A stretch of 64,000 bases of DNA from Patescibacteria group bacterium (GTDB lineage Bacteria > Patescibacteriota > Patescibacteriia > JBAZBY01). Every line of letters begins with the position of its first letter. Positions within the stretch are counted from its first letter, which is position 1. Shown one piece after another: positions 1 to 64,000 of this stretch. Under the pieces are notes generated by a model. That model was not told where the DNA came from. It ran no database searches and worked only from the letters and a program-made list of their open reading frames with translations. The position numbers and the translations under genes were made by a program. Location: contig JBAZBY010000001.1 of NCBI GenBank assembly GCA_041671225.1, positions 494,940 to 558,939 on the forward strand, given 5' to 3'.

Positions 1-804
1 ACGTTTGGTTTTTTTGGCATTGTTTTTGCCCAGTCGAGTGAAACAATCAATATCACCGCGATTGTTCCTGAACCAGAGCCTACTGAAGAACTCATCACGA
101 AGGTGATCTTTACGGGGATTGCGTATCCTGGTGAGCAGGTAACGCTGCAGCGAGCTGGCGTGACCATTGCGAGTGTGCCAGCCGACCCAACAGCTCATTT
201 TGACATCGGTTTTGAGACAGACCCGGGCAGTTACGCATTCACTGTCTATGCAACAGACGAAGAAGGACGAACATCTCCATCAATGTCTTTTAGCGTCACA
301 CTGACGGAAGGAGTGATATTAACGGTGAATGGTATCTTTCTCGGGCCAAGTATTGAAGTTGAACAACCGACGTATGCACTCAGTGACACTGTCGTTGTTT
401 TTGGACAAACAGCGCCATCAAGTCAGGTGACGCTTTTTGTGAGTTCTGATACGACACAGACGTATGATACTGTTTCTGATACCAATGGTTTATGGTCGCG
501 CTCACTGCTTGCAAATGACATTGGCACAGGAACGCATGAATCAAATGCAAAGGCTGAGAATCCTGATGCGCTTATTTCTGAGCTGAGTAAAACCGTAACC
601 TTTGCGGTTGAAGATGATGATCTTTGCAGCGGCAAGACGCGCGGTGATTTGAACTGTGATGGCAGCGTCAACCTCGTTGACTTTAGCATCCTTCTTTTTT
701 ATTGGCAGCAAACACATCCAGCAAACGAACGAGCAGATATTAATGATGACGGTATTGTGAATATTGTTGACTTTAGTATTATGCTCTTCTATTGGACTGG
801 TTAA
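1..804 (+). CDS. Secreted protein with C-terminal dockerin domain (5'-partial; frame open from nt 1)
   Basis: The reading frame is stop-free from position 1. The C-terminus carries two Ca-binding dockerin-type repeats, DLNCDGSVNLVDFSILLFYW and DINDDGIVNIVDFSIMLFYW. Confidence 0.75.
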   Translation, partial: TFGFFGIVFAQSSETINITAIVPEPEPTEELITKVIFTGIAYPGEQVTLQRAGVTIASVPADPTAHFDIGFETDPGSYAFTVYATDEEGRTSPSMSFSVTLTEGVILTVNGIFLGPSIEVEQPTYALSDTVVVFGQTAPSSQVTLFVSSDTTQTYDTVSDTNGLWSRSLLANDIGTGTHESNAKAENPDALISELSKTVTFAVEDDDLCSGKTRGDLNCDGSVNLVDFSILLFYWQQTHPANERADINDDGIVNIVDFSIMLFYWTG

Positions 805-805
805 C

Positions 806-1924
806 ATGAAGTATTTTTTTCTCACACTTTTTGTTATTTTTGGATTTTCTTTTGCATCGCATGCAAATGCTTCTGTTTTGAAAATACATCCCTCTGAGCA
901 GATTGTGCAGCCGGGGGATATCGTTATTGTTGATGTACAATTAGATAGCGAGGCGCAGACAATTAACGCGGTTGAAGGGTACATCACGTATTCACCAGAA
1001 ATTTTGCAACCGGTTGAGCTCTCACGCGGAGGCTCTTTTTTAACACTATGGCCTGAGGAACCGCAACAAAACGCCATTGGCTCTCTGCAGTTTTCAGGCG
1101 GCATTCCAGGCGGAACCATTGCATGGAATGGACTCGTGTTACGGTTGAGCTTTGAAGTTCTTGCGCCAGGTACTGCCGAAATTGCGTTCGTTGACGCACG
1201 GAGCGGTGCGTACCTCAATGATGGTCTTGGTACTGCAACACAACTCACAACGCAACGCGGTGTTGTCTTTGTGGAATCTCTTGCTGAAGATGCATTACAC
1301 ATTACCTCCGGCACGCATCCTGACCAGACAGCATGGTACCAAGAAGATGCCGTGGAGTTACAATTTCCGCTGCGTGAGAATGCCGATTATGCATATACGC
1401 TTTCCATAGACCCGCTTGCGCATCCGGCGGATATCCCACAGGAAACAACAGGAACAGTGCGCTATGGCAGCCTCGATGACGGTATCTGGTATTTTGCATT
1501 GCAAGAGCGTCGCGACGGAGAGGAGTGGGGTGCAGTGAATCACTTCCGAATAAAGATTGATAGCACACCCCCTGAACCATTTGAACCAGTCTTCACTCTT
1601 GAACAAGAAGGAAATAAAGGAACGCCTATACTCCTGTTTTCCGCGCACGATGCGCTCTCTGGGGTTGAACGGTATACTGTGCAAGAGGGAACACATACAA
1701 CCGAGGATGCAGCCAGTCCGTATGTTATCCGTGATCCCGATGCTCTCGACGATGTGGTGATTCGCGCGTATGACTACGCTGGCAATGTGCGCAAGGTAAC
1801 GTATCATGGACGTACCGGCACTGTGGTTGCAGAAAATAACAATCAGATTTTACTCCTGTCTATTATTGCCGGACTTCTGGTGCTTTCCCTTTTTCTCTTT
1901 ATGGTAGCCAAACGTAATGATTAA
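806..1924 (+). CDS. Cohesin-like domain protein, membrane anchored (scaffoldin-like)
   Basis: ATG at 806 sits immediately after the upstream stop. Signal peptide MKYFFLTLFVIFGFSFASHANA. Cohesin-like beta-sandwich signature INAVEGYITYSPEIL...GLVLRLSFEVLAPGTAEIAFVDARS...LNDGLGT. C-terminal TM helix ILLLSIIAGLLVLSLFLFMV. Confidence 0.7.
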   Translation: MKYFFLTLFVIFGFSFASHANASVLKIHPSEQIVQPGDIVIVDVQLDSEAQTINAVEGYITYSPEILQPVELSRGGSFLTLWPEEPQQNAIGSLQFSGGIPGGTIAWNGLVLRLSFEVLAPGTAEIAFVDARSGAYLNDGLGTATQLTTQRGVVFVESLAEDALHITSGTHPDQTAWYQEDAVELQFPLRENADYAYTLSIDPLAHPADIPQETTGTVRYGSLDDGIWYFALQERRDGEEWGAVNHFRIKIDSTPPEPFEPVFTLEQEGNKGTPILLFSAHDALSGVERYTVQEGTHTTEDAASPYVIRDPDALDDVVIRAYDYAGNVRKVTYHGRTGTVVAENNNQILLLSIIAGLLVLSLFLFMVAKRND

Positions 1925-3191
1925 ATTGCGAAATTCAACATTATCATTTCTTACAGCATTCGCTTTTCTTTTGGCGTTTCCTGCTTTTGCGCATGCATCA
2001 ACGTTGTTTTTTTCACCGAGTGCAGGGTCGTATCAAACGGGAGCTACCTTTAGCGTTGGCGTCTACGTCAATGCAGGCGCGACGCCCATCAATGCGGCAA
2101 ATGGTACGATTGGCGCGTCCAACCTTACGATAACGAGCGTACGCAAGGCATCATTGTTTAGCTTATGGCCGGTTGAGCCCGGAATGAGCGGCACTAGCGT
2201 CAGTTTTGCTGGCGGGCTTCCTTCACCAGGATATAGCGGAACCGCAGGACAGTTTCTTATACTTTCGGTTCGCGCAGGGAGCGTAGGGACGGCAACCCTT
2301 TCTTTCAGCGGGGCGAGTATTCTCGCAAATGACGGCCTTGGCACAAATGTGCTCAGTGGCACGGGCAGTGCAGCATTTACGATTACCGCAGTACCAGAAG
2401 CAGTACCGGGCATTCCCGGCGCTCCCACGGTTTCTTCACCAACGCATCCGGACCAAGAGCGTTGGTATGGCGATCCGAATCCGACCTTCACATGGAATCG
2501 CGGTTCTGACGTGGATGGCTTCAGCTACCTTTTTGATGACAATGCAGAGACGATACCAGAAACAACGCGCAGTGGAAACGATACAGAAGTTTCCTTTCAT
2601 GATCTTGCTGATGGTATTCATTATTTTCATATCCGCGCCCACACCGAAGCCGGTTGGGGAGCCACAACGCATTTTATTATCCGTATTGATAACACGCCGC
2701 CAGGCGCGCCAACAGTAACATTTGAAGATGACCTGCCGCTTGAACGTCCTTACGCGCTTCTCTATATCATAAGCGAGGATGCAACGTCCGGCATTGATCA
2801 TTTTGATGTCTTTCTTGATGATGGCGAGGTCGTTGTGTTGACTTCTGAAGAAGCCGCACAGTATGTGTTGCTTGATCTTTCTCTTGGCAAACATCGCTTG
2901 ATGGTACGCGCCATTGACCGCGCAGGAAAAATTGCGGAAATAACGATCTTTTTTGTTGTTCAGGAAGCTGGTGCGCCGGTTATTTGCGAAACACCGACGT
3001 GCCCAGCCGAGACGGTAACACTCTTTGGCGGACTTACCCTGCAACAGACCATAGTCAAAAATTGGCTTATTGCTTTCTGTTGTCTTTTTCTCTTATTATT
3101 GGTTGCTATTCTTACGCGCTTCAAACAAGAGACCGGTTCACTCCGGCATCTGGTATTTCCTGTTCGCAAGAAAACAGGAAAGCGTAAGTAA
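1917..3191 (+). CDS. Cohesin-like domain protein, paralog of the upstream gene, membrane anchored
   Basis: Signal peptide. Cohesin-like N-domain (PINAANGTIGASNLTITSV...FLILSVRAGSVGTATLSFSGASILANDGLGT). Shares THPDQxxWY and HFxIxIDxTPP motifs with the upstream paralog. C-terminal TM helix. Confidence 0.7.
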   Translation: MIKLRNSTLSFLTAFAFLLAFPAFAHASTLFFSPSAGSYQTGATFSVGVYVNAGATPINAANGTIGASNLTITSVRKASLFSLWPVEPGMSGTSVSFAGGLPSPGYSGTAGQFLILSVRAGSVGTATLSFSGASILANDGLGTNVLSGTGSAAFTITAVPEAVPGIPGAPTVSSPTHPDQERWYGDPNPTFTWNRGSDVDGFSYLFDDNAETIPETTRSGNDTEVSFHDLADGIHYFHIRAHTEAGWGATTHFIIRIDNTPPGAPTVTFEDDLPLERPYALLYIISEDATSGIDHFDVFLDDGEVVVLTSEEAAQYVLLDLSLGKHRLMVRAIDRAGKIAEITIFFVVQEAGAPVICETPTCPAETVTLFGGLTLQQTIVKNWLIAFCCLFLLLLVAILTRFKQETGSLRHLVFPVRKKTGKRK

Positions 3192-3192
3192 T

Positions 3193-3966
3193 TTAAAACC
3201 AGCGTAACTTAAGTGCCCCGGCAGTGGAATCGATGGGGTTGATAAATGCTGGTGGTAAACAAGAACCTACGGGAGTGCCTGGGTTTGACGAACTAACGCC
3301 GAGGTAATATGCGCAACCGTTTTTATCATTTCCACAATTTGAAGGAAGAAACAAACCGCCTGGACATTCACTATCTGTAAAACTTTGGCAACCTGACTTA
3401 AACCACGCGAAATATGCACCAGGCACAACGGTATGACCCCAAAATGTACCACCGGGACTGTGCGATATATAGATGAAACTTGGATAGCCACTCGTAAATT
3501 TTTTCGTTACAGGTGAGAGGATGGGGTTGGTTTGAATGTTGCGGTTGATATATGGAAGCATTTTTGTCGCAATAGCACTGTCCCCACTTTGTGTTGGTCC
3601 CGCACCACTACAAGGAGCTGCCGATGATTCACCGATTCGGCAGTAGCTATTAGCACCAAGACCGACTCTTCCCGCCCCGAGACAGGTATGTTCTGGAAAT
3701 CCAGGGCCGTAACTAAAACATGTTGGGGCTTGTCCCATACAGTGACTGGTAGGAAGTGCTCCATTATTATCATCTGCAAACACCATAAGCGCATTCATCA
3801 GTGAACGTGCGTCGGTAGACGCCTTTGCATTTAATGCTTTCTCTCGCCCGCCATTCAGTTGTACCAGCCCGATCGTTGAAAGAATTCCAATGATTGCAAT
3901 AACGATCAGCAGCTCAATGAGGGTAAAGCCTTTTTTGTTTTCAGGATTTTTTTCGTCCTTTTCCAT
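3193..3966 (-). CDS. Type IV pilin-like / pseudopilin (class III signal peptide)
   Basis: An internal Met gives MEKDEKNPENKKGFTLIELLIVIAIIGILSTIG, the canonical prepilin N-terminus (G-F-T-L-I-E plus hydrophobic helix). The longer ORF upstream of this Met is Arg/Cys-rich and looks non-coding. Confidence 0.7.
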   Translation of the reverse strand: MEKDEKNPENKKGFTLIELLIVIAIIGILSTIGLVQLNGGREKALNAKASTDARSLMNALMVFADDNNGALPTSHCMGQAPTCFSYGPGFPEHTCLGAGRVGLGANSYCRIGESSAAPCSGAGPTQSGDSAIATKMLPYINRNIQTNPILSPVTKKFTSGYPSFIYISHSPGGTFWGHTVVPGAYFAWFKSGCQSFTDSECPGGLFLPSNCGNDKNGCAYYLGVSSSNPGTPVGSCLPPAFINPIDSTAGALKLRWF

Positions 3967-4912
3967 GGTGCGTTTTATAGATATCCTTAAGGCCTTTGTT
4001 CGTGACGTGCGTGTATATTTGGGTTGTGGTGATCGATGCATGGCCGAGCAGCGCCTGCACAGAGCGGATGTCCGCTCCGCTGCCGAGCATGTCGGTCGCA
4101 TATGAGTGGCGCAGCGTGTGAGGCGTTACTGGTTTGGTGATGCCGGCAATTTTTGCGTAGTGTTGCACAATGCGTTGCACAGAACGAGACGTGAGCGCCT
4201 CTCCGGCAGAGCCGGATCCCGCTCCGCGGGGGGCTTCACTACTTTTTTTTGCGCGGTCGTGTCGCACAAACAACGAGGGGTTCAGATCATGGCGTGCATC
4301 TTTATACGCCTTCAGCGCTGCGCGTGCGGCATCAGAGAGAAACACAAGACGAAGTTTACCACCCTTACCGCGCACTGTGAATTCATCCTTTTTAAGATTT
4401 ACTTGCTCTTGCGTGAGATTCGCGAGTTCAGAAACACGCAAGCCCGTTGAAAAGAGCGTTTCAAGAATTGCTGTATCGCGATGTTTGACGATTTCGTCCG
4501 CGTCACTTTTTTCAGGCGCAGAAAGAAGCGCTTCAACCTCCTCTTCATCCAAGAAGCTCACTTCCCGTTGTTGTTGTTTTGCCAGCTCGATTTTTTCAGG
4601 CGCAAGCGATAGAATGTCCTGTTTTGAGAGGTATTTCAAGAATGACCTGAGCGCAATAAGGTGGTAGTTGATGGTTGATGCTTTGAGCGGTTCGCCTTTT
4701 GGCCCCTCTCTCCGGTTCAACATGAGCCGAAAACGTTTCACTTTTGGAAGCGTGATATCTTCTGGTTTTTTGATCTCACTTTCAGAAAGAAAACGAGTGA
4801 GGTAAAAATCGTAATTTTTGATCGTTTTTTGGGATGCCCCATGTTCAATCTCTAGATACTCCAAAAAATCGGTTTGAAGTTTCTGAGCAGTATTACCCCC
4901 CTTTTGTGGCAT
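3941..4912 (-). CDS. Tyrosine site-specific recombinase, XerC/XerD family
   Basis: C-terminal catalytic region HTLRHSYATDMLGSGADIRSVQALLGHASITTTQIYTHV (R-H-R-Y signature) and an N-terminal SAM-like core-binding domain. Confidence 0.85.
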   Translation of the reverse strand: MPQKGGNTAQKLQTDFLEYLEIEHGASQKTIKNYDFYLTRFLSESEIKKPEDITLPKVKRFRLMLNRREGPKGEPLKASTINYHLIALRSFLKYLSKQDILSLAPEKIELAKQQQREVSFLDEEEVEALLSAPEKSDADEIVKHRDTAILETLFSTGLRVSELANLTQEQVNLKKDEFTVRGKGGKLRLVFLSDAARAALKAYKDARHDLNPSLFVRHDRAKKSSEAPRGAGSGSAGEALTSRSVQRIVQHYAKIAGITKPVTPHTLRHSYATDMLGSGADIRSVQALLGHASITTTQIYTHVTNKGLKDIYKTHHGKGRKKS

Positions 4913-5105
4913 ATACCGTATTGTACGACACTTGCGTTCTTTTGCACACTATACCGCCCAAGCATTGACATGGTATACTCGTTGTGGTAGTTTATTTTGG
5001 TTCAGTTTTTAATGTTTATCATTTATTTCCCCGACATCGCTTGGTGAGGCGCGTCCCGAGAGGCCACGTCCACTCAGCAATGCCGAACGTATTTAAGGAG
5101 GAAAC

Positions 5106-5375
5106 ATGCCTCTCTCAAAAGAGAAAAAGGACAAGATCATCAAGAAGTTTAAAACGCATGAAAGCGACACGGGTTCTTCTGTGGTGCAGATTGCTATTTT
5201 GTCCAAAGAAATCGAGGAGATTACAAAGCATCTCCAAGAGCATAAGAAGGATTTTTCAACCCGCCGCGGATTACTCCGCAAGGTTGGCCAGCGTAAGCGC
5301 TTGCTCGGCTACCTTGAGCGTGATAACCACAAGGCATTTGTGAAGCTCGTAAAGGATTTGAAGCTCAATGTCTAA
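5106..5375 (+). CDS. rpsO: 30S ribosomal protein S15
   Basis: 89 aa, MPLSKEKKDKIIKKFKTHESDTGSSVVQIAILS...LLGYLERD. SD AAGGAGG at 5095-5101. Confidence 0.95.
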   Translation: MPLSKEKKDKIIKKFKTHESDTGSSVVQIAILSKEIEEITKHLQEHKKDFSTRRGLLRKVGQRKRLLGYLERDNHKAFVKLVKDLKLNV

Positions 5376-5988
5376 CATGATCAAACACAAAGAACAGCGC
5401 ATCGGCATTTTTGTTGATGTCGCAAATATGTATTACTCCGCAAAGAACCTTTATCAAACAAAGGTGAACTTTGGTGAAGTTTTGAAACTCGCTGTTTCAG
5501 ATCGTCGATTGCTTCGCGCAATCGCCTATGTCGTTCGCGCGGACAGTCCCGAAGAGCAAGGCTTTTTTGATGCGTTGGAGAATCAGGGATTTGAAGTTCG
5601 TAGCAAAGACCTTCAAGTTTTTTATGGTGGCCAAAAAAAAGGCGACTGGGATGTTGGAATTGCTATTGACGCAATTACACTCGCGGAACGCCTGGATGTC
5701 GTTGTGATTGTTTCAGGCGACGGAGATTATGTGCCACTCATTGAGTACTTGCGGTACAATAAGGGTTGCCGCGTGGAGGCAATGGGCTTTGGACGTTCCT
5801 CATCCAGCAAACTCAAAGAGACTGCGGATGAATTTATTGATCTTGCTGATTTTCAAGACAAGGTATTGCTTGGTAATCGAGGTTCACGCATCACGCGATT
5901 GATTCGTCCACGCGGAGGTCGCGAACAAGATAACGCACCAAGGCACCCACAGAAGGATATAAAGAAGAATGGACGACCATCCTCCTAG
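5368..5988 (+). CDS. NYN-domain (LabA/YacP-like) putative RNase
   Basis: IGIFVDVANMYYSA...VVIVSGDGDYVPLIEYL motifs of the NYN/PIN-like fold. Overlaps the rpsO stop by 8 nt. Confidence 0.75.
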   Translation: MSNMIKHKEQRIGIFVDVANMYYSAKNLYQTKVNFGEVLKLAVSDRRLLRAIAYVVRADSPEEQGFFDALENQGFEVRSKDLQVFYGGQKKGDWDVGIAIDAITLAERLDVVVIVSGDGDYVPLIEYLRYNKGCRVEAMGFGRSSSSKLKETADEFIDLADFQDKVLLGNRGSRITRLIRPRGGREQDNAPRHPQKDIKKNGRPSS

Positions 5989-6087
5989 GACACCGCGCAG
6001 AGGAAAGCAACTCGAAGCAATTGGAACCCTATCGATCATCGTCGGTTTGATTTTGGTTGCTTGGGGGATTTTTTCGCTCATGACGGG

Positions 6088-6116
6088 TTGACAATACATA
6101 CTTGGTCGCGTATAGT
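6088..6116 (+). promoter_or_regulatory. Sigma70-like promoter upstream of pnp (TTGACA-17-TATAGT)
   Basis: TTGACA at 6088-6093, 17-nt spacer, TATAGT at 6111-6116. Confidence 0.5.
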
Positions 6117-6230
6117 GTGACCGCGTTCTTTATGACTACATTACATTATTAATTCCTTGCCTTTCGCCGGAAGACAGGTAGGCTCACCTCATTTGTGGAG
6201 AACACCAACGAGGAAGTCTAAAGTCTACTG

Positions 6231-8501
6231 GTGAAGGAAGGATCTGAAAGGTATTCTATGGAATCCTTTACCACTGAAGTTGGTGGGCGTACGCTCACCA
6301 TCCAGGCCGGCAAATATGCTGGTCAGGCAAATGCTGCCGTTACCGTGCAATACGGTGAAACGGTTGTTTTAGCAACTGCTGTTATGAGCAGCGAAGTCCG
6401 CGAGGGAATGGAATATTTCCCCCTTATGGTGGATTATGAGGAGCGGCTCTATGCTGCGGGGAAGATCAAAGGCTCTCGCTTTATCAAACGCGAAGGCCGG
6501 CCTTCTGATGAAGCAATTCTCACTGGCCGAATCGTTGATCGTTCCGTGCGTCCGTTGTTTGATCAAAGTGCACGCAATGATGTGCAGGTTGTCATCACCG
6601 TTCTCTCTGTTGATCAGGAGAACGATCCGGATGTACTCTCTGTCATTGCTGCATCCACTGCACTTGCTGTTTCTGATATCCCATGGAACGGTCCGCTCTC
6701 TGCGGTTCGCGTGAGCCGCTTGAACGATGCATGGGTCGTGAATCCAACCTACGCCCAGCGCGCGGAAAGTCAGCTTGACTTGCTCGTGTGTGGAACGGAT
6801 GAAAAAGTCATCATGATCGAGAGCGAAGGAAAGCAGGCACCGGAAGATATCGCTCTGCAGGGTATTGAAGAAGCACTGAAGCATATTGCCCCTTCATATA
6901 AACTCATTCAGGAAGTAACAAAGAAGATCGGCAAAGAGAAGAGTACCTTCACCACCACGGAACAGGATGAGAATCCTGAAGAGCGAGAAGCGCATGAGTA
7001 CACGCAGAATAAGGTGAAAGAAATGGTGGGCGAACGTTTGAAGGATATTCTTGCCATTACTGATCCCGCAAAAGGGAAAGAAGCCATCAAAGCTCTGGAA
7101 GCAGAAGTTGAAGCAACACTAAAAGCAGACAATAAAGTCAGCAAAGATCTTCGCGTCATGGGTATTGCGCTCATCGGCAAGCACCTGGACGAAGCAACAG
7201 TAAAACTCACCCTTGAAGAAGGAAAGCGCGTTGACGGTCGTGCATTAGACGAGGTGCGACCATTGACCGTTGAGGTTGGTTTATTGCCTCGTACGCATGG
7301 TACGGGACTCTTTCAGCGCGGTGAAACACAGGTCCTCTCCGTTGTAACACTTGGCTCTCCAGGCGATGAGCAAACGCTTGATTCAATGGAAGAAAGTGGC
7401 ACGAAGCGTTACATGCATCATTACAACTTCCCAGGATTCTGTGTTGGTGAAGCAAAGCCATTGCGCGGTCCGGGACGTCGGGATATCGGTCATGGCGCGC
7501 TTGCAGAAAAGGCACTCGTTCCAGTACTGCCAAGCAAAGAAGATTTTCCCTATACGGTTCGTGTTGTATCTGAAGTCCTTTCATCAAATGGATCGTCTTC
7601 TCAGGCCTCTATTTGCGGCTCAACGCTTGCATTAATGGATGCTGGCGTACCGATCACCGCACCGGTCGCGGGTATTGCCATGGGACTTGTCATGGATGAA
7701 GAAACAGGGAAATACCGGGTTTTGACTGATATTCAGGGTATTGAAGATCACTCAGGAATGGACTTTAAGGTTGCGGGAACCGCAGAGGGTATCACGGCGA
7801 TTCAACTGGATATCAAAGTTTCCGGGCTCACGCTTGCAATTTGTAAGGAAGCCTTGGAAGGCGCAAAGAAAGCGCGTCTTACCATTCTCGACACAATGGC
7901 AAAGGTCATCAAAGAGCCGCGCAAAGAACTTTCAAAGTACGCACCGCGTATCAGCACTATCAAGGTTGATCCTGAAAAGGTACGCGAAGTCATTGGTCGC
8001 GGCGGTGAAGTCATCAATAAGATTATTGAAGACTGCGGCGGTAAGGATGTCACCAAAATTGATATTGATGACGAAGGTTTGGTTGTCATCACATCAATGG
8101 ATGCGGCGATGGCAGAGAAAGCAAAGAAGATTATTGAAAGCATCACAAAGGAAGTTGAAGTCGGAGAAGTCTATGAAGGGACTGTTACGCGTATCGTGAC
8201 CGATGCAAACAGCGGAGGCGAGATCGGCGCCATTGTAGAAATTGCGCCAGGCAAAGACGGCATGGTGCACATCTCAGAAGTTCGCCCGGAGCGCATTGAA
8301 AAGATCTCTGATTACCTGAAGGTTGGCGATACCGTCAGAGTAAAGGTCATGGAAGTTGATAAAGAGCGTGGTCGCACGGGTCTTTCTGTTCGCGCGCTTA
8401 CTGATCCAAATTACGAAGAGCATAAAAAGGAACGACGTAGTCCTCGTCCAGGTGGTAATGACCGTCGCGGCGGTGGACGTCCGTTCCGTCCACGACGCTA
8501 A
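6231..8501 (+). CDS. pnp: Polynucleotide phosphorylase (polyribonucleotide nucleotidyltransferase)
   Basis: Two RNase PH domains, KH and S1 domains (GRGGEVINKIIE; EGTVTRIV...GLSVR). The start may be GTG at 6231 or ATG at 6258. Confidence 0.95.
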   Translation: MKEGSERYSMESFTTEVGGRTLTIQAGKYAGQANAAVTVQYGETVVLATAVMSSEVREGMEYFPLMVDYEERLYAAGKIKGSRFIKREGRPSDEAILTGRIVDRSVRPLFDQSARNDVQVVITVLSVDQENDPDVLSVIAASTALAVSDIPWNGPLSAVRVSRLNDAWVVNPTYAQRAESQLDLLVCGTDEKVIMIESEGKQAPEDIALQGIEEALKHIAPSYKLIQEVTKKIGKEKSTFTTTEQDENPEEREAHEYTQNKVKEMVGERLKDILAITDPAKGKEAIKALEAEVEATLKADNKVSKDLRVMGIALIGKHLDEATVKLTLEEGKRVDGRALDEVRPLTVEVGLLPRTHGTGLFQRGETQVLSVVTLGSPGDEQTLDSMEESGTKRYMHHYNFPGFCVGEAKPLRGPGRRDIGHGALAEKALVPVLPSKEDFPYTVRVVSEVLSSNGSSSQASICGSTLALMDAGVPITAPVAGIAMGLVMDEETGKYRVLTDIQGIEDHSGMDFKVAGTAEGITAIQLDIKVSGLTLAICKEALEGAKKARLTILDTMAKVIKEPRKELSKYAPRISTIKVDPEKVREVIGRGGEVINKIIEDCGGKDVTKIDIDDEGLVVITSMDAAMAEKAKKIIESITKEVEVGEVYEGTVTRIVTDANSGGEIGAIVEIAPGKDGMVHISEVRPERIEKISDYLKVGDTVRVKVMEVDKERGRTGLSVRALTDPNYEEHKKERRSPRPGGNDRRGGGRPFRPRR

Positions 8502-8515
8502 ATGAATGAGGGAAA

Positions 8516-8545
8516 GGAAAGTCCGCAAGGGCTTTCCTCTTCATT
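8516..8545 (+). terminator. Hairpin (GGAAAGTCC-GCAA-GGGCTTTCC) plus T-rich tail between pnp and cmk; possible terminator/attenuator
   Basis: 9-bp stem with GCAA tetraloop followed by TCTTCATT. Confidence 0.35.
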
Positions 8546-9142
8546 ATGATAATTACGATATCAGGCAAACCCGGTTCAGGAAAAAGCACGATCGGCAAAA
8601 GACTTGCGGAAGCGCTTGGGTATGAACGTCATTATATGGGTGGCTTGCGGCGCAAAATGGCCGCGGAGCGTGGCATGACGCTCGCTGAATTCAACAAGCT
8701 CGGTGAGAGCGAGGAGTTCACTGATCGGGATGTCGATGAAGAGGCCGCAAGGCTTGGCGCAACGACTGACAATTTTGTTATTGAGGGACGAACAATGTTT
8801 AAGTTCATCCCGCATGGCATTCATATTTTTCTTGATGTAGAACCAGAGGAGGGTGCACGGCGTATTCTACAGCATCTCAAGGAAGATACGGATAATAGCC
8901 GTAATGAGGATAAGGATCTCAATACTGTTGAGGATGTACTGCGTTCCACTCATGAGCGCATGAAGAGTGACCAGCTCCGCTATGAGAAATACTATAATCT
9001 TGATGTCTTTGATCCAAAGCACTACGATCTCGTTGTTGATACCACGCATCTCGCTCCGGATCAGGTTTTTGCAAAGATTATAAGCTTCTTGGACGAGAAA
9101 AAAGACAAGAGTGTAGCGGAAAATAAAGGGAAAACTTCATAG
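8546..9142 (+). CDS. cmk: Cytidylate kinase (short form)
   Basis: P-loop ITISGKPGSGKSTIGKRLAEALGY; NMP-kinase fold. Confidence 0.8.
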   Translation: MIITISGKPGSGKSTIGKRLAEALGYERHYMGGLRRKMAAERGMTLAEFNKLGESEEFTDRDVDEEAARLGATTDNFVIEGRTMFKFIPHGIHIFLDVEPEEGARRILQHLKEDTDNSRNEDKDLNTVEDVLRSTHERMKSDQLRYEKYYNLDVFDPKHYDLVVDTTHLAPDQVFAKIISFLDEKKDKSVAENKGKTS

Positions 9143-9166
9143 AAGGGGTTTCCACAGCCCATTGGT

Positions 9167-9195
9167 TTGACTTGCTGTCAAATCCGTGCTATACT
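9167..9195 (+). promoter_or_regulatory. Sigma70-like promoter (TTGACT-17-TATACT) driving an ORF-free transcript
   Basis: TTGACT 9167-9172, spacer 17, TATACT 9190-9195. Confidence 0.5.
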
Positions 9196-9201
9196 CTTGC
9201 C

Positions 9202-9528
9202 ATCGCTCACTAAAGAGAGCGTCTTGAAAACAGAAACGCACATTCAAACGTAATCTCTGTGAGGAAATCGATTTCCCAGCAGAACAAACGACTAGCCAAA
9301 CCCCTTCCTTCAAGGGAAAAAACAAAACAAAAAGGGAGCGCCCCGTTCGCGGATGCAATCCCAGAGGCTGGTCAAATTGAACTTCACCTTCTGAAGGAGA
9401 GGAGAAGTGGTCATCCGATATCATATTTGTATCGCCTTCGGGCGGTGCCAGTTGGTCGGAGAAGCCTTGGGGCTTCTCGTGTACGCATTTACTCACTGTG
9501 TTGTGCGGGGCGGAAGCCCCTTTATCTT
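9202..9528 (+). ncRNA. Candidate structured non-coding RNA of unknown class (about 330 nt), bounded by promoter and intrinsic terminator
   Basis: No convincing ORF. Several UUCG-type hairpins (CGCC-TTCG-GGCG, CCG-TTCG-CGG) and GAAGCC-TTGG-GGCTTC. Terminated by GGGGC-GGAA-GCCCC + TTTATCTT. Confidence 0.3.
9507..9528 (+). terminator. Rho-independent terminator (GGGGC-GGAA-GCCCC then TTTATCTT)
   Basis: GC stem with GNRA-like loop followed by a T-rich tract. Confidence 0.5.
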
Positions 9529-9548
9529 ATACTGAAAATGATGCAATG

Positions 9549-9577
9549 TTGACAGATTGCATTTTTTCGTGTATAGT
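9549..9577 (+). promoter_or_regulatory. Sigma70-like promoter (TTGACA-17-TATAGT) for the 1586-aa surface-protein gene, leaving a roughly 175-nt leader
   Basis: TTGACA 9549-9554, spacer 17, TATAGT 9572-9577. Confidence 0.5.
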
Positions 9578-9756
9578 ACATATGAAGGTTGCAAGATATC
9601 TTCGCTCTTAAGCCGCGTTCATAAGGGGGATGCGTGCTACAAAGCACTAAAATAAAAAACAATTCGATTCAGTGGAGGACCAAGGGCCTTTTGTTTTGGA
9701 CCCTTACTTTTCCATTCGAATTATTAAACGAGAACGGCGTATTATAGCGCCGCTTT

Positions 9757-12700
9757 TTGTATATGAAACATACACGATATCAGCGCATGTTCGCATCCAT
9801 CGCAGTCATTGCGATGATCCTCATGCCACTCAGCGGTCTGCAGATCAACACCGCACAAGCAAGCGGCTTGCAAGTGACAGGCAGAGTTGTCAGCCCGAGC
9901 GGCGCAGCGCTTTCCAGCGCTGGCGGTTGGGTGCAGATCGATCCCGCTGCCGGTGGCCCAGGTTTTGGGGAACCGATTCAGAATGACGGTACGTTCACCC
10001 TGAACGGTTTAACTGCCGGCCAGTATAACGTGATGCTAAATTATGGCGGGGCTGGAGATTACACCGCACCGGCGCCGTTCCTCATTACCATTGGAGCAAC
10101 GAATGTTAATCTTGGAAATATCAAACTTGTGATGCCGGCGATCAGTGGGGTACTTTTACCGCCGTCAGGAAGTGCACCCGTCACCAATGCCTCCATCAAT
10201 CTTCGTAGTCAAGACTATACGGTGAATATATGGATCGGCACGGATCCTGTTACCGGAACATTCAAATTCGGTGGCATCAATCCGGGAACATATATCTTAG
10301 CGGCTGAAGCACCGGCCGGTAGCGGATATGCAAATGCAACTGCTGAACTGGAATATACGGGTACAGCGATCACGAATTATCAGTTGCGTCTTGCAATGCC
10401 GAACGTCAAAGGAAAGATCGTCAGCTCTACCGGTGGCTCGTTGGCATATCCGGATATGGCATGGATGAACGCGCGCCTGCACAACGAAGATTACACCATT
10501 TCTCGCGATGCAAATGTCGACCGCACGTCTCATGAATTCATCTTTGGGACTGTGCCATCAGGTTCTTACATATTGGAATTTGATGCGAATGGATTTTCAG
10601 AAACGCCTCCAACAGCCATCACCGTTTCTGTGACGAGCGGTGTATTGAAGAATTTAGGTAATATTCGGATGAGTCGGTCACAATTACAGGGAACCATTAC
10701 CGATCCGTCGGGAGATCCGGTGCAAAATGCGAATATTCAGGTACATAATGATGACTGGTCAAAGAAAGCATGGGCGAACACCGATCAAAACGGTGCATAT
10801 CGCATTGGCGGACTTGCCGCCGGTATATATACCATTGAGGTTCAGGCACCATGGGGAGGTTCTTCCGGACTTGTGTCTCCTGAACCGCAACAAGTGACGC
10901 TGACGCTGGGCGGAACGATCACAAAAAATCTCCGGTTCGTGCAGGCAACGAAGTTCCTGCGTGGAACGGTACGATATGCCGTTGGCACCGGCGCTCAGGC
11001 CGTTGTTGAAGGGGGTGTTGCCGGTGCGCAGGTGAATCTGAATAAAGACGGGGGCTTTGGCAATGCAAGCGCCACCACGGATAGTTCAGGCAATTATGAG
11101 ATCGCGCTTTCCGGCGGCATTTGGAATATGAATGTACAGCCGGCCAATTATCCCGGAGCACCGGCAGCGGATTGGTTCTATGCCGGTCCATCACTGAGCG
11201 TGACATTCGCGAACAACGGAACAATAGAAAATAAGACCATGAATGTGGGAGTTGAACGCGCAACAGCAAGCATCAAAGGAAAAGTGACAAAAGCAGACGG
11301 AACACCGGTGACGCAGGCATGGGTGGATGCAAGGAATGGTAGCGGTGCAGGACAGGGTACCAATGTACAGCCGAACGGGACCTTTACCTTGCGAGTAAAA
11401 GCAGGGACATACACCCTCAATATCTTTGGTGATCAGTCCATGACCTTTCCGGATATGCAGGTTAGTGTGAAAGACGGGGAAATAAAGAACATCGGGACCG
11501 TCACTGCAAAGACCAAAGACGCTAAGATCATCGGAAAGTTTGTTGATGCGTCCGGACGCCCGGTACAAGGACTGCAGGTCGGCGCATTCCAATTTAATGC
11601 AAAAGGATGGAGTAATGGAACATCAGATGAGAACGGCCAGTTCGTTCTTGCGGTGACTTCCGGGCGCTGGGGCGTCAACATGGATAATGGCGGCAACTCA
11701 TCGTATGTGTATTCCGGACAACCTGTTGATGTTGATGTGAAGACCGAAACCTCCACGGTGACATTTGAAGACAACCCGAGATTGGTCATGGAGCTTACCC
11801 GTGCGGATGCAACGATCCAAGGGAACGTTGTCGATACCGACGGTAATGTGGTAACGGGTTTCTGCGCATGGGCGTGGGCTCAGCCAAAGACCGCCGAGAC
11901 ACAAGGGAAAGACGGGGAATTCATGGGACAGCGGTTCGGCGGTCCGGTGAATTGTCAGAACGGGTCATTTTCCATCAGTGTGCCATCAAAAGTAGCTTCC
12001 ACATATATCATCGGCATCGATACTCCGCCGAATACGGTGTATTCCCCGGAAGGAACGCAGACGGTCGCAGTTCTTGCGGACATCACCATAACAAAGAATC
12101 TCGTCGTCAAAGCGAACGATGCGACCCTCAAAGGAAATCTTGTTGACCAGGCTGGAGATCCGGTGAAGGATTGCACAAGCCCGCGCGGATGGTTCGGGGA
12201 CGTGAATGTCTTCGGCAACGGTGGCTGGAAAGGCGGACCCATCAATCCGGATTGCAGTTTCAGCTTCTCGCTGCTTTCTGGTGAATACAACTATGGCTGG
12301 TGGATCGATGACAGCCGTTTCCTGCAAACACCTCCAAGTGATGAAAAGATCACCATCAAAGCCGGTGACAATACATTGAAGATCAAAGTCCTCCGTTCTG
12401 ATGTGACCATTGAAGGAACAGTGGTGAATCCCTCTGGCAAAGGCGTTGATGCCTATGTATGGGCAGGCAATACCGGCGGTGAAGACGAGAAACAGAACGA
12501 TGCAGACATGAACTTCGGCAAGAACATCTTTACCGGGACAAAGACAGAACAAGACGGTACATTCAGCCTTGGACTGCTCTCAGGACAAGTGTGGGAGGTC
12601 GGAACAGGTCTTCCGCAGGGGTCACAATATATGCCAGCGGAACTCTCGACGATCGATCTGAAGAATGGAAGCGCACCGGATGCATTGAGACTGAAGCTGC

Positions 12701-14517
12701 AGGAAGCATTGGGAACTCTTTCCGGTAGCGTTACCATCGGGAATTCTCCTGCGCAGTTCGGATATGTGCATTGCTGGAGTGAACAAGGCGGTTTCACCGG
12801 CGGCGAAGTCATGAATGGAAAATATGAAGTGAACTATGTACAGGGGGATTGGCACTGCCAAGCGGACAGCTTCAATGGCGACACGTTCTATCAGAGCGAT
12901 GAGGCGCTGATCACCGTCACAGACCAGAAGAGTCTGCAGCAGGACTTTACACTTGGTGAGTCTATCTTCTCAGTGCCTTCTACTGTGACGGCAACATTTG
13001 ACGCCGGGGAAGTGCGGAACATCGAACTGGAGAACGGCGTGCGCATCAACATTCCATCAGGAGCGCTTGGGGATGCCGGAACGAACGTGACGGTCACTGC
13101 TTCACCGAATGTCAACGTGAACCAGACCAAGACCGACAAATTGTTCGGCGTCGGGTATGAATTCTCCGCAAAGACCGCTGACGGAACGGACATTACCACG
13201 TTCAACAGCAATGTCACCATCATATTCCCATATACGGACGCGCAATTGGAGGAAATGGGAGTGACGGAAGATGCGCTCGTACCGAAGTATTATGACTCAA
13301 CAACGAATACGTGGCAGCTTCCTATCGGTATCACCGTGGATACGGAGAACAACACCATCTCCATTCAGACGAATCACTTCACAACATTCGGCATCATGCG
13401 TTCCGGTATCACGGGACCTTCCGGCGGTGCACAGAAGATTGTTGCGTCTGCAAAGGCAGGCGGCGGTCCGCACGTAACTGTTTGGGATGCTAACGGCGAG
13501 CTCACTGGCAGCTTCATGGCATACGCAGATACGTTCCGCGGCGGCGTGAATGCAGTCATCGGTGATATTGACGGTGACGGCGTCGGAGAAGTCGTGACGG
13601 TTCCGGATAGCGCTGCCGGCGGACAAGTTCGCGCATTTGAGCAGGACGGCACCTTTATTGGTGAAGTATGGCCCTACGGGTACGGAACCTCATGGCGCGG
13701 TACGCTTTCTCTTGCACTTGCCGATATTGATGGTGATGGCAGTGATGAGGTGATTGTTGCTCCAAAGTCCAACGGTGGCCCGAATGTCCGCACCTATAAC
13801 TTCACTGGTTCTGGATTCGGCCTTCATAGCCAGTTTAACGCGTATAACACGTCACTTCGTACCGGTATTAAAGTATACAGCGAGGATGTTACTGGTGATG
13901 GCACAGCAGAGATCGTGACCGTTCCAATGCCCGGCGCGCCAGCACACGTGCGCGTGTTGAACCAGACTGGTGGTTTGGTCGGCCAGTTCTACGCATTTAC
14001 TGAGGGGTATCGTGGCAGTGCAAACATTACCTTTGGCGACGGTGACCGGGATGGCGACAATGATCTCGTTCTTGCGCCAGCCGTTCTTGGCGGCCCTCAA
14101 GTGCGTGTTGTTGATGGTGGTGGCCAGATGATCTACCAGGAATTCCTCTGGAATTCGAACTGGCGCATGGGTTTTACAGCAGCAATTGATGACACATGGG
14201 AAGGTGGACATATGCATATCATTGCAGCGCCTTCGCAGGGTAGCGGACCACAAATGCGCGTCTGGGATATTGACCCAGGACGCCACAGTCCATATTCTCA
14301 AGGATTCGCATACAATGAATCTTTCCGTGGTGGCGTTGATGTCGTTGTCGCAGATGTTGATAGCGATGGAGTTATGGAGGCTATTACCGCCCCTGGCGCA
14401 GGAGGTGGCCCTCATATCCGCTCTTTCGAGCATGGGTTCACTGGTAGTCCAGAGCTCAACTTTATGAGCCATGCTTCAGCCTTCCGCGGCGGTGTGAACA
14501 TCGACATCGGTCGATAA
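9757..14517 (+). CDS. Giant secreted surface protein with carboxypeptidase-regulatory-like beta-sandwich repeats and C-terminal FG-GAP (integrin-alpha-like) repeats
   Basis: 1586 aa. Signal peptide MFASIAVIAMILMPLSG...AQA. Repeated GxVVxxxGxPV units. C-terminal repeats GDIDGDGVGEVVTVPD...GGQVRAF / GGPNVRTY / GGPQVRVV / GGPHIRSF. Confidence 0.8.
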   Translation: MYMKHTRYQRMFASIAVIAMILMPLSGLQINTAQASGLQVTGRVVSPSGAALSSAGGWVQIDPAAGGPGFGEPIQNDGTFTLNGLTAGQYNVMLNYGGAGDYTAPAPFLITIGATNVNLGNIKLVMPAISGVLLPPSGSAPVTNASINLRSQDYTVNIWIGTDPVTGTFKFGGINPGTYILAAEAPAGSGYANATAELEYTGTAITNYQLRLAMPNVKGKIVSSTGGSLAYPDMAWMNARLHNEDYTISRDANVDRTSHEFIFGTVPSGSYILEFDANGFSETPPTAITVSVTSGVLKNLGNIRMSRSQLQGTITDPSGDPVQNANIQVHNDDWSKKAWANTDQNGAYRIGGLAAGIYTIEVQAPWGGSSGLVSPEPQQVTLTLGGTITKNLRFVQATKFLRGTVRYAVGTGAQAVVEGGVAGAQVNLNKDGGFGNASATTDSSGNYEIALSGGIWNMNVQPANYPGAPAADWFYAGPSLSVTFANNGTIENKTMNVGVERATASIKGKVTKADGTPVTQAWVDARNGSGAGQGTNVQPNGTFTLRVKAGTYTLNIFGDQSMTFPDMQVSVKDGEIKNIGTVTAKTKDAKIIGKFVDASGRPVQGLQVGAFQFNAKGWSNGTSDENGQFVLAVTSGRWGVNMDNGGNSSYVYSGQPVDVDVKTETSTVTFEDNPRLVMELTRADATIQGNVVDTDGNVVTGFCAWAWAQPKTAETQGKDGEFMGQRFGGPVNCQNGSFSISVPSKVASTYIIGIDTPPNTVYSPEGTQTVAVLADITITKNLVVKANDATLKGNLVDQAGDPVKDCTSPRGWFGDVNVFGNGGWKGGPINPDCSFSFSLLSGEYNYGWWIDDSRFLQTPPSDEKITIKAGDNTLKIKVLRSDVTIEGTVVNPSGKGVDAYVWAGNTGGEDEKQNDADMNFGKNIFTGTKTEQDGTFSLGLLSGQVWEVGTGLPQGSQYMPAELSTIDLKNGSAPDALRLKLQEALGTLSGSVTIGNSPAQFGYVHCWSEQGGFTGGEVMNGKYEVNYVQGDWHCQADSFNGDTFYQSDEALITVTDQKSLQQDFTLGESIFSVPSTVTATFDAGEVRNIELENGVRINIPSGALGDAGTNVTVTASPNVNVNQTKTDKLFGVGYEFSAKTADGTDITTFNSNVTIIFPYTDAQLEEMGVTEDALVPKYYDSTTNTWQLPIGITVDTENNTISIQTNHFTTFGIMRSGITGPSGGAQKIVASAKAGGGPHVTVWDANGELTGSFMAYADTFRGGVNAVIGDIDGDGVGEVVTVPDSAAGGQVRAFEQDGTFIGEVWPYGYGTSWRGTLSLALADIDGDGSDEVIVAPKSNGGPNVRTYNFTGSGFGLHSQFNAYNTSLRTGIKVYSEDVTGDGTAEIVTVPMPGAPAHVRVLNQTGGLVGQFYAFTEGYRGSANITFGDGDRDGDNDLVLAPAVLGGPQVRVVDGGGQMIYQEFLWNSNWRMGFTAAIDDTWEGGHMHIIAAPSQGSGPQMRVWDIDPGRHSPYSQGFAYNESFRGGVDVVVADVDSDGVMEAITAPGAGGGPHIRSFEHGFTGSPELNFMSHASAFRGGVNIDIGR

Positions 14518-14571
14518 GTTTATTCCTTGACCCTTTGACATTTGTCAGAGGGAGAAAATCACTCTTAAATA

Positions 14572-14601
14572 CCCCACGCCTTTCCTTGCAAGGGCGTGGG
14601 G
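14572..14601 (+). terminator. GC-rich hairpin downstream of the 1586-aa gene (CCCCACGCC...GGCGTGGGG)
   Basis: 9-bp stem with 12-nt loop. The weak T-tract after it lowers confidence. Confidence 0.3.
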
Positions 14602-14658
14602 TTGCATATGAAGGAGTCACAGGGTACACTAAGTTCGTTCTATTCGTAAGATAACGCT

Positions 14659-15021
14659 ATGGAAAAGGCATTCGACCAGTCCTTTCTTGATGAAATGAAA
14701 GGCGAACTCGAAGAAGAAAAACAGCGCATAGAAGAGGAAATTGAAAAGCGCTCAATAAAAAGTTCGCGCGAGGCGGATCACCATGAACCTGCGTATGATG
14801 ATTTAGGTGATAAGACAGAAGACAATGCCACGGAGATGGCGGATTTTGATGTGACCTTCAATGTTGAGACAACACTGGAGGAACAATTGAAGCGCGTTGA
14901 GGAAGCTCTTCAACGTCTTGCGAATGGCATATATGGCATTGATGAAGAGACAGGCATGCAAATTTCAGAAGCTCGCCTGCGCGCCAATCCTACCGCTACA
15001 GTGGACATCGCACCGGAGTAG
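14659..15021 (+). CDS. DksA/TraR-family-like regulator, cysteine-free variant
   Basis: Acidic coiled-coil N-region plus C-terminal GIYGIDEETGMQISEARLRANPTA. This resembles the DksA C4 zinc-finger region but has no Cys residues. Confidence 0.5.
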   Translation: MEKAFDQSFLDEMKGELEEEKQRIEEEIEKRSIKSSREADHHEPAYDDLGDKTEDNATEMADFDVTFNVETTLEEQLKRVEEALQRLANGIYGIDEETGMQISEARLRANPTATVDIAPE

Positions 15022-15024
15022 GCC

Positions 15025-15474
15025 GTGCTTCTTATCGTTGGTATTGCGCTTTTTGGGCTCGCTGCCATAGATCAAATGGTCAAGGCATGGGTACTGCATC
15101 AACCCGACCCGATGATGATACTTCCGGGTTTTCTTGAGATACGCGCAGTAGAAAATCCAGGCATTATTTTTTCCCTTGTATTGCCACTGTGGCTCATTAT
15201 TCTTGGCAGCGTGGTAAGTGCCATACTACTTATGGTAGCACTCGTGCAGGCTCATAAGGCTGGTCATGAGCGTCTTGTAGTTTCCCTTTGTGCGCTCCTT
15301 GCAGGAGGCATGTCAAATCTATTGGATCGTTTTATGCGCGGCGCCGTTATTGATTATATTGCGCTTCCAAAGCCACTGCCCATTATTAATCTTGGGGATG
15401 TACTGGTTGTACTTGGTTTGGTGATGATGCTCATTGATGTATGGGGGAGAAGGAAAAAAGTAAAGAGTGATTGA
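15025..15474 (+). CDS. lspA: Lipoprotein signal peptidase (signal peptidase II)
   Basis: Four TM segments; motifs FLEIRAVENPGIIFS and SNLLDRFMRGAVIDYI. GTG start. Confidence 0.85.
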   Translation: MLLIVGIALFGLAAIDQMVKAWVLHQPDPMMILPGFLEIRAVENPGIIFSLVLPLWLIILGSVVSAILLMVALVQAHKAGHERLVVSLCALLAGGMSNLLDRFMRGAVIDYIALPKPLPIINLGDVLVVLGLVMMLIDVWGRRKKVKSD

Positions 15475-15532
15475 CAAGTTCTGCATGATTTTGTAATGTG
15501 CCTTTAGAGACCCGGCGGCATACCGGGTTTTT

Positions 15533-17065
15533 ATGATGACGCATATTTCAAGCGGCGCATTGCATGGCATCCGCATGGAGCCAGTGGACGTAGAGGTGGA
15601 CGTTGCAGGCGGTCTGCCTGCGGTGTATGTTGTTGGGCTTCCTGATGCGGGCGTACAAGAAGCACGAGAACGCATACGCGCAGCATTACATGCAGCAGGT
15701 GGCGTGTTTCCACGCACACGCGTTACCATTAATCTTGCGCCTGCTGATTCGATTAAACGCGGACCCCACTTCGATTTGCCTATTGCCCTTGCGTTGGCCG
15801 CGCAGACCGATGCAAGCATTGCCCGCGCCCTAGAGCAACAATGTTTTTTGGCATTTGGTGAGCTCTCGTTGGATGGGCGTCTGCGCAAGACGCCAGGACT
15901 CCTTGCCGCAGGGAAGCTCGCGGAGCAGGCACAAACAGATGCGCTCATTGTTCCTGCCGCAAATGCGCAGGAGGCGGTACGTTTTTCAGCAGTGCCAGTG
16001 TATGCGGTAGAATATCTTGGCGAGATATTGGATTTTCTTCGCGGCAGACGAACACTTACTGCGGTAAAAAAGCAGGAGCGAAAGGCAAAGGAATCATTGC
16101 CGGATATTGATTTTAGTGATGTTCGCGGGCAAGATCTTGCGAAGCGAGCGCTTCTTGTTGCCGCCGCAGGTGGGCATAATGTACGAATGGAGGGCCCGCC
16201 TGGTGCGGGGAAAACACTACTCGCAAAAGCATTCGCTGGTATTTTGCCGCACATGGACGATGGCGATGTGTATGCTGTTTCGCAGATTTATAGCGCACTT
16301 GGTCTCTTAGATAACGACGCGCCAATTGTTCAGCAAAGACCATTTCGAAGTCCGCATCACACAGCGACCGCGGCAGCATTGCTTGGTGGTGGGAGGCCGC
16401 TGAAGCCGGGCGAACTTACCCTTGCGCATCACGGCGTCCTTTTTCTTGATGAGTTCCCTGAATTCGATCGTCGCGTACTTGAGGCATTGCGCCAACCCTT
16501 GGAGGAAGGTGTGATTGTGCTTTCCCGCGCAGAGGGCACGGAGCGGTTTCCAGCATCATTCATGCTGATTGCCGCACACAATCCCTGCCCATGCGGTTTT
16601 GCAGGTGATCCTGAACGCGAGTGCGTGTGCAGTCCAAATGAGCGTGCGCGATACAAGAGAAAGCTTTCAGGTCCCGTGCTGGACCGGATTGATTTACACG
16701 TTCGTCTGCCCCGTTTGCCATATGAAGAATTACGCGGAAAGGATACCGCATCCGCTGTCTCATCGATGGAAATGCGCGAGATGGTACACGCGGCTCGTTT
16801 GCGTCAGGCAGCGCGCTACGCACAAGAGCCTTGGAAGACAAACGGAGCAATCCCGCATCGTGCGGCAACTGCATATCTTGCTTTGTCTGATGTATCCGAA
16901 GCGCTTCTGAAGAACGCAATGGAAAAGCATCAACTTTCTGCCCGCGCAGTGAGTCGTATTCTTAAAGTGAGCAGGACCATTGCAGATCTTGCCGATGAAC
17001 AACACATACAGCCGAGCCACCTTGCGGAAGCCCTGCAGTATCGTGGCGTTGTACTTAACGCCTAA
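15533..17065 (+). CDS. comM: Mg-chelatase-like AAA+ ATPase, YifB/ComM family
   Basis: N-terminal Lon-protease-like domain, Walker A MEGPPGAGKTLLAK, Walker B VLFLDEFPEF, C-terminal Mg-chelatase ChlI domain. Confidence 0.9.
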   Translation: MMTHISSGALHGIRMEPVDVEVDVAGGLPAVYVVGLPDAGVQEARERIRAALHAAGGVFPRTRVTINLAPADSIKRGPHFDLPIALALAAQTDASIARALEQQCFLAFGELSLDGRLRKTPGLLAAGKLAEQAQTDALIVPAANAQEAVRFSAVPVYAVEYLGEILDFLRGRRTLTAVKKQERKAKESLPDIDFSDVRGQDLAKRALLVAAAGGHNVRMEGPPGAGKTLLAKAFAGILPHMDDGDVYAVSQIYSALGLLDNDAPIVQQRPFRSPHHTATAAALLGGGRPLKPGELTLAHHGVLFLDEFPEFDRRVLEALRQPLEEGVIVLSRAEGTERFPASFMLIAAHNPCPCGFAGDPERECVCSPNERARYKRKLSGPVLDRIDLHVRLPRLPYEELRGKDTASAVSSMEMREMVHAARLRQAARYAQEPWKTNGAIPHRAATAYLALSDVSEALLKNAMEKHQLSARAVSRILKVSRTIADLADEQHIQPSHLAEALQYRGVVLNA

Positions 17066-18351
17066 ATGTAAGAAAGCGGGTTCAGCTTGCGACCGCCAAT
17101 GATGACTTCAAAATGGAGGTGATCACCGGTACACCAACCCGTGCAGCCCGAGATGCCAATAACCTGCCCACGACTCACCTGTTGGCCAGCACTTACGCCA
17201 AGACTTGAGAAGTGTCCGTAGAGTGTTTGCATGCCGCCGCCATGATTGATAACGATATTAAGGCCGTATCCGCCACTCCAGCCGGCACTTGTTACCGTGC
17301 CAGACTCTGCTGCATAGATAGGAGAGCGGTTACTATCAATATCAACGCCAGTGTGGCCATAGCGGAAGTATTGGTTGATGCGGTGCGAAGGCGTTGGCCA
17401 CTGTAGTTTTGCTCCAGAAATTGGCGCAGAGGGCAGGTTTATGTTGCTTGGCGATGCATTATACGCGATCGCAGTAGGCTTTGGCGGAGGTGGTGGCTCA
17501 ATTTCTCCTCCAGGAATCATCATATGTTGGCCTGCTTCAATTGCTTCAGCTGCAGGAAGAAGATTAAATGCAAGGATTTCAGCCTCGTCAGCCTTGTATT
17601 TTTTTGCAAGGCTTGCAACGGAGTCTCCAGATTTCACTTCAACGAGCACGCCGGAAACTGGTGGGATGCGGAGTTTCTGCCCCGGTTTGATGTAATTTGT
17701 TGCGGTGAGGTCATTTGCCCAGAGGATAGTATTAGTAGAAATACCAAAATTACTCGCTATAGAAGAGATAGTATCACCACCTTGCACAGTGTATTCTTCC
17801 ACTGCCTCACGCGGACGCCCGGTTGTTGAGGTATCAATAAGATTCGCCTTTACGAGTGCATCGCCGCTACCCGTGACCATTCCCGCTCCACTCGTAATCG
17901 TATTGACGAACACGGCATTTGAGGGACTTATATGTGCCGCAAGCACAGCTTCTTCGTTACGGTAGTTCTTGGGTACGTAAAAGTTTTGCGCCGTTTCTAT
18001 AATTTCCGTTGGAAAGTCAGTCCCAACCACCGCTGCGATCGCGGTGCCACGACCAAAATCCTCTGTTTGCACTTCCTGCGCGGTGATATTACTTGCTGTC
18101 ACTCCAAGCGTTACGAGGGCAATCATGATATGCAACACGTAGCGGGTGGTGAAAACATAGAGCCAGCTATTCTTTGCCGGTGCGAGGAATTTTTTGGTTG
18201 TTTGTTTGATAGGTAGGTACCACTGGTAGATGCGTACAGATAGTGGCAGCAACATGTTACGAACGAGGAATCGTATCGGAATGACCAATACAATAAAAAA
18301 GAAGAGTAGTAGACTCTTCCCGAGAAATGCCACAAGCGCCAAAAACTTCAC
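17062..18351 (-). CDS. LysM-domain M23 family metallopeptidase (peptidoglycan hydrolase), membrane anchored
   Basis: N-terminal TM segment. Two LysM repeats (YTVQGGDTISSIASNFGIS; VEVKSGDSVASLAKKY). M23 motifs GHTGVDID and GDHLHFEV. Confidence 0.85.
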   Translation of the reverse strand: MKFLALVAFLGKSLLLFFFIVLVIPIRFLVRNMLLPLSVRIYQWYLPIKQTTKKFLAPAKNSWLYVFTTRYVLHIMIALVTLGVTASNITAQEVQTEDFGRGTAIAAVVGTDFPTEIIETAQNFYVPKNYRNEEAVLAAHISPSNAVFVNTITSGAGMVTGSGDALVKANLIDTSTTGRPREAVEEYTVQGGDTISSIASNFGISTNTILWANDLTATNYIKPGQKLRIPPVSGVLVEVKSGDSVASLAKKYKADEAEILAFNLLPAAEAIEAGQHMMIPGGEIEPPPPPKPTAIAYNASPSNINLPSAPISGAKLQWPTPSHRINQYFRYGHTGVDIDSNRSPIYAAESGTVTSAGWSGGYGLNIVINHGGGMQTLYGHFSSLGVSAGQQVSRGQVIGISGCTGWCTGDHLHFEVIIGGRKLNPLSYI

Positions 18352-18642
18352 CAGGATACTGAGTGCTGTTTTGGAGAATTGAATGGAGATACTTTGTCCT
18401 TTTCCGCATCAGACACTGCCCTGCGATTTGGGTCTTTACCCCCTCCCTATGGAGTGTTCCAGAAGCCTGAAACATCACAGCAGCACCTCTATGCGATTTT
18501 GAGAACCAAGCAATACTACCCTGGTGTATATTGCCTGTCAAGGCGTTTATTTGTGCTTCAAAAACAACCTTTTTTGCTTTTCGAGTCGCTCCTGATTTGG
18601 TATACTGCAGGTGCACAAAAGGGGACTTACGAGCATTTTTGT

Positions 18643-21048
18643 ATGGATGAAAAGTACATGCCACGCGCTATTGAAACGAAGTGGCAGAAGATTTGGGAGG
18701 AGAAAAAGACATTTGCCGCTGATGATACGGAGAAGGATCATCTCTATATTTTAGATATGTTTCCGTATCCTTCCGCTGCCGGACTCCATGTGGGGCATCC
18801 AGAGGGGTACACCGCAAGTGATATCCTGACGCGATACTGGCGCATGCGCGGCAAAACAGTGCTGCATCCAATGGGTTGGGATGCGTTTGGTTTGCCAGCA
18901 GAAAATTACGCCATCAAAACAAAAACGCATCCACGAGAAATTACAAAACGCAATATTGATCACATGCGTCAGCAGATCAAGCAGCTTGGTTTTGCATATG
19001 ACTGGTCCCGTGAATTTGCCACAACAGACCCAGAATATTACAAATGGACACAGTGGATCTTTTTGAAGCTTTTTGAACGCGGTCTTGCGTATGAGGCGGA
19101 TGTGCCCATCAACTGGTGCCCCAAGGACAAGACCGGGCTTGCGAATGAAGAGGTGGTGGATGGCAAGTGCGAACGCTGCGGCACGCCGGTCACCAAGAAG
19201 AAGCTTCGCCAGTGGATGCTCAAGATTACCGCATATGCGGACCGACTCCTTGGGGGACTTGATGGTCTTGACTGGCCCGAGCCGATCAAACTCCTTCAGC
19301 GTAACTGGATTGGTCGAAGTGAAGGCGCGGAGATTCATTTTTCAATTGAGGGTCATACTGAAACGCTTGATATTTTTACGACGCGACCAGATACGCTTTT
19401 TGGGGCAACCTATATGGTGTTGGCTCCGGAACATCCACTGGTTGATGTGCTCACGACAGATGAACAGCGCGATGCTGTGTATGGCTATCGTCATGAAGCA
19501 GAGTCAAAATCTGATATAGAGCGCCAAGAAGTGAGCCGCGAGAAGACGGGTGTCTTTACGGGGACGTATGCCGTGAATCCGGTGAATAGCGAAAAAATTC
19601 CTATTTGGGTCGCAGATTATGTGCTTATGGGGTATGGCACTGGCGCGATTATGGCGGTACCTGCGCATGATCAACGCGATTTTACATTTGCATCCGCTCA
19701 TCAGCTCCCCATTCGTCAGGTCATTTCCCCTGACGGTATTGAACATGATTTACCGGAGGCATATACAGGTAAAGGCATACTCATTCATTCTGGGGAGTTT
19801 AATGGCCAGCAGACTCAGGACGCATCCGCTGCCATCATTCATTGGCTGACAAAACAGAAAGCAGGCGCGCCCAGCATTCACTATAAGCTTCGCGATTGGG
19901 TGTTCTCCCGCCAGCGGTATTGGGGAGAGCCCATTCCTATTATTTATTGTGAGCATTGCGGCGTTGTGCCAGTTCCAGCAGAAGACCTTCCCGTACTTCT
20001 TCCTGATGTGGAGTCCTACGAGCCAACAGGAACCGGCGAATCTCCGCTTGCGGGTATTGATGATTGGGTGAAGACGCAATGCCCCAAATGTGATGGCCCC
20101 GCAAAACGTGAAACAAACACCATGCCGCAGTGGGCAGGCTCTTCATGGTATTTTCTCCGTTATATTGATGCCAAGAATTCAAATGCGCTTGCAGACAAAA
20201 AGAAGTTGAAACATTGGTTGCCAGTGGATCTCTATATTGGTGGAGCTGAACATGCGGTATTACATCTGCTTTACGCACGTTTTTGGAACATGGTTCTGTA
20301 TGACGAAGGCATTGTTCCCGTTGAAGAACCATTTCAAAGACTGAAGAATCAGGGACTTATTATCGGCGAGGACAATCATAAGATGTCGAAGTCTCGCGGG
20401 AATGTGATTGATCCAGACAAGATCATTGATGCGTATGGCGCAGACACCATGCGCTTGTATGAAATGTTCATGGGGCCCTTTGAAGACGCAAAACCTTGGT
20501 CCACGCGCGGTATCGCTGGAGTGCATCGATTCTTGCATAAAGTGTGGCATGCGCAGGAAAAAGTGAAGAGCGTTGTGGGACAAGATGAAGAAACAGAACG
20601 ACTTGTGCACCAGGCAATACAAAAAGTTACCGCAGATATTGAGGGATTCCGGTTTAATACTGCAATTGCGCAATTGATGGCGCTCATGAATCATCTCACT
20701 GCACGTGAAGTTATTGCAAAGGATACATGGGATATTTTTGTGCGGCTTCTTGCGCCGTTTGCTCCGCACCTCAGCCACGAGCTCATGGAACGCGCTGGTA
20801 TGAAGGTAGATTTTATTGCAGAGTGGCCTGAGGCAGACAGCGCAAAAGCTGAGGAATCTCAGGTGACACTTGTCGTACAGGTGAATGGCAAGGTGCGCGC
20901 GAAGCTACAAATACAAAAAGGAAAGAAAGAAAAGGAGATCGTTGTCGCAGCAAAGAAGAACGAGAAGGTTGCAAAGTACCTTGCGGAGGGGGAAGTGGTA
21001 AAGGTCATTTTTGTACCTGAAAAGCTCGTGAACTTTGTGATGAAATGA
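18643..21048 (+). CDS. leuS: Leucyl-tRNA synthetase
   Basis: MDEKYMPRAIETKWQKIWEE start; HVGHPEGY (HIGH-like) and HKMSKSRGN (KMSKS) motifs. The ORF extends upstream to 18379, but that extension does not look coding. Confidence 0.95.
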   Translation: MDEKYMPRAIETKWQKIWEEKKTFAADDTEKDHLYILDMFPYPSAAGLHVGHPEGYTASDILTRYWRMRGKTVLHPMGWDAFGLPAENYAIKTKTHPREITKRNIDHMRQQIKQLGFAYDWSREFATTDPEYYKWTQWIFLKLFERGLAYEADVPINWCPKDKTGLANEEVVDGKCERCGTPVTKKKLRQWMLKITAYADRLLGGLDGLDWPEPIKLLQRNWIGRSEGAEIHFSIEGHTETLDIFTTRPDTLFGATYMVLAPEHPLVDVLTTDEQRDAVYGYRHEAESKSDIERQEVSREKTGVFTGTYAVNPVNSEKIPIWVADYVLMGYGTGAIMAVPAHDQRDFTFASAHQLPIRQVISPDGIEHDLPEAYTGKGILIHSGEFNGQQTQDASAAIIHWLTKQKAGAPSIHYKLRDWVFSRQRYWGEPIPIIYCEHCGVVPVPAEDLPVLLPDVESYEPTGTGESPLAGIDDWVKTQCPKCDGPAKRETNTMPQWAGSSWYFLRYIDAKNSNALADKKKLKHWLPVDLYIGGAEHAVLHLLYARFWNMVLYDEGIVPVEEPFQRLKNQGLIIGEDNHKMSKSRGNVIDPDKIIDAYGADTMRLYEMFMGPFEDAKPWSTRGIAGVHRFLHKVWHAQEKVKSVVGQDEETERLVHQAIQKVTADIEGFRFNTAIAQLMALMNHLTAREVIAKDTWDIFVRLLAPFAPHLSHELMERAGMKVDFIAEWPEADSAKAEESQVTLVVQVNGKVRAKLQIQKGKKEKEIVVAAKKNEKVAKYLAEGEVVKVIFVPEKLVNFVMK

Positions 21049-22214
21049 TTCATTTTCGACATCATCTCAATTTTGCATTAAATCGAGAGATCACGGAGAT
21101 ATATGTTGCGAGTGGACTCCGGCATTTTGGTATGGCAGCGGTTGGTCTCTTTGTCCCTATTTACCTTTATGAATACTTTGATAATGCGATTGCGCCGGTA
21201 CTGCTGACCTTTGCGCTTTTCAGCATTCTTGTAGCATTCCTGACGCCATTTGCCGCAAAACTTTCGACGCATATCGGCCTGAAGCATTCGATGCTCCTCT
21301 CAGTGCCGTTTCTCGTGCTGTATCTTTTTTCACTCATTCAGTTACCAGCGCACCCGCTTTTTCTCGCTGGGGTGATCTTGGGGTATGGCCTTGCCACGGC
21401 ACTTTATTGGACATCCTTTCACACGGATTTTGCACGTGCTTCTTGTATTGAGCGGCAAGGGAAGAATATCGGTGGTTTTCGTGCGGTTGTCATCCTTGCG
21501 GCGATCCTCGGACCTTTTTTTGGCGCACTCATCATCAGTCAGTTTGGCTTTACTGTATTATTCCTCATTGCAATCCTTGTTGAGGCGTTGGCATTGCTTC
21601 CGTTATTTTTTTCTCCGGATATTCATGAGCCGTATGATTTTCATTTTGGCCGTGAATTAAAAAGCGCTTTTGCGCACAAGCGCCTCCGCACCATATTCAC
21701 ATTTTTTGGCGAAGGAATAGATACTAAGCTTTCGCTTTATGTCTGGCCAATTTTTCTTTTCACTGCGCTTTCGGGGTATGTGGCAGTCGGAGGAATCGCA
21801 ACAGGGTCGCTCTTGGTTGCGCTTATCCTGGGGCTTTTCATTGGACGGTTCGTTGATTCGCGTGGCAGGGTAGGGCCATTTCGTCTTGCGGTTATTGTGA
21901 ATGCACTTGCGTGGATCGGACGCGCATTTGCCGTGGGTGAATTTTTTATTTTTATGGCCGATAGTTTTTACAAAATCGCAACAAATGTGCTCCAGGTTCC
22001 CTATATGGCTTTGGTCTATAATCATGCGGAGGAGAAAGGCACAAGTCTCGAACACTATATTGTGATACGGGAGATTGTATTGAACATTGGCGGAGCAACC
22101 GCACTCTTGCTTGGCGTGTTCTACTTCCAGCACTTTGCAAGCATTCAGGCGTTTATGTTGTTTGGATCTCCGGCCGTTCTTATGATGTTGGTATACAGCC
22201 ATGGAAAGAGGTAA
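21045..22214 (+). CDS. MFS-type transporter
   Basis: About 12 predicted TM helices. Overlaps the leuS stop (ATGA). Confidence 0.75.
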   Translation: MIHFRHHLNFALNREITEIYVASGLRHFGMAAVGLFVPIYLYEYFDNAIAPVLLTFALFSILVAFLTPFAAKLSTHIGLKHSMLLSVPFLVLYLFSLIQLPAHPLFLAGVILGYGLATALYWTSFHTDFARASCIERQGKNIGGFRAVVILAAILGPFFGALIISQFGFTVLFLIAILVEALALLPLFFSPDIHEPYDFHFGRELKSAFAHKRLRTIFTFFGEGIDTKLSLYVWPIFLFTALSGYVAVGGIATGSLLVALILGLFIGRFVDSRGRVGPFRLAVIVNALAWIGRAFAVGEFFIFMADSFYKIATNVLQVPYMALVYNHAEEKGTSLEHYIVIREIVLNIGGATALLLGVFYFQHFASIQAFMLFGSPAVLMMLVYSHGKR

Positions 22215-22800
22215 TGATATTGAGAAAGCAGTAACAGCGCTTACGCAGGGTGCTTTGGTGATCGTTCCAACTGAAACATCATATGGCATTGCCGCTGATG
22301 CGTTGGATGCTCAGGCATTAAAGCTTCTTTTTGCCGTGAAACGGCGCAAACCAAATGAAGCAGTGGGAATATTTCTTCCGGATATGCAAACAGTGCAAGA
22401 ACATTTTTCTCTTGCTCCGGAAGAAAACGCACTGGCACGGCAGTACTGGCCAGGTCCAGTGAATATCGTGCTCACGCCACGGGCAGGGAGCCCTCTTGTC
22501 GCGCTGCGATCCATTCTCGCTCCCGGAAAGACGAGGCTGAGTATTCGTATTTCTTCGCATCCTGTCATCGCGGCTGCTTGCCAGGCGCTGCAATCGCCGA
22601 TCACCTCAACATCCGCAAATCATTCCGGTGATGGAGATGTGTATGACCCCGCGCTTTTTGCGGATATCTTTACTTCAGATGAGATAGCATATCTTTTTGA
22701 TGGAGGTGTACTTCCTCAAGAAAAACCCTCAACCGTGGTAGAATGGAATGGCACGACATGCATTGTGCACCGCCAAGGCGCTATTCATATTGCAATATGA
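22201..22800 (+). CDS. tsaC: L-threonylcarbamoyladenylate synthase (YrdC/Sua5 family, tRNA t6A)
   Basis: VIVPTETSYGIAADALDAQALKLLFAVKRRKPNEAVGIF, YrdC-fold signature. Confidence 0.8.
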   Translation: MERGNDIEKAVTALTQGALVIVPTETSYGIAADALDAQALKLLFAVKRRKPNEAVGIFLPDMQTVQEHFSLAPEENALARQYWPGPVNIVLTPRAGSPLVALRSILAPGKTRLSIRISSHPVIAAACQALQSPITSTSANHSGDGDVYDPALFADIFTSDEIAYLFDGGVLPQEKPSTVVEWNGTTCIVHRQGAIHIAI

Positions 22801-23969
22801 TATTTCAACACCTCCATATTCATCCCCATTATTTTTCCCGAGCGATTTCCAAAGACATGAAGGAGCTTTTTTTCTCCGTTGGCATTCTTGGTTTTGCCGT
22901 TTCGACCGTTGCGCTTTTTGAACCGTTGTATCTTTATACGCGCGGTTTTTCTGTATCAGAGATCCTTCTTTATTTTGCCGTACTCTATGCGGTGTATTTT
23001 CTCGTTGTTCCGTTTGGTGGGAAGATCGTTGCGCATATTGGTATTCGAAGAGGAATTCTCATTGCATCCTTCATGCTCATTGGGTATTACATTTCGCTTT
23101 TTGCGATGGAAGCAAGTGTGTGGTTTGCGCTACCTGCAATTCTTTTTGGCGCACTGCAAAAGACCTTTTATTGGCCGTCGTTCCATAAGGATTTTATCGA
23201 GACATCAGATGCGGTTAACCGCGGCAGGGAGGTGAGCGTTATTAGCAGCGTTTTACTCTCCGTGAGCGTTGTTGGTCCAATATTCGGGGGTATTATGCTT
23301 ACATACACATCATTCCCTGTACTCTTCAGCATTGCCATTGTTTTGATTTTTCTTTCAAATATCCCTTTATTTTCAACGAAAACAACGTTACCCAAGGAAC
23401 ATTTTTCAATTGTGCAGTCATGGAAGATGCTCATTGAGCCTGCACATCGAAGGGTCATGATTGCATATATCGGGTTTGGTGAAGAAATTGTGCAGTTTAC
23501 CGTTTGGCCCCTTTTTCTTTTTCTCGTGGTGGATAGCACAACGGATGTGGGTTTGTTTTTGGGAGCTGGCACGCTTGCCAGCGCGCTTTTTCTTTTGCTA
23601 ACAGGCAAATATATTGATAGAAGAAAAGACTACAAACATTCTTTTCTGCAGCTTGCCTCAGGAGTCCTTTCGTTATCCTGGCTCGTGAGAATATTCGTCT
23701 TTTTGCCTTTGCCGGCATTCACATCGAATCTCTTAGGAGGAGTGGTGAAAGATTTTTCATTTGTTCAGCTCTCAACGCTTACGTATGAACGGGCGCGCAA
23801 AGAACATCCGTTAGCATATGGGGTGTTCATTGAACAGAGTCTTGCGCTTGGGAAGGCGCTCATTGGGGTAGCCCTCGCAGCACTTTTTGTGTTTATGGGA
23901 TTCTTTGGCGTTTGGCTTGTTGCGGCAGCATTTGCTCTCCTTTATGGTATCTACCCAAGATCCCGCTGA
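22797..23969 (+). CDS. MFS-type transporter, paralog of 21045-22214
   Basis: Start MIFQHLH chosen by N-terminal alignment with the paralog (MIHFRHHL). ATGA overlap with the tsaC stop. Multiple TM helices. Confidence 0.7.
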   Translation: MIFQHLHIHPHYFSRAISKDMKELFFSVGILGFAVSTVALFEPLYLYTRGFSVSEILLYFAVLYAVYFLVVPFGGKIVAHIGIRRGILIASFMLIGYYISLFAMEASVWFALPAILFGALQKTFYWPSFHKDFIETSDAVNRGREVSVISSVLLSVSVVGPIFGGIMLTYTSFPVLFSIAIVLIFLSNIPLFSTKTTLPKEHFSIVQSWKMLIEPAHRRVMIAYIGFGEEIVQFTVWPLFLFLVVDSTTDVGLFLGAGTLASALFLLLTGKYIDRRKDYKHSFLQLASGVLSLSWLVRIFVFLPLPAFTSNLLGGVVKDFSFVQLSTLTYERARKEHPLAYGVFIEQSLALGKALIGVALAALFVFMGFFGVWLVAAAFALLYGIYPRSR

Positions 23970-24807
23970 TCCTAGCGTTCTGAAGTGCCTCATTAAGGAG
24001 GTGGGCATTACCCCCAGTCGTCTTCGCGGGCAGAATTTTCTTATTGATGCGAGCATCGCAGATATGCTTGTTGACGCTGCGCCATTGCAGCAGACAGACA
24101 CCGTTTTGGAGATTGGCTCAGGATTTGGAGTGATCACAAGGCGCCTGCGAGAGCGAGTAGGGAAGATCATTGCCGTTGAGGCGGACAAAAAGCTCGCGTT
24201 ACCACTCGCAGAGCACTATAAGGAAGATCCAGGCGTTGAGGTCATTCCTGAGGACATTTTAACGTTTTTGCGCTGGGGACATTTTGAGGATTTTGGATAT
24301 CACCTTGTTTCCAGCCTTCCCTATTCCATCACCGCACGTGTTTTCAGGCTTTTTTTGAGCGAAGTACCACGTCCACTCTCCATAACAGTACTTATACAGC
24401 AGGAAGTCGCAGAGCGTGTTACTGCCCCAGCAGGAAAACTTTCACAACTTGGATTACTTGCACAGCTCTATGCACGCCCAGAGATCGTCCAAGCCAAGAT
24501 TTCTCCACAATCATTTTTTCCTCTTCCTGCTGTTTTCTCAGCAATTGTTCGCTTTTCTGACATTCAAGGCGCAGCACGGCAACGTGCCTCCTGGAAGTGT
24601 TCTGAAGCCACCTTGTGGAAGATTGTGCGTGCAGGATTCCAAAATAGGCGCAAAATGCTCAAAAATACACTCGCAAACCTTCCTGAAATTGAGGGTGAAG
24701 CAGTACAGAATTGGCTTGAAAAGCAGGGATACCCGCATTCTGCGCGTGCTCAGGACATACGACCGGCTGATTGGCCCCTCTTGGCGCAGTATTTCTTTGA
24801 CGAATAG
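23944..24807 (+). CDS. rsmA: 16S rRNA (adenine1518/1519-N6)-dimethyltransferase RsmA/KsgA
   Basis: GQNFLID motif and SAM-binding fold. The exact start is uncertain: a strong SD (TAAGGAGGTG, 23995-24003) is followed by in-frame ATT at 24007. Confidence 0.8.
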   Translation: MVSTQDPADPSVLKCLIKEVGITPSRLRGQNFLIDASIADMLVDAAPLQQTDTVLEIGSGFGVITRRLRERVGKIIAVEADKKLALPLAEHYKEDPGVEVIPEDILTFLRWGHFEDFGYHLVSSLPYSITARVFRLFLSEVPRPLSITVLIQQEVAERVTAPAGKLSQLGLLAQLYARPEIVQAKISPQSFFPLPAVFSAIVRFSDIQGAARQRASWKCSEATLWKIVRAGFQNRRKMLKNTLANLPEIEGEAVQNWLEKQGYPHSARAQDIRPADWPLLAQYFFDE

Positions 24808-24846
24808 GGCTGTTCGTGATATAATAGCCCTACATTTTTAATACCT

Positions 24847-25662
24847 ATGGATGATTTTAGGGCAGGTCCCGGCAGTCCTCAAATGGAGCCTTTTGGGCAT
24901 CGACGAAATTCGTTCTTTTCCCAGAAAAACGTTCTTATTATCATCTCATGCATCGTCGCGGTTGGTCTTATTGTTGGCTTTATGCAGATACGGGGAGGAA
25001 TTCTTTCTGCATTCAATCAAAATACGCTCAATCAAAATTCTGAAACCCAAGATGAATATACTGAACGACTTCTTGCGCTTGCAGAAAAAGACACTGATCA
25101 AGACGGAATAAGTGATTTTAAAGAGCTCTACCAACTAGGAACGAGCCCGTATCTTTTTGATTCAGATTCTGATGGCCTGAGCGACCTTAGTGAAATTGAA
25201 AATAACACAAATCCAAATTGTCCAGAGGGACAGGACTGCACAGGATTTATTTCTCCTGAGGAATTAGCTTCCACAACGACGGCCGAAGCAAACACAAACT
25301 CTGCTAGCGCGGAAACAAATTTAACAGCAGAAGCAATACGGGAAACACTGCGAAGTTCAGGTTCACCTGAGTATCTGCTTGATGCAACAAGCGATGAAGA
25401 GCTCCTCTCAATATACACAGAAGTTACTGGCGGAGAAGCGGCCACAACAAGTGATGGAGCAGATACCTTAGCAACACTGCAGGCATTCACGCCTGACGAT
25501 ATCCGTGACTTTCTTGTTTCGACCGGTGCTGATGCTTCAGTTCTCTCAGAAGTAAGTGATGCGGATCTTAATGAAATATTTAGGCAGGCATTAGAAGAAG
25601 AGGCAGGCCTCTTCGCGGATACTGCTGACAGCGCAGTGACGAATACAAATTCATCACCATAA
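24847..25662 (+). CDS. Membrane-anchored acidic protein with TSP type-3/dockerin-like Ca-binding repeats
   Basis: TM helix IIISCIVAVGLIVGFMQI; repeats DTDQDGISDFKE and DSDSDGLSDLSE; acidic Thr/Ser-rich tail. Confidence 0.6.
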   Translation: MDDFRAGPGSPQMEPFGHRRNSFFSQKNVLIIISCIVAVGLIVGFMQIRGGILSAFNQNTLNQNSETQDEYTERLLALAEKDTDQDGISDFKELYQLGTSPYLFDSDSDGLSDLSEIENNTNPNCPEGQDCTGFISPEELASTTTAEANTNSASAETNLTAEAIRETLRSSGSPEYLLDATSDEELLSIYTEVTGGEAATTSDGADTLATLQAFTPDDIRDFLVSTGADASVLSEVSDADLNEIFRQALEEEAGLFADTADSAVTNTNSSP

Positions 25663-25669
25663 ACGTTCC

Positions 25670-28600
25670 ATGAACGAACGGGGGCAAAATCAAGAATCAA
25701 AACCGCGCCGCGGTTTTAGTATTCGCATGGCTATTGCGGCATTTGTGTTGGTGGCCATTCTTATTGGCGGAGTAGTGTTCCTTTTTCCTCGTCCTGTGCA
25801 GGCATTTCCTGGTGAGGCGCTTGCCGCTGCCGCATGGAAGGAAATTCGCGATTCTTTGCGTTATCTTGGCCAGAATCTTAATACCATTCGCAAAGATGCA
25901 CTGAAGGTAACCTACGATATTACGTACAAGAATACGTTGCGGCTGTATCTTTCTCGCATTGCGGAAGATACAGCGGTGTGGGTTGCATCCGCAGGCACCG
26001 GCCAAGAGCCGCTTTTTATCACTGACCCAAAATATTTTCAAAAATTGAATGATGCCGCCGTTGGTGATTTTGTTGCGCGCATTTCAACGCAGACGTTTGG
26101 TACGGATCTTTCGCCACTCATTGGGACGCAGGTGTTTAAGGATCCTAAATCCCTTGCATTGGTTCGCCGCGTTGTCACAACCCTCACTTCTCCAGATAAA
26201 AAGACACAGTCATGTAATGATTTTTGTATTCCAACAGCGGAGGGAAGTGAACAAAAACTCCAAGCGGTTCGTAAGTGGCAGAGTGAAGGGCTTGAACATT
26301 TAGTTCCTGATGATCCCAAAGATTTAGGCCCAGTGGTTAATTGTCCTGTATCGATCGATGATGATGACAAGTATACCCTCTATTGGAAGGATGGCGAGAT
26401 CGACTCAAGAAGTATCATGGAGTGGCCAAAAATTGAAGCACGGGTGTGTCATGGATTGCTCTCAAGTTACATTGGACAATTAAAAACAGAAGCACAGGCA
26501 ACCTTTCAGGCATGTCTCAATGAATGTAAGGCTTTTTCTGGTCAACGTGGAAAATCAGCGGCAGAAACGTGGACGAATCTCAAAGCTGTGGATCTTGGAG
26601 CTGCTGTTGAGTCATATTATTCTCTTGAAAATAATCATTTCGGCGTCGCGCTCTCACTCTATAATGAGGCGGCAAAGGCAGGCCGTGAAGAAGAAAAGGC
26701 TCTACGCGATATCACTCCAGAAGGAGGCCTGAAGCCATTAGTATCGCCAGTTAGTGGCGCGGTGCTCACCCCGAGCGTTCTTACTGAGGAGCGGGCAACA
26801 CAAGCAGTGCAAGAATCCACTTCCGCGGAAAAAATTCAGACAGGATCGCCGTGGGCTGATGCGCTTGGCGTGTTTTCAAACACATTGGTGCAGAAGCTCA
26901 CCGAACGCTTTTTTGCGGGCAAGTGCGGACTCAACCCCAAGGAATGCGCAGGGCCATCAGGAAGTCCGGGTACGTCTGATTTAGGTTCATTGCTTTTTAG
27001 TGGTCAGCGTCTTACAAGCATTGCTGCTGCGCGGTTGCAGTTCGCCTCTTTGGCGCAGATCAGCTATTCAGTAGGAAGTCCTTCAAGCGATACCTATTCT
27101 AGCGTTGATGAACTTACGGCGAGCGGCGTTCTTGATGCTGGGTTTGCTCAGGCAATTGAGCAACGCTTCACTGTTCAGGAGGCCATTAATAATGGTTTGC
27201 TACAGGGTGAGCGTACGTTTGGTTTTGATGCACAACGCAATGACCCCGGGAGTAATGGATATGGGTATCGGGCAATGGTGTATCTCCGACGCGCGCGCAT
27301 TATTCCTGTGGGTTGGGAACTTGCGGCACAGTATATTCGTGAGTATGAGAACAGCGGAAATGTTTTGAGTCTACAACGCGTGGTGGATGCGTTCTTTGAT
27401 TGTGGCATAGACGGTACTGATGCCTCACCTTACTGCGGTCTTGTTGATCCCAACTGGGTTCTCAAAGCACCGGAACAATTCTGTAAACGCGCGGGCGCTG
27501 GAGACGAAATTATTTCACGTGATTTCGTTTGCGACGAAGATACGAATGCGGACGGACGCATCAATTGTTCCGCCGACCCTGTTTTTGGCGGAGACCTTGG
27601 ACGCTGGGTATTGCAACGTGACCAAAATCAATGCGTGGATGTGCAGGATTGTATTCTTGAAAATGATGATGGTACCTGTATCGCCTTTGGGTATTGCTTT
27701 GAAGAAAAGCCAATATGGCGTTTTGATGGGGAGGCATGTCCTTCGTATTACACATCATGTCAAAGTTACGAGAATACCGCCGGAAACATTTCCGCGTACC
27801 TTGCAGACACCGTCAATATAGATTCATGTACTGCTGAGAATGCGGGATGTCAGGGGTACTGTGCAGAATCGAGCTATTGGGGATCGCGTGATCAATGGAC
27901 ATGTACCGCAGACAGCGGGAAGATTGTCTATGCTGATGATGATATTCAATCCTGTAATGAACAAGAGTCTGGTTGCAATGAATATATTCGGACAACCAAT
28001 GGTACGAATCTCGTTCCGAACGGGAGTTTTGAAATATATACCGGTACTATTGATGACACGACTGATGATAGCTTTGCAGGATGGAGTGGTGCTGCTCTTG
28101 CGGTATCGAGCACCAATACTTCATTTGGCGCGGATAATGTTGTTGTTGCAGAAATTGCTGCAAGCGGGAGTTTGCAAGCACGAATTCAAACCGGCACGCC
28201 AATGGCAGGCCGTTCGTTTACCGTTGGTTTAAACACAAAAGGCGCAACAGGCACGTGCAGTGGTACGCTGCAGGTGTCATCAGGTTTGTATAGCCCGCCC
28301 GTCGTTCCTGTTTCGTTTGGCTCATTCTGGCAGCAGAATGCCAGTACTTTTTCCGTACCAAACAACGCATCAGCAGATACGTATGTTGATATAGAAATTA
28401 TCCCTACCGGTTGCGCCGGTCAGATTGATGTCGCTTATCTCACGCTTGGCGATGCCTTCTATAATTATACAGACTACGGTACAACGAATCGCATCTATCT
28501 CAATGCCTATGGTGATAATCTTTTGGCAAACAGTGATTTTTCCTATGACGCGGGAAAAGATTTTGATCCAGACTGGGTAGGCGATAACACCACTGAGAAT

Positions 28601-31363
28601 GATACTGTTCCTGATGGGTGGTCAGGAGGGGGTATTGATAAGCTCAGTGGGGGGTATGATGACAAAACTGCGGTGAAGCTTGAGGGTGGAGGGGATCAAT
28701 GGACGGGTCAGGATATTCCTGTTGTACAGGGCAAAGATTATGTGGTGAGCGGTTGGGTGCGCTCAGAGAATGCCGGCGGCTCCGGAACAGTTCGCACAGA
28801 GTGCGTTGATGCAAACCATAATACTCTTGATGACCACACATGTGAGTTGTGGAGTCGGACGAATAACTGGAATTGGGAACCACAGATCACGAATAGCGAA
28901 TGGACGTTTGTGCAGTACCGTATTCATGCCAATTTGAGCAACGTCGATTTTGTTCGCGTCTTCTGTTATAAGTACGGCGGCAGCGGATCCCTGTGGTGTG
29001 ATAATCTTCGCCTTGAGGAAGTTCCAGAGAGCCTGCTTTGTAATACGGAGGATGTTGGCTGCGAACTTTACACCGCGGTAGAAGATGGCAATGAGATTCC
29101 TGGCATCGCCACATCACAGGATCAATGCGCCGAGGATCAGGTTGGGTGTAAGGCATATCAAGAAGAAGGCATTGATCGTATTCCGATTCGCGACCCGGCT
29201 GATCCCGTCTATTTGATTGCAAAAACTGGCCAGAAGTGCAGTGCCGCAGCTGTTGGGTGTGAAGAATACACCAATCTCAATAAACTCGCAGAAGGCGGTG
29301 AGGCGCTAACCTATTTCACAAATGCCCGTCTTTGCGTGCCGCAAGATCATTCGCTCGTTGTTGCGAATCCTACTGATCACCTCTTTTATTCATGGGTTGG
29401 TACCGCGGAAGATGGATATCAGCTCCGTAAGTGGAATCTTCTGAAGAGTAATTTTGACAATGGTCCGTGTACGAATGTTTCACCGGGAACGGTAACAACC
29501 GAGCCAACATGTAATGATACCCTGACGACTAGGGCGGTATGTGGTCCGGACGCGGGAAATCCCACCGAGCTCTTCAGCAATCCGGATTGCGTTGAATTCT
29601 TTGATGGAAATGCAAACCCGTATTATCGGTATGTTTCACGAACAATTCCTGTTTCTGCAGAGTGTACGCCGTTCCGCAATACCATTGATGAGGCCGCGAA
29701 CAAGGATATCATTTATCATATTCTTCCAAGCGCATCACGAACATGCAGCGCTGCTCAGGCTTTTTGTCGCGAATATAAAGGCTCCACCGGCCAAAATAGA
29801 GTTCAGGTTTTCTATGATGATTTTGAAGACGGCGCAGCAGATGGTTGGGCACCGACGATTATTTCATTTGAATCGCTCACAGGTGGCGGCCACTCTCTTT
29901 CAACCGGAGCAGGAAACACCGTTACGCGCCTGGTCTCGGACATCGCACAAGAAGGGCAGTCATATTTGATCCGCTTGTGGGCAAAGGCGCGGGGTACGGG
30001 GAATCCAACTGATACCATTGCTGCCAAATTTACTAATGGGACTGAAACAGATCAGGCGACAACATCAATAACTCCTGGCGAGTGGAACGCATACACCATT
30101 GGTCCCATCACTATTGATCATCAGGTGAATCCAGGAGAGCAGTTCACCCTTACGCTTGCGGGCGGCGGCTGGGTGGATAACATTGAGATCATTGCAAACG
30201 TCAGCAGCGCGTATCTTATTCAAGGCACGGCAGACACGTGCGATGAGGCAAATGTGAACTGTGCCGCATATCGCACTCGTACGAATGAAACGGTTGCGCT
30301 CAAATCATTCACGCGACTGTGTTCAGAGGAGCAGATTGGTTGTGAGGCGCTTATTGATACGCAAAATTCTGAATCACCGTTCAGCCAGACCGTGCATGGC
30401 ACGACCACGCCAAAGGATAACGCTATTGCGGTGATTAATGATCCGCGCAGGGCATGCAGCGCGCAGGCCGCGGGCTGTGAACCATTTGGTATAGCGAGTT
30501 ATGTGGCCGACGGCACGGTTGCTGATTTCCAGACAACCTATCTTGTGAACGAACCTGATGCGCATGAAAGTATTCTTTGTGATGCGGCTGCGAATTTTTG
30601 CAGGGAATATAACGTACCAGAGACAGGGGGAGTGTCATACTTTAAGGATCCTATTACCCGCTCTTGTGATTATCGCGTCGGTCAGAGTTATTTAGGAACG
30701 GATGTCACTGGGTGGTTCAAGACGGATACCAATGAACTCTGCCCATCGTATAATTTGTGGTGTAAAGTGGGCGGTACCATTCAACCGGCAAATACGCCAA
30801 CACAGCTTGATGCGTGTCTTGCCGTTGATAAGCCATTTATCTATCCAACCAACGGATACAGTCCGCTTACGAAGATTTTCTGTACGGTGGATCCAGGATT
30901 GGATTGTTCGGAAGCACTTCAGGCGGCTGCTTGTCGCACAGGTGGTGGCAGTTGTGTAGCACCGGGGTTGCCCTCTGCGGTATGCGACGGCGGCGATGAT
31001 GATGGCTTTGCCTGTCGCACTGACGCGGATTGCACCAACGGGGGTGCCTGTACGGATGTGTATACCGGCCTGTGTACCACAGCGTTTTCAGGTTGTAACG
31101 CGTATCGGGATCCATTAGACCCAGTCGGGTGTCAGGTGGAATGCAACAATGAGATCGACGCGAGCGGTAATTCGGTTCCGGTCAATGCGTCATGCGAACC
31201 CGATGCAGCTGCAACAACGCCAGGCTGCACCACCTATACGTATATTCGCTCCAGCGTTGAAGGCCGTTCTGCAGATTGTAATAATCAGGTAGACTTTGAA
31301 CGTGGCTGCCGGCCATTCTACGATTCGTCAAACCCAAGTACTTTATTTAACGTTGTCCCATAA
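25670..31363 (+). CDS. Giant (1897 aa) cysteine-rich surface protein with CBM4/9-like beta-sandwich modules
   Basis: N-terminal TM helix. A C-x(4-5)-G-C-x-x-[YF] motif recurs more than ten times (e.g. CTAENAGCQGY, CNEQESGCNEY, CAEDQVGCKAY, CSEEQIGCEAL). CBM-like starts NLVPNGSFE...GWSG and DFEDGAADGW. Confidence 0.8.
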   Translation: MNERGQNQESKPRRGFSIRMAIAAFVLVAILIGGVVFLFPRPVQAFPGEALAAAAWKEIRDSLRYLGQNLNTIRKDALKVTYDITYKNTLRLYLSRIAEDTAVWVASAGTGQEPLFITDPKYFQKLNDAAVGDFVARISTQTFGTDLSPLIGTQVFKDPKSLALVRRVVTTLTSPDKKTQSCNDFCIPTAEGSEQKLQAVRKWQSEGLEHLVPDDPKDLGPVVNCPVSIDDDDKYTLYWKDGEIDSRSIMEWPKIEARVCHGLLSSYIGQLKTEAQATFQACLNECKAFSGQRGKSAAETWTNLKAVDLGAAVESYYSLENNHFGVALSLYNEAAKAGREEEKALRDITPEGGLKPLVSPVSGAVLTPSVLTEERATQAVQESTSAEKIQTGSPWADALGVFSNTLVQKLTERFFAGKCGLNPKECAGPSGSPGTSDLGSLLFSGQRLTSIAAARLQFASLAQISYSVGSPSSDTYSSVDELTASGVLDAGFAQAIEQRFTVQEAINNGLLQGERTFGFDAQRNDPGSNGYGYRAMVYLRRARIIPVGWELAAQYIREYENSGNVLSLQRVVDAFFDCGIDGTDASPYCGLVDPNWVLKAPEQFCKRAGAGDEIISRDFVCDEDTNADGRINCSADPVFGGDLGRWVLQRDQNQCVDVQDCILENDDGTCIAFGYCFEEKPIWRFDGEACPSYYTSCQSYENTAGNISAYLADTVNIDSCTAENAGCQGYCAESSYWGSRDQWTCTADSGKIVYADDDIQSCNEQESGCNEYIRTTNGTNLVPNGSFEIYTGTIDDTTDDSFAGWSGAALAVSSTNTSFGADNVVVAEIAASGSLQARIQTGTPMAGRSFTVGLNTKGATGTCSGTLQVSSGLYSPPVVPVSFGSFWQQNASTFSVPNNASADTYVDIEIIPTGCAGQIDVAYLTLGDAFYNYTDYGTTNRIYLNAYGDNLLANSDFSYDAGKDFDPDWVGDNTTENDTVPDGWSGGGIDKLSGGYDDKTAVKLEGGGDQWTGQDIPVVQGKDYVVSGWVRSENAGGSGTVRTECVDANHNTLDDHTCELWSRTNNWNWEPQITNSEWTFVQYRIHANLSNVDFVRVFCYKYGGSGSLWCDNLRLEEVPESLLCNTEDVGCELYTAVEDGNEIPGIATSQDQCAEDQVGCKAYQEEGIDRIPIRDPADPVYLIAKTGQKCSAAAVGCEEYTNLNKLAEGGEALTYFTNARLCVPQDHSLVVANPTDHLFYSWVGTAEDGYQLRKWNLLKSNFDNGPCTNVSPGTVTTEPTCNDTLTTRAVCGPDAGNPTELFSNPDCVEFFDGNANPYYRYVSRTIPVSAECTPFRNTIDEAANKDIIYHILPSASRTCSAAQAFCREYKGSTGQNRVQVFYDDFEDGAADGWAPTIISFESLTGGGHSLSTGAGNTVTRLVSDIAQEGQSYLIRLWAKARGTGNPTDTIAAKFTNGTETDQATTSITPGEWNAYTIGPITIDHQVNPGEQFTLTLAGGGWVDNIEIIANVSSAYLIQGTADTCDEANVNCAAYRTRTNETVALKSFTRLCSEEQIGCEALIDTQNSESPFSQTVHGTTTPKDNAIAVINDPRRACSAQAAGCEPFGIASYVADGTVADFQTTYLVNEPDAHESILCDAAANFCREYNVPETGGVSYFKDPITRSCDYRVGQSYLGTDVTGWFKTDTNELCPSYNLWCKVGGTIQPANTPTQLDACLAVDKPFIYPTNGYSPLTKIFCTVDPGLDCSEALQAAACRTGGGSCVAPGLPSAVCDGGDDDGFACRTDADCTNGGACTDVYTGLCTTAFSGCNAYRDPLDPVGCQVECNNEIDASGNSVPVNASCEPDAAATTPGCTTYTYIRSSVEGRSADCNNQVDFERGCRPFYDSSNPSTLFNVVP

Positions 31364-31386
31364 TGAGACTTAAGGAGGTGAAATAT

Positions 31387-34300
31387 ATGCGCCCTATTAT
31401 CACAGGAGTTTTACTCCTGGCAGTCAGTTTTGCTACTGCAGCGTTTGTGTTTCCTAGTGAAGTGCACGCACTGCCGAATGATATTCTGTATACCAACCAC
31501 CAGGATAGCATTACCCCAAAAGGGATAATACTTGATGGATCCTTTATTTGGGTTATAAGTCACACTCAGGATGGGTATCCGAGTATCGGCAACGGCCTCT
31601 TTAAGTTAAACAAGAGCGATCTCTCCATTGCACTTTCTGTTGTGAATCCTGAGCCGACGGTTATGGATCAAGATATTGTTATTGCTGGGGGCTATGTTTG
31701 GTGGATTAAAGGCCATATTATTTATCGCCTTGATGCCGCGGGTAATATTATTCACACATATAATTATCAAAATCTTAATCCCATACTTGAGGAGTTTTAT
31801 AATTGTGATTCTTTTGGCAAGGCAGTGTCCGATGGTACGTATCTTTATGTCGCGAATGCAGTCACTGCGGGGTCTGGTATTTGTAAGATACGGATAACGG
31901 ATGGCGTGGTAATGGATTGGTTTCCAGTCGGTGAGCAGTACGACACCATCTTGGATATTTTTTATCTAAATGGCAATCTGTATTTTTACCGCAAGATAAC
32001 CGGAGATATTGTTGAGATGAATCCAAGCACCGGTGCTTTTCTGCGACACCAGTCGGCGGGGGGCTTAAGTACCGCACCCACAGAAACCGGAGATTTTATT
32101 GGGACGTCCCCTGATTTCATTAACCGTTTAACCGGCTCGACCTTTACTGTGGATCATACATATAGTGCACTCGCCCACGACTTTAGCTTTTCCCTTGCTG
32201 CTCCTGGCTCAGGAAAGCACATTCTTTTTGCTGGCAATAAGATCAACTATATATCAGAACCGCCGAATGGATTGGATGAAATCAGTACGCCGGATTATAC
32301 CCTACTCAACGCCGAGACCGTTTATGATGGGGTTCTTGATGGAAATATTCTGTATACTATTTCTGGTCCTGCTATTGCGCGGTATGACCTCACTGCCTTT
32401 TTGGGCATTCCCGTGACTGGTCCTGCAACCGATGAAATTCCTTCGCTCGGCGTTATGATAACAAGTGATCCAACGGCAACGGTTGCTGGCAACACTGCGA
32501 ATTTTGCATGGCAGACTGCCCCCAATCCCGGAACAAGTTGGGGCTCATATCGTGATAGCGACCCCATATCCATGACATCAATGAATATCACCACAGAAAC
32601 GTTGCGTGATATTGATTGCCAGGGCACGCGTTGCTTTGCCGTTGGGCATAACGGCGTGATTCATCGCAGTACCAATGTCACGACCTGGAGCGCGCAGACA
32701 TCCGGAACCAGTAATGATCTCTTCAGCGTTTCTGCCGTATCCCCTGATATAGCGTGGGCAGTTGGGGAAGCCGGAACCATTTTGAGGACTGCCAATGGAG
32801 GCAGTACATGGACAGCGCAGACATCACCCTATGGCACTGTTGCGCACATTAACAGCGTGTTTGCCATTGATAGCAATACCGCATGGGCAGTCACCAGTAC
32901 CGGCAAGGTTATACGCACGACTGATGGCTATGCATGGTCAGAGGCGGCTTCACTTGCAACAAATGTCCCAATGAATGCCATCATGTTCGCAAAAAACAGC
33001 GATGGCACGCTTTCGGGTTGTGTTGCGGGGGACGCTGGTAACCTCTGGCGCTATGATAGTGGTACAACGTTCACAAAATTGACCACAAATGATACCTCAT
33101 CTGGTCTTGAAGGCTGTTCGGTTTCTACACAGCCAGGGAGTCATACCGCATTTCAAATGTTTGGCGTTGCGCGCAACGGGAAGGTCTGGCGCCATGATTA
33201 CTCAGGAACAGGAACAACCTCACTCACGAACCCCCTCTTTTCTGGTTTAGCACACAAGAGCGTACAAATGTATCCTGGCGGGCGGGTCTGGATCGGCGAT
33301 TCAAATGGCAAGGCACTCTATTCTGATGATGCAGGTCTTTCATGGACATTGATCAATCTTGGCGCTTCCACGACCGGATTCCTCGGGCTGTATGTCTATG
33401 AACCGACCGACGTCGTCTTTGTGGGAACCAACGGTGGTAACTTCCGTTATCAGGCAATTTATGGAACCACTTTTGGGCCGTCTACCTATCTCAATTCACA
33501 TAACATCCCCACACCAGCGCTCGCAGAACTCACAACGTATCATTACAAAGTTGCCTCACAAACCGCAGCGGGCGCGTATGTTGGGAGTTGGGATTATACT
33601 TTTGATACCGGTTTTGATGACACCACTCCGCCAACATGGCCAACGCCAAACGTCAACGGCACAAAGGCTTGCAGCGGAAGCACCATACAGTACACATTAA
33701 CGTGGGATCAGGCAACGGATGCAGAATCCGGTATTGACCACTATGAAGTCTGGCGATCGGTCAACTCTTCATTACCCACGAGCTACTCAAAGGTCAATGG
33801 AAATATTGCCGCAACAGGGCCTTACACCCTCACTGATCCGGGGCCGTTGAATCCGGGTTCAACGTATCGCTATATTGTCCGCGCGTATAATCGTGCCGAG
33901 CTATATACTGAATCGCCGGTACATTCCATTGTACCCGGAACGCCAACATTCAATATCACATGGGAAGGTCCTCAACCATTGCCGCCGCATGTAACGGTTA
34001 CCAAAGGCGATCCCGGCGTGTACCAGATCAATGTGACGCGTGATTGGTGTTTTGCCGGAACAATTGCTTGGAGCTATGTCAGTTCAACGCCGCCGACCGG
34101 CCAACCTGCAATGGCAGGCACAATGTATACCTTTGGCCCGGAGACGAGCGGTATTGTGCAGATGAATGTTGCAACATCAGCCCTCGGCCTGGGGACCTAC
34201 ACGAATATGAAGGTGAAGGGTGTCAGTGGCACCACAAAGTATGTTGACCTTGCAAAACTCACCATCGAGTCTACTGATACTACCCCGCCATCAGCCCCCA

Positions 34301-36492
34301 CTGTTGATGGTGAACTGCAATGTTCCGGCACAACAGGCCGGACTATTGTGCTCAATTGGAGCGAGGCGGTGGATCTAGAAACCGGCATCAGCAAATATGA
34401 AGTATATCGCTGCACCGGAGCCTCATGCACGTTCCCCACGACTCCTCTTACAACGCTGACAGGTTCGCCACCCCCAACAACATATACCGACGCTACCGTC
34501 TCACCAAATTTGACGTATAAGTATAAGGTGATCGCGTATAACGGTGGTGTTCCTCCAATGCCTATCACTTCCAACATCTTTACGAAGAGTACCACTACCG
34601 CAGATTGCGATAATGACATATCTGCACCAACCGCTCCGGTCTTGACAGTAACTGCGGAGTGTAGCCTAGGGAATCTTCATAACGTGAGTCTTTCATGGAC
34701 TCCCGCGGTGGATAATGAATCCAATATCGTACGATATGAAATCTTCCGCAATGGAACGTTGATCGCAACAGTCGGCGGGGGAACAACTTCCTATCCAGAT
34801 CTTGGTCTTGCGCCGGGAACATACAGTTATGTCATTGACGCGTGGAATGATGCAACACCTGCGCTCAAGGTATCAAGCCAAGCCAAGAGTATCACGCTGG
34901 ATGCCGCCGGCCTTTCTGTGAATGTCATTGCGCCGGCAACAAAGTCAATTACCGTGGCAAGCGGCAACCCTGCAGTCTACACCGTGCAGGTGACGCCGCA
35001 AGGATGTTTTGCCGACGTCGCAACGTTATCACTAGGAACGGTGCCTGCGCCTATCAGCACAAGCAACACAACCTTTAACCCGTCCACATTGGCGCTTTCT
35101 GGCGGCGCACCAAAGTCAGCACTCATGACCATTGATACCACTGGATTTTTATCCGGAACTTATCAACCGATAAACATCAATGCCAACTCTCCCACGGCAA
35201 ATGCAAGTGTGCCGCAGAGTCCAAATCCAGTAACGCTCATCATTGATAGCAGTGTTTGTACGGATGGAACCCCAAATTTAACGTGCGTTGAGGAACGCAC
35301 TGGGAATGAATCTGACCTGCCAGTATTCTGCGATACGAGCCAGACCCCAGAACTCTTTGACAATTGCGGAGATGCCAGTGGACCGATTTGTGGATGCCCA
35401 GTGTGGACTGCAACCCCTGCAACAGACAAACCATACTGTAATATAACAACCGGTTCATGTGAGTTGAAGTGTTCGGATGGAACAGATCACCTCACTTGCT
35501 CAACGGTGACTCCCGGTTCATATTGTGACCTCACTGAGAGTTTTGACCCGGTTGAGAATTGTAATGAATGTGATGCGCCGGGTGACGGGTATTGTGACGC
35601 CGCAAATGAAATGTGTGATGCAGATACAGGATTGTGCGAAATCGATGATATTCCCCCCGCATTAACCTGCCCAGTCACATGCGTTGGAGGAACCGATTAC
35701 ATCACTGTTTCATGGTGTACTGATGAAGATGCCACATCGCTGGTAAATTATGGTCTTGCTTCAGGTTTTTTGCCTGGTTCAAAGGGTGATACTGCATACG
35801 TGAAGAATCACACTGTCAATATTACTGGATTACTTCCGGATGCAGAGTATTATTATCGCGCATTGAGTAAAGATATATTTGGGAATCTCTTCACGTCACC
35901 AGAAATGACCTGTAGCACTGCGTCCATACCAGATGGAGAGCCACCATCATGTGACATTACTGACCCATTAAATGGCGCGACTGTTTCAAACACCATTCCC
36001 TTCAGTGCGATTGCTTCAGACAATATTGGTGTAGTCGGAGTCGATTTTACAGCGGCGAGTGTTTTTCAAACAACAGTTACAACCCCCCCATACACAATGT
36101 CACTGAACACAAAAGCACTTCCTGATGGCACTGTGCAGCTGAGCATCAAAGCGCGCGATGGCGCATCTCCTGTACCGAACACATGTGAAAAGGATATTTT
36201 AGTAACCGTGAATAACGATGCGGCTGGTCCGCAGCTTGTGGGAGATATTGATTATGAATTCTTTAACTCTGGCAGAAACGTACGTATCAGATGGACCACT
36301 GATGAAGCATCGAGTGGAGAACTGCGATATGGAGAACAAGGAAAACAAAACACATGGACAGAATCAGTGCCCTATTCACTTGCGACCTCGCATGAGATCG
36401 AACTCGGTCCATTTCCGTTTGGTTTCCCAGTTGGATTTGCAATTTGGGCCTGTGATGCGTTGAGTAATTGTAATTACTTGTCTCCCAACTAA
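31387..36492 (+). CDS. Giant (about 1700 aa) surface protein with BNR/Asp-box beta-propeller repeats, FN3 domains and a Cys-rich C-region
   Basis: SD TAAGGAGGTG at 31371-31380, then ATG at 31387 with a signal peptide. Asp-box motifs (SxDxGxTW: ANGGSTWTAQ, SDDAGLSWT). FN3 repeats (WDQATDAESGIDHYEVWRS; WSEAVDLETGISKYEVYRC). C-terminal purple-acid-phosphatase-N-like FN3. Confidence 0.8.
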   Translation: MRPIITGVLLLAVSFATAAFVFPSEVHALPNDILYTNHQDSITPKGIILDGSFIWVISHTQDGYPSIGNGLFKLNKSDLSIALSVVNPEPTVMDQDIVIAGGYVWWIKGHIIYRLDAAGNIIHTYNYQNLNPILEEFYNCDSFGKAVSDGTYLYVANAVTAGSGICKIRITDGVVMDWFPVGEQYDTILDIFYLNGNLYFYRKITGDIVEMNPSTGAFLRHQSAGGLSTAPTETGDFIGTSPDFINRLTGSTFTVDHTYSALAHDFSFSLAAPGSGKHILFAGNKINYISEPPNGLDEISTPDYTLLNAETVYDGVLDGNILYTISGPAIARYDLTAFLGIPVTGPATDEIPSLGVMITSDPTATVAGNTANFAWQTAPNPGTSWGSYRDSDPISMTSMNITTETLRDIDCQGTRCFAVGHNGVIHRSTNVTTWSAQTSGTSNDLFSVSAVSPDIAWAVGEAGTILRTANGGSTWTAQTSPYGTVAHINSVFAIDSNTAWAVTSTGKVIRTTDGYAWSEAASLATNVPMNAIMFAKNSDGTLSGCVAGDAGNLWRYDSGTTFTKLTTNDTSSGLEGCSVSTQPGSHTAFQMFGVARNGKVWRHDYSGTGTTSLTNPLFSGLAHKSVQMYPGGRVWIGDSNGKALYSDDAGLSWTLINLGASTTGFLGLYVYEPTDVVFVGTNGGNFRYQAIYGTTFGPSTYLNSHNIPTPALAELTTYHYKVASQTAAGAYVGSWDYTFDTGFDDTTPPTWPTPNVNGTKACSGSTIQYTLTWDQATDAESGIDHYEVWRSVNSSLPTSYSKVNGNIAATGPYTLTDPGPLNPGSTYRYIVRAYNRAELYTESPVHSIVPGTPTFNITWEGPQPLPPHVTVTKGDPGVYQINVTRDWCFAGTIAWSYVSSTPPTGQPAMAGTMYTFGPETSGIVQMNVATSALGLGTYTNMKVKGVSGTTKYVDLAKLTIESTDTTPPSAPTVDGELQCSGTTGRTIVLNWSEAVDLETGISKYEVYRCTGASCTFPTTPLTTLTGSPPPTTYTDATVSPNLTYKYKVIAYNGGVPPMPITSNIFTKSTTTADCDNDISAPTAPVLTVTAECSLGNLHNVSLSWTPAVDNESNIVRYEIFRNGTLIATVGGGTTSYPDLGLAPGTYSYVIDAWNDATPALKVSSQAKSITLDAAGLSVNVIAPATKSITVASGNPAVYTVQVTPQGCFADVATLSLGTVPAPISTSNTTFNPSTLALSGGAPKSALMTIDTTGFLSGTYQPININANSPTANASVPQSPNPVTLIIDSSVCTDGTPNLTCVEERTGNESDLPVFCDTSQTPELFDNCGDASGPICGCPVWTATPATDKPYCNITTGSCELKCSDGTDHLTCSTVTPGSYCDLTESFDPVENCNECDAPGDGYCDAANEMCDADTGLCEIDDIPPALTCPVTCVGGTDYITVSWCTDEDATSLVNYGLASGFLPGSKGDTAYVKNHTVNITGLLPDAEYYYRALSKDIFGNLFTSPEMTCSTASIPDGEPPSCDITDPLNGATVSNTIPFSAIASDNIGVVGVDFTAASVFQTTVTTPPYTMSLNTKALPDGTVQLSIKARDGASPVPNTCEKDILVTVNNDAAGPQLVGDIDYEFFNSGRNVRIRWTTDEASSGELRYGEQGKQNTWTESVPYSLATSHEIELGPFPFGFPVGFAIWACDALSNCNYLSPN

Positions 36493-39400
36493 TGACGAAT
36501 CGCCTTTACAATACGGTGTTCCGCTCGCTCCTGCAGCTTGTTGTTGTTTTTGGGGGTATGGTGCTATTTGTGCAGTCAGTATCTGCGTTGGCCATTAATC
36601 CTCCTGGGCCAAGGGTGCAATCTGTCACCGCGACAAGCGCAACGGTGTATTGGACAACTGACGCAGCTGCTGATGCAACGGTTGAACTAACAGATACCGT
36701 TACTGGTACAGTAAAATCAAGCACTATCAGTGCGCCTTCTACGATCCACACGGTTATTGTTGAATCTTTGTCGCCTTCAACCACATATACGTATACCGTA
36801 ACATCATTTGATGGCACTAATACTGTCAGTGCGACAGGCGCCACAAATATTGTAACACCGGCAAATATCGGCGATACCACTGCTCCAAAACTTCTTTCTC
36901 CTGGCGTGGGCGTGAGTTGTGGTGCTGTTTCGTGTACGGCGTATGTGCTGTATCAATCCGACGAGTTGGCTATTTCAAAGGTATGGTGGGGTCTTACGTC
37001 ACCCCCAGCAAACGGACCACTCACCACAGGCATTTATGACACGAATTTCTCAACATCAATTACGTCTTTGTCGCATGCAACCGATTATTTCTATACCATT
37101 CATCTTCAGGATGCAGCTGGTAACTTCCGGGAATACGGACCGTTAACCTTTACGACATGCGCTGTCGGAGAAATCGGATGTTTTTCCGTTGGCCAGTGTT
37201 TTGATGGCACGCCGCTTGGTTCATGTAATGAAAAGGCAGAATATTGCGACGGCGGCACGCTCGAACTCAACTGCACAGCATGCGGCTATCAATGCCAAAT
37301 TGGCGCAACATGCAAGACAGGCGGCGCCTGCATCAGTGATCCGCCCGTAACGGACAATACCTATCAATGTAATCCCATTTCTTGTTATGAGCCGGATGGA
37401 ACCTTCACCCAACCCGCTGGCGCAGGGTGCTTTCGCAGCTGGCCAAAGTGTAACTCAAATGTCGTGCTCAAGGTCCGCAATGATCGCGAATGCAAGCGCT
37501 GGATTGATTGCAGAAGTTCCATCGAGGTCAAAGATCCTGTTTCAAAGAGCGTGCAGCAGCTTTGCACAAGCCTTGCCAATTGCGCGCAGATTGACGTTAC
37601 CACCGGTGAGTGCACGCGCTTCTTGCCTGAACGGCAATGCCAGTTCAATCCCGGGCGTTTTTGTTCAAAAAATGAAGATTGCGCTGTTTTTGATGAAGGC
37701 GATTGTCTCCCCGCAGGAACTTCCAGCGCGTTGACCTTTAACACGAACCGCGATCTTGGGAATATTCGTTATCTGACGGGCGCGGTCAAGGCGGGACTGG
37801 AATGGAGCGCTGGTGGTGCGGTATCAGGGCAGTACCCCTGGGCGTTTGCGCGTGAGGATGGGGCATCCGTGAATGTGCTTGATAACAATGAGTTCGAAGA
37901 TGTTGAGGAAGTGTACACGCGTGATGCTCAAGGTGTTGCTATAACAAAAAAGCAATTTACTACGGACCCATGGTTCCCGGTTGGCGGGGTTATAAATGCT
38001 GGTACGCCTCAACAAGAAAATCTTGAATTGGATACAAATGGCAAAGCGTCAAAAATAACAGTGAATAGCGAAAATGCGCAGGATTTGAATAATCCAAATC
38101 ATGTTCTCTGGATATATCCAAACAGTAATGAATTTTCAGGTGCGCGTGCCCCTGTTTCCGGATTTTTTGCAACTGATAAGGATCAATATCAGATATCCTT
38201 GCGTATCAAGGGTACCGGTCTCTCTGATCAGGTTGTTCTCATTCAGCTTTTGCACAAAAATACTCTTGGAGAATTTGAGTACCCTGAAGACGCACGCACA
38301 TACGTGAAATTGACAACAGGATGGCAGAATGTTGCGTTTCAGGCGAATGGCGTTTCAAGTACAACATATCTTCAAATTGTGAATACATTCGGCGGACAGT
38401 GTCTTGGGGCTGGCACGTATTGCCGTGAAGATAGTGAATGTCCGGACGTTGCGTTTGGCAAGCCCGGCAAATGCATGGGCGCCCTTGATCAGGTTGCTGA
38501 CCCAAGTCCATTTTTAGTTGATGATGTATATATTCAGCCATCCCTGAAAGTTTCGAATTCAGACTCGATTGCCCGTTCGTGCCGTTTGTTTCCACGCGGG
38601 GATTCACTCTCCTGCGCGTATAATGACCAAAATGGCATACAATATCAAGGCTGGCGCGGTTTTTGTCTGGAGCAAGATCCCAGTAACGCATCAAAGTGCG
38701 TTTCATGGTGGCCGGTTGACGTGATTGCCGGCGACACCGCTGTTTTGGGGAGTTTTGGTGGAGAAACGCAAGACGGGTATGCCGGCCGCAAACCTGTTTA
38801 TTACTGTCTTGAGGCTGCTGGCAGAGCAATGGGCGTTGAGATAGATCGCTATCAGATTACGGCAAAGTACTTCATGAGCCGTTGTGCAAACTGCACGTTT
38901 CCTGATTTTCCCGATGCAGGTTGGCCGGAGAGTACATCTGAGTGTAATGGAAAAGAATCAGGTGGCGTCTGGGGCGAGTCCTTTTGGGTCTGTGGCGATA
39001 ATGAATCATCAAGCTGGGACATCGAGCCAGATTGGCCGGAATATGATTTTTACCAGTATGAAATTGATAGTATTGAGGTTAAGCGAACAAATGGACGCGG
39101 TGAATACCCCGCAAATTTCTTCTTAACGGAAGAAGATCGGCATCTTGATAGTTCTAATAATGAATACTGGGAATTTGTTCAAGCCAGCAGCTCAACGAAG
39201 AACTTACTACGATTTCAAGTGCATTTTGATGTGAATGGGAAGGTTGCCAGTTATTCTGCAGAAACCGACGATGATACGGAGGACAAAAACGAACCCGGAT
39301 TATTTCTTATCTACTACCATATGAGGGAATGGTGTAACAAGATTGTTCAGGTTGTTGATGACAGTGGTCAGAACAAAGCATGGACACAACGCCTACAGCC

Positions 39401-40868
39401 GTCATCCTCCTATAGCGTTCCAGATCTTAACTATAACCTAGCGACAGATTTTACCCCGTTTGGAGGCATTATTCCGCCACCAGGAACTCCTGAATCATGG
39501 GATGGTGATGTGGGGCGTAATGGAAACCAGCCTCTGTATATTGAGGCTCCACAGATAAATGACCCTGCATTACAGGAACCACTGTATCAAGCTCGCGCGG
39601 GAACCCCCTATGCGTGCCTTGAGAACTGTGATGCACGGCTTTGCGCGGCAGCAGGGAATAAAACAGGAGCATTTTGTAAGAACGCCGATGATTGTGTTGG
39701 TGAGGCTGCTGGGCTACCAGTGTTTGGACGATGTATTGGAGTGGGGACATGTGAGAATACTGCACGACACTGCAACATAAATTATACTTGTCCCGCAAAA
39801 CCAGGCACAGAGCAGACCGAGCAATGTATCGGTGGTGATGCATCATATAAAGGAGGGCAGGCGTTTACTTATAATCAATCAAGTATCTGCTCGCAATCTG
39901 GTAATTATTGTTCAAAAACGAGTGTCGGCCTGTGTTATATTACGGTTAATCTCCCGGTGGGTGGACCTGTTACGCTTCCTACTGGCACATCGTGTTCAGA
40001 TCCCATAGAGTGTGCTGGACCCAACGCAACATGCGTGCCCACGCCTACTGGTGATGGAAGTGAATTCTGCGAAGGTGTTGGTGATGTTTGCACTTCTGTT
40101 TCTGGAAAGGCAACATTTGCCGTGCGCAGACTGCAGCGTCTTTTTGCAGAAAGCTATGGCGCATGGCAATGGAATAACGAGACAAGAAGGTATGAACGCC
40201 TGAACGGGAATGTGACATGGGATCCTCCTTCAAAGGTGTGTAATGTCCGGTGGTGTGAAGATAATAGTGGACGTGGATGTGTGTCAGATCTTGATTGTTC
40301 GGGTAGTACCTGTAGTCCAAACATTACGCCCGGAGTGCGTCCACCAACCTATAATGACACAGTAGCCGCTGCTGATTTGGATTATTGCGGTGTGCCGCCG
40401 CAGATATTCAATGTCTCCGTCAATGGAGAAGAAACAACAACTCGCGAGAGCGATGATATTGTGCGGTTTGAATTCAACACAACGGCGGATCCAAACCAAT
40501 TGCCACTTGAAAGCATTCTTGTGAACTGGGGCGACGGAGATGTGCAGGGACTTTCCTTCCCGTATGCGCCAAAACAGGATACGGATAACCCGCACGTATT
40601 CATCCATGCATACTCCTGTATTGATGGAACAGAAGGTGAAGATGATGGGCGGCTTGATATCTGCACCTTCAAGCCAAAGGCGCTTGTGCGTGATAATTGG
40701 GGATTCTGTAATAATTTCTGGAACAGCGATCCCACTGCTCCGTCAACCTTGAAATGCGATATTGATAATACGGATGTATGGGCGCCAAATGAATGGTTCA
40801 CAGAACCCGGCGGTAAGCAGCAAGAAGAAGTGCTGGTGATTATTAACGCGGAGACTCCGGCGCCGTAA
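36492..40868 (+). CDS. Giant (1458 aa) cysteine-rich surface protein with N-terminal FN3 domains
   Basis: TAATG stop/start overlap with the upstream gene. Signal/TM segment. FN3 at the N-terminus (PRVQSVTATSATVYWTTDAAADATVELTD). Many Cys-pairs. Confidence 0.8.
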   Translation: MTNRLYNTVFRSLLQLVVVFGGMVLFVQSVSALAINPPGPRVQSVTATSATVYWTTDAAADATVELTDTVTGTVKSSTISAPSTIHTVIVESLSPSTTYTYTVTSFDGTNTVSATGATNIVTPANIGDTTAPKLLSPGVGVSCGAVSCTAYVLYQSDELAISKVWWGLTSPPANGPLTTGIYDTNFSTSITSLSHATDYFYTIHLQDAAGNFREYGPLTFTTCAVGEIGCFSVGQCFDGTPLGSCNEKAEYCDGGTLELNCTACGYQCQIGATCKTGGACISDPPVTDNTYQCNPISCYEPDGTFTQPAGAGCFRSWPKCNSNVVLKVRNDRECKRWIDCRSSIEVKDPVSKSVQQLCTSLANCAQIDVTTGECTRFLPERQCQFNPGRFCSKNEDCAVFDEGDCLPAGTSSALTFNTNRDLGNIRYLTGAVKAGLEWSAGGAVSGQYPWAFAREDGASVNVLDNNEFEDVEEVYTRDAQGVAITKKQFTTDPWFPVGGVINAGTPQQENLELDTNGKASKITVNSENAQDLNNPNHVLWIYPNSNEFSGARAPVSGFFATDKDQYQISLRIKGTGLSDQVVLIQLLHKNTLGEFEYPEDARTYVKLTTGWQNVAFQANGVSSTTYLQIVNTFGGQCLGAGTYCREDSECPDVAFGKPGKCMGALDQVADPSPFLVDDVYIQPSLKVSNSDSIARSCRLFPRGDSLSCAYNDQNGIQYQGWRGFCLEQDPSNASKCVSWWPVDVIAGDTAVLGSFGGETQDGYAGRKPVYYCLEAAGRAMGVEIDRYQITAKYFMSRCANCTFPDFPDAGWPESTSECNGKESGGVWGESFWVCGDNESSSWDIEPDWPEYDFYQYEIDSIEVKRTNGRGEYPANFFLTEEDRHLDSSNNEYWEFVQASSSTKNLLRFQVHFDVNGKVASYSAETDDDTEDKNEPGLFLIYYHMREWCNKIVQVVDDSGQNKAWTQRLQPSSSYSVPDLNYNLATDFTPFGGIIPPPGTPESWDGDVGRNGNQPLYIEAPQINDPALQEPLYQARAGTPYACLENCDARLCAAAGNKTGAFCKNADDCVGEAAGLPVFGRCIGVGTCENTARHCNINYTCPAKPGTEQTEQCIGGDASYKGGQAFTYNQSSICSQSGNYCSKTSVGLCYITVNLPVGGPVTLPTGTSCSDPIECAGPNATCVPTPTGDGSEFCEGVGDVCTSVSGKATFAVRRLQRLFAESYGAWQWNNETRRYERLNGNVTWDPPSKVCNVRWCEDNSGRGCVSDLDCSGSTCSPNITPGVRPPTYNDTVAAADLDYCGVPPQIFNVSVNGEETTTRESDDIVRFEFNTTADPNQLPLESILVNWGDGDVQGLSFPYAPKQDTDNPHVFIHAYSCIDGTEGEDDGRLDICTFKPKALVRDNWGFCNNFWNSDPTAPSTLKCDIDNTDVWAPNEWFTEPGGKQQEEVLVIINAETPAP

Positions 40869-40869
40869 T

Positions 40870-43800
40870 ATGCAGAAACACCTGCACAATCTACGAAATA
40901 TTCTCAACCGCGTTTTTGGCATACGAGCGCCTCATAAACGCGTTGTTCTGTTGGTAGGCGTTCTGTCCGTTGCCGTAGGCGTCTTTTTTGCGTTGCAGTT
41001 CGTGAAGGCAGATGCCGGAGAAACCGTTGTTCGCATTGCAACCAATGCATTCACAAGTCTTCTTGCGGAGATCGTTATTTATATTGACAAACTTCTTGCG
41101 CGCCTGCTTGTGGTGCTTTCCAACATCATGATAGCCGCTGCGTCATATAATGATTTTGTGAATGCTCCGGCAGTTGAGAAGGGCTGGACGATCGTGCGCG
41201 ATCTCGCAAATATGTTCTTCATTGTCGTGCTTCTGGTCATTTCTTTTGGCACGATCCTTCGCATTCAGCAGTATCGCTTTCAGCAGACGTTGCCGCGCTT
41301 CATCATTTGGGCGGTACTCATCAACTTTTCCAAGTTCATCGCCGGCGTGTGGATCGATTTTGCGCAGGTCATCACGCTGACGTTTGTGAATGCATTTAGA
41401 GATGCCGCTGCGGGGAATATCGTGGATGCCTTTGGGTTGCGCGAGATGCTCACCTTTTTGAATGATGGATCCACGATCAGCGCAGATGCAGGCGATGTTC
41501 TTGGTGCGGTTATCCTTTCGCTCGCGTTGCTCATCATTGCAAACGTCGTTATTTTTTCTCTTGCAATCACCTTTCTTTTTCGCATCGTTGCCTTGTGGCT
41601 CTTGGTGGTGCTCTCTCCGATCGCGTATGTGACGCGCACGTTTCCGAATGCGACAAAGTATTCTGATCAGTGGTGGACAATGTTCAACAAATATGTGATG
41701 ACCGGCCCTGTGCTTGCCTTCTTTATTTGGCTCGCCTTGACGATTATCGCGACGCCGGGACCGGATAATCTCCCTTATTTGCAGGGCGTCGTCGGCACTA
41801 TTGATGATGCGACCCAGACAGCCGGGTATGACGTTGTTAATGCGACCAGTGCCGGCGGTTATGGACTTGCCGCGTCAATCAGCGCAATTAGCAGTAGCGA
41901 TCGCCTGCTTTCTTTTATACTTTCGATCGGGCTTTTTATCTCAGCTTTGATGGCGACGCAACAGCTTGGTGTGATGGGCAGCGGCGTCGCTGGTTCCGCG
42001 CTGAAGGGCATTCAGAAGGGCGCGCTGGGGACCGCACGCTGGGTTGCGCGGAGACCAGGAGCCATGGGTTCATGGACTGCAAGAAAGATCAAGGCGGGTC
42101 GCGCGCCAGGGCCGCTGAAGAGACTTGCTGGCGTTGATTTTAACCCCGCCAATTTTGTGCGAGGCGTTCGCAAGGGTATGGCAAACAAGCGCATTGAAGA
42201 AGAACTGGAAGGTACGCGCGAATCTGGCGCCAAGGCAAGGCAATCCGGGGGACTCAAAGCTGCGATTTATGCCGGGGGAACCCCAGAAGATTTTCAGCGG
42301 GAATACATGAGCGGATTCATCTATAATCGCGGGCTTCAACGTTTGGGCATGAATGCTTCAGAAAAAGCCGAATCGATCAGAACACAGGCTTTGGAAGAAA
42401 AAAAGAAAAAAGAATCCCTTGAGATGCTTGCGCAAACTCCGGATCCCGAGACCTACATGGAGAATGATTTGAATAGCAGGATAGATATTCATGAACAGGA
42501 ATTAAAAGCGAAAACTAATCAGATCGAGGAAGGCGATACTATTGAGAAAAGGCTTCTTGTTCGCCGAGATGCACTTGAGAAGCTGAAAAAGCCAAAAGAG
42601 GGGCAAGCAGTAGACCAAAATAAGGTCGAAGCTGAAGAGGCAGCTATTGCGGACTTGGAAGTGAAAAAACAGACCTTCTTGGAGAATAAAAAGAATTTTG
42701 GGGAACAGTGGGAGGAGGATAGAGCTGCTTTGGACACAGAATTGACGGCATTGAAGACACAGCGGGCTTCGGTTTTTGGCGTAGGAGCAGACGGTACGCC
42801 AGCGCTGGACCCGAACGACAGATATACAGCAGCCATGCAGTATGTTGAGGAGCAACACCAAAAGAAGGTCGTAGAACGAGACCGCGTTCAACGCGGCGGC
42901 ATTACTGACGCACAAATAGAAGAGCGCAAGGCTCTGATACGAGCAGCACGGCAGAAGGACAGAACAGCAGCAAAGGAACAAGATTCTCTTATTGAAAAAA
43001 AGGATACTGCGCATCCTGAGGAGCTTGCAAAGCTCAATGCGCAGCTTGAAGAGTTGCAGAAATTACGGGAGGGCATTGCAGCATGGATGGCGCGAATTGA
43101 TGATGGCGGGAAAACGCGATTAACACGTGACGATTATAAGAACCATCAACAGACATTGGGCGAGGGCAGGGAGACAGAAGATGAGAGGTTCAAAAAGGAA
43201 GAAATAGACGTTGATGGCAAAAAAACTGGGCGCACCATGGGCGAGGCGTTGATTAAGGGATTAAATGAGGCATTGACCGAAGACACAGAGCAGCTCGATG
43301 CCATGAGAACCATTACAGAGGCACAGCGGGAGCAATATAGAATACTGGCCGCAGAAGCAGGCACAGCACAGAAGAAATTGGAAGATAAGGCCATGGAAGC
43401 ATCAAAATGGGTGTTTCAGGACTTTAGCGCTCGCGCCGCGGGCCGCACTGCCGCGTCTATTGCAGCCAAAAATGTTGATACAGAAAATGAACATGAGCTT
43501 ATCCAGCTTTTTAAATCTGCATTGAATAATGATGACAAAGGTTTGGCAGAAGCAGTGATGCGGGAAGCAGCAGCAGTGGGGCACTTGAATGAATTGGTGA
43601 ATGCAGAGGGATTCATCGCGAACCAGGACGGGCTTAATCAGTTTGTTAATAAGACCCTTGTTGATAAGCTCGGCATGGACAAGCAAATTGCTTATGGCAT
43701 CCAGAATGACGCTTCAGAAATGGCGCAGCGAATTAATCACTGGACCTTTGCGCAATCTGTCGGCGTCAAGAGCGGACAATATTATCAACGCACTCCGTAT

Positions 43801-44205
43801 GAACAGGGAATGCGTTCAGCAGTTGAAATGTCCAAGAAGGATCCTGAAGGTGTTGTGCGGCAATCGAACCGCCTTGGGTATGGAGGGGAGGATCCCAGCG
43901 GAGCTTTTCATATCTCTGAAGTAGGTTTGCATATGATCGCAAAAGGATATAAATCCATTCAAAGCCAGTTTAGTCGCGGCCGCTATAACCGCAGCGCAGC
44001 AATGAAACTCGTTACCCCGGAGACCTTCTCAAGACTGCAGAGCCTTATGTATACGGATCTCATCGATGACAAGCGGCTTTACAGAAAGTTCTTGAATGAA
44101 TTGCTCTCATATGCGGCAGGCTCTGCAGACACGCTGGGTGCAGAAAGCAGGGCAGTGAGTAGGCTGCTTGATCACGCGGTGCCTCGGGATCTTCCAAACG
44201 TTTAA
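40870..44205 (+). CDS. VirB6/TrbL-like polytopic membrane protein with long coiled-coil hydrophilic C-terminal extension
   Basis: N-terminal about 330 aa with at least 6 TM helices and an early periplasmic loop, as in VirB6/TrbL. The remaining roughly 780 aa are charged and heptad-rich (EELQKLREGIAAW..., KKLEDKAME...). Confidence 0.65.
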   Translation: MQKHLHNLRNILNRVFGIRAPHKRVVLLVGVLSVAVGVFFALQFVKADAGETVVRIATNAFTSLLAEIVIYIDKLLARLLVVLSNIMIAAASYNDFVNAPAVEKGWTIVRDLANMFFIVVLLVISFGTILRIQQYRFQQTLPRFIIWAVLINFSKFIAGVWIDFAQVITLTFVNAFRDAAAGNIVDAFGLREMLTFLNDGSTISADAGDVLGAVILSLALLIIANVVIFSLAITFLFRIVALWLLVVLSPIAYVTRTFPNATKYSDQWWTMFNKYVMTGPVLAFFIWLALTIIATPGPDNLPYLQGVVGTIDDATQTAGYDVVNATSAGGYGLAASISAISSSDRLLSFILSIGLFISALMATQQLGVMGSGVAGSALKGIQKGALGTARWVARRPGAMGSWTARKIKAGRAPGPLKRLAGVDFNPANFVRGVRKGMANKRIEEELEGTRESGAKARQSGGLKAAIYAGGTPEDFQREYMSGFIYNRGLQRLGMNASEKAESIRTQALEEKKKKESLEMLAQTPDPETYMENDLNSRIDIHEQELKAKTNQIEEGDTIEKRLLVRRDALEKLKKPKEGQAVDQNKVEAEEAAIADLEVKKQTFLENKKNFGEQWEEDRAALDTELTALKTQRASVFGVGADGTPALDPNDRYTAAMQYVEEQHQKKVVERDRVQRGGITDAQIEERKALIRAARQKDRTAAKEQDSLIEKKDTAHPEELAKLNAQLEELQKLREGIAAWMARIDDGGKTRLTRDDYKNHQQTLGEGRETEDERFKKEEIDVDGKKTGRTMGEALIKGLNEALTEDTEQLDAMRTITEAQREQYRILAAEAGTAQKKLEDKAMEASKWVFQDFSARAAGRTAASIAAKNVDTENEHELIQLFKSALNNDDKGLAEAVMREAAAVGHLNELVNAEGFIANQDGLNQFVNKTLVDKLGMDKQIAYGIQNDASEMAQRINHWTFAQSVGVKSGQYYQRTPYEQGMRSAVEMSKKDPEGVVRQSNRLGYGGEDPSGAFHISEVGLHMIAKGYKSIQSQFSRGRYNRSAAMKLVTPETFSRLQSLMYTDLIDDKRLYRKFLNELLSYAAGSADTLGAESRAVSRLLDHAVPRDLPNV

Positions 44206-44219
44206 TCATTATCTCGCGT

Positions 44220-45575
44220 ATGGCAGTTGTAACTGACAAAGCACTAGAGGACGAAAATATTCTCCGCGAACTCAAGGAGAGCATGGATGATATTCTTCTT
44301 TTTGATGATGTGGTCACTGCGGAGAAAGCCATGGTGAATTTGGAGACCTTTTTCTCCGAGTATAAGAATTTTCGCAACAAAAATCCGCAACTGTATGCGC
44401 GTTATCAGGATATATTGACGCTCGCGCGATGGGTTTCCCTCGCTGCGCTGAATGATGACAAAGTGGTTCGTTTGTTTCATGAAGATTTGCCGATCATTCT
44501 TCGCCACGGCGAATATGACATTTTCAACAAACTTGATCTCCTGCTCATCAAGCAGAGCACGCTAGAACGGCGTGATGAGATTCGTGGAAAGTTGCGCCAG
44601 GCAATGATCACGAGTGAGGCTGATCTCACCACAGCCGCCATTAAGAAGCAGGAAAGCTTGGTAGCAGGAACGGTCGGGGGGTGGATAAATGATTATAATG
44701 CGTTTGTTGGTGCAGAAAAAAAGCAAATAGATAGCATGAAGCGCACGACATACTTTGTGCAAAGCCCAACACTGCCGAAGATATCTGAGAATGAGAAGAT
44801 TCTTGTTCGACGCATGCTTGATATCTATGAATATTTGAAGCTTTCATCCGGGGATCTCATTGGGTTTGAAGAAAAGATTCCGATCGATGATGAAGGAACT
44901 GAAGGGTGGGTCTATCGTGGGTCCTTTCAACCGATCGATAAGAATATCGTCAATGAGTATCGCGCTCTCATGCGGAGTATTCAGGAAGATGTCCAGCGCA
45001 CCGCATCATCAGGAGAAGCGGCAACTGGCGCAGAGCAAGGAAACATCCAAAAGGAGATCATTGCCGCGCAGCAAAAGTATCAAAAACTGCTCATGGCAGT
45101 CCACAATGAGGAGAAGCAACTCATAAAAGAAGCAGAAGGAAAGACTGACATGCTTTTTGACATTCTCTTTGACGAGAATCTTAAGGCAAGTTCCATGAAG
45201 AAAGTTGGGGCGCTTGTTGCCTGTGCGCGCATGACGGCTCTTGATGAACTTTTTCAGGATGCGCGCGCCGCGCTGTATGTTGAAAGCCATGTGTTGCCGC
45301 ATATTCTGGAGGGAAAAGTTTCCACAAAAGCATTGCAAGAGGATTTTAAACGTAAAAAGTTTTCCCCCGCGTATAAAAAGGAATTACTGAAGGCGCTGTT
45401 GCAAGACGCCTTGAAGAAGGAAGAAGACGCAGCAATGCTGTATCAGCAGATTGTGAACCTTGCCGGTGATAAAGATCAGGCGGATTTATTGGGCGGGAGT
45501 TTCTACAATGTTTCTCTGCATCAGTACAGCTTTCAAGCAAGCGCCTGGAGAGACGACGGGCTTGTCAATGCATAG
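44220..45575 (+). CDS. Hypothetical protein within the T4SS-like locus
   Basis: 451 aa, co-directional and tightly spaced; no motif recognised. Confidence 0.6.
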   Translation: MAVVTDKALEDENILRELKESMDDILLFDDVVTAEKAMVNLETFFSEYKNFRNKNPQLYARYQDILTLARWVSLAALNDDKVVRLFHEDLPIILRHGEYDIFNKLDLLLIKQSTLERRDEIRGKLRQAMITSEADLTTAAIKKQESLVAGTVGGWINDYNAFVGAEKKQIDSMKRTTYFVQSPTLPKISENEKILVRRMLDIYEYLKLSSGDLIGFEEKIPIDDEGTEGWVYRGSFQPIDKNIVNEYRALMRSIQEDVQRTASSGEAATGAEQGNIQKEIIAAQQKYQKLLMAVHNEEKQLIKEAEGKTDMLFDILFDENLKASSMKKVGALVACARMTALDELFQDARAALYVESHVLPHILEGKVSTKALQEDFKRKKFSPAYKKELLKALLQDALKKEEDAAMLYQQIVNLAGDKDQADLLGGSFYNVSLHQYSFQASAWRDDGLVNA

Positions 45576-45577
45576 GT

Positions 45578-45877
45578 ATGAATATTTCGATCCCTCAGCC
45601 GGCATATCAGCCAGTAGTGCTTCTTCGTGCTGCAGGATATGCGCCATTTCGCGACCCAAAGACCGGTGAAGGTTCATTTGTGCGGCGACTTGGCACAGAA
45701 TTTTATCCGCGATTCCATATTTATGTGATAAAGGACACGGATGATGTTTTGGACCTTACGCTGCATTTGGATCAACGGCGCCCAAGCTATACTGGCAGCC
45801 GCGCACACAATGGTGAGTACGACGGACCGCAGATTGAGGCGGAGAGGACGAGGATTCTTTCACGTATTCCACAGTAA
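45578..45877 (+). CDS. Hypothetical small protein
   Basis: 99 aa ORF starting 3 nt after the upstream stop; no motif recognised. Confidence 0.4.
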   Translation: MNISIPQPAYQPVVLLRAAGYAPFRDPKTGEGSFVRRLGTEFYPRFHIYVIKDTDDVLDLTLHLDQRRPSYTGSRAHNGEYDGPQIEAERTRILSRIPQ

Positions 45878-45882
45878 GCAGC

Positions 45883-45911
45883 ATAAATATATTGCGGAGA
45901 TGCGGTGTTTT
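45883..45911 (+). promoter_or_regulatory. Promoter-like element with extended -10 (TTGCGG-17-TGgTATAAT)
   Basis: TTGCGG 45883-45888, 17-nt spacer, TATAAT 45906-45911 preceded by TGG. Confidence 0.4.
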
Positions 45912-46018
45912 TGGTATAATCAGCGCATACAACATGGATATTTTCATCTGCATTTCCTATAAAAATCCCGCAAAAGCAGATGAAAGGGGGCGGTACGGTT
46001 TTATGATGACTGCACTCG

Positions 46019-46046
46019 TCCCGGAAAGGCCGGGATTTCTTTTTTC
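46019..46046 (+). terminator. Rho-independent terminator (TCCCGG-AAAGG-CCGGGA then TTTCTTTTTT)
   Basis: Clean GC stem plus a run of T. It sits only about 100 nt downstream of the promoter at 45883-45911 and just before the gene at 46053. Confidence 0.6.
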
Positions 46047-46052
46047 AATCAA

Positions 46053-47912
46053 ATGATAGACGCAGCAACGCTTGCGACTATAGACCTCAAAACAACTGAG
46101 GGCGAGGAAGCAGTGCGCCGTATCGTTCATGATACGGTACGGTTTGGCGAGGCGCGAGCAGCGTTTCGTACTGCACAGGCACTGACCGTACGCATCAAGG
46201 GAGAAGGCACGCTTGAGAGGCAGTATGCTCAGTTATTAGCGCTTCTGAAGGCCGCGGCTCTCCCACTTTTAAGCGACGAAGGGGCGGTTACCGTCTTTGG
46301 GGAGTATTTACCGTATATTTTGAGTCAGCCGGATATTGACCTTATCCATGGTCTTCGCATGAGGGCGATTGGCATGCCAGAAGAGGATCTCCGCAGATTT
46401 TTTGCCGATGTCATAAGCGCAATGGCCGCAGCGCAGACTGCACTCACAGATGTGCCATTACAAATGGATGATGGTTCAGCGCGCCCACCAACACTTGCAA
46501 GCTGGATTATGGTTTTGCGCATCGCATTGCAAGACAGTTCCGCTGAAAAGGTTGCCTCAAGCCCGCTTCTTGAGAAGCTTACGGGTGAAGACAAGCAGAA
46601 GGTGCTGCGATTGACGCATCTTGTGGCCATTGTTGAGAAACTTGCCAAGGGCGAGATGCAGCCTGAAGGAATTATGATTCGTGAAGCAAATGGAAGCATG
46701 AAAGTGCTTTCAGAAGGTGGCGCTGTTCCGGTAATGGGAACCGCGCTTCCTGCAGCAGCACCTCTTCAAGAAGAACCGCCTCTACCCCAACCAGAACACA
46801 CAGAGCAACCAGCCGAGACTGTTCCAACACCAGAGCCAACACCAGAGCCAGAGGCGCCGCCCATTCCTGTTTCAAAACCAACACTTCCGCCTCAAGCGGT
46901 AGCCTCGCCAGCGGCTCCTGCTGAACTAGGTCCGATTGCACAAACGCAATATTCACTTGATGACGAAGAAGAGATCCAGCGGCACATGGAGCGTTTACGT
47001 GATATTGGAAGTGAGCCGTCCGCGGATCAGGTACTTGATGCAAAGGTTGCAGATTTGATACGCGAACAGAATCTGCAGTTTGATGATGAGAATCTGAAAA
47101 GTCGTTTTCAGATGATGATCAAAACATACATCAAGGGCATCCGTAATGGCGTAGAAACCGAAGAAATTCTTTGCCGCCCCGAAAAAATTGGCGGTATGGG
47201 ATATGACAAAGAGCAGGCGCACGCCATTATGGAATCAGCAAAGAAGCAGATTGCAAAACGCAAGGATGATGCCGGTGTGAGGGAACTTGTTGAGGAGGCG
47301 CGCACGATCGAAGAAGCTCCGGAGGGCATGCCATCTGCACCAACCATCCCTTCTGCGCCGCAAGTGCCCATCGTTCCTCCTATTGTCATGCCGGAAAAGC
47401 CAAAGATTGAGACAACAACGCAGAACATCCCAACATCAGTACCAGTTGTACCAGATCCACAAAAGAATGCGGGAGCATCTATCGAGAAACGGGCAGTGAC
47501 GTTTTCGCAATCCGGGGGGAGCGGACTTTTTCGCCGCGCACGTGGCCTGAAGCCGGCAGTGGACGATATTAAGGCACCAAAAAAATTAGCCGGTCCAACA
47601 GAGGAGATTCGCTCTATGTCATTAGAAGACTTTCAGAAGTTGGGACCAACGCCGCGAGATCGGGTTCAGAAACTTTTTAGCCGCTTTGTTTCACTCCAGA
47701 AGGAATCCTTTGCGTTGCGCATGGAAGGCGTGAGCGCCTGGCGCAAGAGCCCCGTGTACCAACAATATCTGGATATTGGCGGTGAGAGTATGAATACGAG
47801 TCAAAGTATTGCCGATGTTATTGCCGCCCGGGTACAAAAGGGTATGCCAACACTCACCACAGATGATTTTCATTATATTGCCGACTTAAACCGGCAGCTC
47901 CAGTTCCACTAA
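46053..47912 (+). CDS. Hypothetical protein with a central Pro-rich linker
   Basis: 619 aa; PEPTPEPEAPPIPVSKPTLPPQ linker between two alpha-rich regions. Confidence 0.6.
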   Translation: MIDAATLATIDLKTTEGEEAVRRIVHDTVRFGEARAAFRTAQALTVRIKGEGTLERQYAQLLALLKAAALPLLSDEGAVTVFGEYLPYILSQPDIDLIHGLRMRAIGMPEEDLRRFFADVISAMAAAQTALTDVPLQMDDGSARPPTLASWIMVLRIALQDSSAEKVASSPLLEKLTGEDKQKVLRLTHLVAIVEKLAKGEMQPEGIMIREANGSMKVLSEGGAVPVMGTALPAAAPLQEEPPLPQPEHTEQPAETVPTPEPTPEPEAPPIPVSKPTLPPQAVASPAAPAELGPIAQTQYSLDDEEEIQRHMERLRDIGSEPSADQVLDAKVADLIREQNLQFDDENLKSRFQMMIKTYIKGIRNGVETEEILCRPEKIGGMGYDKEQAHAIMESAKKQIAKRKDDAGVRELVEEARTIEEAPEGMPSAPTIPSAPQVPIVPPIVMPEKPKIETTTQNIPTSVPVVPDPQKNAGASIEKRAVTFSQSGGSGLFRRARGLKPAVDDIKAPKKLAGPTEEIRSMSLEDFQKLGPTPRDRVQKLFSRFVSLQKESFALRMEGVSAWRKSPVYQQYLDIGGESMNTSQSIADVIAARVQKGMPTLTTDDFHYIADLNRQLQFH

Positions 47913-47921
47913 GGAATATAT

Positions 47922-48383
47922 ATGCCAATGCAGTTCATCGTTCCGCAGTTCATCGATGTTGAGGATAAGATCCTTGGTCCTCTTTCTGTGCGGCAGTTTA
48001 TTATGTTTCTTGTGGGCGCGGCGCTTATTTATATCGACTATGAATTGATGTATCACCTTGCTGGTAATTTTTGGTTCTTTCTTGTTTCAGCGATTGCGCT
48101 CTTTGGACTTACGGGAGTGTTCGCCTTTTTGAGAATCAACGGCAGACCTTTTCATTGGTTTTTATTGGCGATCATCGTGAATTTTCGCGACCCAAAATTA
48201 CGTATCTGGTCAAAATATGTTCCGAACGACGAATTAAAGCGAAAGAAGGAAAAAATTGATAACGGACCGGATATTCCCATGAAGCCTGGCGTGACGCAAT
48301 CTCAGCTGCAACGTCTTGCGCTTATTGTGGATACCGGCGGCGCGTTTACTGATGATGTCCCCGAAAAAAAACCTAAGAGGTAA
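47922..48383 (+). CDS. VirB3/PrgI-like small membrane protein
   Basis: 153 aa with two TM helices (FIMFLVGAALIYIDYELMY; FWFFLVSAIALFGLTGVFAFL). Lies immediately upstream of VirB4, the conserved VirB3 position. Confidence 0.55.
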   Translation: MPMQFIVPQFIDVEDKILGPLSVRQFIMFLVGAALIYIDYELMYHLAGNFWFFLVSAIALFGLTGVFAFLRINGRPFHWFLLAIIVNFRDPKLRIWSKYVPNDELKRKKEKIDNGPDIPMKPGVTQSQLQRLALIVDTGGAFTDDVPEKKPKR

Positions 48384-48385
48384 TT

Positions 48386-49063
48386 ATGGAACGCAAACTA
48401 CGCAAACCAAAACAAGCATCGACACAAGAGTATCTTCGTATTCAGGAGATCAAGGATGATGTCGTGGTGATGAAGGACGGAAGTCTTCGCGGCGTTTTGC
48501 TTGTTGCGTCGGTAAACTTTGCCCTCAAGAGTGACGACGAGCAGATTGCCGTTATTCAGTCGTATACGCAGTTTTTGAATGCTCTTACGTTTCCCTTGCA
48601 AATCGTTATCCAATCGCGCAAATTGAATGTGGATGAGTATTTGAACCGTCTTCGTGAGGTTGAGAAAGCACAAACGAATGATTTACTGAAGATGCAGACG
48701 GCGGAGTACGTGCAGTATATTAAGGAGCTTGTGGAAATCGCCGACATTATGTCGAAGCGTTTTTATGTGGTGGTGCCGTTTTATCCAGGAGAGAACGAAC
48801 GAACGCCGGCGAAGTTTTTTGGACGTTTTTTTCAGGCATTGTCGCCAACAAGCATCATCCATCTGAAGCAAAAGCAGTTCATTGATTTGCGCACAGAACT
48901 CATGAAGCGCATTGATTATATCATTGAGGGTCTTTCTGAATCCGGCTTAAAAAGCGTTTTACTCAATACGCAGAGCCTCATTGAGCTTTATTACAATACC
49001 TATAATCCAGAAGTGTACAGCCAAGAGCAATTACTTGATGTTTCAAAGATTCAAATAGACTAA
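48386..49063 (+). CDS. VirB4/TraC/TrbE N-terminal domain (separate ORF)
   Basis: VLLVASVNFALKSDDEQIAVIQSYTQFLNALTFPLQIVIQS...RFYVVVPFY, typical of the VirB4 N-domain. Stops 1 nt before the ATPase ORF and is in a different frame. Confidence 0.7.
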   Translation: MERKLRKPKQASTQEYLRIQEIKDDVVVMKDGSLRGVLLVASVNFALKSDDEQIAVIQSYTQFLNALTFPLQIVIQSRKLNVDEYLNRLREVEKAQTNDLLKMQTAEYVQYIKELVEIADIMSKRFYVVVPFYPGENERTPAKFFGRFFQALSPTSIIHLKQKQFIDLRTELMKRIDYIIEGLSESGLKSVLLNTQSLIELYYNTYNPEVYSQEQLLDVSKIQID

Positions 49064-49064
49064 C

Positions 49065-51047
49065 ATGGCAGAAATCGACCTCTCCAAAGCAGGAAAGCTC
49101 CGCGAGCCTCAACGCAAGGTTTCTATTGAGGAGCGTCAGAAGCAGGAACAGCAACACCTGCAAAAGCAAAAACAACTTCTTGAAGCTGAGCGGTTGTATC
49201 GGGAGGGTGTTGTCTCCGTTCGTGATCTGATAGCCCCAGCCGCCATGAAGGTGGAAAATGATTATATTCGTTTGGGCAGCAAGTTTGTCCGTACGGTGTT
49301 TGTGGTGACGTATCCTCGCTATATTGCCGTTGGATGGTTTTCACCGATCATTACTCTGAACTATACATTGGATATTGGCATGTTCTTCTATCCTGTGGAT
49401 TCCGCGGTTATTTTAAAGCAGCTGAAGAATAAAGTCGGCGCTCTTGAGGCGCAGATTCTCGCCGATGCAGAAAAGGGTGCGCCGCGTGATCCTCTTCGTG
49501 AAACCGCGCTCCGCGACATTGAAAAACTCCGCGATGATCTCACCCAAGGCACAGAGAAGTTCTTTCAATATGCGCTCTATATCACCATCTATGCAGATGA
49601 TAAGAAAGACCTTGATCGTCAGACAGAAAAGGTAGAATCACTTTTTGGCGCACGACTGGTGTATACAAAGCGCGCGCTCTTTCAATCTGAACAGGGTTTT
49701 AATGCCACAGTGCCGATGGGAGAAGATGAACTCATGGTGACCTTCAACATGAATTCTTCGCCTGTTGCAAGTTCCTTCCCGTTCGTTTCAAGTGACCTCA
49801 CGAGTGATAACGGCATTCTTTACGGCATTAACCGCCATAATAACTCACTGATTCTTTTTGACCGCTTTAGCCTGCAGAATGCGAATTCCGTGGTGTTTGC
49901 AACCGCTGGCGCTGGAAAGAGTTATGCCGTGAAACTGGAGATCCTGCGTTCACTTATGCTTGGGACGGAAATCATTGTCATCGATCCTGAAATGGAATAC
50001 AAACATCTTTCTGAGGCGGTGGGCGGAACATATATTAGCATCTCACTCAACGCGGATTCCAAGATTAATCCTTTTGATCTCCCCAGTGCCCTGCAGGGTG
50101 ATGAAAAACCGGCTGATATCATCCGGTCCGCCGTCATCACGTTAAAATCGCTGCTGCGCCTCATGCTCGGCGAACTGACGCATGAAGAAGACTCCATCAT
50201 TGACCGCGCGTTGCTTGAAACGTATGCCAAGAAGGACATCACTCCGGATGCGGATCTTTCCAATATTGAAGCCCCGCTCATGACGGATTTTCAGGAAGTG
50301 CTTTCTGGCATGGAGGGCGCGGATGGATTAGTTGAACGTTTAAAAAAGTATACTGAGGGGACGTTCTCTGGCTTGTTTAATAGCCCGACGAATGTTGAAC
50401 TTAAGAATAATCTCGTCGTGTTCTCTGTGCGTGACCTTGAGGATGAACTGCGCCCGATCGGCATCTCAACGATTATTTCGTATATTTGGAATATCGCGCG
50501 CTCCAGGCTCAAGAAGCGTCTTTTAGTCATTGATGAAGCCTGGTGGCTGATGCAGCATGAAGACTCGGCAAAGTTTATCTACGCACTGGTCAAGCGCGCA
50601 CGAAAGTATTATTTGGGCGTTACCACCATTACGCAGGACGTGAATGACTTCTTACGTTCGCCATATGGCCAGGCCATCATTAACAACTCAGCCTTGCAGT
50701 TGCTCATGAAGCAGTCACGATCCGGGATCGATATTGTCGCCAAGACATTCATTCTCACAGAAGGTGAGAAGTATTTGTTGCTGGAATCCGGCGTTGGTGA
50801 AGGTATCTTCTTTGCCGGTTCTAAACACGCTGCGATCAAAGTTGTTGCTTCGTATACAGAAGATCAGATTATTACATCAGATCCGCGCCAGCTTCTTGAA
50901 ATTGAGGATGCAAAAAAAGAGTTTGAGGCATCATTGGATAGTAACGAGGAAGATGGTATTGAGGATATCTTTGATGCGGAAGAAAAATTGAACCCAATGA
51001 GTCCTGAAGAGCGGGAGATCCAGGAGATGCGTACTACAAAGCGATGA
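49065..51047 (+). CDS. VirB4-like type IV secretion ATPase (C-terminal ATPase domain)
   Basis: Walker A FATAGAGKSYAV and Walker B LLVIDEAWWLM. Conserved VirB4 blocks: YIRLGSKFVRTVFVVTYP, ITQDVNDFL. Confidence 0.85.
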   Translation: MAEIDLSKAGKLREPQRKVSIEERQKQEQQHLQKQKQLLEAERLYREGVVSVRDLIAPAAMKVENDYIRLGSKFVRTVFVVTYPRYIAVGWFSPIITLNYTLDIGMFFYPVDSAVILKQLKNKVGALEAQILADAEKGAPRDPLRETALRDIEKLRDDLTQGTEKFFQYALYITIYADDKKDLDRQTEKVESLFGARLVYTKRALFQSEQGFNATVPMGEDELMVTFNMNSSPVASSFPFVSSDLTSDNGILYGINRHNNSLILFDRFSLQNANSVVFATAGAGKSYAVKLEILRSLMLGTEIIVIDPEMEYKHLSEAVGGTYISISLNADSKINPFDLPSALQGDEKPADIIRSAVITLKSLLRLMLGELTHEEDSIIDRALLETYAKKDITPDADLSNIEAPLMTDFQEVLSGMEGADGLVERLKKYTEGTFSGLFNSPTNVELKNNLVVFSVRDLEDELRPIGISTIISYIWNIARSRLKKRLLVIDEAWWLMQHEDSAKFIYALVKRARKYYLGVTTITQDVNDFLRSPYGQAIINNSALQLLMKQSRSGIDIVAKTFILTEGEKYLLLESGVGEGIFFAGSKHAAIKVVASYTEDQIITSDPRQLLEIEDAKKEFEASLDSNEEDGIEDIFDAEEKLNPMSPEEREIQEMRTTKR

Positions 51048-51619
51048 GTCCCGCCATCCGTATTACACTGATTTTTGTGAGTATTATCCTTGTTGGGGGG
51101 ATCGGACTCGGTTTACTGCTCTTTAAAGATTCATCACCAGACACCGTTCAGGACACTCTTCCGGAGAACGAAGATGTCGTGCCTGCGACGACACCGACAA
51201 ATTCCAGTATATCGGAGGATGCGCCCGTTATTGAACCAGAGGCGAATACGACGCAGCAGATTCGCAACGTTGCCATCATTTTTTCAGAACGTTTTGAAAG
51301 CTATAATGAAAACGCGCGCGAAGCAGTGCTCCCCAGCGTTCAAGCGTATCTCACGGATGCAAGCCTTGTGACGCTCACAAGAGAGGCCGAATATCTTGCT
51401 ACACAGCCGAATGTTGAAAAGCCGAACGTCTACACTGCTCAAGCGTTCAATGTTTCCATTGTTGATGAGCAGCCAGCTCGGGCAACGGTTGATGTTTCAC
51501 TTTTTGTAGAAACTTCTATAGGAGCGTCAATTGAGGTGACCTCTACGGAGCAACGTACACGACGATATATCCTTATCCAAGAAAATGAGAACTGGAAAAT
51601 AATAAATGCCATTTTCTAA
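51044..51619 (+). CDS. Bitopic membrane protein, candidate VirB8-like (NTF2-like) component
   Basis: N-terminal TM helix IRITLIFVSIILVGGIGLGLLLF followed by about a 150-aa mixed alpha/beta domain ending ...ENENWKIINAIF. Position and topology are consistent with VirB8 (low confidence). Confidence 0.45.
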   Translation: MSPAIRITLIFVSIILVGGIGLGLLLFKDSSPDTVQDTLPENEDVVPATTPTNSSISEDAPVIEPEANTTQQIRNVAIIFSERFESYNENAREAVLPSVQAYLTDASLVTLTREAEYLATQPNVEKPNVYTAQAFNVSIVDEQPARATVDVSLFVETSIGASIEVTSTEQRTRRYILIQENENWKIINAIF

Positions 51620-52916
51620 GCGCGCCATCTTAACTTTTCTTCTCCTGCTTTTGGCGGTACTTTTTCTTGTGCCTGCAGGAGATGTGCATGCACAAGAACA
51701 CGAGATTCAGTTGAGCGTGGATCTGCCCGGCACGTCGCCATGCAGCTATGATGCAACAAAAAAATGTGTTGCGGATTTTGGTGATTATATGGCGAACTTT
51801 TACCGCTGGTTTGTGAGCGTTTCTGGCGTGCTTGCGATCGCAATGCTTGTGATGGGCGGATTCATGTGGATAACCGCAACAGGAAACAGCAGCAAAATCG
51901 AATCCGCAAAGGATGTGATTAACAGTGCGCTTTCTGGCGTGGTTCTTTTGATGCTTTCTTTTTTGTTCTTGCAACTCATCAACCCGCAGATTCTTTCATT
52001 GCGTCTTCCTATTCCCGGCATCACGGGTAGCGATTTTTTTCTTGATAGTACGATACTGTGCAACGGCCGTGCGATATTGGAAGACAGGGATACGGCGACC
52101 TGCGGGGACATTGTGTCCTTAGACATTGCAACAGCGGTTGGCGTGAAACAGCCTTGTATCTGGAATGAATGCAAAGATCCAAAGGAAGTCTGCGCGCCTA
52201 ATCCAAAAGTAGGGAAATATGAATGCCTGACTCCGATCAAGGGCTGCACGTACTCAAAACCAAAGGATTGCCAGGCAGTTGACCTTATTTTTCAAAATAC
52301 CGTACCTCCCGTGACTGAAGGGGGGAAAGTGTTTTCCTGCCGCACGCGTAACCTCACAGATGCCATTCCTCTTATTGGGTATGAAGATGACTGCAGCCCT
52401 GGCCCAATATGGTCAACATATGCGCCTCTTCCCGTAAAAGACCTGGTTGATAGCCGTATTGCGGATTCTGGGTATCAATGTGGTGATGACGCAGACTGGA
52501 TGCGCGTTACGTGCGATGCCGGTAAAGGAAGAAAAACAGAGTGTTGGCGTCCGGATGATGGTGGTCCGAGAGAGGAAACAAAGAGCATTAATGATCCATG
52601 GTGGGCGCAGTTGGATAACCATATGGCTGTTTCCTATATCAAGGCACGCTTAACATGCACAGATGCTGCACGGGCGAATCAAACGTCAGACATGGTTTGC
52701 TGCGGTCAGCGCGATAAAGGTCAGATTGATTGTCGGGGTATTGAAGAAAAAATCGATGAGAATGAAATTGCCGTACCTTGTGATTATTACAATACCCTGA
52801 CTGACGAGTATGACGGAAAACTTTCTACGAATAGCAAAGCAAAAGATAAGAACGCCACACGAGACTGGTGTGATGATATTTGCTTTATGCAAATAGATAT
52901 TAAATTTGGGCTCTAA
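51606..52916 (+). CDS. VirB2/TrbC-like pilin-motif protein fused to a large Cys-rich extracellular domain
   Basis: Signal peptide, then the hairpin-helix motif WFVSVSGVLAIAMLVMGGFMWITATGNSSKIESAKDVINSALSGVVLLMLSFLFLQLINP. About 280 aa Cys-rich C-terminal region. Confidence 0.65.
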   Translation: MPFSKRAILTFLLLLLAVLFLVPAGDVHAQEHEIQLSVDLPGTSPCSYDATKKCVADFGDYMANFYRWFVSVSGVLAIAMLVMGGFMWITATGNSSKIESAKDVINSALSGVVLLMLSFLFLQLINPQILSLRLPIPGITGSDFFLDSTILCNGRAILEDRDTATCGDIVSLDIATAVGVKQPCIWNECKDPKEVCAPNPKVGKYECLTPIKGCTYSKPKDCQAVDLIFQNTVPPVTEGGKVFSCRTRNLTDAIPLIGYEDDCSPGPIWSTYAPLPVKDLVDSRIADSGYQCGDDADWMRVTCDAGKGRKTECWRPDDGGPREETKSINDPWWAQLDNHMAVSYIKARLTCTDAARANQTSDMVCCGQRDKGQIDCRGIEEKIDENEIAVPCDYYNTLTDEYDGKLSTNSKAKDKNATRDWCDDICFMQIDIKFGL

Positions 52917-52919
52917 AAT

Positions 52920-54167
52920 ATGAATCGTTCACGGCTTCAGACGCTTCTCTATTTGGCGGCATTCATCATCACCGTTTTGCTTTTCATATTTGCGATATAT
53001 TGGTTGTTTTTTAGGACCGCTCCATCCACAAATACAAATGACAATGCAAACGAAAACGTGAATGGCTTGCCGAACGTGAATGCGGCAAATTTCAATGTCA
53101 ATGGAAACGCAAATGCGAATATTGCCTTACCGAATGTGAATACCACCGATCTCATAGATCGCATTGCTCAGGGCGGTTTCACACAGACCAACCTCGTTAC
53201 GGAAAATGCCGTCATTGCTCCAAGTTTTGGATCGAACGATCAGGATCTTGTTTTTTACGACACCGCTGAAGATAAGTTTTATCGTCGTACGCAAGATGGA
53301 CGTTCACAAACATTGCTCACTGAAGAGACCTTCCCCGAGGTTGAGTCGATAGCATGGTCACCAACAGGCGATAGGGCGGTGCTCACATTCCCTGATGACA
53401 CAAAACTCTATTATAACTTTGCCACGCAAGAGAAGGCGACGCTGCCAAAGGAGTTGAATGATATTTCTTTCTCGCAACAGGGCACGCAGATCGCCTCAAA
53501 GTTCGTAGGATCAGAAACCACTGATACGTGGCTGACGGTCTCGAATCCAGACGGAACAGGCGCAGAGATCCTTGAAAGCCTTGGTGAGAATGAAAGTCTT
53601 GTGGACGTCAACTGGTCGCCAACGCAACAAGTCGTGGCAACGTATCACCGCGGGACATCCTTTGATGCCGAAGAGGTTATTTTTCTTGGCAAAGAGGGAG
53701 AGAATTTCCCTTCCGTGAATGTACCCGGCCGCGGTTTTGAAGGAATTTGGAGCAGCGATGGACGGAAGATGCTCTATTCTGTGTACGCCCCTGAGACGCG
53801 CAACGTCCCGCAGATCTATTTTATGGATGCATCGGGGGATAATTTTGGCACAAATCATCAGACACTTGCACTTGAAACATGGGCGGACAAATGCACTTTC
53901 TCGCTTACCGGTACGAATGTGTATTGTGCGGTGCCGAACTTCTTGCCAAGCAGCTCCGGTTTTGACCGTGCACTTGCATTAGGTATCCCGGATGATATCT
54001 ATAAAATTGATCTTATCAATGGGCGCGCGGACAGAATCGCAACGCCGGTTGATTCCCGCGGCCTTGCAACCGTTACTGCTTCTGACCTTCTCGTTTCTCC
54101 TGCTGAAGATGTGCTGTATTTCAAAAGCGAGAGTGACGGGAAAGTTTATACCCTTAATCTTCGATAA
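52920..54167 (+). CDS. TolB-like beta-propeller protein with N-terminal TM anchor and Asn-rich low-complexity linker
   Basis: TM helix LYLAAFIITVLLFIFAIYWLFF. NVN-type repeats NANENVNGLPNVNAANFNVNGNANANIALPNVN. PD40/TolB-like blades (WSPTGDRAVLTF, WSPTQQVVATYH, WSSDGRKMLYSV). Confidence 0.7.
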   Translation: MNRSRLQTLLYLAAFIITVLLFIFAIYWLFFRTAPSTNTNDNANENVNGLPNVNAANFNVNGNANANIALPNVNTTDLIDRIAQGGFTQTNLVTENAVIAPSFGSNDQDLVFYDTAEDKFYRRTQDGRSQTLLTEETFPEVESIAWSPTGDRAVLTFPDDTKLYYNFATQEKATLPKELNDISFSQQGTQIASKFVGSETTDTWLTVSNPDGTGAEILESLGENESLVDVNWSPTQQVVATYHRGTSFDAEEVIFLGKEGENFPSVNVPGRGFEGIWSSDGRKMLYSVYAPETRNVPQIYFMDASGDNFGTNHQTLALETWADKCTFSLTGTNVYCAVPNFLPSSSGFDRALALGIPDDIYKIDLINGRADRIATPVDSRGLATVTASDLLVSPAEDVLYFKSESDGKVYTLNLR

Positions 54168-54264
54168 GTGCGCGATTCACTCACTGGCTATCTTCTTATC
54201 GCGATCGGCGCACTCTTCTTGCTCATACTGATTGTGCAACAATTTAAGTCGGCCTCATGATATT

Positions 54265-55551
54265 ATGAAACGTTCTCTCCTTTTTATCTCTTTTTTCATA
54301 CTTGTCGGCCTTAGTTTTGCGAGGCCGGTTTTTGCAGAGGGGTGTTGCGTGGGGCCAACGGCAGCATATTTTCTTTTTGATAATAATCAATGCCTTAATG
54401 AGGCCTCACCTCCTGGCCGCTGGGATGCGCATCAGTACCCGGACAGCATAACAGGCAAGTGCGAGCTGATGGTTGGCGCGGACGAGAGGGCGCTCGTTAT
54501 TGGTAAGTCCATTGCGACTCAGGTTGCAGAAAAGCCCCCGCTTATTTTTATTCCGAGCGTTGAGATACCGGGACTCTTCACTGGCCCCATTGTGGTTGGC
54601 AATGAGACATTAGGGCAGTATATCGCGGCGTTTTATATGTTTTTTGTCGGTCTCACGGGAGTGCTCGCAATGGCTATGTTGGTTTATTCTGGATTCCGGC
54701 GCATTACGGCAGCAGGGAACTCAAGCAAAGTACAGGAATCAACAGATATCATGAATGCCGCGCTTTCAGGCGTGGTACTGGTGATGCTCTCATATTTGCT
54801 GCTCAATCTCATTAATCCAGCACTGACGCGTCTTGCGGGCATGCAGCTTGATCCCATTAAGCCGGTATTGTTTTCATTTGAATCATCGGCTCATTCATTG
54901 AGGGACGCGAGTGTTTGCGGTGTTGGGGTGAACCCCGCAACAGGGGAACTTGTCGGTTTTCAGGATGATATTTATGAGTATGATGATATTTTTAAGGAGG
55001 TTGGTGATGCAAAAGGGGTGATGCCAAGCCTTTTAAAGGCGATCATGATAGTAGAGTCATGTGGGGATCCAGATGCAGCAAGCGTTCTGGAAGATGGTAC
55101 AAATGGCGGATGTGGTCTTATGCAGGTGAATCCAAAAAACAACACAACGGGCGGTTCTGGTTGTGACGGTCTCAGAACACCCGCAATTGAACCGACAGAT
55201 TCTGACGCCGTTAAAGAAGCAAAGCTAAAAATCATCAAAGCGAATATCACGCGTGGCGCAGAGATTATTGTACACGCGTATAAAAAAACATGTCCAGAAA
55301 CGGCGCGATATGAGTCTGGTGAAGTTGTGCAGTGCGATCATCAAAAGAGTGGCTGTATTGTGGGTGCTGATCGTTATGCCATTGCTGCGTATAATGGAGG
55401 CACTGGTGCAAATTGTAACAGCAGTGATTGTCAGGGAGAGACTTGGTGGGAGTGTAAGAATAATGATGGTTTTGCAGCAACACGACAGTATGTATCGAGT
55501 ATTGTGGCAGCGCACAATATGATCAGAAATAGAAATTGGATTCCGGATTAA
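54265..55551 (+). CDS. Pilin-motif protein fused to a lytic transglycosylase (SLT, VirB1-like) domain
   Basis: Signal peptide MKRSLLFISFFILVGLSFARPVFA. Pilin motif FFVGLTGVLAMAMLVYSGFRRITAAGNSSKVQESTDIMNAALSGVVLVMLSYLLLNLINP, paralogous to 51606-52916. SLT catalytic motifs IVESCGDPDAAS...GGCGLMQVNP. Confidence 0.75.
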   Translation: MKRSLLFISFFILVGLSFARPVFAEGCCVGPTAAYFLFDNNQCLNEASPPGRWDAHQYPDSITGKCELMVGADERALVIGKSIATQVAEKPPLIFIPSVEIPGLFTGPIVVGNETLGQYIAAFYMFFVGLTGVLAMAMLVYSGFRRITAAGNSSKVQESTDIMNAALSGVVLVMLSYLLLNLINPALTRLAGMQLDPIKPVLFSFESSAHSLRDASVCGVGVNPATGELVGFQDDIYEYDDIFKEVGDAKGVMPSLLKAIMIVESCGDPDAASVLEDGTNGGCGLMQVNPKNNTTGGSGCDGLRTPAIEPTDSDAVKEAKLKIIKANITRGAEIIVHAYKKTCPETARYESGEVVQCDHQKSGCIVGADRYAIAAYNGGTGANCNSSDCQGETWWECKNNDGFAATRQYVSSIVAAHNMIRNRNWIPD

Positions 55552-56655
55552 AAGAAGGAGGCGGGCCAAGGGTTTGAACCTTGTGTTACCCGCCATCGTA
55601 TCTAGCGCCCCGTAAGGGGAGAGTGCCGTGAGATTGGCCTGTGCGCTCGCAAGGAGCGCTGTTTCAGGCACGTATCAGGCGCCTCTTTCGCTGTTTGTGC
55701 TGTTGTGTGGGGTTTGGCGGCTACGTCGTGTTGCTGAATCTAGGATGACCCGTCTTCCTCACACTGTTTGGGAGTCCCTACCGTTCGTCGCCGCGACCAG
55801 AGTGGTAGCGACGCCGGTGCGGATGTCCCGGACCCATGAGGGCGCCGGTGTACCCCAGGGAGGATTCCCTAGGGTGCGCTCCGCTTCCGGACAGTACCAG
55901 CTCGGCATCGGCGGCGCCCAGCCTCTTGCTCTCGTTGCCGGGAAGATCCAGTGTCCGCGTCGGCAGCTGGCGCGGCTTCGGCTCGAGCCGCAACCCTTCC
56001 TGCGGGATGTCAGTTCCGGTGAGGAAACCTTCCCGTTGGAGGACTTCGTGCTCGGCCATTACGCCAGGACCGAAAGCGGGGTAGATGATGCGCGGTTTGG
56101 CCACGCTCGGGTCAGTGAGACCCCAGCGCAGCGTCCGCGACATCGGTTGATCGCTTCCGTGTACCAGTCCGGTCTGACTGCAGACCAGCCGCGCAGAACC
56201 TTTCGGTTCTGGCACCGCGAACCCGAAACCCAGGGTTCCGATACAGCAGCGGTGTCCGCTGCCTGTGTCGTGCCCCGGGCATTGGTCACCCGACTTGAGA
56301 GACTTCTTTTTTTCCATCTGCTTTGAACCTTTTCGCGTGTTGAGGGTTGTCACGCCATACTTCACTACCCTTTCTTTTTTTTGGAGGTATGACGCTGTTG
56401 CGTTGCGTGGAATCCCTCCCTTGCTCATTTGAGTGGAAGGGGAAAAGGGGGAGCACGCCGAAAATGTTCGGAGGGCAACTCCCATGATGTCCGCTGGGCG
56501 GTTCAAGACCCTAAACATCATGAGAAGAACACTTCTCGGGCATGCTCCCAAAGATTGGGAACAAAGCAACACGAAGTAGCTTTCAAGGTGCGCTTTGTGT
56601 TTGCATGGACTATACGAGAAAGAGGATATTTGTCAAGTTGAACCCTGGTCTCTTC
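55552..56655. other. GC-rich 1.1-kb segment without a convincing gene, between the convergent T4SS-like operon and recG; nature unresolved
   Basis: Only mutually antisense, Arg/Gly/Pro-rich ORFs (55628-56326 +, 55778-56572 -) typical of GC-rich non-coding DNA. Composition is clearly GC-richer than flanking genes by eye. Begins with a 35-nt GC hairpin (55560-55594). Confidence 0.3.
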
Positions 56656-58722
56656 CTACTCAAAATGCGTTTGAATGGTGCGCTGCTGTAGCACTGCCTT
56701 GAGCGCAGGATACTGTTCAAGTTCAGGATCTTGTTTAAGCAGCGCATCGGCATCCTGCTGCGCCGCGGCGATGAGGTCGCTGTTCGTGAGATGCGCGAGC
56801 GTCTCGCCACTGTAGCCGGATTGGTTCTTCCCGAATATTTCGCCCGGCCCTCGCAGTTCAAGATCCTTCTCAGCGAGGGTGAATCCATCCAGAGTATGTT
56901 CCATGAGTCGCAGACGTTCCAGCGCGCCGCGATTTTTTTGATCTGTCGCAAGATAGCAGAATGCCTCCTGCCCTGCGCGCCCGATGCGCCCGCGCAATTG
57001 GTGCAGCTGCGCAAGGCCAAAACGTTCCGCTCCTTCAATGAGCATGAACGATGCATCCGGCACATCAATGCCCACTTCAATAACCGACGTTGTGACAAGA
57101 ATGTGATTCTCTCCGCGCGCAAATCGATCCAACACGTTCTGTTTTTCATCCGGTTTCATGCGTCCATGCAGCAAGCTTAATTCTTTTTCAGGGAATATAT
57201 CAGCGAGTGTTTTGAACTCCTCGGTTGCCGCCCGCACGCCGAGCGTGTCAGACGGGTCAATAATAGGGTAGACAACAAAGCATTGTTTGCCACGGGAAAC
57301 CATTTCCTTCATTTTTGTAAAAGCGTGTTCTCGTTCTTCCCCCGGAAGCGCTTTTGTCGTAATGCGTTTTTCTCCGGTCGGGAGTTCTTTGATAAGCGTG
57401 AGATCAAGGTCGCCGTAGATAGTGAGCGCGAGTGAACGCGGAATCGGCGTTGCGGTCATTGAGAGGAAGTGCGGGACGCTCCCATGCCGTTCCATCGCCT
57501 GCTCGCGTAATATTTTGCGCTGTTCCACGCCAAAGCGATGTTGTTCATCAATGACAATAAGCCCAAGTTTTTTAAAACGCATACGCTCATTGAGCAAAGC
57601 GTGCGTCCCAACAAGAATATTCACGTTGCCGTCCCGCACTGCTTGTTCAAGCTCTGTGCGAGGCACCTCCCTGCCATTCAGTCTTGCGGTGCCTCCGGTC
57701 ACAAGCCCAAGCGAGAGGCCGTGTTCTTTGACGTGTTCGGTAAAACGCTCTGCATGCTGGCGGGCCAGTATCTCCGTCGGCGCAAGCAATGCACCTTGGA
57801 ATCCGGCTTTTGCAGAGGAAAAGAGCACGATTTCAGCCACAAGCGTTTTGCCTGAGCCAACATCACCTTGCAGCAAGCGGTTCATTGGGCGGGGCTGCTC
57901 CATGTCTTGCAGGATCTTCCATGCAGCTTTGCGTTGATCGTTCGTGAGATCAAAGGAGAACTGCTGCAAGAATGTTTTAATGGCATCGTCATCGTGCGCA
58001 ATTGCATGCGCGGGCAACGTCTTAAGTAGTTTTTTTGCTTTGACAACCGCAAGTTGAATGAAAAAGAGCTCCTCATAGGTAAAGCGCGCTTTTGCTTTTT
58101 TGAGTGCTTCCATGCTCTCTGGAAAGTGGATTGCGCGTACGGCTTCACCGCGGCTAGGGAAGTGCTGCTTGGCCATGATGTTTTCTGGGAGCACCTCGGG
58201 CAACATATCCGCAGCAGGCAATACCTTTTGAATAAAGGTACGGATTGTTTTAACGGTAAGATCCTTTTTTGTTGCATAGACCGGCACAATGCGTCCCACA
58301 TGCGCTTGATCCTCTTTTTCCTTCTCCCACGCTGGTGATGCCATAGAGAGTTTTCCAAATCTGTAGTGTGCCTTTCCAGAGCAGAGAAGGGTATCACCCT
58401 GCTTTACGACATGCGTGAGGTATGGCTGATTGAACCAAAGGACGCTGATGCTGCCTGAATCATCAGAGAGAATCGCCTCGGTCATGCGCATGCGCCTGTT
58501 TTTTGTTGTGCGGTTTACAATAGATTTTACTGTCCCGCGTATCGTAACAGTCGTTTCAGGAGTGACGTCGTTTATCTGCACCGTTTCAGAAAAGTCATCA
58601 TAACGAAAGGGGAAGTGCCAAAGCAGATCCTCAAAAGTCAAAAAACCCGCTTCCGCAAACTTAGCCACGGTAGCTTTGTGGATGCGCGGAATGTTGGCGA
58701 TAAGTGCTTGGGCTTGCGTCAC
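56656..58722 (-). CDS. recG: ATP-dependent DNA helicase RecG
   Basis: Wedge/OB domain, helicase motifs GDVGSGKT and DEQHRFG, C-terminal RecG-specific region. Confidence 0.95.
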   Translation of the reverse strand: MTQAQALIANIPRIHKATVAKFAEAGFLTFEDLLWHFPFRYDDFSETVQINDVTPETTVTIRGTVKSIVNRTTKNRRMRMTEAILSDDSGSISVLWFNQPYLTHVVKQGDTLLCSGKAHYRFGKLSMASPAWEKEKEDQAHVGRIVPVYATKKDLTVKTIRTFIQKVLPAADMLPEVLPENIMAKQHFPSRGEAVRAIHFPESMEALKKAKARFTYEELFFIQLAVVKAKKLLKTLPAHAIAHDDDAIKTFLQQFSFDLTNDQRKAAWKILQDMEQPRPMNRLLQGDVGSGKTLVAEIVLFSSAKAGFQGALLAPTEILARQHAERFTEHVKEHGLSLGLVTGGTARLNGREVPRTELEQAVRDGNVNILVGTHALLNERMRFKKLGLIVIDEQHRFGVEQRKILREQAMERHGSVPHFLSMTATPIPRSLALTIYGDLDLTLIKELPTGEKRITTKALPGEEREHAFTKMKEMVSRGKQCFVVYPIIDPSDTLGVRAATEEFKTLADIFPEKELSLLHGRMKPDEKQNVLDRFARGENHILVTTSVIEVGIDVPDASFMLIEGAERFGLAQLHQLRGRIGRAGQEAFCYLATDQKNRGALERLRLMEHTLDGFTLAEKDLELRGPGEIFGKNQSGYSGETLAHLTNSDLIAAAQQDADALLKQDPELEQYPALKAVLQQRTIQTHFE

Positions 58723-58935
58723 CGGGTTATTGTAGCGCAGTCATGCAAAACGTAACATGGCAGTCTTCGCCCAGGGGTCCCCGCAAACGGGGTGCGCAGG
58801 GAGCGTAGGATTGAGTGAGTGTAGCGAGCGAAATCCGTTAAGCGCGACCGTGTCCCAGTTTGTGGGGTATAACGAGGCTTTATGCGAAAGCCGCAGTCCC
58901 GCTCGGCGGGACGAAGGCTGAAGCATAAAACGATG

Positions 58936-58954
58936 TGGTGCGCCCGGCAGGATT
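58936..58954 (-). other. tRNA 3'-end-like fragment (17/19 identity to the tRNA-Arg 3' end incl. CCA), about 100 bp downstream of the tRNA
   Basis: tggtgcgcccggcaggatt versus tggtgtccccggcaggatt at 59052-59070. Confidence 0.4.
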
Positions 58955-59051
58955 TGCACTCCGCCTTCGGCGGAGTACTCGCGTTACGACGAGCACATAC
59001 GACCGCTCGCGCCGCAGGCGCGAGCCATCACGCCCCCAATAGGCCACCTTT

Positions 59052-59128
59052 TGGTGTCCCCGGCAGGATTCGAACCTGCGACCTCAGGCTCCGCAAGCCT
59101 GCGCTCTATCCAACTGAGCTACGAGGAC
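59052..59128 (-). tRNA. tRNA-Arg (anticodon GCG)
   Basis: 77-nt cloverleaf: GTCCTCG-TA-GCTC-AGTTGGATA-GAGC-G-CAGGC-TTGCGGA-GCCTG-AGGTC-GCAGG-TTCGAAT-CCTGC-CGGGGAC-A-CCA. 7-bp acceptor stem, A20 in the D-loop, encoded CCA. The D- and T-arms closely resemble canonical bacterial tRNA-Arg. Confidence 0.85.
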
Positions 59129-59192
59129 ATCAAAAAGTGGCTATCTGCGCTACATTCCAAATCCAATGATTAAAAGAAAGGGGCGTGATGAG

Positions 59193-59220
59193 CAGGCTCC
59201 GCAAGCCTGCGCTCTATCCA
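59193..59220 (-). repeat. 28-bp perfect direct repeat of the internal tRNA-Arg segment 59085-59112 (D-loop/D-stem through anticodon stem-loop); att-like tRNA fragment
   Basis: caggctccgcaagcctgcgctctatcca occurs inside the tRNA and again about 80 bp beyond its 5' end. Confidence 0.8.
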
Positions 59221-59328
59221 GCTGCCCGGCAGAGCCGGGTCCGGCTTTGCCGGAAGCTACGGGCGCATATCACCAAGGCACTATAGAGAAGAATCCATCT
59301 CTATGCAAGGATACGCGCATTTTTGTGT

Positions 59329-59357
59329 TTGACCAAAGCGTAAATTTGTGCTACAAT
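59329..59357 (+). promoter_or_regulatory. Sigma70-like promoter (TTGACC-17-TACAAT) upstream of the Kelch-repeat giant gene
   Basis: TTGACC 59329-59334, spacer 17, TACAAT 59352-59357. Lies in an AT-rich tract preceding the GC-rich gene. Confidence 0.5.
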
Positions 59358-59447
59358 AATCTTGATTTTTCAGATAAAAAATTTGAAAAACCTTATTTTT
59401 TGGGAGACTTTTTTGCCTTTATCTCCCTATGTATCGTATTGTCGGGA

Positions 59448-62400
59448 ATGAAAAAAACAAGGGGGAAGAGGAAAAAGCACACAATACCTGCACAACGCAT
59501 GCGGCGCACGCCATTGGCGCACCGGCGGCGTCGCGCACCGGCAGGTCAAATACAGCAGATAGCTGGAGCATTCTTGTCGCGGGTTCGCGCGTTGCGCACC
59601 GCACTCATTATCATTGCCATCCTTTCGTTGGGTGGTTTTTTTGCATTCCAATACATCACCACATATGCCGTTTCTGACAGCGTCACCATCTCATCACAAA
59701 CGGAATGGGAAGCTGGCGAGTACTGGAAGAATCAGCTGAATACCACCAACGCCGCAGGGGATCTTTCCATCGCATCCGGAGGCGTTGGTTCATGGGATCT
59801 GACAATGCCGAGCTTCCCAGAAGACACCCGAGGGTATTTTGCATACGGCCAGGAGCCCGCGGATCTTGGTACGGACCTCACGACCGATGGAACATATCTC
59901 TATATGATCATCGGCGGACGCCAGCCGGAGCTCTTCCGCTACAATCCGGAACTGGGAACATGGAAGCAGCTTGCAGATGCACCGACGGATTTCTATGACG
60001 CAGGAGCGCTCACCTATTACGACGGGTATCTGTATGCAACGAACGGGCATGATGGTTTGACGACGACGGATGCCGCAGGCGAGCTCTGGCGTTATGATAT
60101 TGCCGGAGACGCGTGGGCGAAGATGGCAAGCGCTCCGAGCGTCTGGGGTAGTACTGCAGTAGGCGGCGCAGACATTGAAAGCGGCAACAACGGAAAGCTG
60201 TATGCCGTGCAAGGCCATGCGCAGGCGCCGTTCTGGATCTATGACATCGCATCCAACACATGGGCAGACGGTCCAACCGTTCCGGACCCTATTTCCACGG
60301 CCAACAGCCACGCATTGGTCTATTCCGATGTCTCGTTCGGTACTGATCCGGTGTACTGTGAAACGGGGTGTATCTATGCGTTTTTGGGCAACAGCAGGAC
60401 GTTCCTTCGATATGACATCAGCATGAACCAGTGGTACTCGAGCTTCGCAGATGTTCCGGCGGCGCTCGGGAACGTCACAACTGGTAGTGCGCTTGCGTTT
60501 GATGCCGCAAATGATGATCTCTACGCGTTCCGCGGCGGTTCAACGGAATTCATGAAGTATGACATCGATAATCCGGGAACATGGGATGCGGCAACGCTCA
60601 CCACGCCCAACACCCAGCGCAACGTGACGACAGGCGCATCGCTCGTGTACCTTGACGGATACATCTATGGAACGCTGGGGGGCGTGCCGGAACTGGTGCG
60701 GTATGACGTTGGGAATGGCCGGTGGGATGCCGTTGTTGCGCAGAACGCGACCGGCACCAATTCCGGCGATCTGGTGGTGTATGTTCCGGATAACGTCACG
60801 GCAGGGTGTACGGATGATTCCGGGTGTTTGTTCGTTGCCCAGGGAGGCGGTACGGGATTGCGCAGATATGACATCGGCGCGCGCGCGTGGTCTGCGGCGC
60901 TCACCGTGGTTCCTGCCGCGTTCGGGCTGAACGGCACCATGTGCTTTGACGGCACGAATACCATCTATATGGCGCGCGCGGGCAACCAGACCATGGTGTA
61001 CCCGTACAGCATCAGCGGGAACAGTTACGGTACCACCATCACTGCGCCCGGAGCGGTTCAGCAGGGTGCGGGCATCGTTTGCACGGCAGCGAACCGCTTT
61101 TATCTTTTGCGCGGCAATGCGACGAACAGCTTCTATTATTACAACGGAACGACACTCGCGGCAGATGACAACATCCCCGCAGCGGCAGTGGGTTACGGCG
61201 GCGGGCTTTCCTGGGATGGCACATATGTCTATGCTCTTGCTGGCGATCGGCGCGGCAATTTCTACCGCTTTGATCCCTCGCAGGGTTCCGGATCGCGCTG
61301 GAGCGTGATGAACAACCTTCCGACCACCGCGTACTATGTATCGTCTTTGGAGTACGACGGCGCCGGGAACATCTATGTCATCCCAGGGCAATATGAAAAG
61401 GATTTTTGGCGCTATGACGTTTCAGAGAATTCTTGGAGCCGTGCAAGCGAATTACCGCAACGTTTTGGGTATGCGCACGGATTGGCCTATGACAGCGCTG
61501 CCGGCAAGATATGGGTCCTGCGCGGAGGCGCGCCAAGCACGAACAGCGTCGGGTTCCATATGTTCACACCGGAAGCGCATGCATACATTCCATCCGCAAC
61601 ATGGATCTCCGCTCCGATCGATCTTGATTATGTGAGTTCATTTACGGATCTGACCGCAACCACCACGACCCCCGGAGGCACGAGCGTCGCATATGTAACG
61701 CGCACGTCGGATGACAGCGTGAGCTGGTCGGATTGGGCAACAGTTGTTGGCGGGGCCATTGCTTCGCCGGCCAACCGGTACATGCAGGTGAAGGCAACGC
61801 TCACATCGGATGATACCAACACGCCGACGCTCTCGGATTTCACCATTACGTATGAGCGCGATTCAACCGATCCGATACAGCCGAGCATCGTTGGGTATGA
61901 TACCAGCGCAAAAGCCGCCACGCTGACCACGGGCAATTCATATTACTATACGAATCCGTATTTTGAATTTTCCGACGCAACGGATTCTGATTCACGCGTC
62001 ACCGGGTATTACGTTTCATGGACGACCAATGCGAGCCATAATCCGGCGAGCAGCGAAGACTACTTCCAGACCGCGGAGACATATTCCGTGCAAACGCCGC
62101 TCGCGGCCGGCAGCACATACTCCTTGCGCGTCGCAACAAAGGATGCCGCAGGCAACGTGACAGACGCTGAGACGAAGTTCACGTATACGTATACCGGCAT
62201 CTCTCCAGCAGCAACAAAGCAGTGGTCATCCCAGGCGGAGTTTGCCGCGGGTACGGTGAGCAATGTGAGCACATCCGCAAACGCGGGGAACGTCCAGCTC
62301 TCCGCCATGGCGAACGGCGCATGGGCCAATGAAGCGCCGACGAACCTCAACTTGACGACCGGTTCAGGAGCGTCAATGGTGTTCAACGGCAATGACACGG

Positions 62401-64000
62401 TGTATATCCTTCGCGGAACCACCACGCAGACGTTCTGGGCATATTCTGTCGCCAATAAGACCTATACGACGCTCGCGAATTACGGGAACAACGTTACCAC
62501 CGGCGCCAGCATGATCTTTGTTCCTGCCGGTACAAGCGCCGGATGTGCCGATGCCGGCGGGTGTGTCTTTGCATCGCGCGGCGGCTCCACAACGGAATTC
62601 CGGAGGTATGACGTGAATGCCAATACCTGGACGCAGCTTACCGATGGATCCGTGCTACCGCTTGCAGCCGGCAATGGAGCATCGTTCGCGTATAATAGCA
62701 GTGATACGCTGTATTATCTTTCTGGGAGCACTGCGCCCAGCACACGCTTCTATAAATATACGATCTCAACCGGAACCTGGACCCAGCTTCCAGATGTGGA
62801 CCAGACCATCGGGCTTGGGGGAACGCTCACGTATGTTCCCAGCGGCGCATATTGTTCTGATGCAACCGGATGTCTTTTTGCGACTCGCGGGAACTATGAC
62901 ACCGATTTCTACCGGTATCGCATCCAGGCGAATGCCTGGTCATATATGCCGAACACGCCCTTTGGCATCGGGGATGGCGCTTCGATCCGTTATGCCAACG
63001 GGTATGTCTATCTGTTGCGTGGGAGCGCCGCAAGTGCGGTCCCGACGAATAACTTCGTCCGGTATGATCTCACGACCAACCAGTGGGAACACCTTGCGGA
63101 TACGCCGACGAACATTTATCAGGGTTCTGAACAGGGATTGGCATACATCTCCACAAAGAACGAATTCCTGACGTTCCGGGGGTATTCGGAGTATGCGATG
63201 TTCGCGTATGACATCACGGAGAATGCATGGCGGACGCCGTCATTGCCGCATCACTATACGTCGAACGGGTATTACTACGGCGCCGTTGCATATGACACCT
63301 CGGCAGACCTGCTCTATGTCGCCCGCGGGGGAACCTATACGGACTGGTGGGCGTATGATCCGGCGCTCGCGACATGGCAGCAGAAGGCGGACGTCCCGCA
63401 TAACTTGAACATCGGCGCGAGCGCGGAGTATGTGAATCACGCGAACAATACCTACGACGGCACGTACATGCTCGTCGGGTATGAAGCGCAGGGAGACAGC
63501 GTGGGGCACTTCTTCCGGTACAGCGCCGCGACCGATTCCTGGACGCGGTTGGCAAATACCCCTGCAGAGCCGGGCACTGCCGGAGGTGCAGATCTGGTCT
63601 ATGACGGGACTGATGCTATATACACCGCGCAAGGCGGCACCACGTCATATTATAAATACACCATTTCAACCAATACATGGACGACGGTTGTTTCTACGAT
63701 ATGGGCGGCGCCATCAGAAGGGTCTTGCGCAGTGAAGGTGGATGTCGGCGGGACGGATTATATCTATCTGACCCGTGCGGCCAATACAACAACCGTGTAC
63801 CGGTTCAACATCGGCACGCAGACATGGGACGCCGCAGCCACGGTCGAAGTCGCGCCCGGAGCGTTGCGTTATGGGAATGCCTGCGTTGCGGACGGGCAGG
63901 GGAACATTTTGATCCCGCGCGGCAACAGTACCACGGATATGTATGTGCTTGATCCGGACGGTGATGCGAACGGCGTATGGACGACGCGTTCAACATTGAG
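59448..64000 (+). CDS. Giant Kelch/beta-propeller-repeat surface protein (3'-partial; runs off the window; absent from the ORF track because no stop is reached)
   Basis: Manual translation of frame 3 from ATG 59448 gives MKKTRGKRKKHTIPAQRMRR..., then a TM helix ALIIIAILSLGGFFAFQYI, then more than 1450 stop-free codons of Kelch-like blades (YLYATNG, KLYAVQG, DLYAFRGG, IYGTLGG, FYLLRGN, VYALAGD, IWVLRGG, LYYLSGS, VYLLRGS) and FN3-like segments. Confidence 0.75.
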   Translation, partial: MKKTRGKRKKHTIPAQRMRRTPLAHRRRRAPAGQIQQIAGAFLSRVRALRTALIIIAILSLGGFFAFQYITTYAVSDSVTISSQTEWEAGEYWKNQLNTTNAAGDLSIASGGVGSWDLTMPSFPEDTRGYFAYGQEPADLGTDLTTDGTYLYMIIGGRQPELFRYNPELGTWKQLADAPTDFYDAGALTYYDGYLYATNGHDGLTTTDAAGELWRYDIAGDAWAKMASAPSVWGSTAVGGADIESGNNGKLYAVQGHAQAPFWIYDIASNTWADGPTVPDPISTANSHALVYSDVSFGTDPVYCETGCIYAFLGNSRTFLRYDISMNQWYSSFADVPAALGNVTTGSALAFDAANDDLYAFRGGSTEFMKYDIDNPGTWDAATLTTPNTQRNVTTGASLVYLDGYIYGTLGGVPELVRYDVGNGRWDAVVAQNATGTNSGDLVVYVPDNVTAGCTDDSGCLFVAQGGGTGLRRYDIGARAWSAALTVVPAAFGLNGTMCFDGTNTIYMARAGNQTMVYPYSISGNSYGTTITAPGAVQQGAGIVCTAANRFYLLRGNATNSFYYYNGTTLAADDNIPAAAVGYGGGLSWDGTYVYALAGDRRGNFYRFDPSQGSGSRWSVMNNLPTTAYYVSSLEYDGAGNIYVIPGQYEKDFWRYDVSENSWSRASELPQRFGYAHGLAYDSAAGKIWVLRGGAPSTNSVGFHMFTPEAHAYIPSATWISAPIDLDYVSSFTDLTATTTTPGGTSVAYVTRTSDDSVSWSDWATVVGGAIASPANRYMQVKATLTSDDTNTPTLSDFTITYERDSTDPIQPSIVGYDTSAKAATLTTGNSYYYTNPYFEFSDATDSDSRVTGYYVSWTTNASHNPASSEDYFQTAETYSVQTPLAAGSTYSLRVATKDAAGNVTDAETKFTYTYTGISPAATKQWSSQAEFAAGTVSNVSTSANAGNVQLSAMANGAWANEAPTNLNLTTGSGASMVFNGNDTVYILRGTTTQTFWAYSVANKTYTTLANYGNNVTTGASMIFVPAGTSAGCADAGGCVFASRGGSTTEFRRYDVNANTWTQLTDGSVLPLAAGNGASFAYNSSDTLYYLSGSTAPSTRFYKYTISTGTWTQLPDVDQTIGLGGTLTYVPSGAYCSDATGCLFATRGNYDTDFYRYRIQANAWSYMPNTPFGIGDGASIRYANGYVYLLRGSAASAVPTNNFVRYDLTTNQWEHLADTPTNIYQGSEQGLAYISTKNEFLTFRGYSEYAMFAYDITENAWRTPSLPHHYTSNGYYYGAVAYDTSADLLYVARGGTYTDWWAYDPALATWQQKADVPHNLNIGASAEYVNHANNTYDGTYMLVGYEAQGDSVGHFFRYSAATDSWTRLANTPAEPGTAGGADLVYDGTDAIYTAQGGTTSYYKYTISTNTWTTVVSTIWAAPSEGSCAVKVDVGGTDYIYLTRAANTTTVYRFNIGTQTWDAAATVEVAPGALRYGNACVADGQGNILIPRGNSTTDMYVLDPDGDANGVWTTRSTL

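What the first reader, a model, noticed from the sequence alone, without database searches (positions are those of the whole stretch)
1..3191. Cohesin-dockerin module set: a dockerin-bearing protein followed by two membrane-anchored cohesin-like paralogs
The upstream partial ORF ends with a textbook double Ca-binding dockerin repeat. The next two genes each encode signal peptide + cohesin-like beta-sandwich + a shared THPDQxxWY/HFxIxIDxTPP middle domain + C-terminal TM anchor. Genetic linkage of dockerin and cohesin carriers suggests a self-assembling cell-surface complex. Here the scaffold-like subunits are anchored by a C-terminal TM helix rather than by sortase or SLH.
Basis: partly seen in the sequence, partly recalled or inferred. 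Interest (0 to 1): 0.55.

Follow-up and report, generated by a model that had tools for sequence, protein, structure and literature searches.

The report
Patescibacterial cohesin–dockerin surface-complex gene cassette
Three tightly packed genes of an uncultured ultra-small (Patescibacteria/CPR) bacterium encode a secreted protein ending in a calcium-binding "plug" (dockerin) and two membrane-anchored proteins tipped with the matching "socket" (cohesin); the trio sits in this order in every related genome examined whose sequence reaches upstream, so it probably builds a non-enzymatic cell-surface complex, although binding itself was not tested.

Summary

- **Gene 1 (window 1-804):** lacks only 15 codons of a 282-aa secreted protein. 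It has two Ig-like domains and a C-terminal dockerin (Pfam 33.5 bits, cut-off 22.9; two canonical Ca2+ loops).
- **Genes 2 and 3 (806-1924, 1917-3191):** paralogs (BLASTP 4e-32). Each has a signal peptide, an N-terminal cohesin-like module, two Ig-like spacers and a C-terminal TM helix.
- **Cohesin call:** Pfam Cohesin is just sub-threshold for gene 2 and absent for gene 3. An AlphaFold model of gene 2 (pLDDT 92) matches solved cohesins (TM 0.8, rmsd 2.1 Å). Gene-3-type orthologs pass the Pfam cut-off.

The new result is synteny. In 23 of 24 Patescibacteria loci a dockerin gene lies just upstream of 1-3 cohesin-TM genes. The exception is a contig that starts at the cohesin gene. In 15-17 loci two further families come first: a WxLIP(DUF916)-like TM protein and unannotated two-domain secreted proteins.

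There are no enzymes, CBMs or multi-cohesin scaffoldins, so this is not a cellulosome.

NCBI already names the genes individually. TM-helix cohesin anchors are a recognised class. I found no description of the cassette. Cohesin-dockerin binding is inferred, not shown.

Verdict: new variant of a known kind, moderate interest.

The parts
1..804 (+). 3' 267 codons plus stop of a 282-aa secreted protein with two Ig-like domains and a dockerin (full gene = P0059 / L001 1817-2665)
   Evidence: Translation. Full-length gene and gene call. Identical NCBI protein named 'dockerin type I repeat-containing protein [Patescibacteria group bacterium]'.
106..564 (+). Two Ig-like beta-sandwich domains of the dockerin protein (Big_6-like at nt 106-297; Big_13-like at nt 403-564)
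   Evidence: Pfam Big_6 27.4 bits and Big_13 29.4 bits, both close to their cut-offs.
622..801 (+). C-terminal dockerin module. Ca2+ loops at nt 646-681 (DLNCDGSVNLVD) and nt 736-771 (DINDDGIVNIVD), each followed by DFSI(L/M)LFYW
   Evidence: Pfam Dockerin_1 33.5 bits against GA 22.9. Loop coordinates. The module is strongly conserved and always C-terminal in 20 loci.
806..1924 (+). Gene 2: 372-aa type I membrane protein with signal peptide, cohesin module, two Ig-like domains and a TM helix (P0001)
   Evidence: ORF list and gene call. NCBI name 'cohesin domain-containing protein'. AF2 model pLDDT 92.4.
872..1276 (+). Cohesin-fold module of gene 2 (aa 23-157)
   Evidence: Pfam Cohesin 21.7 bits (cut-off 24.1). 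Foldseek hits: 6kge TMt 0.81 with rmsd 2.1 Å; also 2vn5, 1g1k, 5nrm, 5n5p and 2w1n, E down to 4e-12.
1298..1810 (+). Two Ig-like spacer domains of gene 2 (THPDQTAWY ... IDSTPP domain, about aa 165-254; SGVERY ... YDYAGN domain, about aa 256-335)
   Evidence: AF2 strands. Conserved motifs. NCBIfam OmpL47-type weak hit at 278-330.
1838..1918 (+). C-terminal TM helix of gene 2 (aa 345-371, ending AKRN; final residue D372), no sortase-type motif before it
   Evidence: Hydropathy 2.92. AF2 helix 345-371. The family alignment shows a hydrophobic helix followed by RRR(R) and no conserved motif upstream.
1917..3191 (+). Gene 3: 424-aa paralog with the same architecture as gene 2; overlaps gene 2 by 8 nt
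   Evidence: BLASTP against gene 2 gives 4e-32. The family cohesin-domain HMM gives 9e-37. Gene-3-type orthologs reach Pfam Cohesin 30.7 and 24.2 bits.
1998..2390 (+). Cohesin-like module of gene 3 (aa 28-158)
   Evidence: Alignment to the gene 2 cohesin. HMM match over aa 28-161 of the stop-to-stop ORF that begins at nt 1908, i.e. about gene-3 residues 25-158. No Pfam Cohesin hit of its own.
2430..2960 (+). Two Ig-like spacer domains of gene 3 (THPDQERWY ... IDNTPP; SGIDHF ... IDRAGK)
   Evidence: Pfam Big_13 27.4 bits at aa 186-258. Motif positions. Alignment.
3045..3131 (+). C-terminal TM segment of gene 3 (hydrophobic stretch aa 377-405, core NWLIAFCCLFLLLLVAILT), followed by a 19-residue basic cytoplasmic tail
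   Evidence: Hydropathy 2.72.

Best explanation
The three genes are the 3' half of a conserved Patescibacteria operon-like cassette that builds a non-enzymatic protein complex on the cell surface.

**Proposed mechanism:**
- All three products are exported by Sec signal peptides.
- Genes 2 and 3 stay in the membrane through a single C-terminal helix with a basic tail inside the cell. Two Ig-like domains hold one cohesin module at the membrane-distal tip.
- The small protein of gene 1 has two Ig-like domains and a dockerin. It is captured at the surface when its Ca2+-loaded C-terminal dockerin plugs into the cohesin of one or both anchors.
- The two dockerin halves are nearly identical (DFSI[L/M]LFYW after each loop). 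This allows either binding orientation, as in dual-binding-mode dockerins.
- The genes just upstream of the window, a WxLIP/DUF916-like TM protein and small and giant secreted proteins sharing a C-terminal two-domain module, probably belong to the same assembly. The giant protein is the likely outward-facing adhesin.
- The most likely role is surface organisation or attachment to other cells in these host-dependent bacteria, not polysaccharide breakdown.

**Shown computationally:** domain identities, topology, gene packing and synteny.

**Inferred:** the cohesin-dockerin contact, which cohesin is the partner, participation of the upstream proteins, and the biological role.
For: - Dockerin above the Pfam cut-off, with two canonical Ca2+ loops.
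- Cohesin fold of gene 2 at high model confidence. Solved cohesins, several of them crystallised in complex with dockerins, make up nearly all of the top Foldseek hits.
- 20 of 27 family members hit Pfam Cohesin. Gene-3-type orthologs pass the gathering cut-off.
- Signal peptides and C-terminal TM helices.
- A 1-nt gap and an 8-nt overlap between the genes.
- Synteny: the dockerin gene lies immediately upstream of 2-3 cohesin-TM genes in 18 of the 19 genome loci, the exception being a contig that starts at the cohesin gene. In 4 of 4 more distant loci it lies upstream of 1-3 such genes, with up to one intervening gene.
- All-against-all clustering of 24 loci finds only four recurrent families: cohesin-TM in 24 loci, dockerin in 23, domain X in 17, and the WxLIP-like protein in 15.
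- The dockerin is the most conserved element of the cassette, with mean p-distance 0.35 against 0.51-0.62 for the others.
- Four loci add a ~250-320-aa protein (stop-to-stop ORFs) with a cohesin-like module and a dockerin on one chain, like monovalent adaptor scaffoldins.
- There is only one dockerin and no glycoside hydrolase or CBM in the cassette.
Against: - No binding test or complex prediction could be run.
- Pfam Cohesin is below cut-off for gene 2 and absent for gene 3.
- Dockerin positions 10-11 are hydrophobic (LV and IV) rather than the Ser-Thr of the classic C. thermocellum type I pair, so specificity cannot be read from known complexes.
- The family-specific invariant motifs (INAxE, SxxxLWxxxP, GGxPxG, LNDGxGT) have no known role in cohesins and could mark a different ligand site.
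- The mirror-tree comparison did not single out a cohesin partner.
- The link of the upstream proteins to WxL systems is only sub-threshold and has no sequence support from PDB.
Confidence: 0.65

Rival explanations
1. The cohesin-fold modules are general-purpose tip domains of membrane-anchored adhesins. They bind something other than the neighbouring dockerin, for example the domain-X proteins, a wall polymer or a host-surface ligand. The dockerin binds another partner elsewhere. Co-location would then reflect co-regulation of surface proteins rather than a plug-and-socket pair.
For: - Pfam Cohesin is sub-threshold or absent for the two window proteins.
- Strongly conserved family-specific motifs not known from cohesins (LNDGxGT, GGxPxG) suggest a specialised site.
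- The cohesin-TM family is very large, with 7108 representatives at E<=1e-30, against 193 dockerin-protein clusters. The two searches differ in sensitivity, and the larger count is inflated by Ig repeats.
- Cohesin-fold domains without known dockerin partners exist, e.g. TMEM132 (PMC6030884).
Against: - Dockerin adjacency holds in 23 of 24 loci across distant lineages.
- The dockerin is the most conserved part of the cassette.
- Natural cohesin+dockerin single-chain proteins occur in the same cassettes.
- The closest structural neighbours are dockerin-binding cohesins.
Confidence: 0.2
2. The cassette encodes a surface fibre or pilus-like polymer. The ~360-aa two-domain domain-X proteins would be polymerising subunits, the giant domain-X protein a tip adhesin, and the cohesin-dockerin pair only the membrane anchor for the fibre base.
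For: - The small and giant proteins share the same C-terminal domain.
- The AF2 model of a small member (P0203) shows two beta-sandwich domains. Its weak Foldseek matches are to Gram-positive pilus backbone and MSCRAMM adhesins.
- A conserved N-terminal strand-like segment (LTSxSDTLSxL) follows the signal peptide.
Against: - The Foldseek matches are weak (TM < 0.33).
- No sortase, chaperone, usher or dedicated signal peptidase recurs in the 24 loci.
- No evidence of polymerisation was obtained.
Confidence: 0.1
3. It is a minimal cellulosome-like system that displays polysaccharide-degrading enzymes.
For: Cohesin and dockerin are the signature modules of cellulosomes. A CBM_4_9 hit exists in a giant protein 22 kb downstream.
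Against: - The only dockerin-bearing protein has just Ig-like domains.
- There is no other dockerin in the 64-kb window.
- There is one cohesin per protein and no CBM or glycoside hydrolase in any of the 24 cassettes.
Confidence: 0.03

Closest known systems
Non-cellulosomal cohesin-dockerin pairs (Archaeoglobus fulgidus pair; Clostridium perfringens toxin/glycosidase complexes; survey of Peer et al. 2009 as cited in PMC9012536)
   Same: - A single cohesin and a single dockerin on non-cellulolytic proteins in an organism that does not degrade cellulose.
- The top Foldseek hit is the C. perfringens GH84C cohesin-FN3 construct 2w1n.
   Different: - Here both partners are non-enzymatic and the cohesin carriers are TM-anchored.
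- The pair sits in a fixed multi-gene cassette conserved across a phylum-level radiation.
- Binding has not been verified for this pair.
nonSLH-anchoring and monovalent adaptor scaffoldins of cellulosome-producing Clostridia (classification in PMC11557425)
   Same: - That classification's nonSLH-anchoring class is defined as at least one cohesin plus a cell-wall-interacting domain or motif, one listed example being a C-terminal TM helix.
- The ~250-320-aa cohesin+dockerin proteins (stop-to-stop ORFs) in L018, L019, L020 and L024 match the 'monovalent adaptor' definition.
   Different: - There is no primary scaffoldin, no dockerin-borne enzymes and no CBM.
- The cohesin is followed by two family-specific Ig-like domains (THPD...IDxTPP and SGIDxY...DxAGN).
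- The host is a Patescibacterium.
WxL / WxLIP (DUF916-DUF3324) cell-surface clusters of Bacilli (PMC9772566, PMC10599100)
   Same: - The upstream half of the cassette has the same gene logic. It encodes a large and a small secreted protein sharing a C-terminal domain, plus a ~340-aa protein with a signal peptide, two beta-sandwich-type regions and a C-terminal TM helix.
- 11 of 19 of the latter hit WxLIP_PGBD (best 26.0 bits, E 1e-5).
   Different: - All hits are below the Pfam cut-off of 27.3.
- There are no WxL motifs and no Pfam WxL hit in the secreted proteins.
- No DUF3324 hit and no LPXTG protein were found.
- WxL clusters are >91% Firmicutes and have no cohesin-dockerin module.
TMEM132 / coherin-type architecture in animals and choanoflagellates (PMC6030884)
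   Same: An extracellular cohesin-homology domain is followed by tandem bacterial-type Ig domains and a single TM helix, with a predicted adhesion role.
   Different: - That family is eukaryotic and has no dockerin partner.
- It has three BIG domains and an extra N-terminal region.
- No homology beyond the shared folds was tested here.
Dockerin/cohesin proteins of ANME archaea (PMC9012536)
   Same: Abundant cohesin and dockerin modules in uncultured, partner-dependent microbes, proposed to organise the cell surface or cell-cell contact.
   Different: - The ANME proteins include multi-cohesin scaffoldin-like chains and dockerin-tagged solute-binding proteins.
- No fixed cassette like this one is described there.

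Membership tests
Dockerin type I (Pfam PF00404) | Profile score at or above the curated gathering cut-off | tested here: met
   33.5 bits against 22.9, E 5e-8, residues 215-261 of the window ORF. 33.3 bits for the full-length protein.
Dockerin type I (Pfam PF00404) | Two tandem ~22-residue segments, each with a 12-residue EF-hand-like loop carrying D/N at positions 1, 3, 5, 9 and 12 | tested here: met
   DLNCDGSVNLVD and DINDDGIVNIVD, 30 residues apart start to start. D, N, D, N, D sit at the five positions in both loops. Conserved in 20 loci.
Dockerin type I (Pfam PF00404) | Ser-Thr recognition pair at loop positions 10-11 (a hallmark of the C. thermocellum type I specificity group, not of the fold; own knowledge) | tested here: not met
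   Positions 10-11 are L-V and I-V and are hydrophobic in all 20 aligned loci. Specificity therefore cannot be transferred from known complexes.
Dockerin type I (Pfam PF00404) | Ca2+-dependent folding and binding to a cohesin | not testable with these tools
   Needs biochemistry or multimer modelling.
Cohesin (Pfam PF00963) | Profile score at or above the gathering cut-off | tested here: inconclusive
   Gene 2 scores 21.7 bits against 24.1 (E 2.6e-4), and gene 3 has no hit. 20 of 27 family members hit at E<=0.01, best 2.2e-7. Gene-3-type orthologs reach 30.7 and 24.2 bits.
Cohesin (Pfam PF00963) | Elongated beta-sandwich (jelly-roll) cohesin fold | tested here: met
   AF2 model pLDDT 92.4. Foldseek hits to CaCohA2 6kge/6kgf (TMt 0.79-0.81, rmsd 2.1 Å), 2vn5, 1g1k, 5nrm, 5n5p, 2jh2 and 2w1n, all at probability 1.00. 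Tested for gene 2 only; gene 3 is covered by homology.
Cohesin (Pfam PF00963) | Binds a dockerin | not testable with these tools
   Only indirect support: conserved adjacency to a dockerin gene in 23 of 24 loci.
Cellulosome | Scaffoldin with several cohesins, dockerin-borne carbohydrate-active enzymes, and a CBM | tested here: not met
   One cohesin per protein. The dockerin protein has only Ig-like domains. One dockerin in 64 kb. No enzyme family recurs in the cassettes.
nonSLH-anchoring scaffoldin (PMC11557425) | At least one cohesin module plus a cell-wall-interacting domain or motif, one listed example being a C-terminal TM helix | tested here: met
   Cohesin fold. C-terminal hydrophobic helix at 345-371 in gene 2 and 377-405 in gene 3. 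Definition taken.
Sortase- or SLH-anchored cohesin proteins | LPXTG-type motif before the C-terminal hydrophobic segment, or SLH repeats | tested here: not met
   The sequences before the TM helices read ...TGTVVAENNNQ and ...GGLTLQQTIVKN. The family alignment shows no conserved motif there. No SLH hit in Pfam.
WxL cluster (Hassan & Williamson definition, PMC10599100) | A full-length WxLIP protein (DUF916/PGBD + DUF3324/HBD + TM helix) | tested here: inconclusive
   11 of 19 members of the upstream ~340-aa family hit WxLIP_PGBD, best 26.0 bits against a cut-off of 27.3. JGI precomputed hits are also weak. A TM helix is present. No DUF3324 hit and no PDB sequence match. This gene lies upstream of the window.
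WxL cluster (Hassan & Williamson definition, PMC10599100) | Two proteins with a C-terminal WxL domain carrying the dual Trp-x-Leu motif | tested here: not met
   No Pfam WxL hit in 14 members. The conserved C-terminal motifs are GYAITY and ITYIATATF, without Trp. Foldseek gives only weak Ig-adhesin matches.

The most novel reading that the evidence does not exclude
The four-family cassette is a Patescibacteria-specific, wall-spanning surface machine. Its parts are domain-X small and giant proteins, WxLIP-like TM protein(s), a dockerin-tagged Ig protein, and two or three cohesin-tipped TM stalks. Cohesin-dockerin plugs would couple a WxL-like adhesin module to the membrane. The machine would be a main device by which many uncultured CPR bacteria hold on to their host cells.
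Probability: 0.25. Interest if true: 0.7.

Novelty: new variant of a known kind. Interest (0 to 1): 0.45.

Why it matters
Patescibacteria make up a large share of bacterial diversity. Most seem to live attached to other cells, and how they attach is largely unknown outside a few cultured Saccharibacteria.

This cassette gives a concrete, widespread and modular candidate for a surface complex. Its central interaction, cohesin-dockerin, is one of the best understood and easiest to test protein-protein contacts: recombinant modules with and without Ca2+.

It also shows that cohesin-dockerin pairs are used on a large scale outside polysaccharide degradation. The profile search returned thousands of 50%-identity representatives, though that count includes Ig-repeat proteins.

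Finally, it assigns a working context to two large families currently annotated only as 'hypothetical protein'.

Tried and rejected
- **Single-sequence PDB searches** with genes 2 and 3 gave only noise. A family profile gave marginal cohesin hits. Structure prediction was needed.
- **First genome scan** with the 27-sequence alignment failed for lack of a conserved stretch. A closer 10-sequence alignment worked.
- **Mirror-tree test** for which cohesin co-evolves with the dockerin. All components correlate through shared phylogeny. Partial r was 0.43 for the gene-2 type and 0.25 for the gene-3 type, no better than the control regions, so it does not discriminate.
- **WxL hypothesis for the upstream secreted proteins.** There was no Pfam WxL hit, no PDB sequence hit, and only a weak Foldseek match (rank 45, TM 0.12-0.15) to chain C of 9i25 ('WxLIP bound to long WxL'). 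Membership is rejected; the analogy in gene logic is kept.
- **WxLIP against PDB by sequence:** nothing.
- **Essential dockerin protein SEML1_0315 of Southlakia epibionticum (PMC10633639).** It is a 927-aa stand-alone gene next to a tRNA and a hydrolase. No cohesin, dockerin or WxLIP Pfam accessions appear in that paper's annotation tables. It is not this cassette.
- **Reaching further upstream in this organism** failed. The ENA contig ends 1.8 kb before the dockerin gene, and the 1-Mb record was not returned.
- **Pilin gene.** The convergent pilin gene next to gene 3 is not conserved in other loci, so it is not part of the system.
- **Peer et al. 2009** could not be read.

Full report
**1. 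What is in the sequence**

The region holds three co-directional genes on the + strand.

Gene 1 occupies window 1-804.
- It is cut by the window edge, but only slightly. An identical stretch on a public contig (L001) shows a 282-aa product, so 15 codons of the signal peptide are missing.
- The complete protein is MFFRSLTLLTLAILGTFGFFGIVFA|QS..., then two Ig-like domains (Pfam Big_6 and Big_13, both near their cut-offs), then a C-terminal dockerin.
- Pfam Dockerin_1 scores 33.5 bits against a curated cut-off of 22.9 (E 5e-8).
- The two calcium loops are DLNCDGSVNLVD (nt 646-681) and DINDDGIVNIVD (nt 736-771). D/N sits at positions 1, 3, 5, 9 and 12 in both. Each loop is followed by DFSI(L/M)LFYW.

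Gene 2 starts at ATG 806, one nucleotide after the stop of gene 1, and ends at 1924. Gene 3 starts at 1917 inside the sequence ATGATTAA, overlapping gene 2 by 8 nt, and ends at 3191.

The two products (372 and 424 aa) are paralogs, 31% identical over 345 residues (E 4e-32). They share one layout:
- a signal peptide;
- a ~135-residue N-terminal beta domain;
- a domain running from THPDQxxWY to IDxTPP;
- a third beta domain with SG(V/I)(E/D)xY ... DxAG(N/K);
- a strongly hydrophobic C-terminal helix (gene 2 aa 345-371; gene 3 within aa 377-405);
- basic residues at the end.

No LPXTG-like motif precedes the helix, and Pfam reports no SLH repeats.

**2. Are the N-terminal modules cohesins?**

Sequence evidence alone is borderline.
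- Gene 2 scores 21.7 bits on Pfam Cohesin against a cut-off of 24.1. Gene 3 gives no hit.
- At family level, 20 of 27 homologs hit Cohesin at E<=0.01.
- A family profile picks up four solved cohesins at marginal E-values.
- Gene-3-type orthologs reach 30.7 and 24.2 bits, above the cut-off.

Structure settles it for gene 2.
- An AlphaFold2 model built on 59 sequences has mean pLDDT 92.4. It shows three beta domains and a terminal helix.
- In a Foldseek search of the PDB, about thirty of the forty best matches are cohesin modules. The rest are multi-domain Ig-like proteins aligned globally at TM about 0.2-0.3.
- Examples are C. acetobutylicum CohA2 (TM 0.79-0.81, rmsd 2.1 Å), C. cellulolyticum 2vn5/1g1k, A. 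cellulolyticus 5nrm, R. flavefaciens 5n5p/5m2o, and the C. perfringens modules 2jh2/2vo8.
- The first hit overall is the C. perfringens cohesin-FN3 pair 2w1n (E 4e-12).
- Type II cohesins match less well (1qzn, TM 0.56). The fold therefore resembles type I/III, but I do not assign a type.

The family also carries invariant motifs of its own (INAxE, SxxxLWxxxP, GGxPxG, LNDGxGT). Their role is unknown.

**3. Who carries it, and is it annotated?**

Exact copies of genes 1 and 2 are in NCBI from a >1-Mb contig of a 'Patescibacteria group bacterium'. They are named 'dockerin type I repeat-containing protein' and 'cohesin domain-containing protein'. The individual domain calls are therefore already public.

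Both families are large.
- The dockerin protein has 193 clusters at 90% identity, nearly all ~280-300 aa with the same architecture.
- A profile of the cohesin-TM family finds 7108 representatives (50%-identity clusters) at E<=1e-30. Many are full-length 460-620-aa matches. The Ig-like repeats also occur in giant proteins and inflate the count.

**4. The key new result: a conserved cassette**

A scan of one genome per species returned 19 loci. Record titles name Kerfeldbacteria, Vogelbacteria, Parcubacteria, 'Saccharibacteria' and unclassified Patescibacteria.
- Searching their six-frame ORFs with the window proteins shows the same order in every locus whose contig reaches upstream: a ~285-aa dockerin protein, then a ~385-aa cohesin-TM protein, then one or two longer cohesin-TM proteins.
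- In four more distant loci, reached through other family members, the dockerin gene again lies directly upstream. In one of them an HSP20 gene intervenes, and in another a domain-X gene does.
- All-against-all clustering of the 24 loci finds only four recurrent families: cohesin-TM (24 loci), dockerin protein (23), a secreted 'domain X' family (17), and a ~340-aa TM-anchored family (15). No sortase, peptidase, chaperone or enzyme recurs.
- The dockerin module is the most conserved part, with mean p-distance 0.35 against 0.51-0.62 for the rest.
- Four loci add a ~250-320-aa protein (stop-to-stop ORFs) that carries a cohesin-like module and a dockerin on one chain. Pfam Dockerin_1 is above its cut-off in two of these. 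This is the layout of monovalent adaptor scaffoldins.

The typical full cassette reads:

[giant protein ending in domain X] - [~360-aa domain-X protein] - [one or two ~340-aa TM proteins] - [dockerin protein] - [two or three cohesin-TM proteins]

The window begins inside the fourth element. The second and third are visible just upstream in L001.

**5. The upstream families**

- **The ~340-aa TM protein.** It has a signal peptide, beta-sandwich regions and a C-terminal TM helix. It hits Pfam WxLIP_PGBD (DUF916) in 11 of 19 members over almost the whole model. All hits are below the cut-off (best 26.0 against 27.3 bits, E 1e-5). JGI's precomputed hits agree weakly.
- **The domain-X proteins.** They have no Pfam or PDB sequence match. 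All 438 clusters found are 'hypothetical'.
- **Structure of a small domain-X member.** The modelled protein is P0203, which is 86% identical to the partial gene in L001. The model has pLDDT 91.8 and shows two beta-sandwich domains. Foldseek gives only weak similarity to two-domain Gram-positive adhesins and a pilus backbone protein.

The gene logic is a large and a small secreted protein sharing a C-terminal domain, plus a DUF916-like TM protein. This is the defining logic of WxL clusters of Bacilli (PMC9772566, PMC10599100). The defining Trp-x-Leu motifs are absent here. I therefore treat this as an analogy, and possibly remote homology for the TM protein. It is not membership.

**6. Mechanism**

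Shown computationally:
- export signals on all three proteins;
- type I membrane topology, with the cohesin at the far end of a three-domain stalk;
- a canonical two-loop dockerin at the C-terminus of a small Ig protein;
- gene packing compatible with co-translation;
- strict synteny.

Inferred:
- The Ca2+-loaded dockerin binds the cohesin of gene 2, gene 3 or both, and tethers the Ig protein to the surface.
- The near-identity of the two dockerin halves would permit either orientation, as in dual-binding-mode dockerins (e.g. 2vn5).
- The upstream proteins probably join the same assembly, with the giant domain-X protein as the likely adhesin.
- It is not a cellulosome. The dockerin protein carries no enzyme, there is one cohesin per protein, no CBM or glycoside hydrolase is in any cassette, and only one dockerin lies in 64 kb.

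**7. Comparison with the known, and novelty**

- Non-cellulosomal cohesin-dockerin modules are well known. Archaeal pairs have been shown to bind (Peer et al. 2009 and Haimovitz et al. 2008, as cited in PMC9012536).
- A cohesin protein anchored by a C-terminal TM helix is already a listed class, the 'nonSLH-anchoring scaffoldin' (PMC11557425).
- What I could not find in seven full-text searches is any description of this cassette, or of cohesin-dockerin systems as a conserved feature of Patescibacteria.
- The one relevant paper notes an essential dockerin-domain protein in the cultured Saccharibacterium Southlakia. That gene is a 927-aa stand-alone gene in another context.
- I rate this a new variant of a known kind: familiar modules in a new, fixed and widespread arrangement, with non-enzymatic cargo, in a lineage whose surface biology is poorly known.

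**8. Limits**

- No binding test or multimer model was possible.
- The partner cohesin is unresolved.
- The structure of gene 3 and of the dockerin protein was not modelled.
- The upstream cassette genes lie outside the window, and the giant gene could not be recovered for this organism.
- Three loci carry record titles naming Gammaproteobacteria. These are probably binning labels, and I did not check them.

Noticed in passing
L018 10033-10788 (-), L019 4293-5192 (-), L020 10435-11391 (-), L024 10502-11254 (+): Four of the more distant cassettes include a ~250-320-aa protein (stop-to-stop ORFs) with a cohesin-like module and a C-terminal dockerin on one chain. This is the layout of monovalent adaptor scaffoldins, which could extend or chain the complex. 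Pfam Dockerin_1 is above its cut-off in L020 and L024 only.
   Followed up: partly
L001 2-658 and 749-1798 (immediately upstream of window position 1): Two further conserved cassette genes lie just outside the window. One is a ~360-aa secreted two-domain 'domain X' protein with no Pfam match and 438+ clusters, all 'hypothetical'. The other is a 349-aa TM-anchored protein whose family hits WxLIP_PGBD (DUF916) below the cut-off. In other loci a giant (>1200 aa) protein ending in domain X precedes them.
   Followed up: partly
window 625-627 and 655-657 (Cys209 and Cys219 of the window ORF): A cysteine pair brackets the start of the first dockerin Ca2+ loop (LCSGKTRGDLNCDG). It is conserved in the 15 closest loci and lost in the distant ones. 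It may be a disulfide that stabilises the dockerin, which is unusual for dockerins.
   Followed up: no
window 3193-4101 (-): A type IV pilin / pseudopilin-like gene (prepilin N-methylation motif GFTLIELLIVIAIIG; Pfam N_methyl 35 bits) is convergent with gene 3, and the two stop codons are 1 nt apart. It is not conserved next to the cassette in other loci.
   Followed up: partly
window 25670-44205 (+): Four consecutive abutting giant genes (1897, 1709, 1458 and 1111 aa) have only scattered domain hits (CBM_4_9, fn3, Big_7, a BNR/YCF48-like propeller, purple-acid-phosphatase N-like). This looks like another block of large surface proteins.
   Followed up: partly
window 9757-14517 (+): A 1586-aa protein has repeated CarboxypepD_reg (transthyretin-like) domains and FG-GAP repeats. 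The same CarboxypepD_reg domains are inserted in the long (790-840 aa) gene-3-type cohesin proteins of other loci (L006, L009, L010).
   Followed up: no
homologs P0025, P0032, P0035, P0051, P0052 (alignment A1, columns 600-691): Many gene-3-type homologs carry an 80-100-residue charged, probably coiled-coil tail after the TM helix. In this window's gene 3 the tail is only 19 residues. A conserved cytoplasmic tail would imply an intracellular partner.
   Followed up: no
representatives P0299, P0303, P0312, P0341, P0343: The Ig-like spacer domains of this family (profile positions ~166-345) occur as 10-43 tandem copies in giant proteins of 4000-5800 aa elsewhere in public metagenomes.
   Followed up: no
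L009, L013, L014 (record titles): Three loci carrying the complete cassette come from bins titled 'uncultured Gammaproteobacteria bacterium'. These are likely mislabelled Patescibacteria bins.
   Followed up: no
window 60001-64000: G+C rises to 0.57 in the last 4 kb, against 0.45-0.54 over the rest of the window.
   Followed up: no

Follow-up and report, generated by a model that had tools for sequence, protein, structure and literature searches.

In Enterococcus pCF10, the genes for PrgA, PrgB and PrgC open a monoderm T4SS operon and are followed by the channel genes. CagY of Helicobacter pylori is a very large, T4SS-encoded, surface-exposed VirB10 homologue with many short Cys-containing repeats and has been implicated in host contact. 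In monoderm T4SSs, cell contact depends on adhesins at the surface, and in Patescibacteria "no adhesins, such as PrgB, were detected" (PMC12102498). According to the literature, the T4SS is essential in S. epibionticum, where its role is unknown. From Peribacteria, large proteins rich in Cys and with a signal peptide have been described; their function is unknown, and attachment was suggested (Anantharaman et al. 2016, PMC4736985).

The window analysed here is a stretch of 64,000 nucleotides from a Patescibacteria group bacterium (contig JBAZBY010000001.1, positions 494,940 to 558,939). Three giant genes, A, B and C, are encoded within its chromosomal, monoderm-type (MPF-FATA-like) T4SS operon, in the order promoter-like site, "up", A, B, C, VirB6 (D), E, F, PrgI, TrsD, VirB4 and pilins/SLT (Table 1). 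An earlier note on this DNA had placed the giants directly upstream of a T4SS-like locus; the adjacency and the PrgI, TrsD, VirB4, T4SS_pilin and SLT domains 3' of them were found, but the giants are inside the operon because the next gene, D, encodes a VirB6-like subunit. D has seven predicted TM segments in residues 25-364, followed by a long charged helical tail, and its homologues bear PF19590 or PF04610. No relaxase or coupling protein was found among the window genes scanned. The three ORFs have exactly the lengths claimed. Both giant junctions are 1-nt overlaps; TAATG was present as noted between B and C, and the ATGA given for A/B at 31361-31364 is likewise TAATG. Spacing is 7 nt for up/A, 1 nt for C/D and 14 nt for D/E. 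The promoter-like site, 22 nt 5' of "up", is the sole near-consensus site within 23.8-43.7 kb, and "up" homologues lie immediately 5' of the giant gene in related loci (26 ORFs).

Table 1. Features of the giant genes and the adjoining T4SS locus (positions in the window; residues of the encoded proteins in the first column)
Feature	Position	Strand	Description and evidence
Promoter-like site	24797-24825	+	TTGACG-17-TATAAT with TG; 11/12 consensus matches; consensus match only
up	24847-25662	+	271 aa; one N-terminal TM segment and bacterial TSP3-like (Ca-binding type) repeat
Gene A	25670-31363	+	1897 aa, 73 Cys; N-terminal half of conserved T4SS-linked giant
A 21-39	25730-25786	+	Single N-terminal hydrophobic segment (predicted Sec signal or signal-anchor), then PVQA/FPGE; hydropathy, sequence
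A ~45-689	25802-27736	+	Conserved N-terminal region, mostly long helices; invariant columns in homologues
A 690	27737-27769	+	Cys unit variant CPSYYTSCQSY; conserved in homologues
A 720	27827-27859	+	Cys unit CTAENAGCQGY; motif, homologue alignment
A 762	27953-27985	+	Cys unit CNEQESGCNEY; immediately precedes first jelly-roll module
A ~775-945	27992-28504	+	First CBM4-like beta-sandwich, weak evidence; profile vs PDB, laminarinase 16A CBM 1gui, E=0.012
A 979-1063	28604-28858	+	Pfam CBM_4_9; 26.9 bits vs cut-off 25.9
A 1124	29039-29071	+	Cys unit CNTEDVGCELY; motif, homologues, AF2 DSSP pattern
A 1153	29126-29158	+	Cys unit CAEDQVGCKAY; motif, AF2 model
A 1190	29237-29269	+	Cys unit CSAAAVGCEEY; best-conserved copy, consensus VGCEEYTNL
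A 1359	29744-29776	+	Cys unit CSAAQAFCREY; motif, homologues, AF2 model
A ~1377-1517	29798-30220	+	CBM22/CBM4_9-like jelly-roll; AF2 model, Foldseek, profile vs PDB
A 1551	30320-30352	+	Cys unit CSEEQIGCEAL; motif, homologues, AF2 model
A 1596	30455-30487	+	Cys unit CSAQAAGCEPF; motif, homologues
A 1637	30578-30610	+	Cys unit CDAAANFCREY; motif, homologues
A 1802	31073-31105	+	Cys unit CTTAFSGCNAY; tenth match, absent from the earlier note's list
A/B overlap	31361-31365	+	TAATG; stop TAA 31361-63, start ATG 31363-65
Gene B	31363-36492	+	1709 aa, 38 Cys; clade-specific insert between the giant's two halves
B 411-696	32593-33450	+	Ycf48-like beta-propeller; 26.2 bits, under cut-off 27; PDB Ycf48 E=6e-7
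B/C overlap	36490-36494	+	TAATG; sequence
Gene C	36492-40868	+	1458 aa, 67 Cys; own signal peptide and FN3-like modules, then C-terminal half of giant
C ~300-1420	37389-40751	+	Collinear with C-terminal half of fused giants; homologue alignment
Gene D	40870-44205	+	1111 aa, 0 Cys; extended VirB6/TrbL-like; starts one base past stop of C
Remaining T4SS locus	44220-55551	+	E, small ORF, F, PrgI/VirB3, TrsD, VirB4, G, pilin, PD40, pilin+SLT
Small ORF between E and F	45578-45877	+	
PrgI/VirB3	47922-48383	+	
TrsD	48386-49063	+	
VirB4	49065-51047	+	
Pilin-domain protein (after G)	51606-52916	+	
PD40 propeller protein	52920-54167	+	
Pilin+SLT	54232-55551	+	

Most relatives have a single ORF (2,400-3,600 aa overall), placed immediately before the VirB6-like gene, that is collinear with A and then with residues ~300-1420 of C; ORFs of 2,400-3,200 aa match A ~20-1890 followed by this part of C, in order. 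The A-then-C order was found in 86 of the 155 family members examined, and A and C are not paralogues. Because a single protein of the relatives is collinear with A and then C, the two are halves of one protein, that is, the split form of a conserved giant of ~3,000 residues with more than 100 Cys. B, whose relatives are confined to split-type loci (L003, L007, L088, L089 and L090), is a clade-specific insert at the break point. The trio described earlier thus exists as three ORFs, but as one divided protein and an insert. The family comprises 1,286 clusters (50% identity) at E<=1e-3 and at least 1,059 at E<=1e-30, and all its named members are Patescibacteria. We propose, with moderate confidence, that A, B and C together form a Sec-exported, disulfide-stiffened, extracellular host-contact component of the T4SS, in which A and C are the split giant and B the insert.

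The short Cys unit reported for A matches C-x5-[G/F]-C-x2-[Y/F/L] ten times, or eleven with the variant at residue 690, consistent with the "at least ten copies" claimed; all nine peptides previously listed were located. By chance, 0.09 matches would be expected instead of ten, and none of 2,000 residue shuffles gave more than two. The unit occurs zero times in B, C and D and at most once in any other ORF of the window. Its spacing is always x5 (C-x6-C) and never x4, which narrows the C-x(4-5)-G-C originally given. In homologues of 27-59% identity, the units align with one another and neither Cys varies, and 382 units from 58 proteins yielded the logo [LST]-C-[SPN]-A-x-x-[VA]-G(87%)-C-[ETRQ]-[EA]-[YFL], with flanks that are not conserved. 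In the AF2 model of A 1115-1700 (pLDDT 85.9, pTM 0.75), the unit is an 8-residue loop before a beta-hairpin, and six of the seven modelled units display the DSSP pattern helix-turn, C, helical turn, C, strand; the exception, at A 1596, is without the helical turn and is located in a lower-confidence stretch (pLDDT 56-62). Outside the cell, the paired Cys would be expected to form disulfides.

Hydropathy analysis indicated one N-terminal hydrophobic segment and no further TM segment in each of "up", A, B and C, and no cell-wall anchor, either LPXTG or a C-terminal TM segment, was recognised in the giants. The AF2 model of the N-terminal region of A had a pLDDT of 61.8 overall, with confident sub-domains at ~180-290 and 470-610, and no PDB fold match at E<0.7. 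Known-fold matches within A were limited to CBM-like jelly-rolls. For the module at ~1377-1517, Foldseek matched CBM22 (4xup/1h6y) and CDTb RBD1 (9mui) at E of about 1e-5 to 1e-6 and the profile search matched 4xup at E=5e-5; structure matches also included phage tail or receptor-binding proteins. B consists of a signal peptide, an N-terminal repeat region, a Ycf48/BNR-like propeller with two Asp-box-like motifs (at 476 and 654), FN3 modules, a Cys-rich linker, a Pur_ac_phosph_N-type FN3 and Big_7. FN3-like modules span residues ~1-300 of C, the first matching DUF7800 (30.4 bits vs 27), and no Pfam family matched C ~300-1420. The CBM4/9-like sandwiches of A, the BNR/Asp-box propeller (below its cut-off) and FN3 modules of B and the FN3 opening of C, all proposed previously, were recovered, and secretion signals together with CBM-like, FN3, Ig-like and propeller modules agree with multi-domain surface-type proteins. 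Judged from these domain types, the giants may have adhesin or glycan-binding activity.

Since CBM4/9/22 modules usually accompany glycoside hydrolases, and ~600 residues of A and ~1,100 of C are without an assigned fold, the giants might instead form a host-envelope-degrading or nutrient-harvesting enzyme complex with a catalytic domain too divergent to recognise. This is the least probable of the explanations considered, as there were zero catalytic family matches at any threshold used and those unassigned parts that were modelled with confidence form helices and arrays of hairpins, which do not resemble enzyme folds.

Co-occurrence across related genomes, a check suggested in the earlier note, linked the giant to the T4SS. 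Of 52 informative VirB6-centred loci (species-representative genomes in which 9 kb or more could be read upstream), 42 had an A/C-type giant no more than 10 kb upstream of VirB6, 16 of these had it within 300 nt, and the other ten showed no giant within 10 kb. In the giant-to-T4SS direction, which comprised six loci only, all six informative A-centred loci led to VirB6. This conserved synteny is correlative; the giant may be physically or functionally associated with the T4SS. With a giant directly before the T4SS genes in most related ultrasmall (Patescibacteria) bacteria, it becomes a candidate host-contact part. No obvious A/C family member is present in SEML1_0005-0019, the Saccharimonadia locus that has been studied genetically; therefore the giant cannot be a universal core T4SS part.

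The same adjacency could be a legacy of ancestral gene order around KsgA and the replication origin region, the giants being general surface glycan-binding/adhesion proteins or an envelope/S-layer-like scaffold independent of the T4SS. Many surface proteins of bacteria contain modules of the CBM, FN3, Ig and propeller types, CPR genomes in general encode large extracellular proteins rich in Cys (PMC4736985), and the window encodes another giant surface protein (9757-14517) unrelated to the T4SS. The upstream LeuRS, Sua5 and KsgA synteny is also conserved in close relatives, and three to eight small genes lie between giant and VirB6 in several lineages; ten of the 52 loci have no giant within 10 kb. 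However, the adjacency outlasts divergence to 27-35% identity in A and a change of the upstream housekeeping genes (L005 and many of L008-L087), the giant genes are always in the same orientation as VirB6, the junctions are tight or overlapping, and where giants are split, both halves and any insert remain before VirB6 (L011, L012, L073 and L076). T4SS independence is consequently considered rather unlikely.

The earlier note had suggested that the giants are "cargo or partner" of the adjacent system. Adjacency across many species, co-orientation and tight spacing support the link; cargo is the weaker option, because A, B and C have N-terminal Sec-type signals and can be exported from the cytoplasm without the T4SS. 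Release or delivery to the host could still follow a two-step route (Sec, then T4SS) like that of pertussis toxin: a nearby coupling protein and relaxase are missing in most Patescibacteria T4SS loci, as in the Ptl system, which exports Sec-delivered toxin (PMC12102498, PMC12857230), and the A jelly-roll is similar to the domains through which the binary toxins CDTb and Ib bind their receptors. In a monoderm cell, however, a Sec-exported protein is already outside the sole membrane, and the conserved N-terminal hydrophobic segment may anchor A. Pfam, NCBIfam and PDB searches found no toxin or enzyme domain, the C-terminus is conserved rather than polymorphic, and a protein of 1,500-3,600 residues that probably has dozens of disulfides could hardly pass through a T4SS channel. 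Delivery as cargo therefore appears improbable.

For the host-contact component that we favour, Sec would export the giants, and the N-terminal hydrophobic segment and helical domain would hold A near the membrane. Outside the cell, the protein would fold into a rigid, disulfide-stapled beta-hairpin array carrying the CBM-like jelly-rolls, each C-x6-C unit closing a loop of one turn where a hairpin begins. The array and B, as the extracellular, host-facing part of the T4SS, might then recognise and hold a host-cell surface polymer, possibly a glycan, so that the VirB4/VirB6/pilin machine could act across the contact.

No description of a link between a giant Cys-rich protein and a T4SS was found in the searchable literature. 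In gene set and order the locus matches the MPF-FATA-like T4SS of Patescibacteria (CPR) (Quinonero-Coronel et al. 2025, PMC12102498; Wang et al. 2023, PMC10633639), with which it shares an extended VirB6, PrgI/VirB3, TrsD, VirB4, VirB2-like pilins, a lytic transglycosylase, a chromosomal location and KsgA nearby; unlike here, a giant Cys-rich protein is not described in those accounts as part of the locus. The Peribacteria proteins (PMC4736985), likened by description only, are also large and Cys-rich with a signal peptide, but belong to another lineage and a 14-gene cluster for which a T4SS link is not stated. In the S. epibionticum T4SS locus, a pilin array rather than a giant precedes VirB6. 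At least two modules of A share the beta-jelly-roll fold of CBM4, CBM9, CBM22 and the CDTb RBD1 and Ib receptor-binding domains; in A, however, a scaffold of hairpins, probably stapled by disulfides, surrounds them, and neither a catalytic nor a pore-forming domain accompanies them. CagY is likewise a large T4SS-encoded protein with many short Cys-containing repeats, but it belongs to a diderm system, has a VirB10 domain and is unrelated in repeat sequence and fold; the A-family profile matched no T4SS protein in the PDB at E<=1. Compared with PrgA/PrgB/PrgC, the giants are much larger, 3-10 times richer in Cys and in a non-conjugative context, and have no sequence or domain relationship, polymer-adhesin domain or LPXTG anchor, but both sets are large secreted surface proteins encoded at the operon head and thought to give cell-cell contact.

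The window is part of the chromosome of a Patescibacteria (CPR) bacterium, and the genes neighbouring the secretion locus are housekeeping ones (LeuRS, Sua5, KsgA, PNPase, RecG and tRNA-Arg). A plasmid or phage origin of A, the first of the three giant genes, was rejected on this context and on tblastn searches that gave no match in 72,556 plasmids and 50,697 phage records; an RNA element in the window was likewise dismissed, as Rfam gave a tRNA only. All three giant open reading frames announced in the earlier note (A, B and C) were present where it had placed them. The TAATG that it had read at the B/C junction (36490-36494) was found as well, and the A/B junction, given as ATGA at 31361-31364, needed a small correction to a five-base TAATG at 31361-31365. 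The gene directly before A, referred to as 'up', encodes a protein of 271 aa with one TM segment and a TSP3-like repeat, and the gaps from 'up' through A, B, C and the following gene D to E, a further gene of the same locus, are 7, -1, -1, 1 and 14 nt.

The T4SS-like locus that adjoins the giants was confirmed, with PrgI/VirB3, TrsD-like, VirB4 and two T4SS_pilin-domain proteins, and SLT downstream. In D, seven predicted TM segments precede a long charged tail; D gives no Pfam match of its own, its homologues (34-45% identity) carry the TrbL/VirB6 families PF19590 or PF04610, and it is a VirB6/TrbL-like polytopic membrane protein of the T4SS. The giants had been described as lying directly upstream of the locus; they do adjoin it, but since D, the next gene, is VirB6-like, they actually lie within the T4SS operon. 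No relaxase or coupling protein was found among those window ORFs that were scanned against Pfam. A monoderm-type T4SS, often with KsgA nearby, has been described for Patescibacteria (PMC12102498), and the window locus is alike; it belongs to the Patescibacteria MPF-FATA-like T4SS class, with all testable defining genes present.

Coordinates of the giant genes, the genes of the T4SS locus and the promoter-like site
Feature	Position	Strand	Description
Promoter-like site	24797-24825	+	TTGACG-17-TATAAT with TG, before 'up'; sole near-consensus site in 23.8-43.7 kb
A	25670-31363	+	1897 aa, 73 Cys
B	31363-36492	+	1709 aa, 38 Cys
C	36492-40868	+	1458 aa, 67 Cys
D	40870-44205	+	1111 aa, 0 Cys; start 1 base past C stop
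PrgI/VirB3-like small membrane protein	47922-48383	+	PF12666 PrgI, 36.6 bits (cut-off 27)
TrsD (VirB4 N-terminal-like)	48386-49063	+	225 aa; NCBIfam TrsD 9e-7, VirB4_plasma 2.5e-10
VirB4 ATPase	49065-51047	+	660 aa; P-loop_TraG 4e-29, AAA_10, CagE_TrbE_VirB
Pilin-domain protein	51606-52916	+	T4SS_pilin (PF18895) 27.7 bits (cut-off 26.6)
Pilin + SLT protein	54232-55551	+	T4SS_pilin (PF18895) 27.9 bits (cut-off 26.6); SLT 2e-10

Several details of the locus were observed in addition. VirB4 occurs as two abutting genes, TrsD-like and VirB4 (48386-51047, + strand), with a 1-nt gap, which agrees with the TrsD-VirB4 pairing reported for Patescibacteria; a TraC-like protein takes the place of TrsD in one related locus (L005). 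The last gene in the table joins a VirB2-like pilin domain and a lytic transglycosylase in one protein; a TTG start is listed for it, and the true start may differ. The 477-nt gap between E and the next locus gene, F, holds a 99-aa ORF (45578-45877, + strand) with 46-52% identity to sequences in three T4SS loci (L009, L011 and L012). Downstream of it are an extended -10-like TGGTATAAT (45912-45920) and, right before F, a hairpin with a T-run (46020-46045), which together may mark an internal transcription boundary.

All nine of the cysteine-unit peptides reported previously were located in A, together with a tenth match (CTTAFSGCNAY, at 1802) and a variant (CPSYYTSCQSY, at 690). The pattern C-x5-[GF]-C-x2-[YFL] matched A 10 times vs a mean of 0.09 in residue shuffles (maximum 2 in 2,000 trials); it was absent from B, C and D and occurred at most once in every other ORF of the window. 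The spacing, proposed as C-x(4-5)-G-C, is invariably five residues before the glycine, i.e. C-x6-C. Irregular spacing and a lack of statistical support were checked as possible grounds for refutation, and the spacing in A was found to be constant and the copies far above the shuffles. The units are not a local accident: in homologues of 27-59% identity their positions align and neither cysteine varies. For 382 units from 58 proteins the logo is [LST]-C-[SPN]-A-x-x-[VA]-G-C-[ETRQ]-[EA]-[YFL], with unconserved flanks. No curated repeat model, such as the Myxococcus cysteine-rich repeat, matched A (Pfam, E<=0.01; NCBIfam, E<=0.1), CBM_4_9 being the sole match at these thresholds. The protein is identical in sequence to the NCBI hypothetical protein WCV86_03930 of Patescibacteria group bacterium.

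One genome per species (GTDB) was scanned with a VirB6-like domain alignment, which gave at least 554 relatives; of the loci, 80 were retained together with flanks of 10 kb. Their genes usually ran in the order KsgA, 'up', giant ORF, VirB6, E, F, PrgI, TrsD and VirB4. The giant in these loci is usually a single ORF, with 2,400-3,200 aa, 80-130 Cys and 7-11 motif copies, and domain-level phmmer resolved such ORFs into residues ~20-1890 of A followed by residues ~300-1420 of C (e.g. L017, L022, L024, L028, L048, L062 and L082). This collinearity indicates that A and C, which had been regarded as two separate giant genes, are two halves of one protein that is fused in most relatives. Paralogous duplication was rejected, as BLASTP gave no significant similarity between A and C.

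Grouped at 50% identity, the hits of an exhaustive HMMER search for this A/C family form 1,286 clusters, of which 1,059 have E<=1e-30, with members typically of 2,500-3,600 aa. Among the 155 members examined, 86 were A-then-C fusions (median 2,884 aa) and 69 matched the A half alone (median 1,958 aa). The split form with a B-like middle gene was found in the window and in five genomes (L003, Ca. Nomurabacteria CP060223; L007; L088; L089; L090, partial). Five loci were split at the same A|C boundary with other inserts or none (L011, L012, L073, L054 and L076): a 1123-aa protein with 74 Cys, a protein of 834 aa, genes of 775 + 689 aa, or no insert. The boundary appears to be a place of repeated fission and insertion, and the repeated break with lineage-specific inserts illustrates how the module diversifies. 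Since the fused form is more widespread than the split form, fission in the window's clade appears to be the more economical reading.

The co-occurrence with VirB6 that had been proposed as a check was supported by these loci. Among the VirB6-centred loci, 52 extend at least 9 kb upstream; 42 of these 52 have an A/C-type giant within 10 kb upstream of VirB6, and in 16 the giant lies within 300 nt. In the opposite direction, all six informative loci reached from A homologues led to a VirB6-like gene. Three to eight small genes separate the giant from VirB6 in some Falkowbacteria-like loci, and in a few loci the giant may lie beyond the 10-kb flank. The alternative that the giants are an independent set of surface proteins, lying near the T4SS through inherited gene order, is one that we regard as rather unlikely. 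As a separate observation, seven Falkowbacteria-like loci (L025, L034, L040, L045, L042, L050 and L053) have a conserved block of 3-8 smaller genes between giant and VirB6, or filling the 10 kb upstream; the products are of about 410, 550 and 270-400 aa, or the genes form a more extended row.

All named family members are Patescibacteria, of the Parcubacteria group (Kerfeld-, Falkow-, Uhr-, Buchanan-, Veblen- and Nomurabacteria). No obvious giant of A/C type was found in the T4SS locus (SEML1_0005-0019) of Southlakia epibionticum, the Saccharimonadia species that has been studied genetically, and the family is therefore a lineage-restricted accessory and not a universal core part. In Southlakia an essential pilin array precedes VirB6 (SEML1_0013) (Wang et al. 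2023, supplementary tables), whereas the pilin-domain genes of the window follow VirB4. Because the giant in the window and the pilin array in Southlakia each precede VirB6, the two thus hold equivalent positions in different classes.

Pfam and PDB searches bore out the kind of domains named for the three proteins earlier (CBM-like, BNR/FN3 and FN3). A carries CBM4/9/22-type modules, with putative carbohydrate binding: residues 979-1063 match CBM_4_9 slightly over the Pfam cut-off (26.9 vs 25.9 bits), and the model of residues ~1377-1517 matches the jelly-roll of CBM22 4xup/1h6y (E ~5e-6 to 3e-5, ~145-160 residues, rmsd ~4-5 A). B carries fn3, Big_7, Pur_ac_phosph_N-type FN3 and a putative Ycf48/BNR-like propeller; the propeller region (411-696) scores slightly under the PSII_BNR cut-off (26.2 vs 27 bits), matches PDB Ycf48 over ~250 residues (E=6e-7) and holds just two Asp-box-like motifs by regular expression. 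In C, a signal peptide and FN3-like modules, of which the first is FN3-like and the second resembles an FN3 of B (E=0.005), make up the first ~300 residues, an addition that allows a predicted separate export of the C half. The core of C matched no Pfam family, and the sole match of C to PDB sequences was a fibronectin FN3 (E=0.04).

Residues 1115-1700 of A were modelled with AlphaFold2 from a 41-sequence alignment (pLDDT 85.9, pTM 0.75). The model covers seven Cys units, and six of them have one DSSP pattern in common: the first Cys is preceded by a short turn of helix plus a bridge residue and followed by a one-turn helix in an eight-residue loop; then comes the second Cys, right after which begins the beta-strand that opens a hairpin. 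The seventh unit, at 1596, lies in a stretch of pLDDT 56-62 and forms a loop without the helical turn. Given the model geometry and the joint invariance of both cysteines, the C-x6-C pair fits a disulfide staple. Foldseek searches (PDB, BFVD) matched the jelly-roll of ~145 residues alone, to xylanase CBM22, to RBD1, a receptor-binding domain in CDTb/Ib, and to proteins of phage tails; the scaffold hairpins were unmatched (for PDB, among the best 50 matches), so that the staple plus hairpin is a compact structural motif without match in the libraries searched. The N-terminal 750 residues of A were modelled mainly as long helices at low confidence (pLDDT 61.8), with no fold match of E<0.7.

Pfam, NCBIfam and PDB searches with A, B and C revealed neither a toxin or enzyme domain nor a known T4SS one, and a cryptic enzyme is a very improbable reading of the giants. 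A polymorphic-toxin reading was rejected, the C-terminus being conserved and a toxin domain lacking. The A-family profile retrieved CBM chains and no T4SS protein from all PDB sequences at E<=1, and no T4SS entry (VirB5, VirB8, VirB9, VirB10/CagY etc.) was among the Foldseek matches listed for either AlphaFold2 model. 'Up', A, B and C each have one N-terminal hydrophobic segment and no further TM segment, and neither an LPxT[GAS] motif nor a C-terminal TM that could serve as wall anchor was found in A, B or C. Delivery of the giants as cargo of the T4SS, perhaps in two steps as in the Ptl system, is considered improbable.

Taken together, 'up', A, B, C and the VirB6 gene form a co-oriented, tightly spaced run that encodes a conserved, very large Cys-rich family, whose extracellular part combines putatively stapled hairpins and CBM-like jelly-rolls, with a separate propeller/FN3/Ig protein in this clade. 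We suggest that the giants are Sec-exported and oxidatively folded, that they would build a rigid structure which faces the host and is associated with the T4SS, and that this structure may bind a host surface polymer and so set the VirB4/VirB6/pilin machine at contact. That such exported, disulfide-bearing giants constitute a T4SS-associated host-contact structure is, on balance, slightly favoured. More tentatively, and with the chances somewhat against it, the A/C giant might be an integral extracellular structural subunit of the T4SS in Parcubacteria-group lineages, a disulfide-stapled stalk or docking platform anchored beside the extended VirB6 and bridging the epibiont wall and the host envelope.

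Other features of the window lie apart from this locus. Another giant secreted protein (1586 aa), in which FG-GAP repeats occur along with six CarboxypepD_reg-like domains, is encoded at 9757-14517 (+ strand), away from the T4SS, so the genome carries several large surface proteins. At 103-804 and 764-1924 (+ strand), a dockerin-type-I Ig-like protein adjoins one with weak similarity to cohesin (E=2.8e-4, under the cut-off), and the two could make up a cohesin-dockerin pair of a CPR genome; elsewhere, a member of the A family (P0087) is annotated as dockerin-containing. A tyrosine recombinase (Phage_integrase, XerC/D-like) overlaps a type IV pilin-like ORF with an N_methyl motif at 3193-4912 (- strand), and the GC content is 0.54-0.57 in 56000-64000 vs ~0.47-0.50 in the remaining window.

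A large share of bacterial diversity belongs to the Patescibacteria, which apparently live attached to other cells. Their T4SS was essential in the single species tested; in reviews its role is described as completely unknown. Surface adhesins fill the host-contact role in other monoderm T4SSs, and a survey of Patescibacteria found no such adhesin (PMC12102498). Large Cys-rich extracellular proteins were noted earlier in CPR genomes (PMC4736985); a link of the A/C family to the T4SS, the A|C fusion or fission and the staple unit were not described in the literature searched. With no PrgB-type polymer-adhesin domain (Pfam) and no LPXTG sortase anchor in A, B or C, the giants fall outside the PrgB adhesin family, as well as outside the curated Cys-repeat families and the solved T4SS components. 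The family, of more than 1,000 sequence clusters, offers a starting point for cryo-ET, for proteomics and for predicting host range. The giants resemble the PrgA/B/C arrangement of pCF10 and CagY of H. pylori by analogy alone. In conclusion, most of the Parcubacteria-group genomes examined encode, directly before VirB6, a conserved protein of ~3,000 residues and more than 100 Cys, which makes it a concrete candidate for the host-contact component that has been missing; the giants are specific and widely conserved candidates, not a proven mechanism, for surface partner proteins of a monoderm T4SS.

Follow-up and report, generated by a model that had tools for sequence, protein, structure and literature searches.

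Is a type IV secretion (T4SS) locus without recognisable conjugation genes still a conjugation machine, or does it serve contact with a host cell? The question was raised by a gene cluster in a stretch of 64,000 nucleotides (the window) of a Patescibacteria contig of about 1.03 Mb, whose nearest named relatives are Ca. Kerfeldbacteria and Falkowbacteria, not Saccharibacteria. We take such an organism to belong to the class ABY1 (GTDB). A sequence-only reading of the window had proposed a contact apparatus rather than a conjugation machine; this function, an inference here as in the literature, is supported by agreement with the published reading of Patescibacteria T4SSs. We consider it probable that the locus is a vertically inherited chromosomal T4SS of the kind typical of ultra-small Patescibacteria (CPR), in a Kerfeldbacteria-like layout, and that it serves exchange with a host upon contact, not the conjugative export of DNA. 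The system is related to the Gram-positive conjugation machinery (MPF-FATA) and has already been published, including its non-conjugative host-interaction reading (Wang 2023; Quinonero-Coronel 2025; 2025 FEMS review). The locus adds an ABY1-type example to the known Patescibacteria T4SSs and is not a new system.

As had been described, eleven co-directional ORFs (A to K) fill exactly positions 40870-55551 (Table 1). They are tightly packed, with neighbours spaced by -14 to +14 nt, except between C and D (175 nt) and between J and K. The latter gap measures 97 nt from the ATG at which K was called and 64 nt from the TTG at 54232 that begins the mechanical ORF. The giant surface-protein genes noted immediately upstream, then put at about 15 kb, comprise three ORFs totalling 15.2 kb (25670-40868). 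The start of G2 overlaps the stop of G1 by 1 nt, and G3 ends 1 nt short of A; the giants overlap or abut one another and the first T4SS gene. From gene spacing only, we infer that G1 to G3 are translationally coupled to each other and to the T4SS genes.

Table 1. Genes of the T4SS locus and of the adjoining surface-protein block (window coordinates).
Gene	Coordinates	Strand	Assignment	Features and support
G1	25670..31363	+	Giant secreted protein (predicted)	1897 aa; cleavable-looking signal peptide; 73 Cys; CBM_4_9
G2	31363..36492	+	Giant secreted protein (predicted)	1709 aa; fn3 x2; BNR/YCF48-like propeller; Big_7; 38 Cys
G3	36492..40868	+	Giant secreted protein (predicted)	1458 aa; fn3-like N-terminus; 67 Cys
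A	40870..44205	+	Extended VirB6/TrbL-like polytopic membrane protein	TrbL matches in orthologues
B	44220..45575	+	Cytoplasmic protein, no family	N-terminal ~180 aa paralogous to D N-terminus
C	45578..45877	+	Small conserved protein, no family	99 aa
D	46053..47912	+	Cytoplasmic Pro-rich protein, no family	Paralogous domain with B
E	47922..48383	+	PrgI family (VirB3 equivalent)	PrgI 36.6 bits (cutoff 27); 2 TM segments
F	48386..49063	+	TrsD/TraC-like, detached VirB4 N-terminal domain	TrsD/TraD 9e-7
G	49065..51047	+	VirB4 ATPase, CD1110 family	conju_CD1110 362 bits (cutoff 325)
H	51044..51619	+	Bitopic VirB8-like protein	N-terminal TM segment; disordered linker; NTF2-like domain (residues 67-190)
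I	51606..52916	+	Signal peptide, VirB2-type hairpin, ~300-aa Cys-rich ectodomain	T4SS_pilin 27.7 bits
J	52920..54167	+	PD40/TolB-like beta-propeller with N-terminal TM anchor	PD40 in orthologues
K	54265..55551	+	Signal peptide, Cys-rich N-terminal segment, VirB2-type hairpin, SLT lytic transglycosylase	T4SS_pilin 27.9 bits

All component identifications made earlier from motifs (VirB6, VirB3, VirB4, VirB2, propeller, and SLT) were confirmed by HMM or structure evidence, with VirB4 and VirB2 matched directly and VirB6 through orthologues. The window copy of A gave no direct Pfam or NCBIfam match; however, TrbL/VirB6 was matched by 9 of 35 orthologous N-terminal regions (best 3.9e-7), and the orthologue at locus L002 carries a precomputed weak TrbL match, so the VirB6 identity of A is transitive. 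About seven TM (hydrophobic) segments were located in the first ~365 aa of this protein, followed by a hydrophilic, charged, Cys-free tail of ~750 aa that is probably cytoplasmic. For comparison we used 82 related loci around virB4, in which PrgI (E) was found 79 times and the F gene lay next to virB4 in every case; PF26593 was present in orthologues of F. When aligned with full-length VirB4 models, F covered the N-terminal part and G the adjoining rest (positions 98-280 and 279-893 of NF045975; positions 3-165 and 237-727 of TIGR00929). The ATPase G matched P-loop_TraG (4e-29) and has intact Walker A (ATAGAGKS, residue 279) and Walker B (LLVIDE, residue 486) motifs. Its sequence identity is 70-89% with thousands of Patescibacteria VirB4 proteins, whereas the best plasmid VirB4 of Firmicutes/Actinobacteria, the nearest outside CPR, reach no more than 28-35%. 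These values, rather than a tree, strongly suggest that G belongs to a Patescibacteria VirB4 clade sister to MPF-FATA. The VirB8 call on H, tentative at first, was upheld by HMM or structure evidence: the protein is bitopic, its NTF2-like domain is extracytoplasmic, and it is encoded in a T4SS cluster. Among related loci with a readable next gene, a VirB8-fold gene directly follows virB4 in 53 of 54. The locus encodes a full monoderm translocon, with A as VirB6-like channel protein, E as PrgI/VirB3, F and G as a split VirB4 motor, and H as a VirB8-fold scaffold. To call it minimal was misleading, since it holds the whole monoderm core (equivalents of VirB1, 2, 3, 4, 6, and 8).

Profile searches with B, C, and D gave no family. 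The N-termini of B and D aligned with each other (hhalign probability 98.5%, E 3.3e-15). In 75 of the 82 related loci D, which has conserved blocks at about aa 300-420 and 500-618, is the gene immediately before prgI. Invariant residues in C are H47, H63, D65, H77, and E80; its low-confidence model resembles secretion-chaperone/YbjN folds, a lead only.

The remaining genes encode a surface module composed of the Sec-exported hairpin proteins I and K and the membrane-anchored propeller J. Both hairpins scored above the T4SS_pilin (PF18895) cutoff of 26.6 bits. The SLT domain of K (2e-10) has the ES, GLMQ, and AYNGG motifs, and K amounts to a VirB2-VirB1 fusion. J itself fell below the PD40/propeller threshold, and 11 of 22 orthologues matched PD40. 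Near virB4 in relatives, 39 of 40 hairpin proteins matched PF18895 (best 2.7e-12), and these 40 included fusions to SLT (seven), VanY/M15 (three), and a 3D domain (one); dozens of clusters at 50% identity contain the pilin-SLT architecture. I and K measure 428-436 aa, compared with ~100-185 aa for known pilins, including the six short pilins of Southlakia, and only one short pilin occurs across the 82 loci. The hairpin proteins may be membrane anchors rather than polymerising pilins. Signal peptides and many Cys residues are common to I (22 Cys in the whole protein), K, and G1 to G3, each giant having a signal-peptide-like N-terminus; in the cytoplasmic components Cys is limited to 0-1 residues. 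A DsbA-like gene inserted within the T4SS locus of one relative (L001) fits this Cys-rich surface module. The giants are predicted to be Cys-rich, glycan-binding-type secreted proteins, and 28 related loci have collinear segments homologous to G3 upstream of their virB6-like gene.

Could a conventional conjugative or integrative element be present, with its coupling protein, relaxase, and oriT outside the window? The VirB4 family of G (CD1110) is named for such elements, a tyrosine recombinase is encoded at 3941-4912, and T4CP homologues are common in Patescibacteria genomes, usually far from virB4, according to statements in a 2025 survey (PMC12102498). A T4CP gene may thus sit in another part of the ~1.03 Mb genome. 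When every window ORF of at least 150 aa resembling a real gene was scanned with profiles, none matched VirD4, VirB11, VirB9/10, or relaxase families, as had been claimed, and Walker A motifs among window ORFs of at least 100 aa were confined to Cmk, ComM, VirB4, and RecG. No T4CP-like ATPase was found within 10 kb of virB4 in any of the 82 related loci; together with the lack of relaxase, VirD4, and VirB11 in the window, this argues that the system is not conjugative. The same survey text reports that thousands of Patescibacteria genomes yielded only 109 relaxases, seldom close to virB4, and describes most of its 2,474 virB4 loci as lacking a relaxase (PMC12102498). The recombinase, the only one in the window, is XerC/D-like and 36 kb from the locus. 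Housekeeping genes (ksgA, leuS, pnp, recG, and a tRNA) flank the locus, GC is 0.45-0.51 there and alike in the flanks, with no GC island, gene order and neighbourhood are kept across the 82 loci, and VirB4 is far more conserved (median identity 74%) than the adjoining RecG (42.5%). These features point to chromosomal location and vertical inheritance. The recG/radA neighbourhood also recurs at loci whose VirB4 is just 70-79% identical to that of the window, and we regard a conjugative element as very improbable.

That neighbourhood bears on another reading, namely a DNA-uptake T4SS like Helicobacter ComB or archaeal Ced, importing host or environmental DNA for processing by RadA, RecG, and ComM. 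A composition without T4CP, VirB11, and relaxase would suit an importer. recG lies next to the T4SS genes in 44 of the 82 related loci, and radA is co-directional and directly downstream in 43 of the 46 relatives where it was found, a position that points toward a DNA-processing link; natural transformation of S. pneumoniae needs RadA. ComM is encoded in the window (15533-17065), and comF, recG, and radA are noted at ABY1 T4SS loci in the survey's text (PMC12102498). However, radA, the usual operon end in relatives, was not found in the 64-kb window, recG there is convergent with the T4SS genes and not co-transcribed, and ComM is 25 kb away. G scored only 45.6 bits on CedB (cutoff 700), VirB9 and VirB10 were not matched, and neither ComB nor Ced is known for muralytic heads or giant glycan-binding proteins. 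Southlakia cells without comEC lose competence but stay viable, whereas their T4SS is essential (PMC10633639, PMC12857230), so its essential role is not ComEC-dependent DNA uptake. On balance, DNA import seems unlikely. A surface machine only, in which VirB4 and its partners insert or assemble hairpin-anchored hydrolases and adhesins by which the cell attaches and remodels the wall, with no channel substrate, would suit the long hairpin fusions to hydrolases or Cys-rich domains, the near absence of short pilins, and the lack of a coupling protein for recruiting cytoplasmic substrates. The gene set is also that of the classical T4SS pilus-biogenesis subset. The cytoplasmic-type tail of A, the extreme conservation of VirB4, and the conserved cytoplasmic B, C, and D, hard to explain without cytoplasmic recruitment, speak against it, and we hold this reading to be unlikely.

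For contact-dependent host exchange, the preferred reading, we propose that VirB4, docked on VirB3, VirB6, and VirB8, would extract the hairpin proteins from the membrane, after which they would be assembled into a wall-spanning surface structure. In Agrobacterium, this set of components is enough for pilus biogenesis without VirD4. The fused muralytic head (SLT) would open the peptidoglycan of the cell itself or of its host, and the giants and the ectodomain of I would hold the host surface. Through the assembled structure, exchange with the host cell, not conjugative DNA export, would follow contact. A more specific and quite doubtful elaboration is that the ABY1-type VirB2 hairpin has turned into a carrier of enzymatic and adhesive heads (pilin-SLT, pilin-M15/VanY, pilin-3D, and a pilin with a Cys-rich domain may be such heads), giving an armed, wall-piercing filament that acts as a feeding or effector conduit. 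This filament may breach host peptidoglycan, and B and D, together with the possibly chaperone-like C, may recruit cargo in place of a coupling protein.

The synteny comparison suggested for Saccharibacteria and other Patescibacteria revealed a common core order with Southlakia epibionticum as well as conservation across the 82 loci. The T4SS of Southlakia ML1 (Saccharimonadia; SEML1_0006-0019) is essential for epibiotic growth, and its cluster, like the window locus, is chromosomal, has PF18895 pilin-domain genes, and lacks a relaxase or coupling protein (Wang et al. 2023, PMC10633639). Both share the order of an extended VirB6-like protein (about 1,100 aa), PrgI, TrsD-like, VirB4, and a peptidoglycan hydrolase, with intervening genes, and both have an NTF2-like protein (SEML1_0012 in Southlakia). 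In Southlakia the NTF2-like gene stands between virB6 and prgI, in the window directly after virB4. Six short pilins (103-185 aa) form a divergent array in Southlakia, whereas the window has two hairpin proteins of ~430 aa with fused ectodomains, and the hydrolase is a separate lysozyme/glucosaminidase protein there and a hairpin-fused SLT here. The Southlakia table shows no evident counterparts of B, C, D, J, and G3. Essentiality has been shown only for the Southlakia system. A pilus conduit was proposed by the 2025 FEMS review (PMC12857230).

In its text, the 2025 survey likewise reaches a non-conjugative conclusion and notes recG, radA, and ksgA near virB4, and its ABY1 loci resemble the window locus: TrsD, PrgI, VirB6, and VirB2-like genes stand close to virB4, relaxase and T4CP are missing there, and ksgA, recG, and radA occur in the neighbourhood (PMC12102498). 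The survey counts only about 50 VirB8 homologues, mainly in ABY1, reports having detected no adhesins, and describes VirB1 as mostly missing (PMC12102498). Set against these statements, supplementary tables aside, the present loci differ in the VirB8-fold gene after virB4, the SLT, M15, and 3D domains fused to hairpins, and the syntenic giant upstream of virB6. The small additions of this analysis are the near-constant VirB8-like gene after virB4, the repeated fusion of pilin hairpins to peptidoglycan hydrolases, the Cys-rich giant syntenic upstream of virB6, the paralogous domain common to B and D, and the usual closing of the operon by radA in relatives but not in the window.

The MPF-FATA systems compared (TrsC-TrsD-TrsE of pGO1/pSK41, PrgH/I/J/L/K of pCF10, TraH/TraM/TraG of pIP501, and the C. 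difficile CD1110 family) share with the window locus a monoderm architecture without VirB7, VirB9, and VirB10, a PrgI-type VirB3, a separate TrsD beside VirB4, and a dedicated peptidoglycan hydrolase. However, a coupling protein (PcfC/TcpA type), a relaxase, an oriT, and a mobile-element location belong to those systems, and none of these was recognised at the window locus. In general descriptions they lack VirB2 pilins, unlike the hairpin-bearing window locus. The Pontibacillus megaplasmid cluster with the closest VirB4 does include an 'Mbov_0395 family pilin-like' gene, and its surroundings likewise show no annotated T4CP or relaxase. Like the window locus, Bordetella Ptl and Brucella VirB (effector export) and Helicobacter ComB and Sulfolobus Ced (DNA import) lack a VirD4-type coupling protein (PMC12857230). 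Ptl, VirB, and ComB, however, are diderm systems with an outer-membrane core of VirB7, VirB9, and VirB10, and Ced uses unrelated CedA proteins. ComB is also not known to have VirB11 or a relaxase. Hairpin-hydrolase fusions or reported growth essentiality are found in none of these four.

Eleven open reading frames, all on the forward strand, filled the locus, and those encoding proteins A to K overlapped or lay at most 14 nt apart, except that 175 nt separate C from D and 64-97 nt precede K. The sequence-only reading had described an eleven-ORF type IV secretion system (T4SS)-like locus immediately downstream of giant surface-protein genes; the ORF layout, HMM matches and, for H, fold comparison confirmed it, and three giant ORFs (G1 to G3) were found directly upstream of A, joined by one-base stop/start overlaps, with the third ending 1 base before A. 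No paralogy was detectable among G1, G2 and G3. The GC content of the T4SS locus (0.45-0.51) was the same as that of its flanks. H was 100% identical to the NCBI protein WCV86_03980 ("Patescibacteria group bacterium"), encoded on a contig of 1,028,488 bp, and the nearest named VirB4 relatives came from Ca. Kerfeldbacteria (78-79% identity) and Ca. Falkowbacteria (71-73%), both of which we take to belong to the GTDB class ABY1.

Coordinates of the features discussed, in window positions unless another sequence is named
Feature	Sequence	Positions	Strand
Surface-protein genes	window	103-4101; 9757-14517; 17062-18351	
Upstream flank, housekeeping genes (PNPase, Cmk, ComM, LeuRS, TsaC-like, KsgA)	window		
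Giant ORFs directly upstream of A	window	25670-31363; 31363-36492; 36492-40868	
T4SS locus, A to K	window	40870-55551	+
B	window	44220-45575	+
Promoter-like site in C-D gap	window	45980-46007	
Terminator-like hairpin with T-run in C-D gap	window	46018-46036	
D	window	46053-47912	+
GC-rich segment	window	55600-56620	
Inverted repeats (16 nt)	window	55720-55735; 56565-56580	
Orphan ORF	window	55778-56521	-
Downstream flank, housekeeping genes (RecG, tRNA-Arg)	window		
Giant Kelch-repeat ORF, extending past the window end	window	59445-64000	+
DsbA/thioredoxin-like gene	L001 (closest relative)	15079-15711	
radA	L002 (relative)	17268-18620	
radA	L050 (relative)	12514-13860	
Region around virB4, Pontibacillus megaplasmid	L084, NZ_CP062975.1	344328-370100	

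Protein A (1111 aa) has about seven hydrophobic segments in its first 365 residues, followed by a charged tail of about 750 aa without cysteines. It had no direct match in Pfam or NCBIfam, and its proposed VirB6/TrbL-like character was recovered through its orthologues: 9 of 35 orthologous N-terminal regions (29-41% identical to A) matched TrbL/VirB6, the best at 3.9e-7. A fits the "extended VirB6" type (PMC12857230). E, taken earlier for a VirB3-like protein, proved to belong to the PrgI family and has two TM segments. As claimed for an N-domain and an ATPase, F and G together are one VirB4, since F aligned with the N-terminal part of three full-length VirB4 models and G with the part that follows (NF045975, F on 98-280 and G on 279-893; TIGR00929, F on 3-165 and G on 237-727; CD1110, F on 2-118 and G on 152-730). 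F also matched TrsD/TraD, while G, in which Walker A and B are kept, scored 362 bits on the CD1110 equivalog model against a curated cutoff of 325. H, the bitopic VirB8-like candidate, was identified solely through fold comparison, and a VirB8-fold protein was nearly always encoded after virB4; profiles of the A, C, D and H families found no significant match among PDB sequences.

The surface module likewise bore out the expected pilin-motif protein and pilin-SLT fusion. I and K both passed the T4SS_pilin gathering score, carried cleavable-looking signal peptides and shared hairpins 59% identical over 75 aa. K adds an SLT domain (2e-10) with ES, GLMQ and AYNGG motifs, and I an ectodomain of about 300 aa, with 22 cysteines in the whole protein. 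J, between them, is a TM-anchored PD40 propeller, in agreement with the TolB-like assignment; its window copy fell below threshold, and 11 of 22 orthologues matched PD40. Hairpin proteins near virB4 in the clade were nearly all 277-520 aa long, the sole short one being a 110-aa pilin. T4SS_pilin was matched by 39 of these 40 proteins, and SLT was present in 7, VanY/Peptidase_M15 in 3 and a 3D domain in 1. The pilin-SLT architecture was common in a library of 1.84 billion proteins (56 matches at <=1e-30, most aligned over both domains). The exported proteins of the locus were Cys-rich and the cytoplasmic ones Cys-free. The closest relative has a DsbA/thioredoxin-like gene inserted between those for the propeller and the pilin-SLT protein, which fits disulfide-rich ectodomains; no dsbA remnant was found in the window.

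The cytoplasmic proteins B, C and D lacked TM segments, were nearly free of cysteine and matched no Pfam or NCBIfam family. Profile-profile comparison was the only means by which a relationship between B and D became detectable: hhalign aligned a common N-terminal domain of about 180 aa (probability 98.5%, E 3.3e-15), and BLASTP gave no similarity. B and D are a conserved pair of cytoplasmic paralogues. The gap separating C from D contains a terminator-like hairpin and a promoter-like site, which might divide the region into two transcription units; promoter and terminator scans of the window overall were not above shuffle expectation.

When the window proteins were compared by tblastn with 82 related loci, D-E-F-G formed an invariant core (F in 82/82, E in 79/82, D in 75/82). 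A was seen in 45 and a G3-like giant in 28 of the 82, most others being too short on that side to tell, and a giant surface protein was syntenic with the T4SS locus in relatives. The I-J-K module occurred in about 25 loci, chiefly where VirB4 was closest to that of the window. Compared with the window, VirB4 had a median identity of 74% and the neighbouring RecG one of 42.5%, indicating very strong constraint on the motor, whereas H was matched only once because of its fast divergence.

The reported absence of VirD4, VirB11, VirB9/10 and relaxase held up: none of these families was matched in a scan of every ORF of the 64-kb window that looked like a real gene. Walker-A motifs occurred in only four window ORFs of at least 100 aa (Cmk, ComM, VirB4 and RecG). 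Among ORFs of at least 250 aa within 10 kb on each side of virB4 in the 82 loci, P-loop proteins comprised VirB4 (82), RadA (45), RecG (38) and a small number of housekeeping proteins or chance matches, with no T4CP-like ATPase. The genomic context and conservation make it unlikely that a conventional conjugative element is hidden here. The best plasmid-borne VirB4 proteins were from Firmicutes and Actinobacteria (28-35% identity), and the top one, the closest outside the CPR at 35%, lies on an 898-kb "non-mobilizable" Pontibacillus megaplasmid. It is encoded in a compact cluster that also specifies an "Mbov_0395 family pilin-like" protein and an M23 peptidoglycan endopeptidase and lies next to flagellar genes. 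The annotation shows neither a T4CP nor a relaxase in the vicinity, and the cluster is possibly a further non-conjugative T4SS of a Gram-positive bacterium.

DNA import is the main alternative role, and radA lends it some weight: this gene was found in 46 of the 82 related loci, and in 43 of these it was co-directional with the T4SS genes and directly downstream, often straight after the virB8-like gene, a placement that suggests a recombination helicase co-transcribed with the T4SS. Falkowbacteria-like loci have a RadA-sized ORF (448 aa in L050) directly after the VirB8-like gene, with convergent recG next. Against DNA import stand the comEC result in Southlakia, the convergent orientation of recG (39 of 44 loci) and the window itself, in which no radA remnant was found.

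Pilus biogenesis in Agrobacterium requires the VirB proteins and not VirD4, and F-type systems lack VirB11. In the proposed contact-dependent exchange machine, VirB4 (F and G) on a VirB3/VirB6/VirB8 platform would pull hairpin proteins from the membrane and build a wall-spanning structure, the fused hydrolase would open the peptidoglycan, and the giant proteins, with carbohydrate-binding-type domains, and the I ectodomain would bind the partner cell. The parts list, topology, intact catalytic motifs, chromosomal context and conservation are established for this locus, which belongs to the known Patescibacteria T4SS kind, with minor variant features.

The reading as a contact or exchange apparatus rather than a conjugation machine is supported but not original; it is the current textbook view (PMC10633639, PMC12102498, PMC12857230). 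A homologous cluster in Southlakia epibionticum, Gram-positive-like in composition, with pilins and without coupling protein and relaxase, was essential for epibiotic growth by Tn-seq (Wang et al., 2023, PMC10633639). Quinonero-Coronel et al. (2025, PMC12102498) surveyed 2,474 virB4 genes, placed the Patescibacteria VirB4 clade next to MPF-FATA and catalogued TrsD, PrgI, VirB6, VirB2 and, chiefly in ABY1, a few VirB8 homologues. A 2025 FEMS review speculates that a pilus might act as a conduit for exchanging signals or for uptake from the host (PMC12857230). The Patescibacteria T4SS is the only one reported as essential to its carrier organism, and the present locus is a further, clear instance of its ABY1/Kerfeldbacteria-type layout. 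The VirB8-fold protein after virB4, the hairpin-hydrolase fusions, the syntenic giant surface protein and the cytoplasmic paralogue pair are testable details that narrow the parts list for complex structure prediction, cryo-ET and biochemistry, leaving the current picture of the system unchanged.

At the position of radA in relatives, the window has a GC-rich segment (58-61% vs about 48%) bounded by inverted repeats that are 94% complementary and enclose an orphan 247-aa ORF with no Pfam or NCBIfam match; radA may have been displaced by this segment, as a small insertion element. Rfam found only one tRNA in the window at gathering thresholds. An apparent ORF desert at 59-64 kb was ruled out as non-coding DNA or an alternative genetic code; the stretch is occupied by a giant ORF (1518 aa or more; GC 56-57%, above the rest of the window) whose product has numerous Kelch repeats (Kelch_6, 7e-32) and a TM segment at its N-terminus. 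Surface genes elsewhere in the window encode dockerin/cohesin/Big-domain proteins, a type IV pilin-like N_methyl protein, a 1586-aa CarboxypepD_reg/FG-GAP giant and an M23-LysM peptidase, so that cell-surface functions abound throughout the region.
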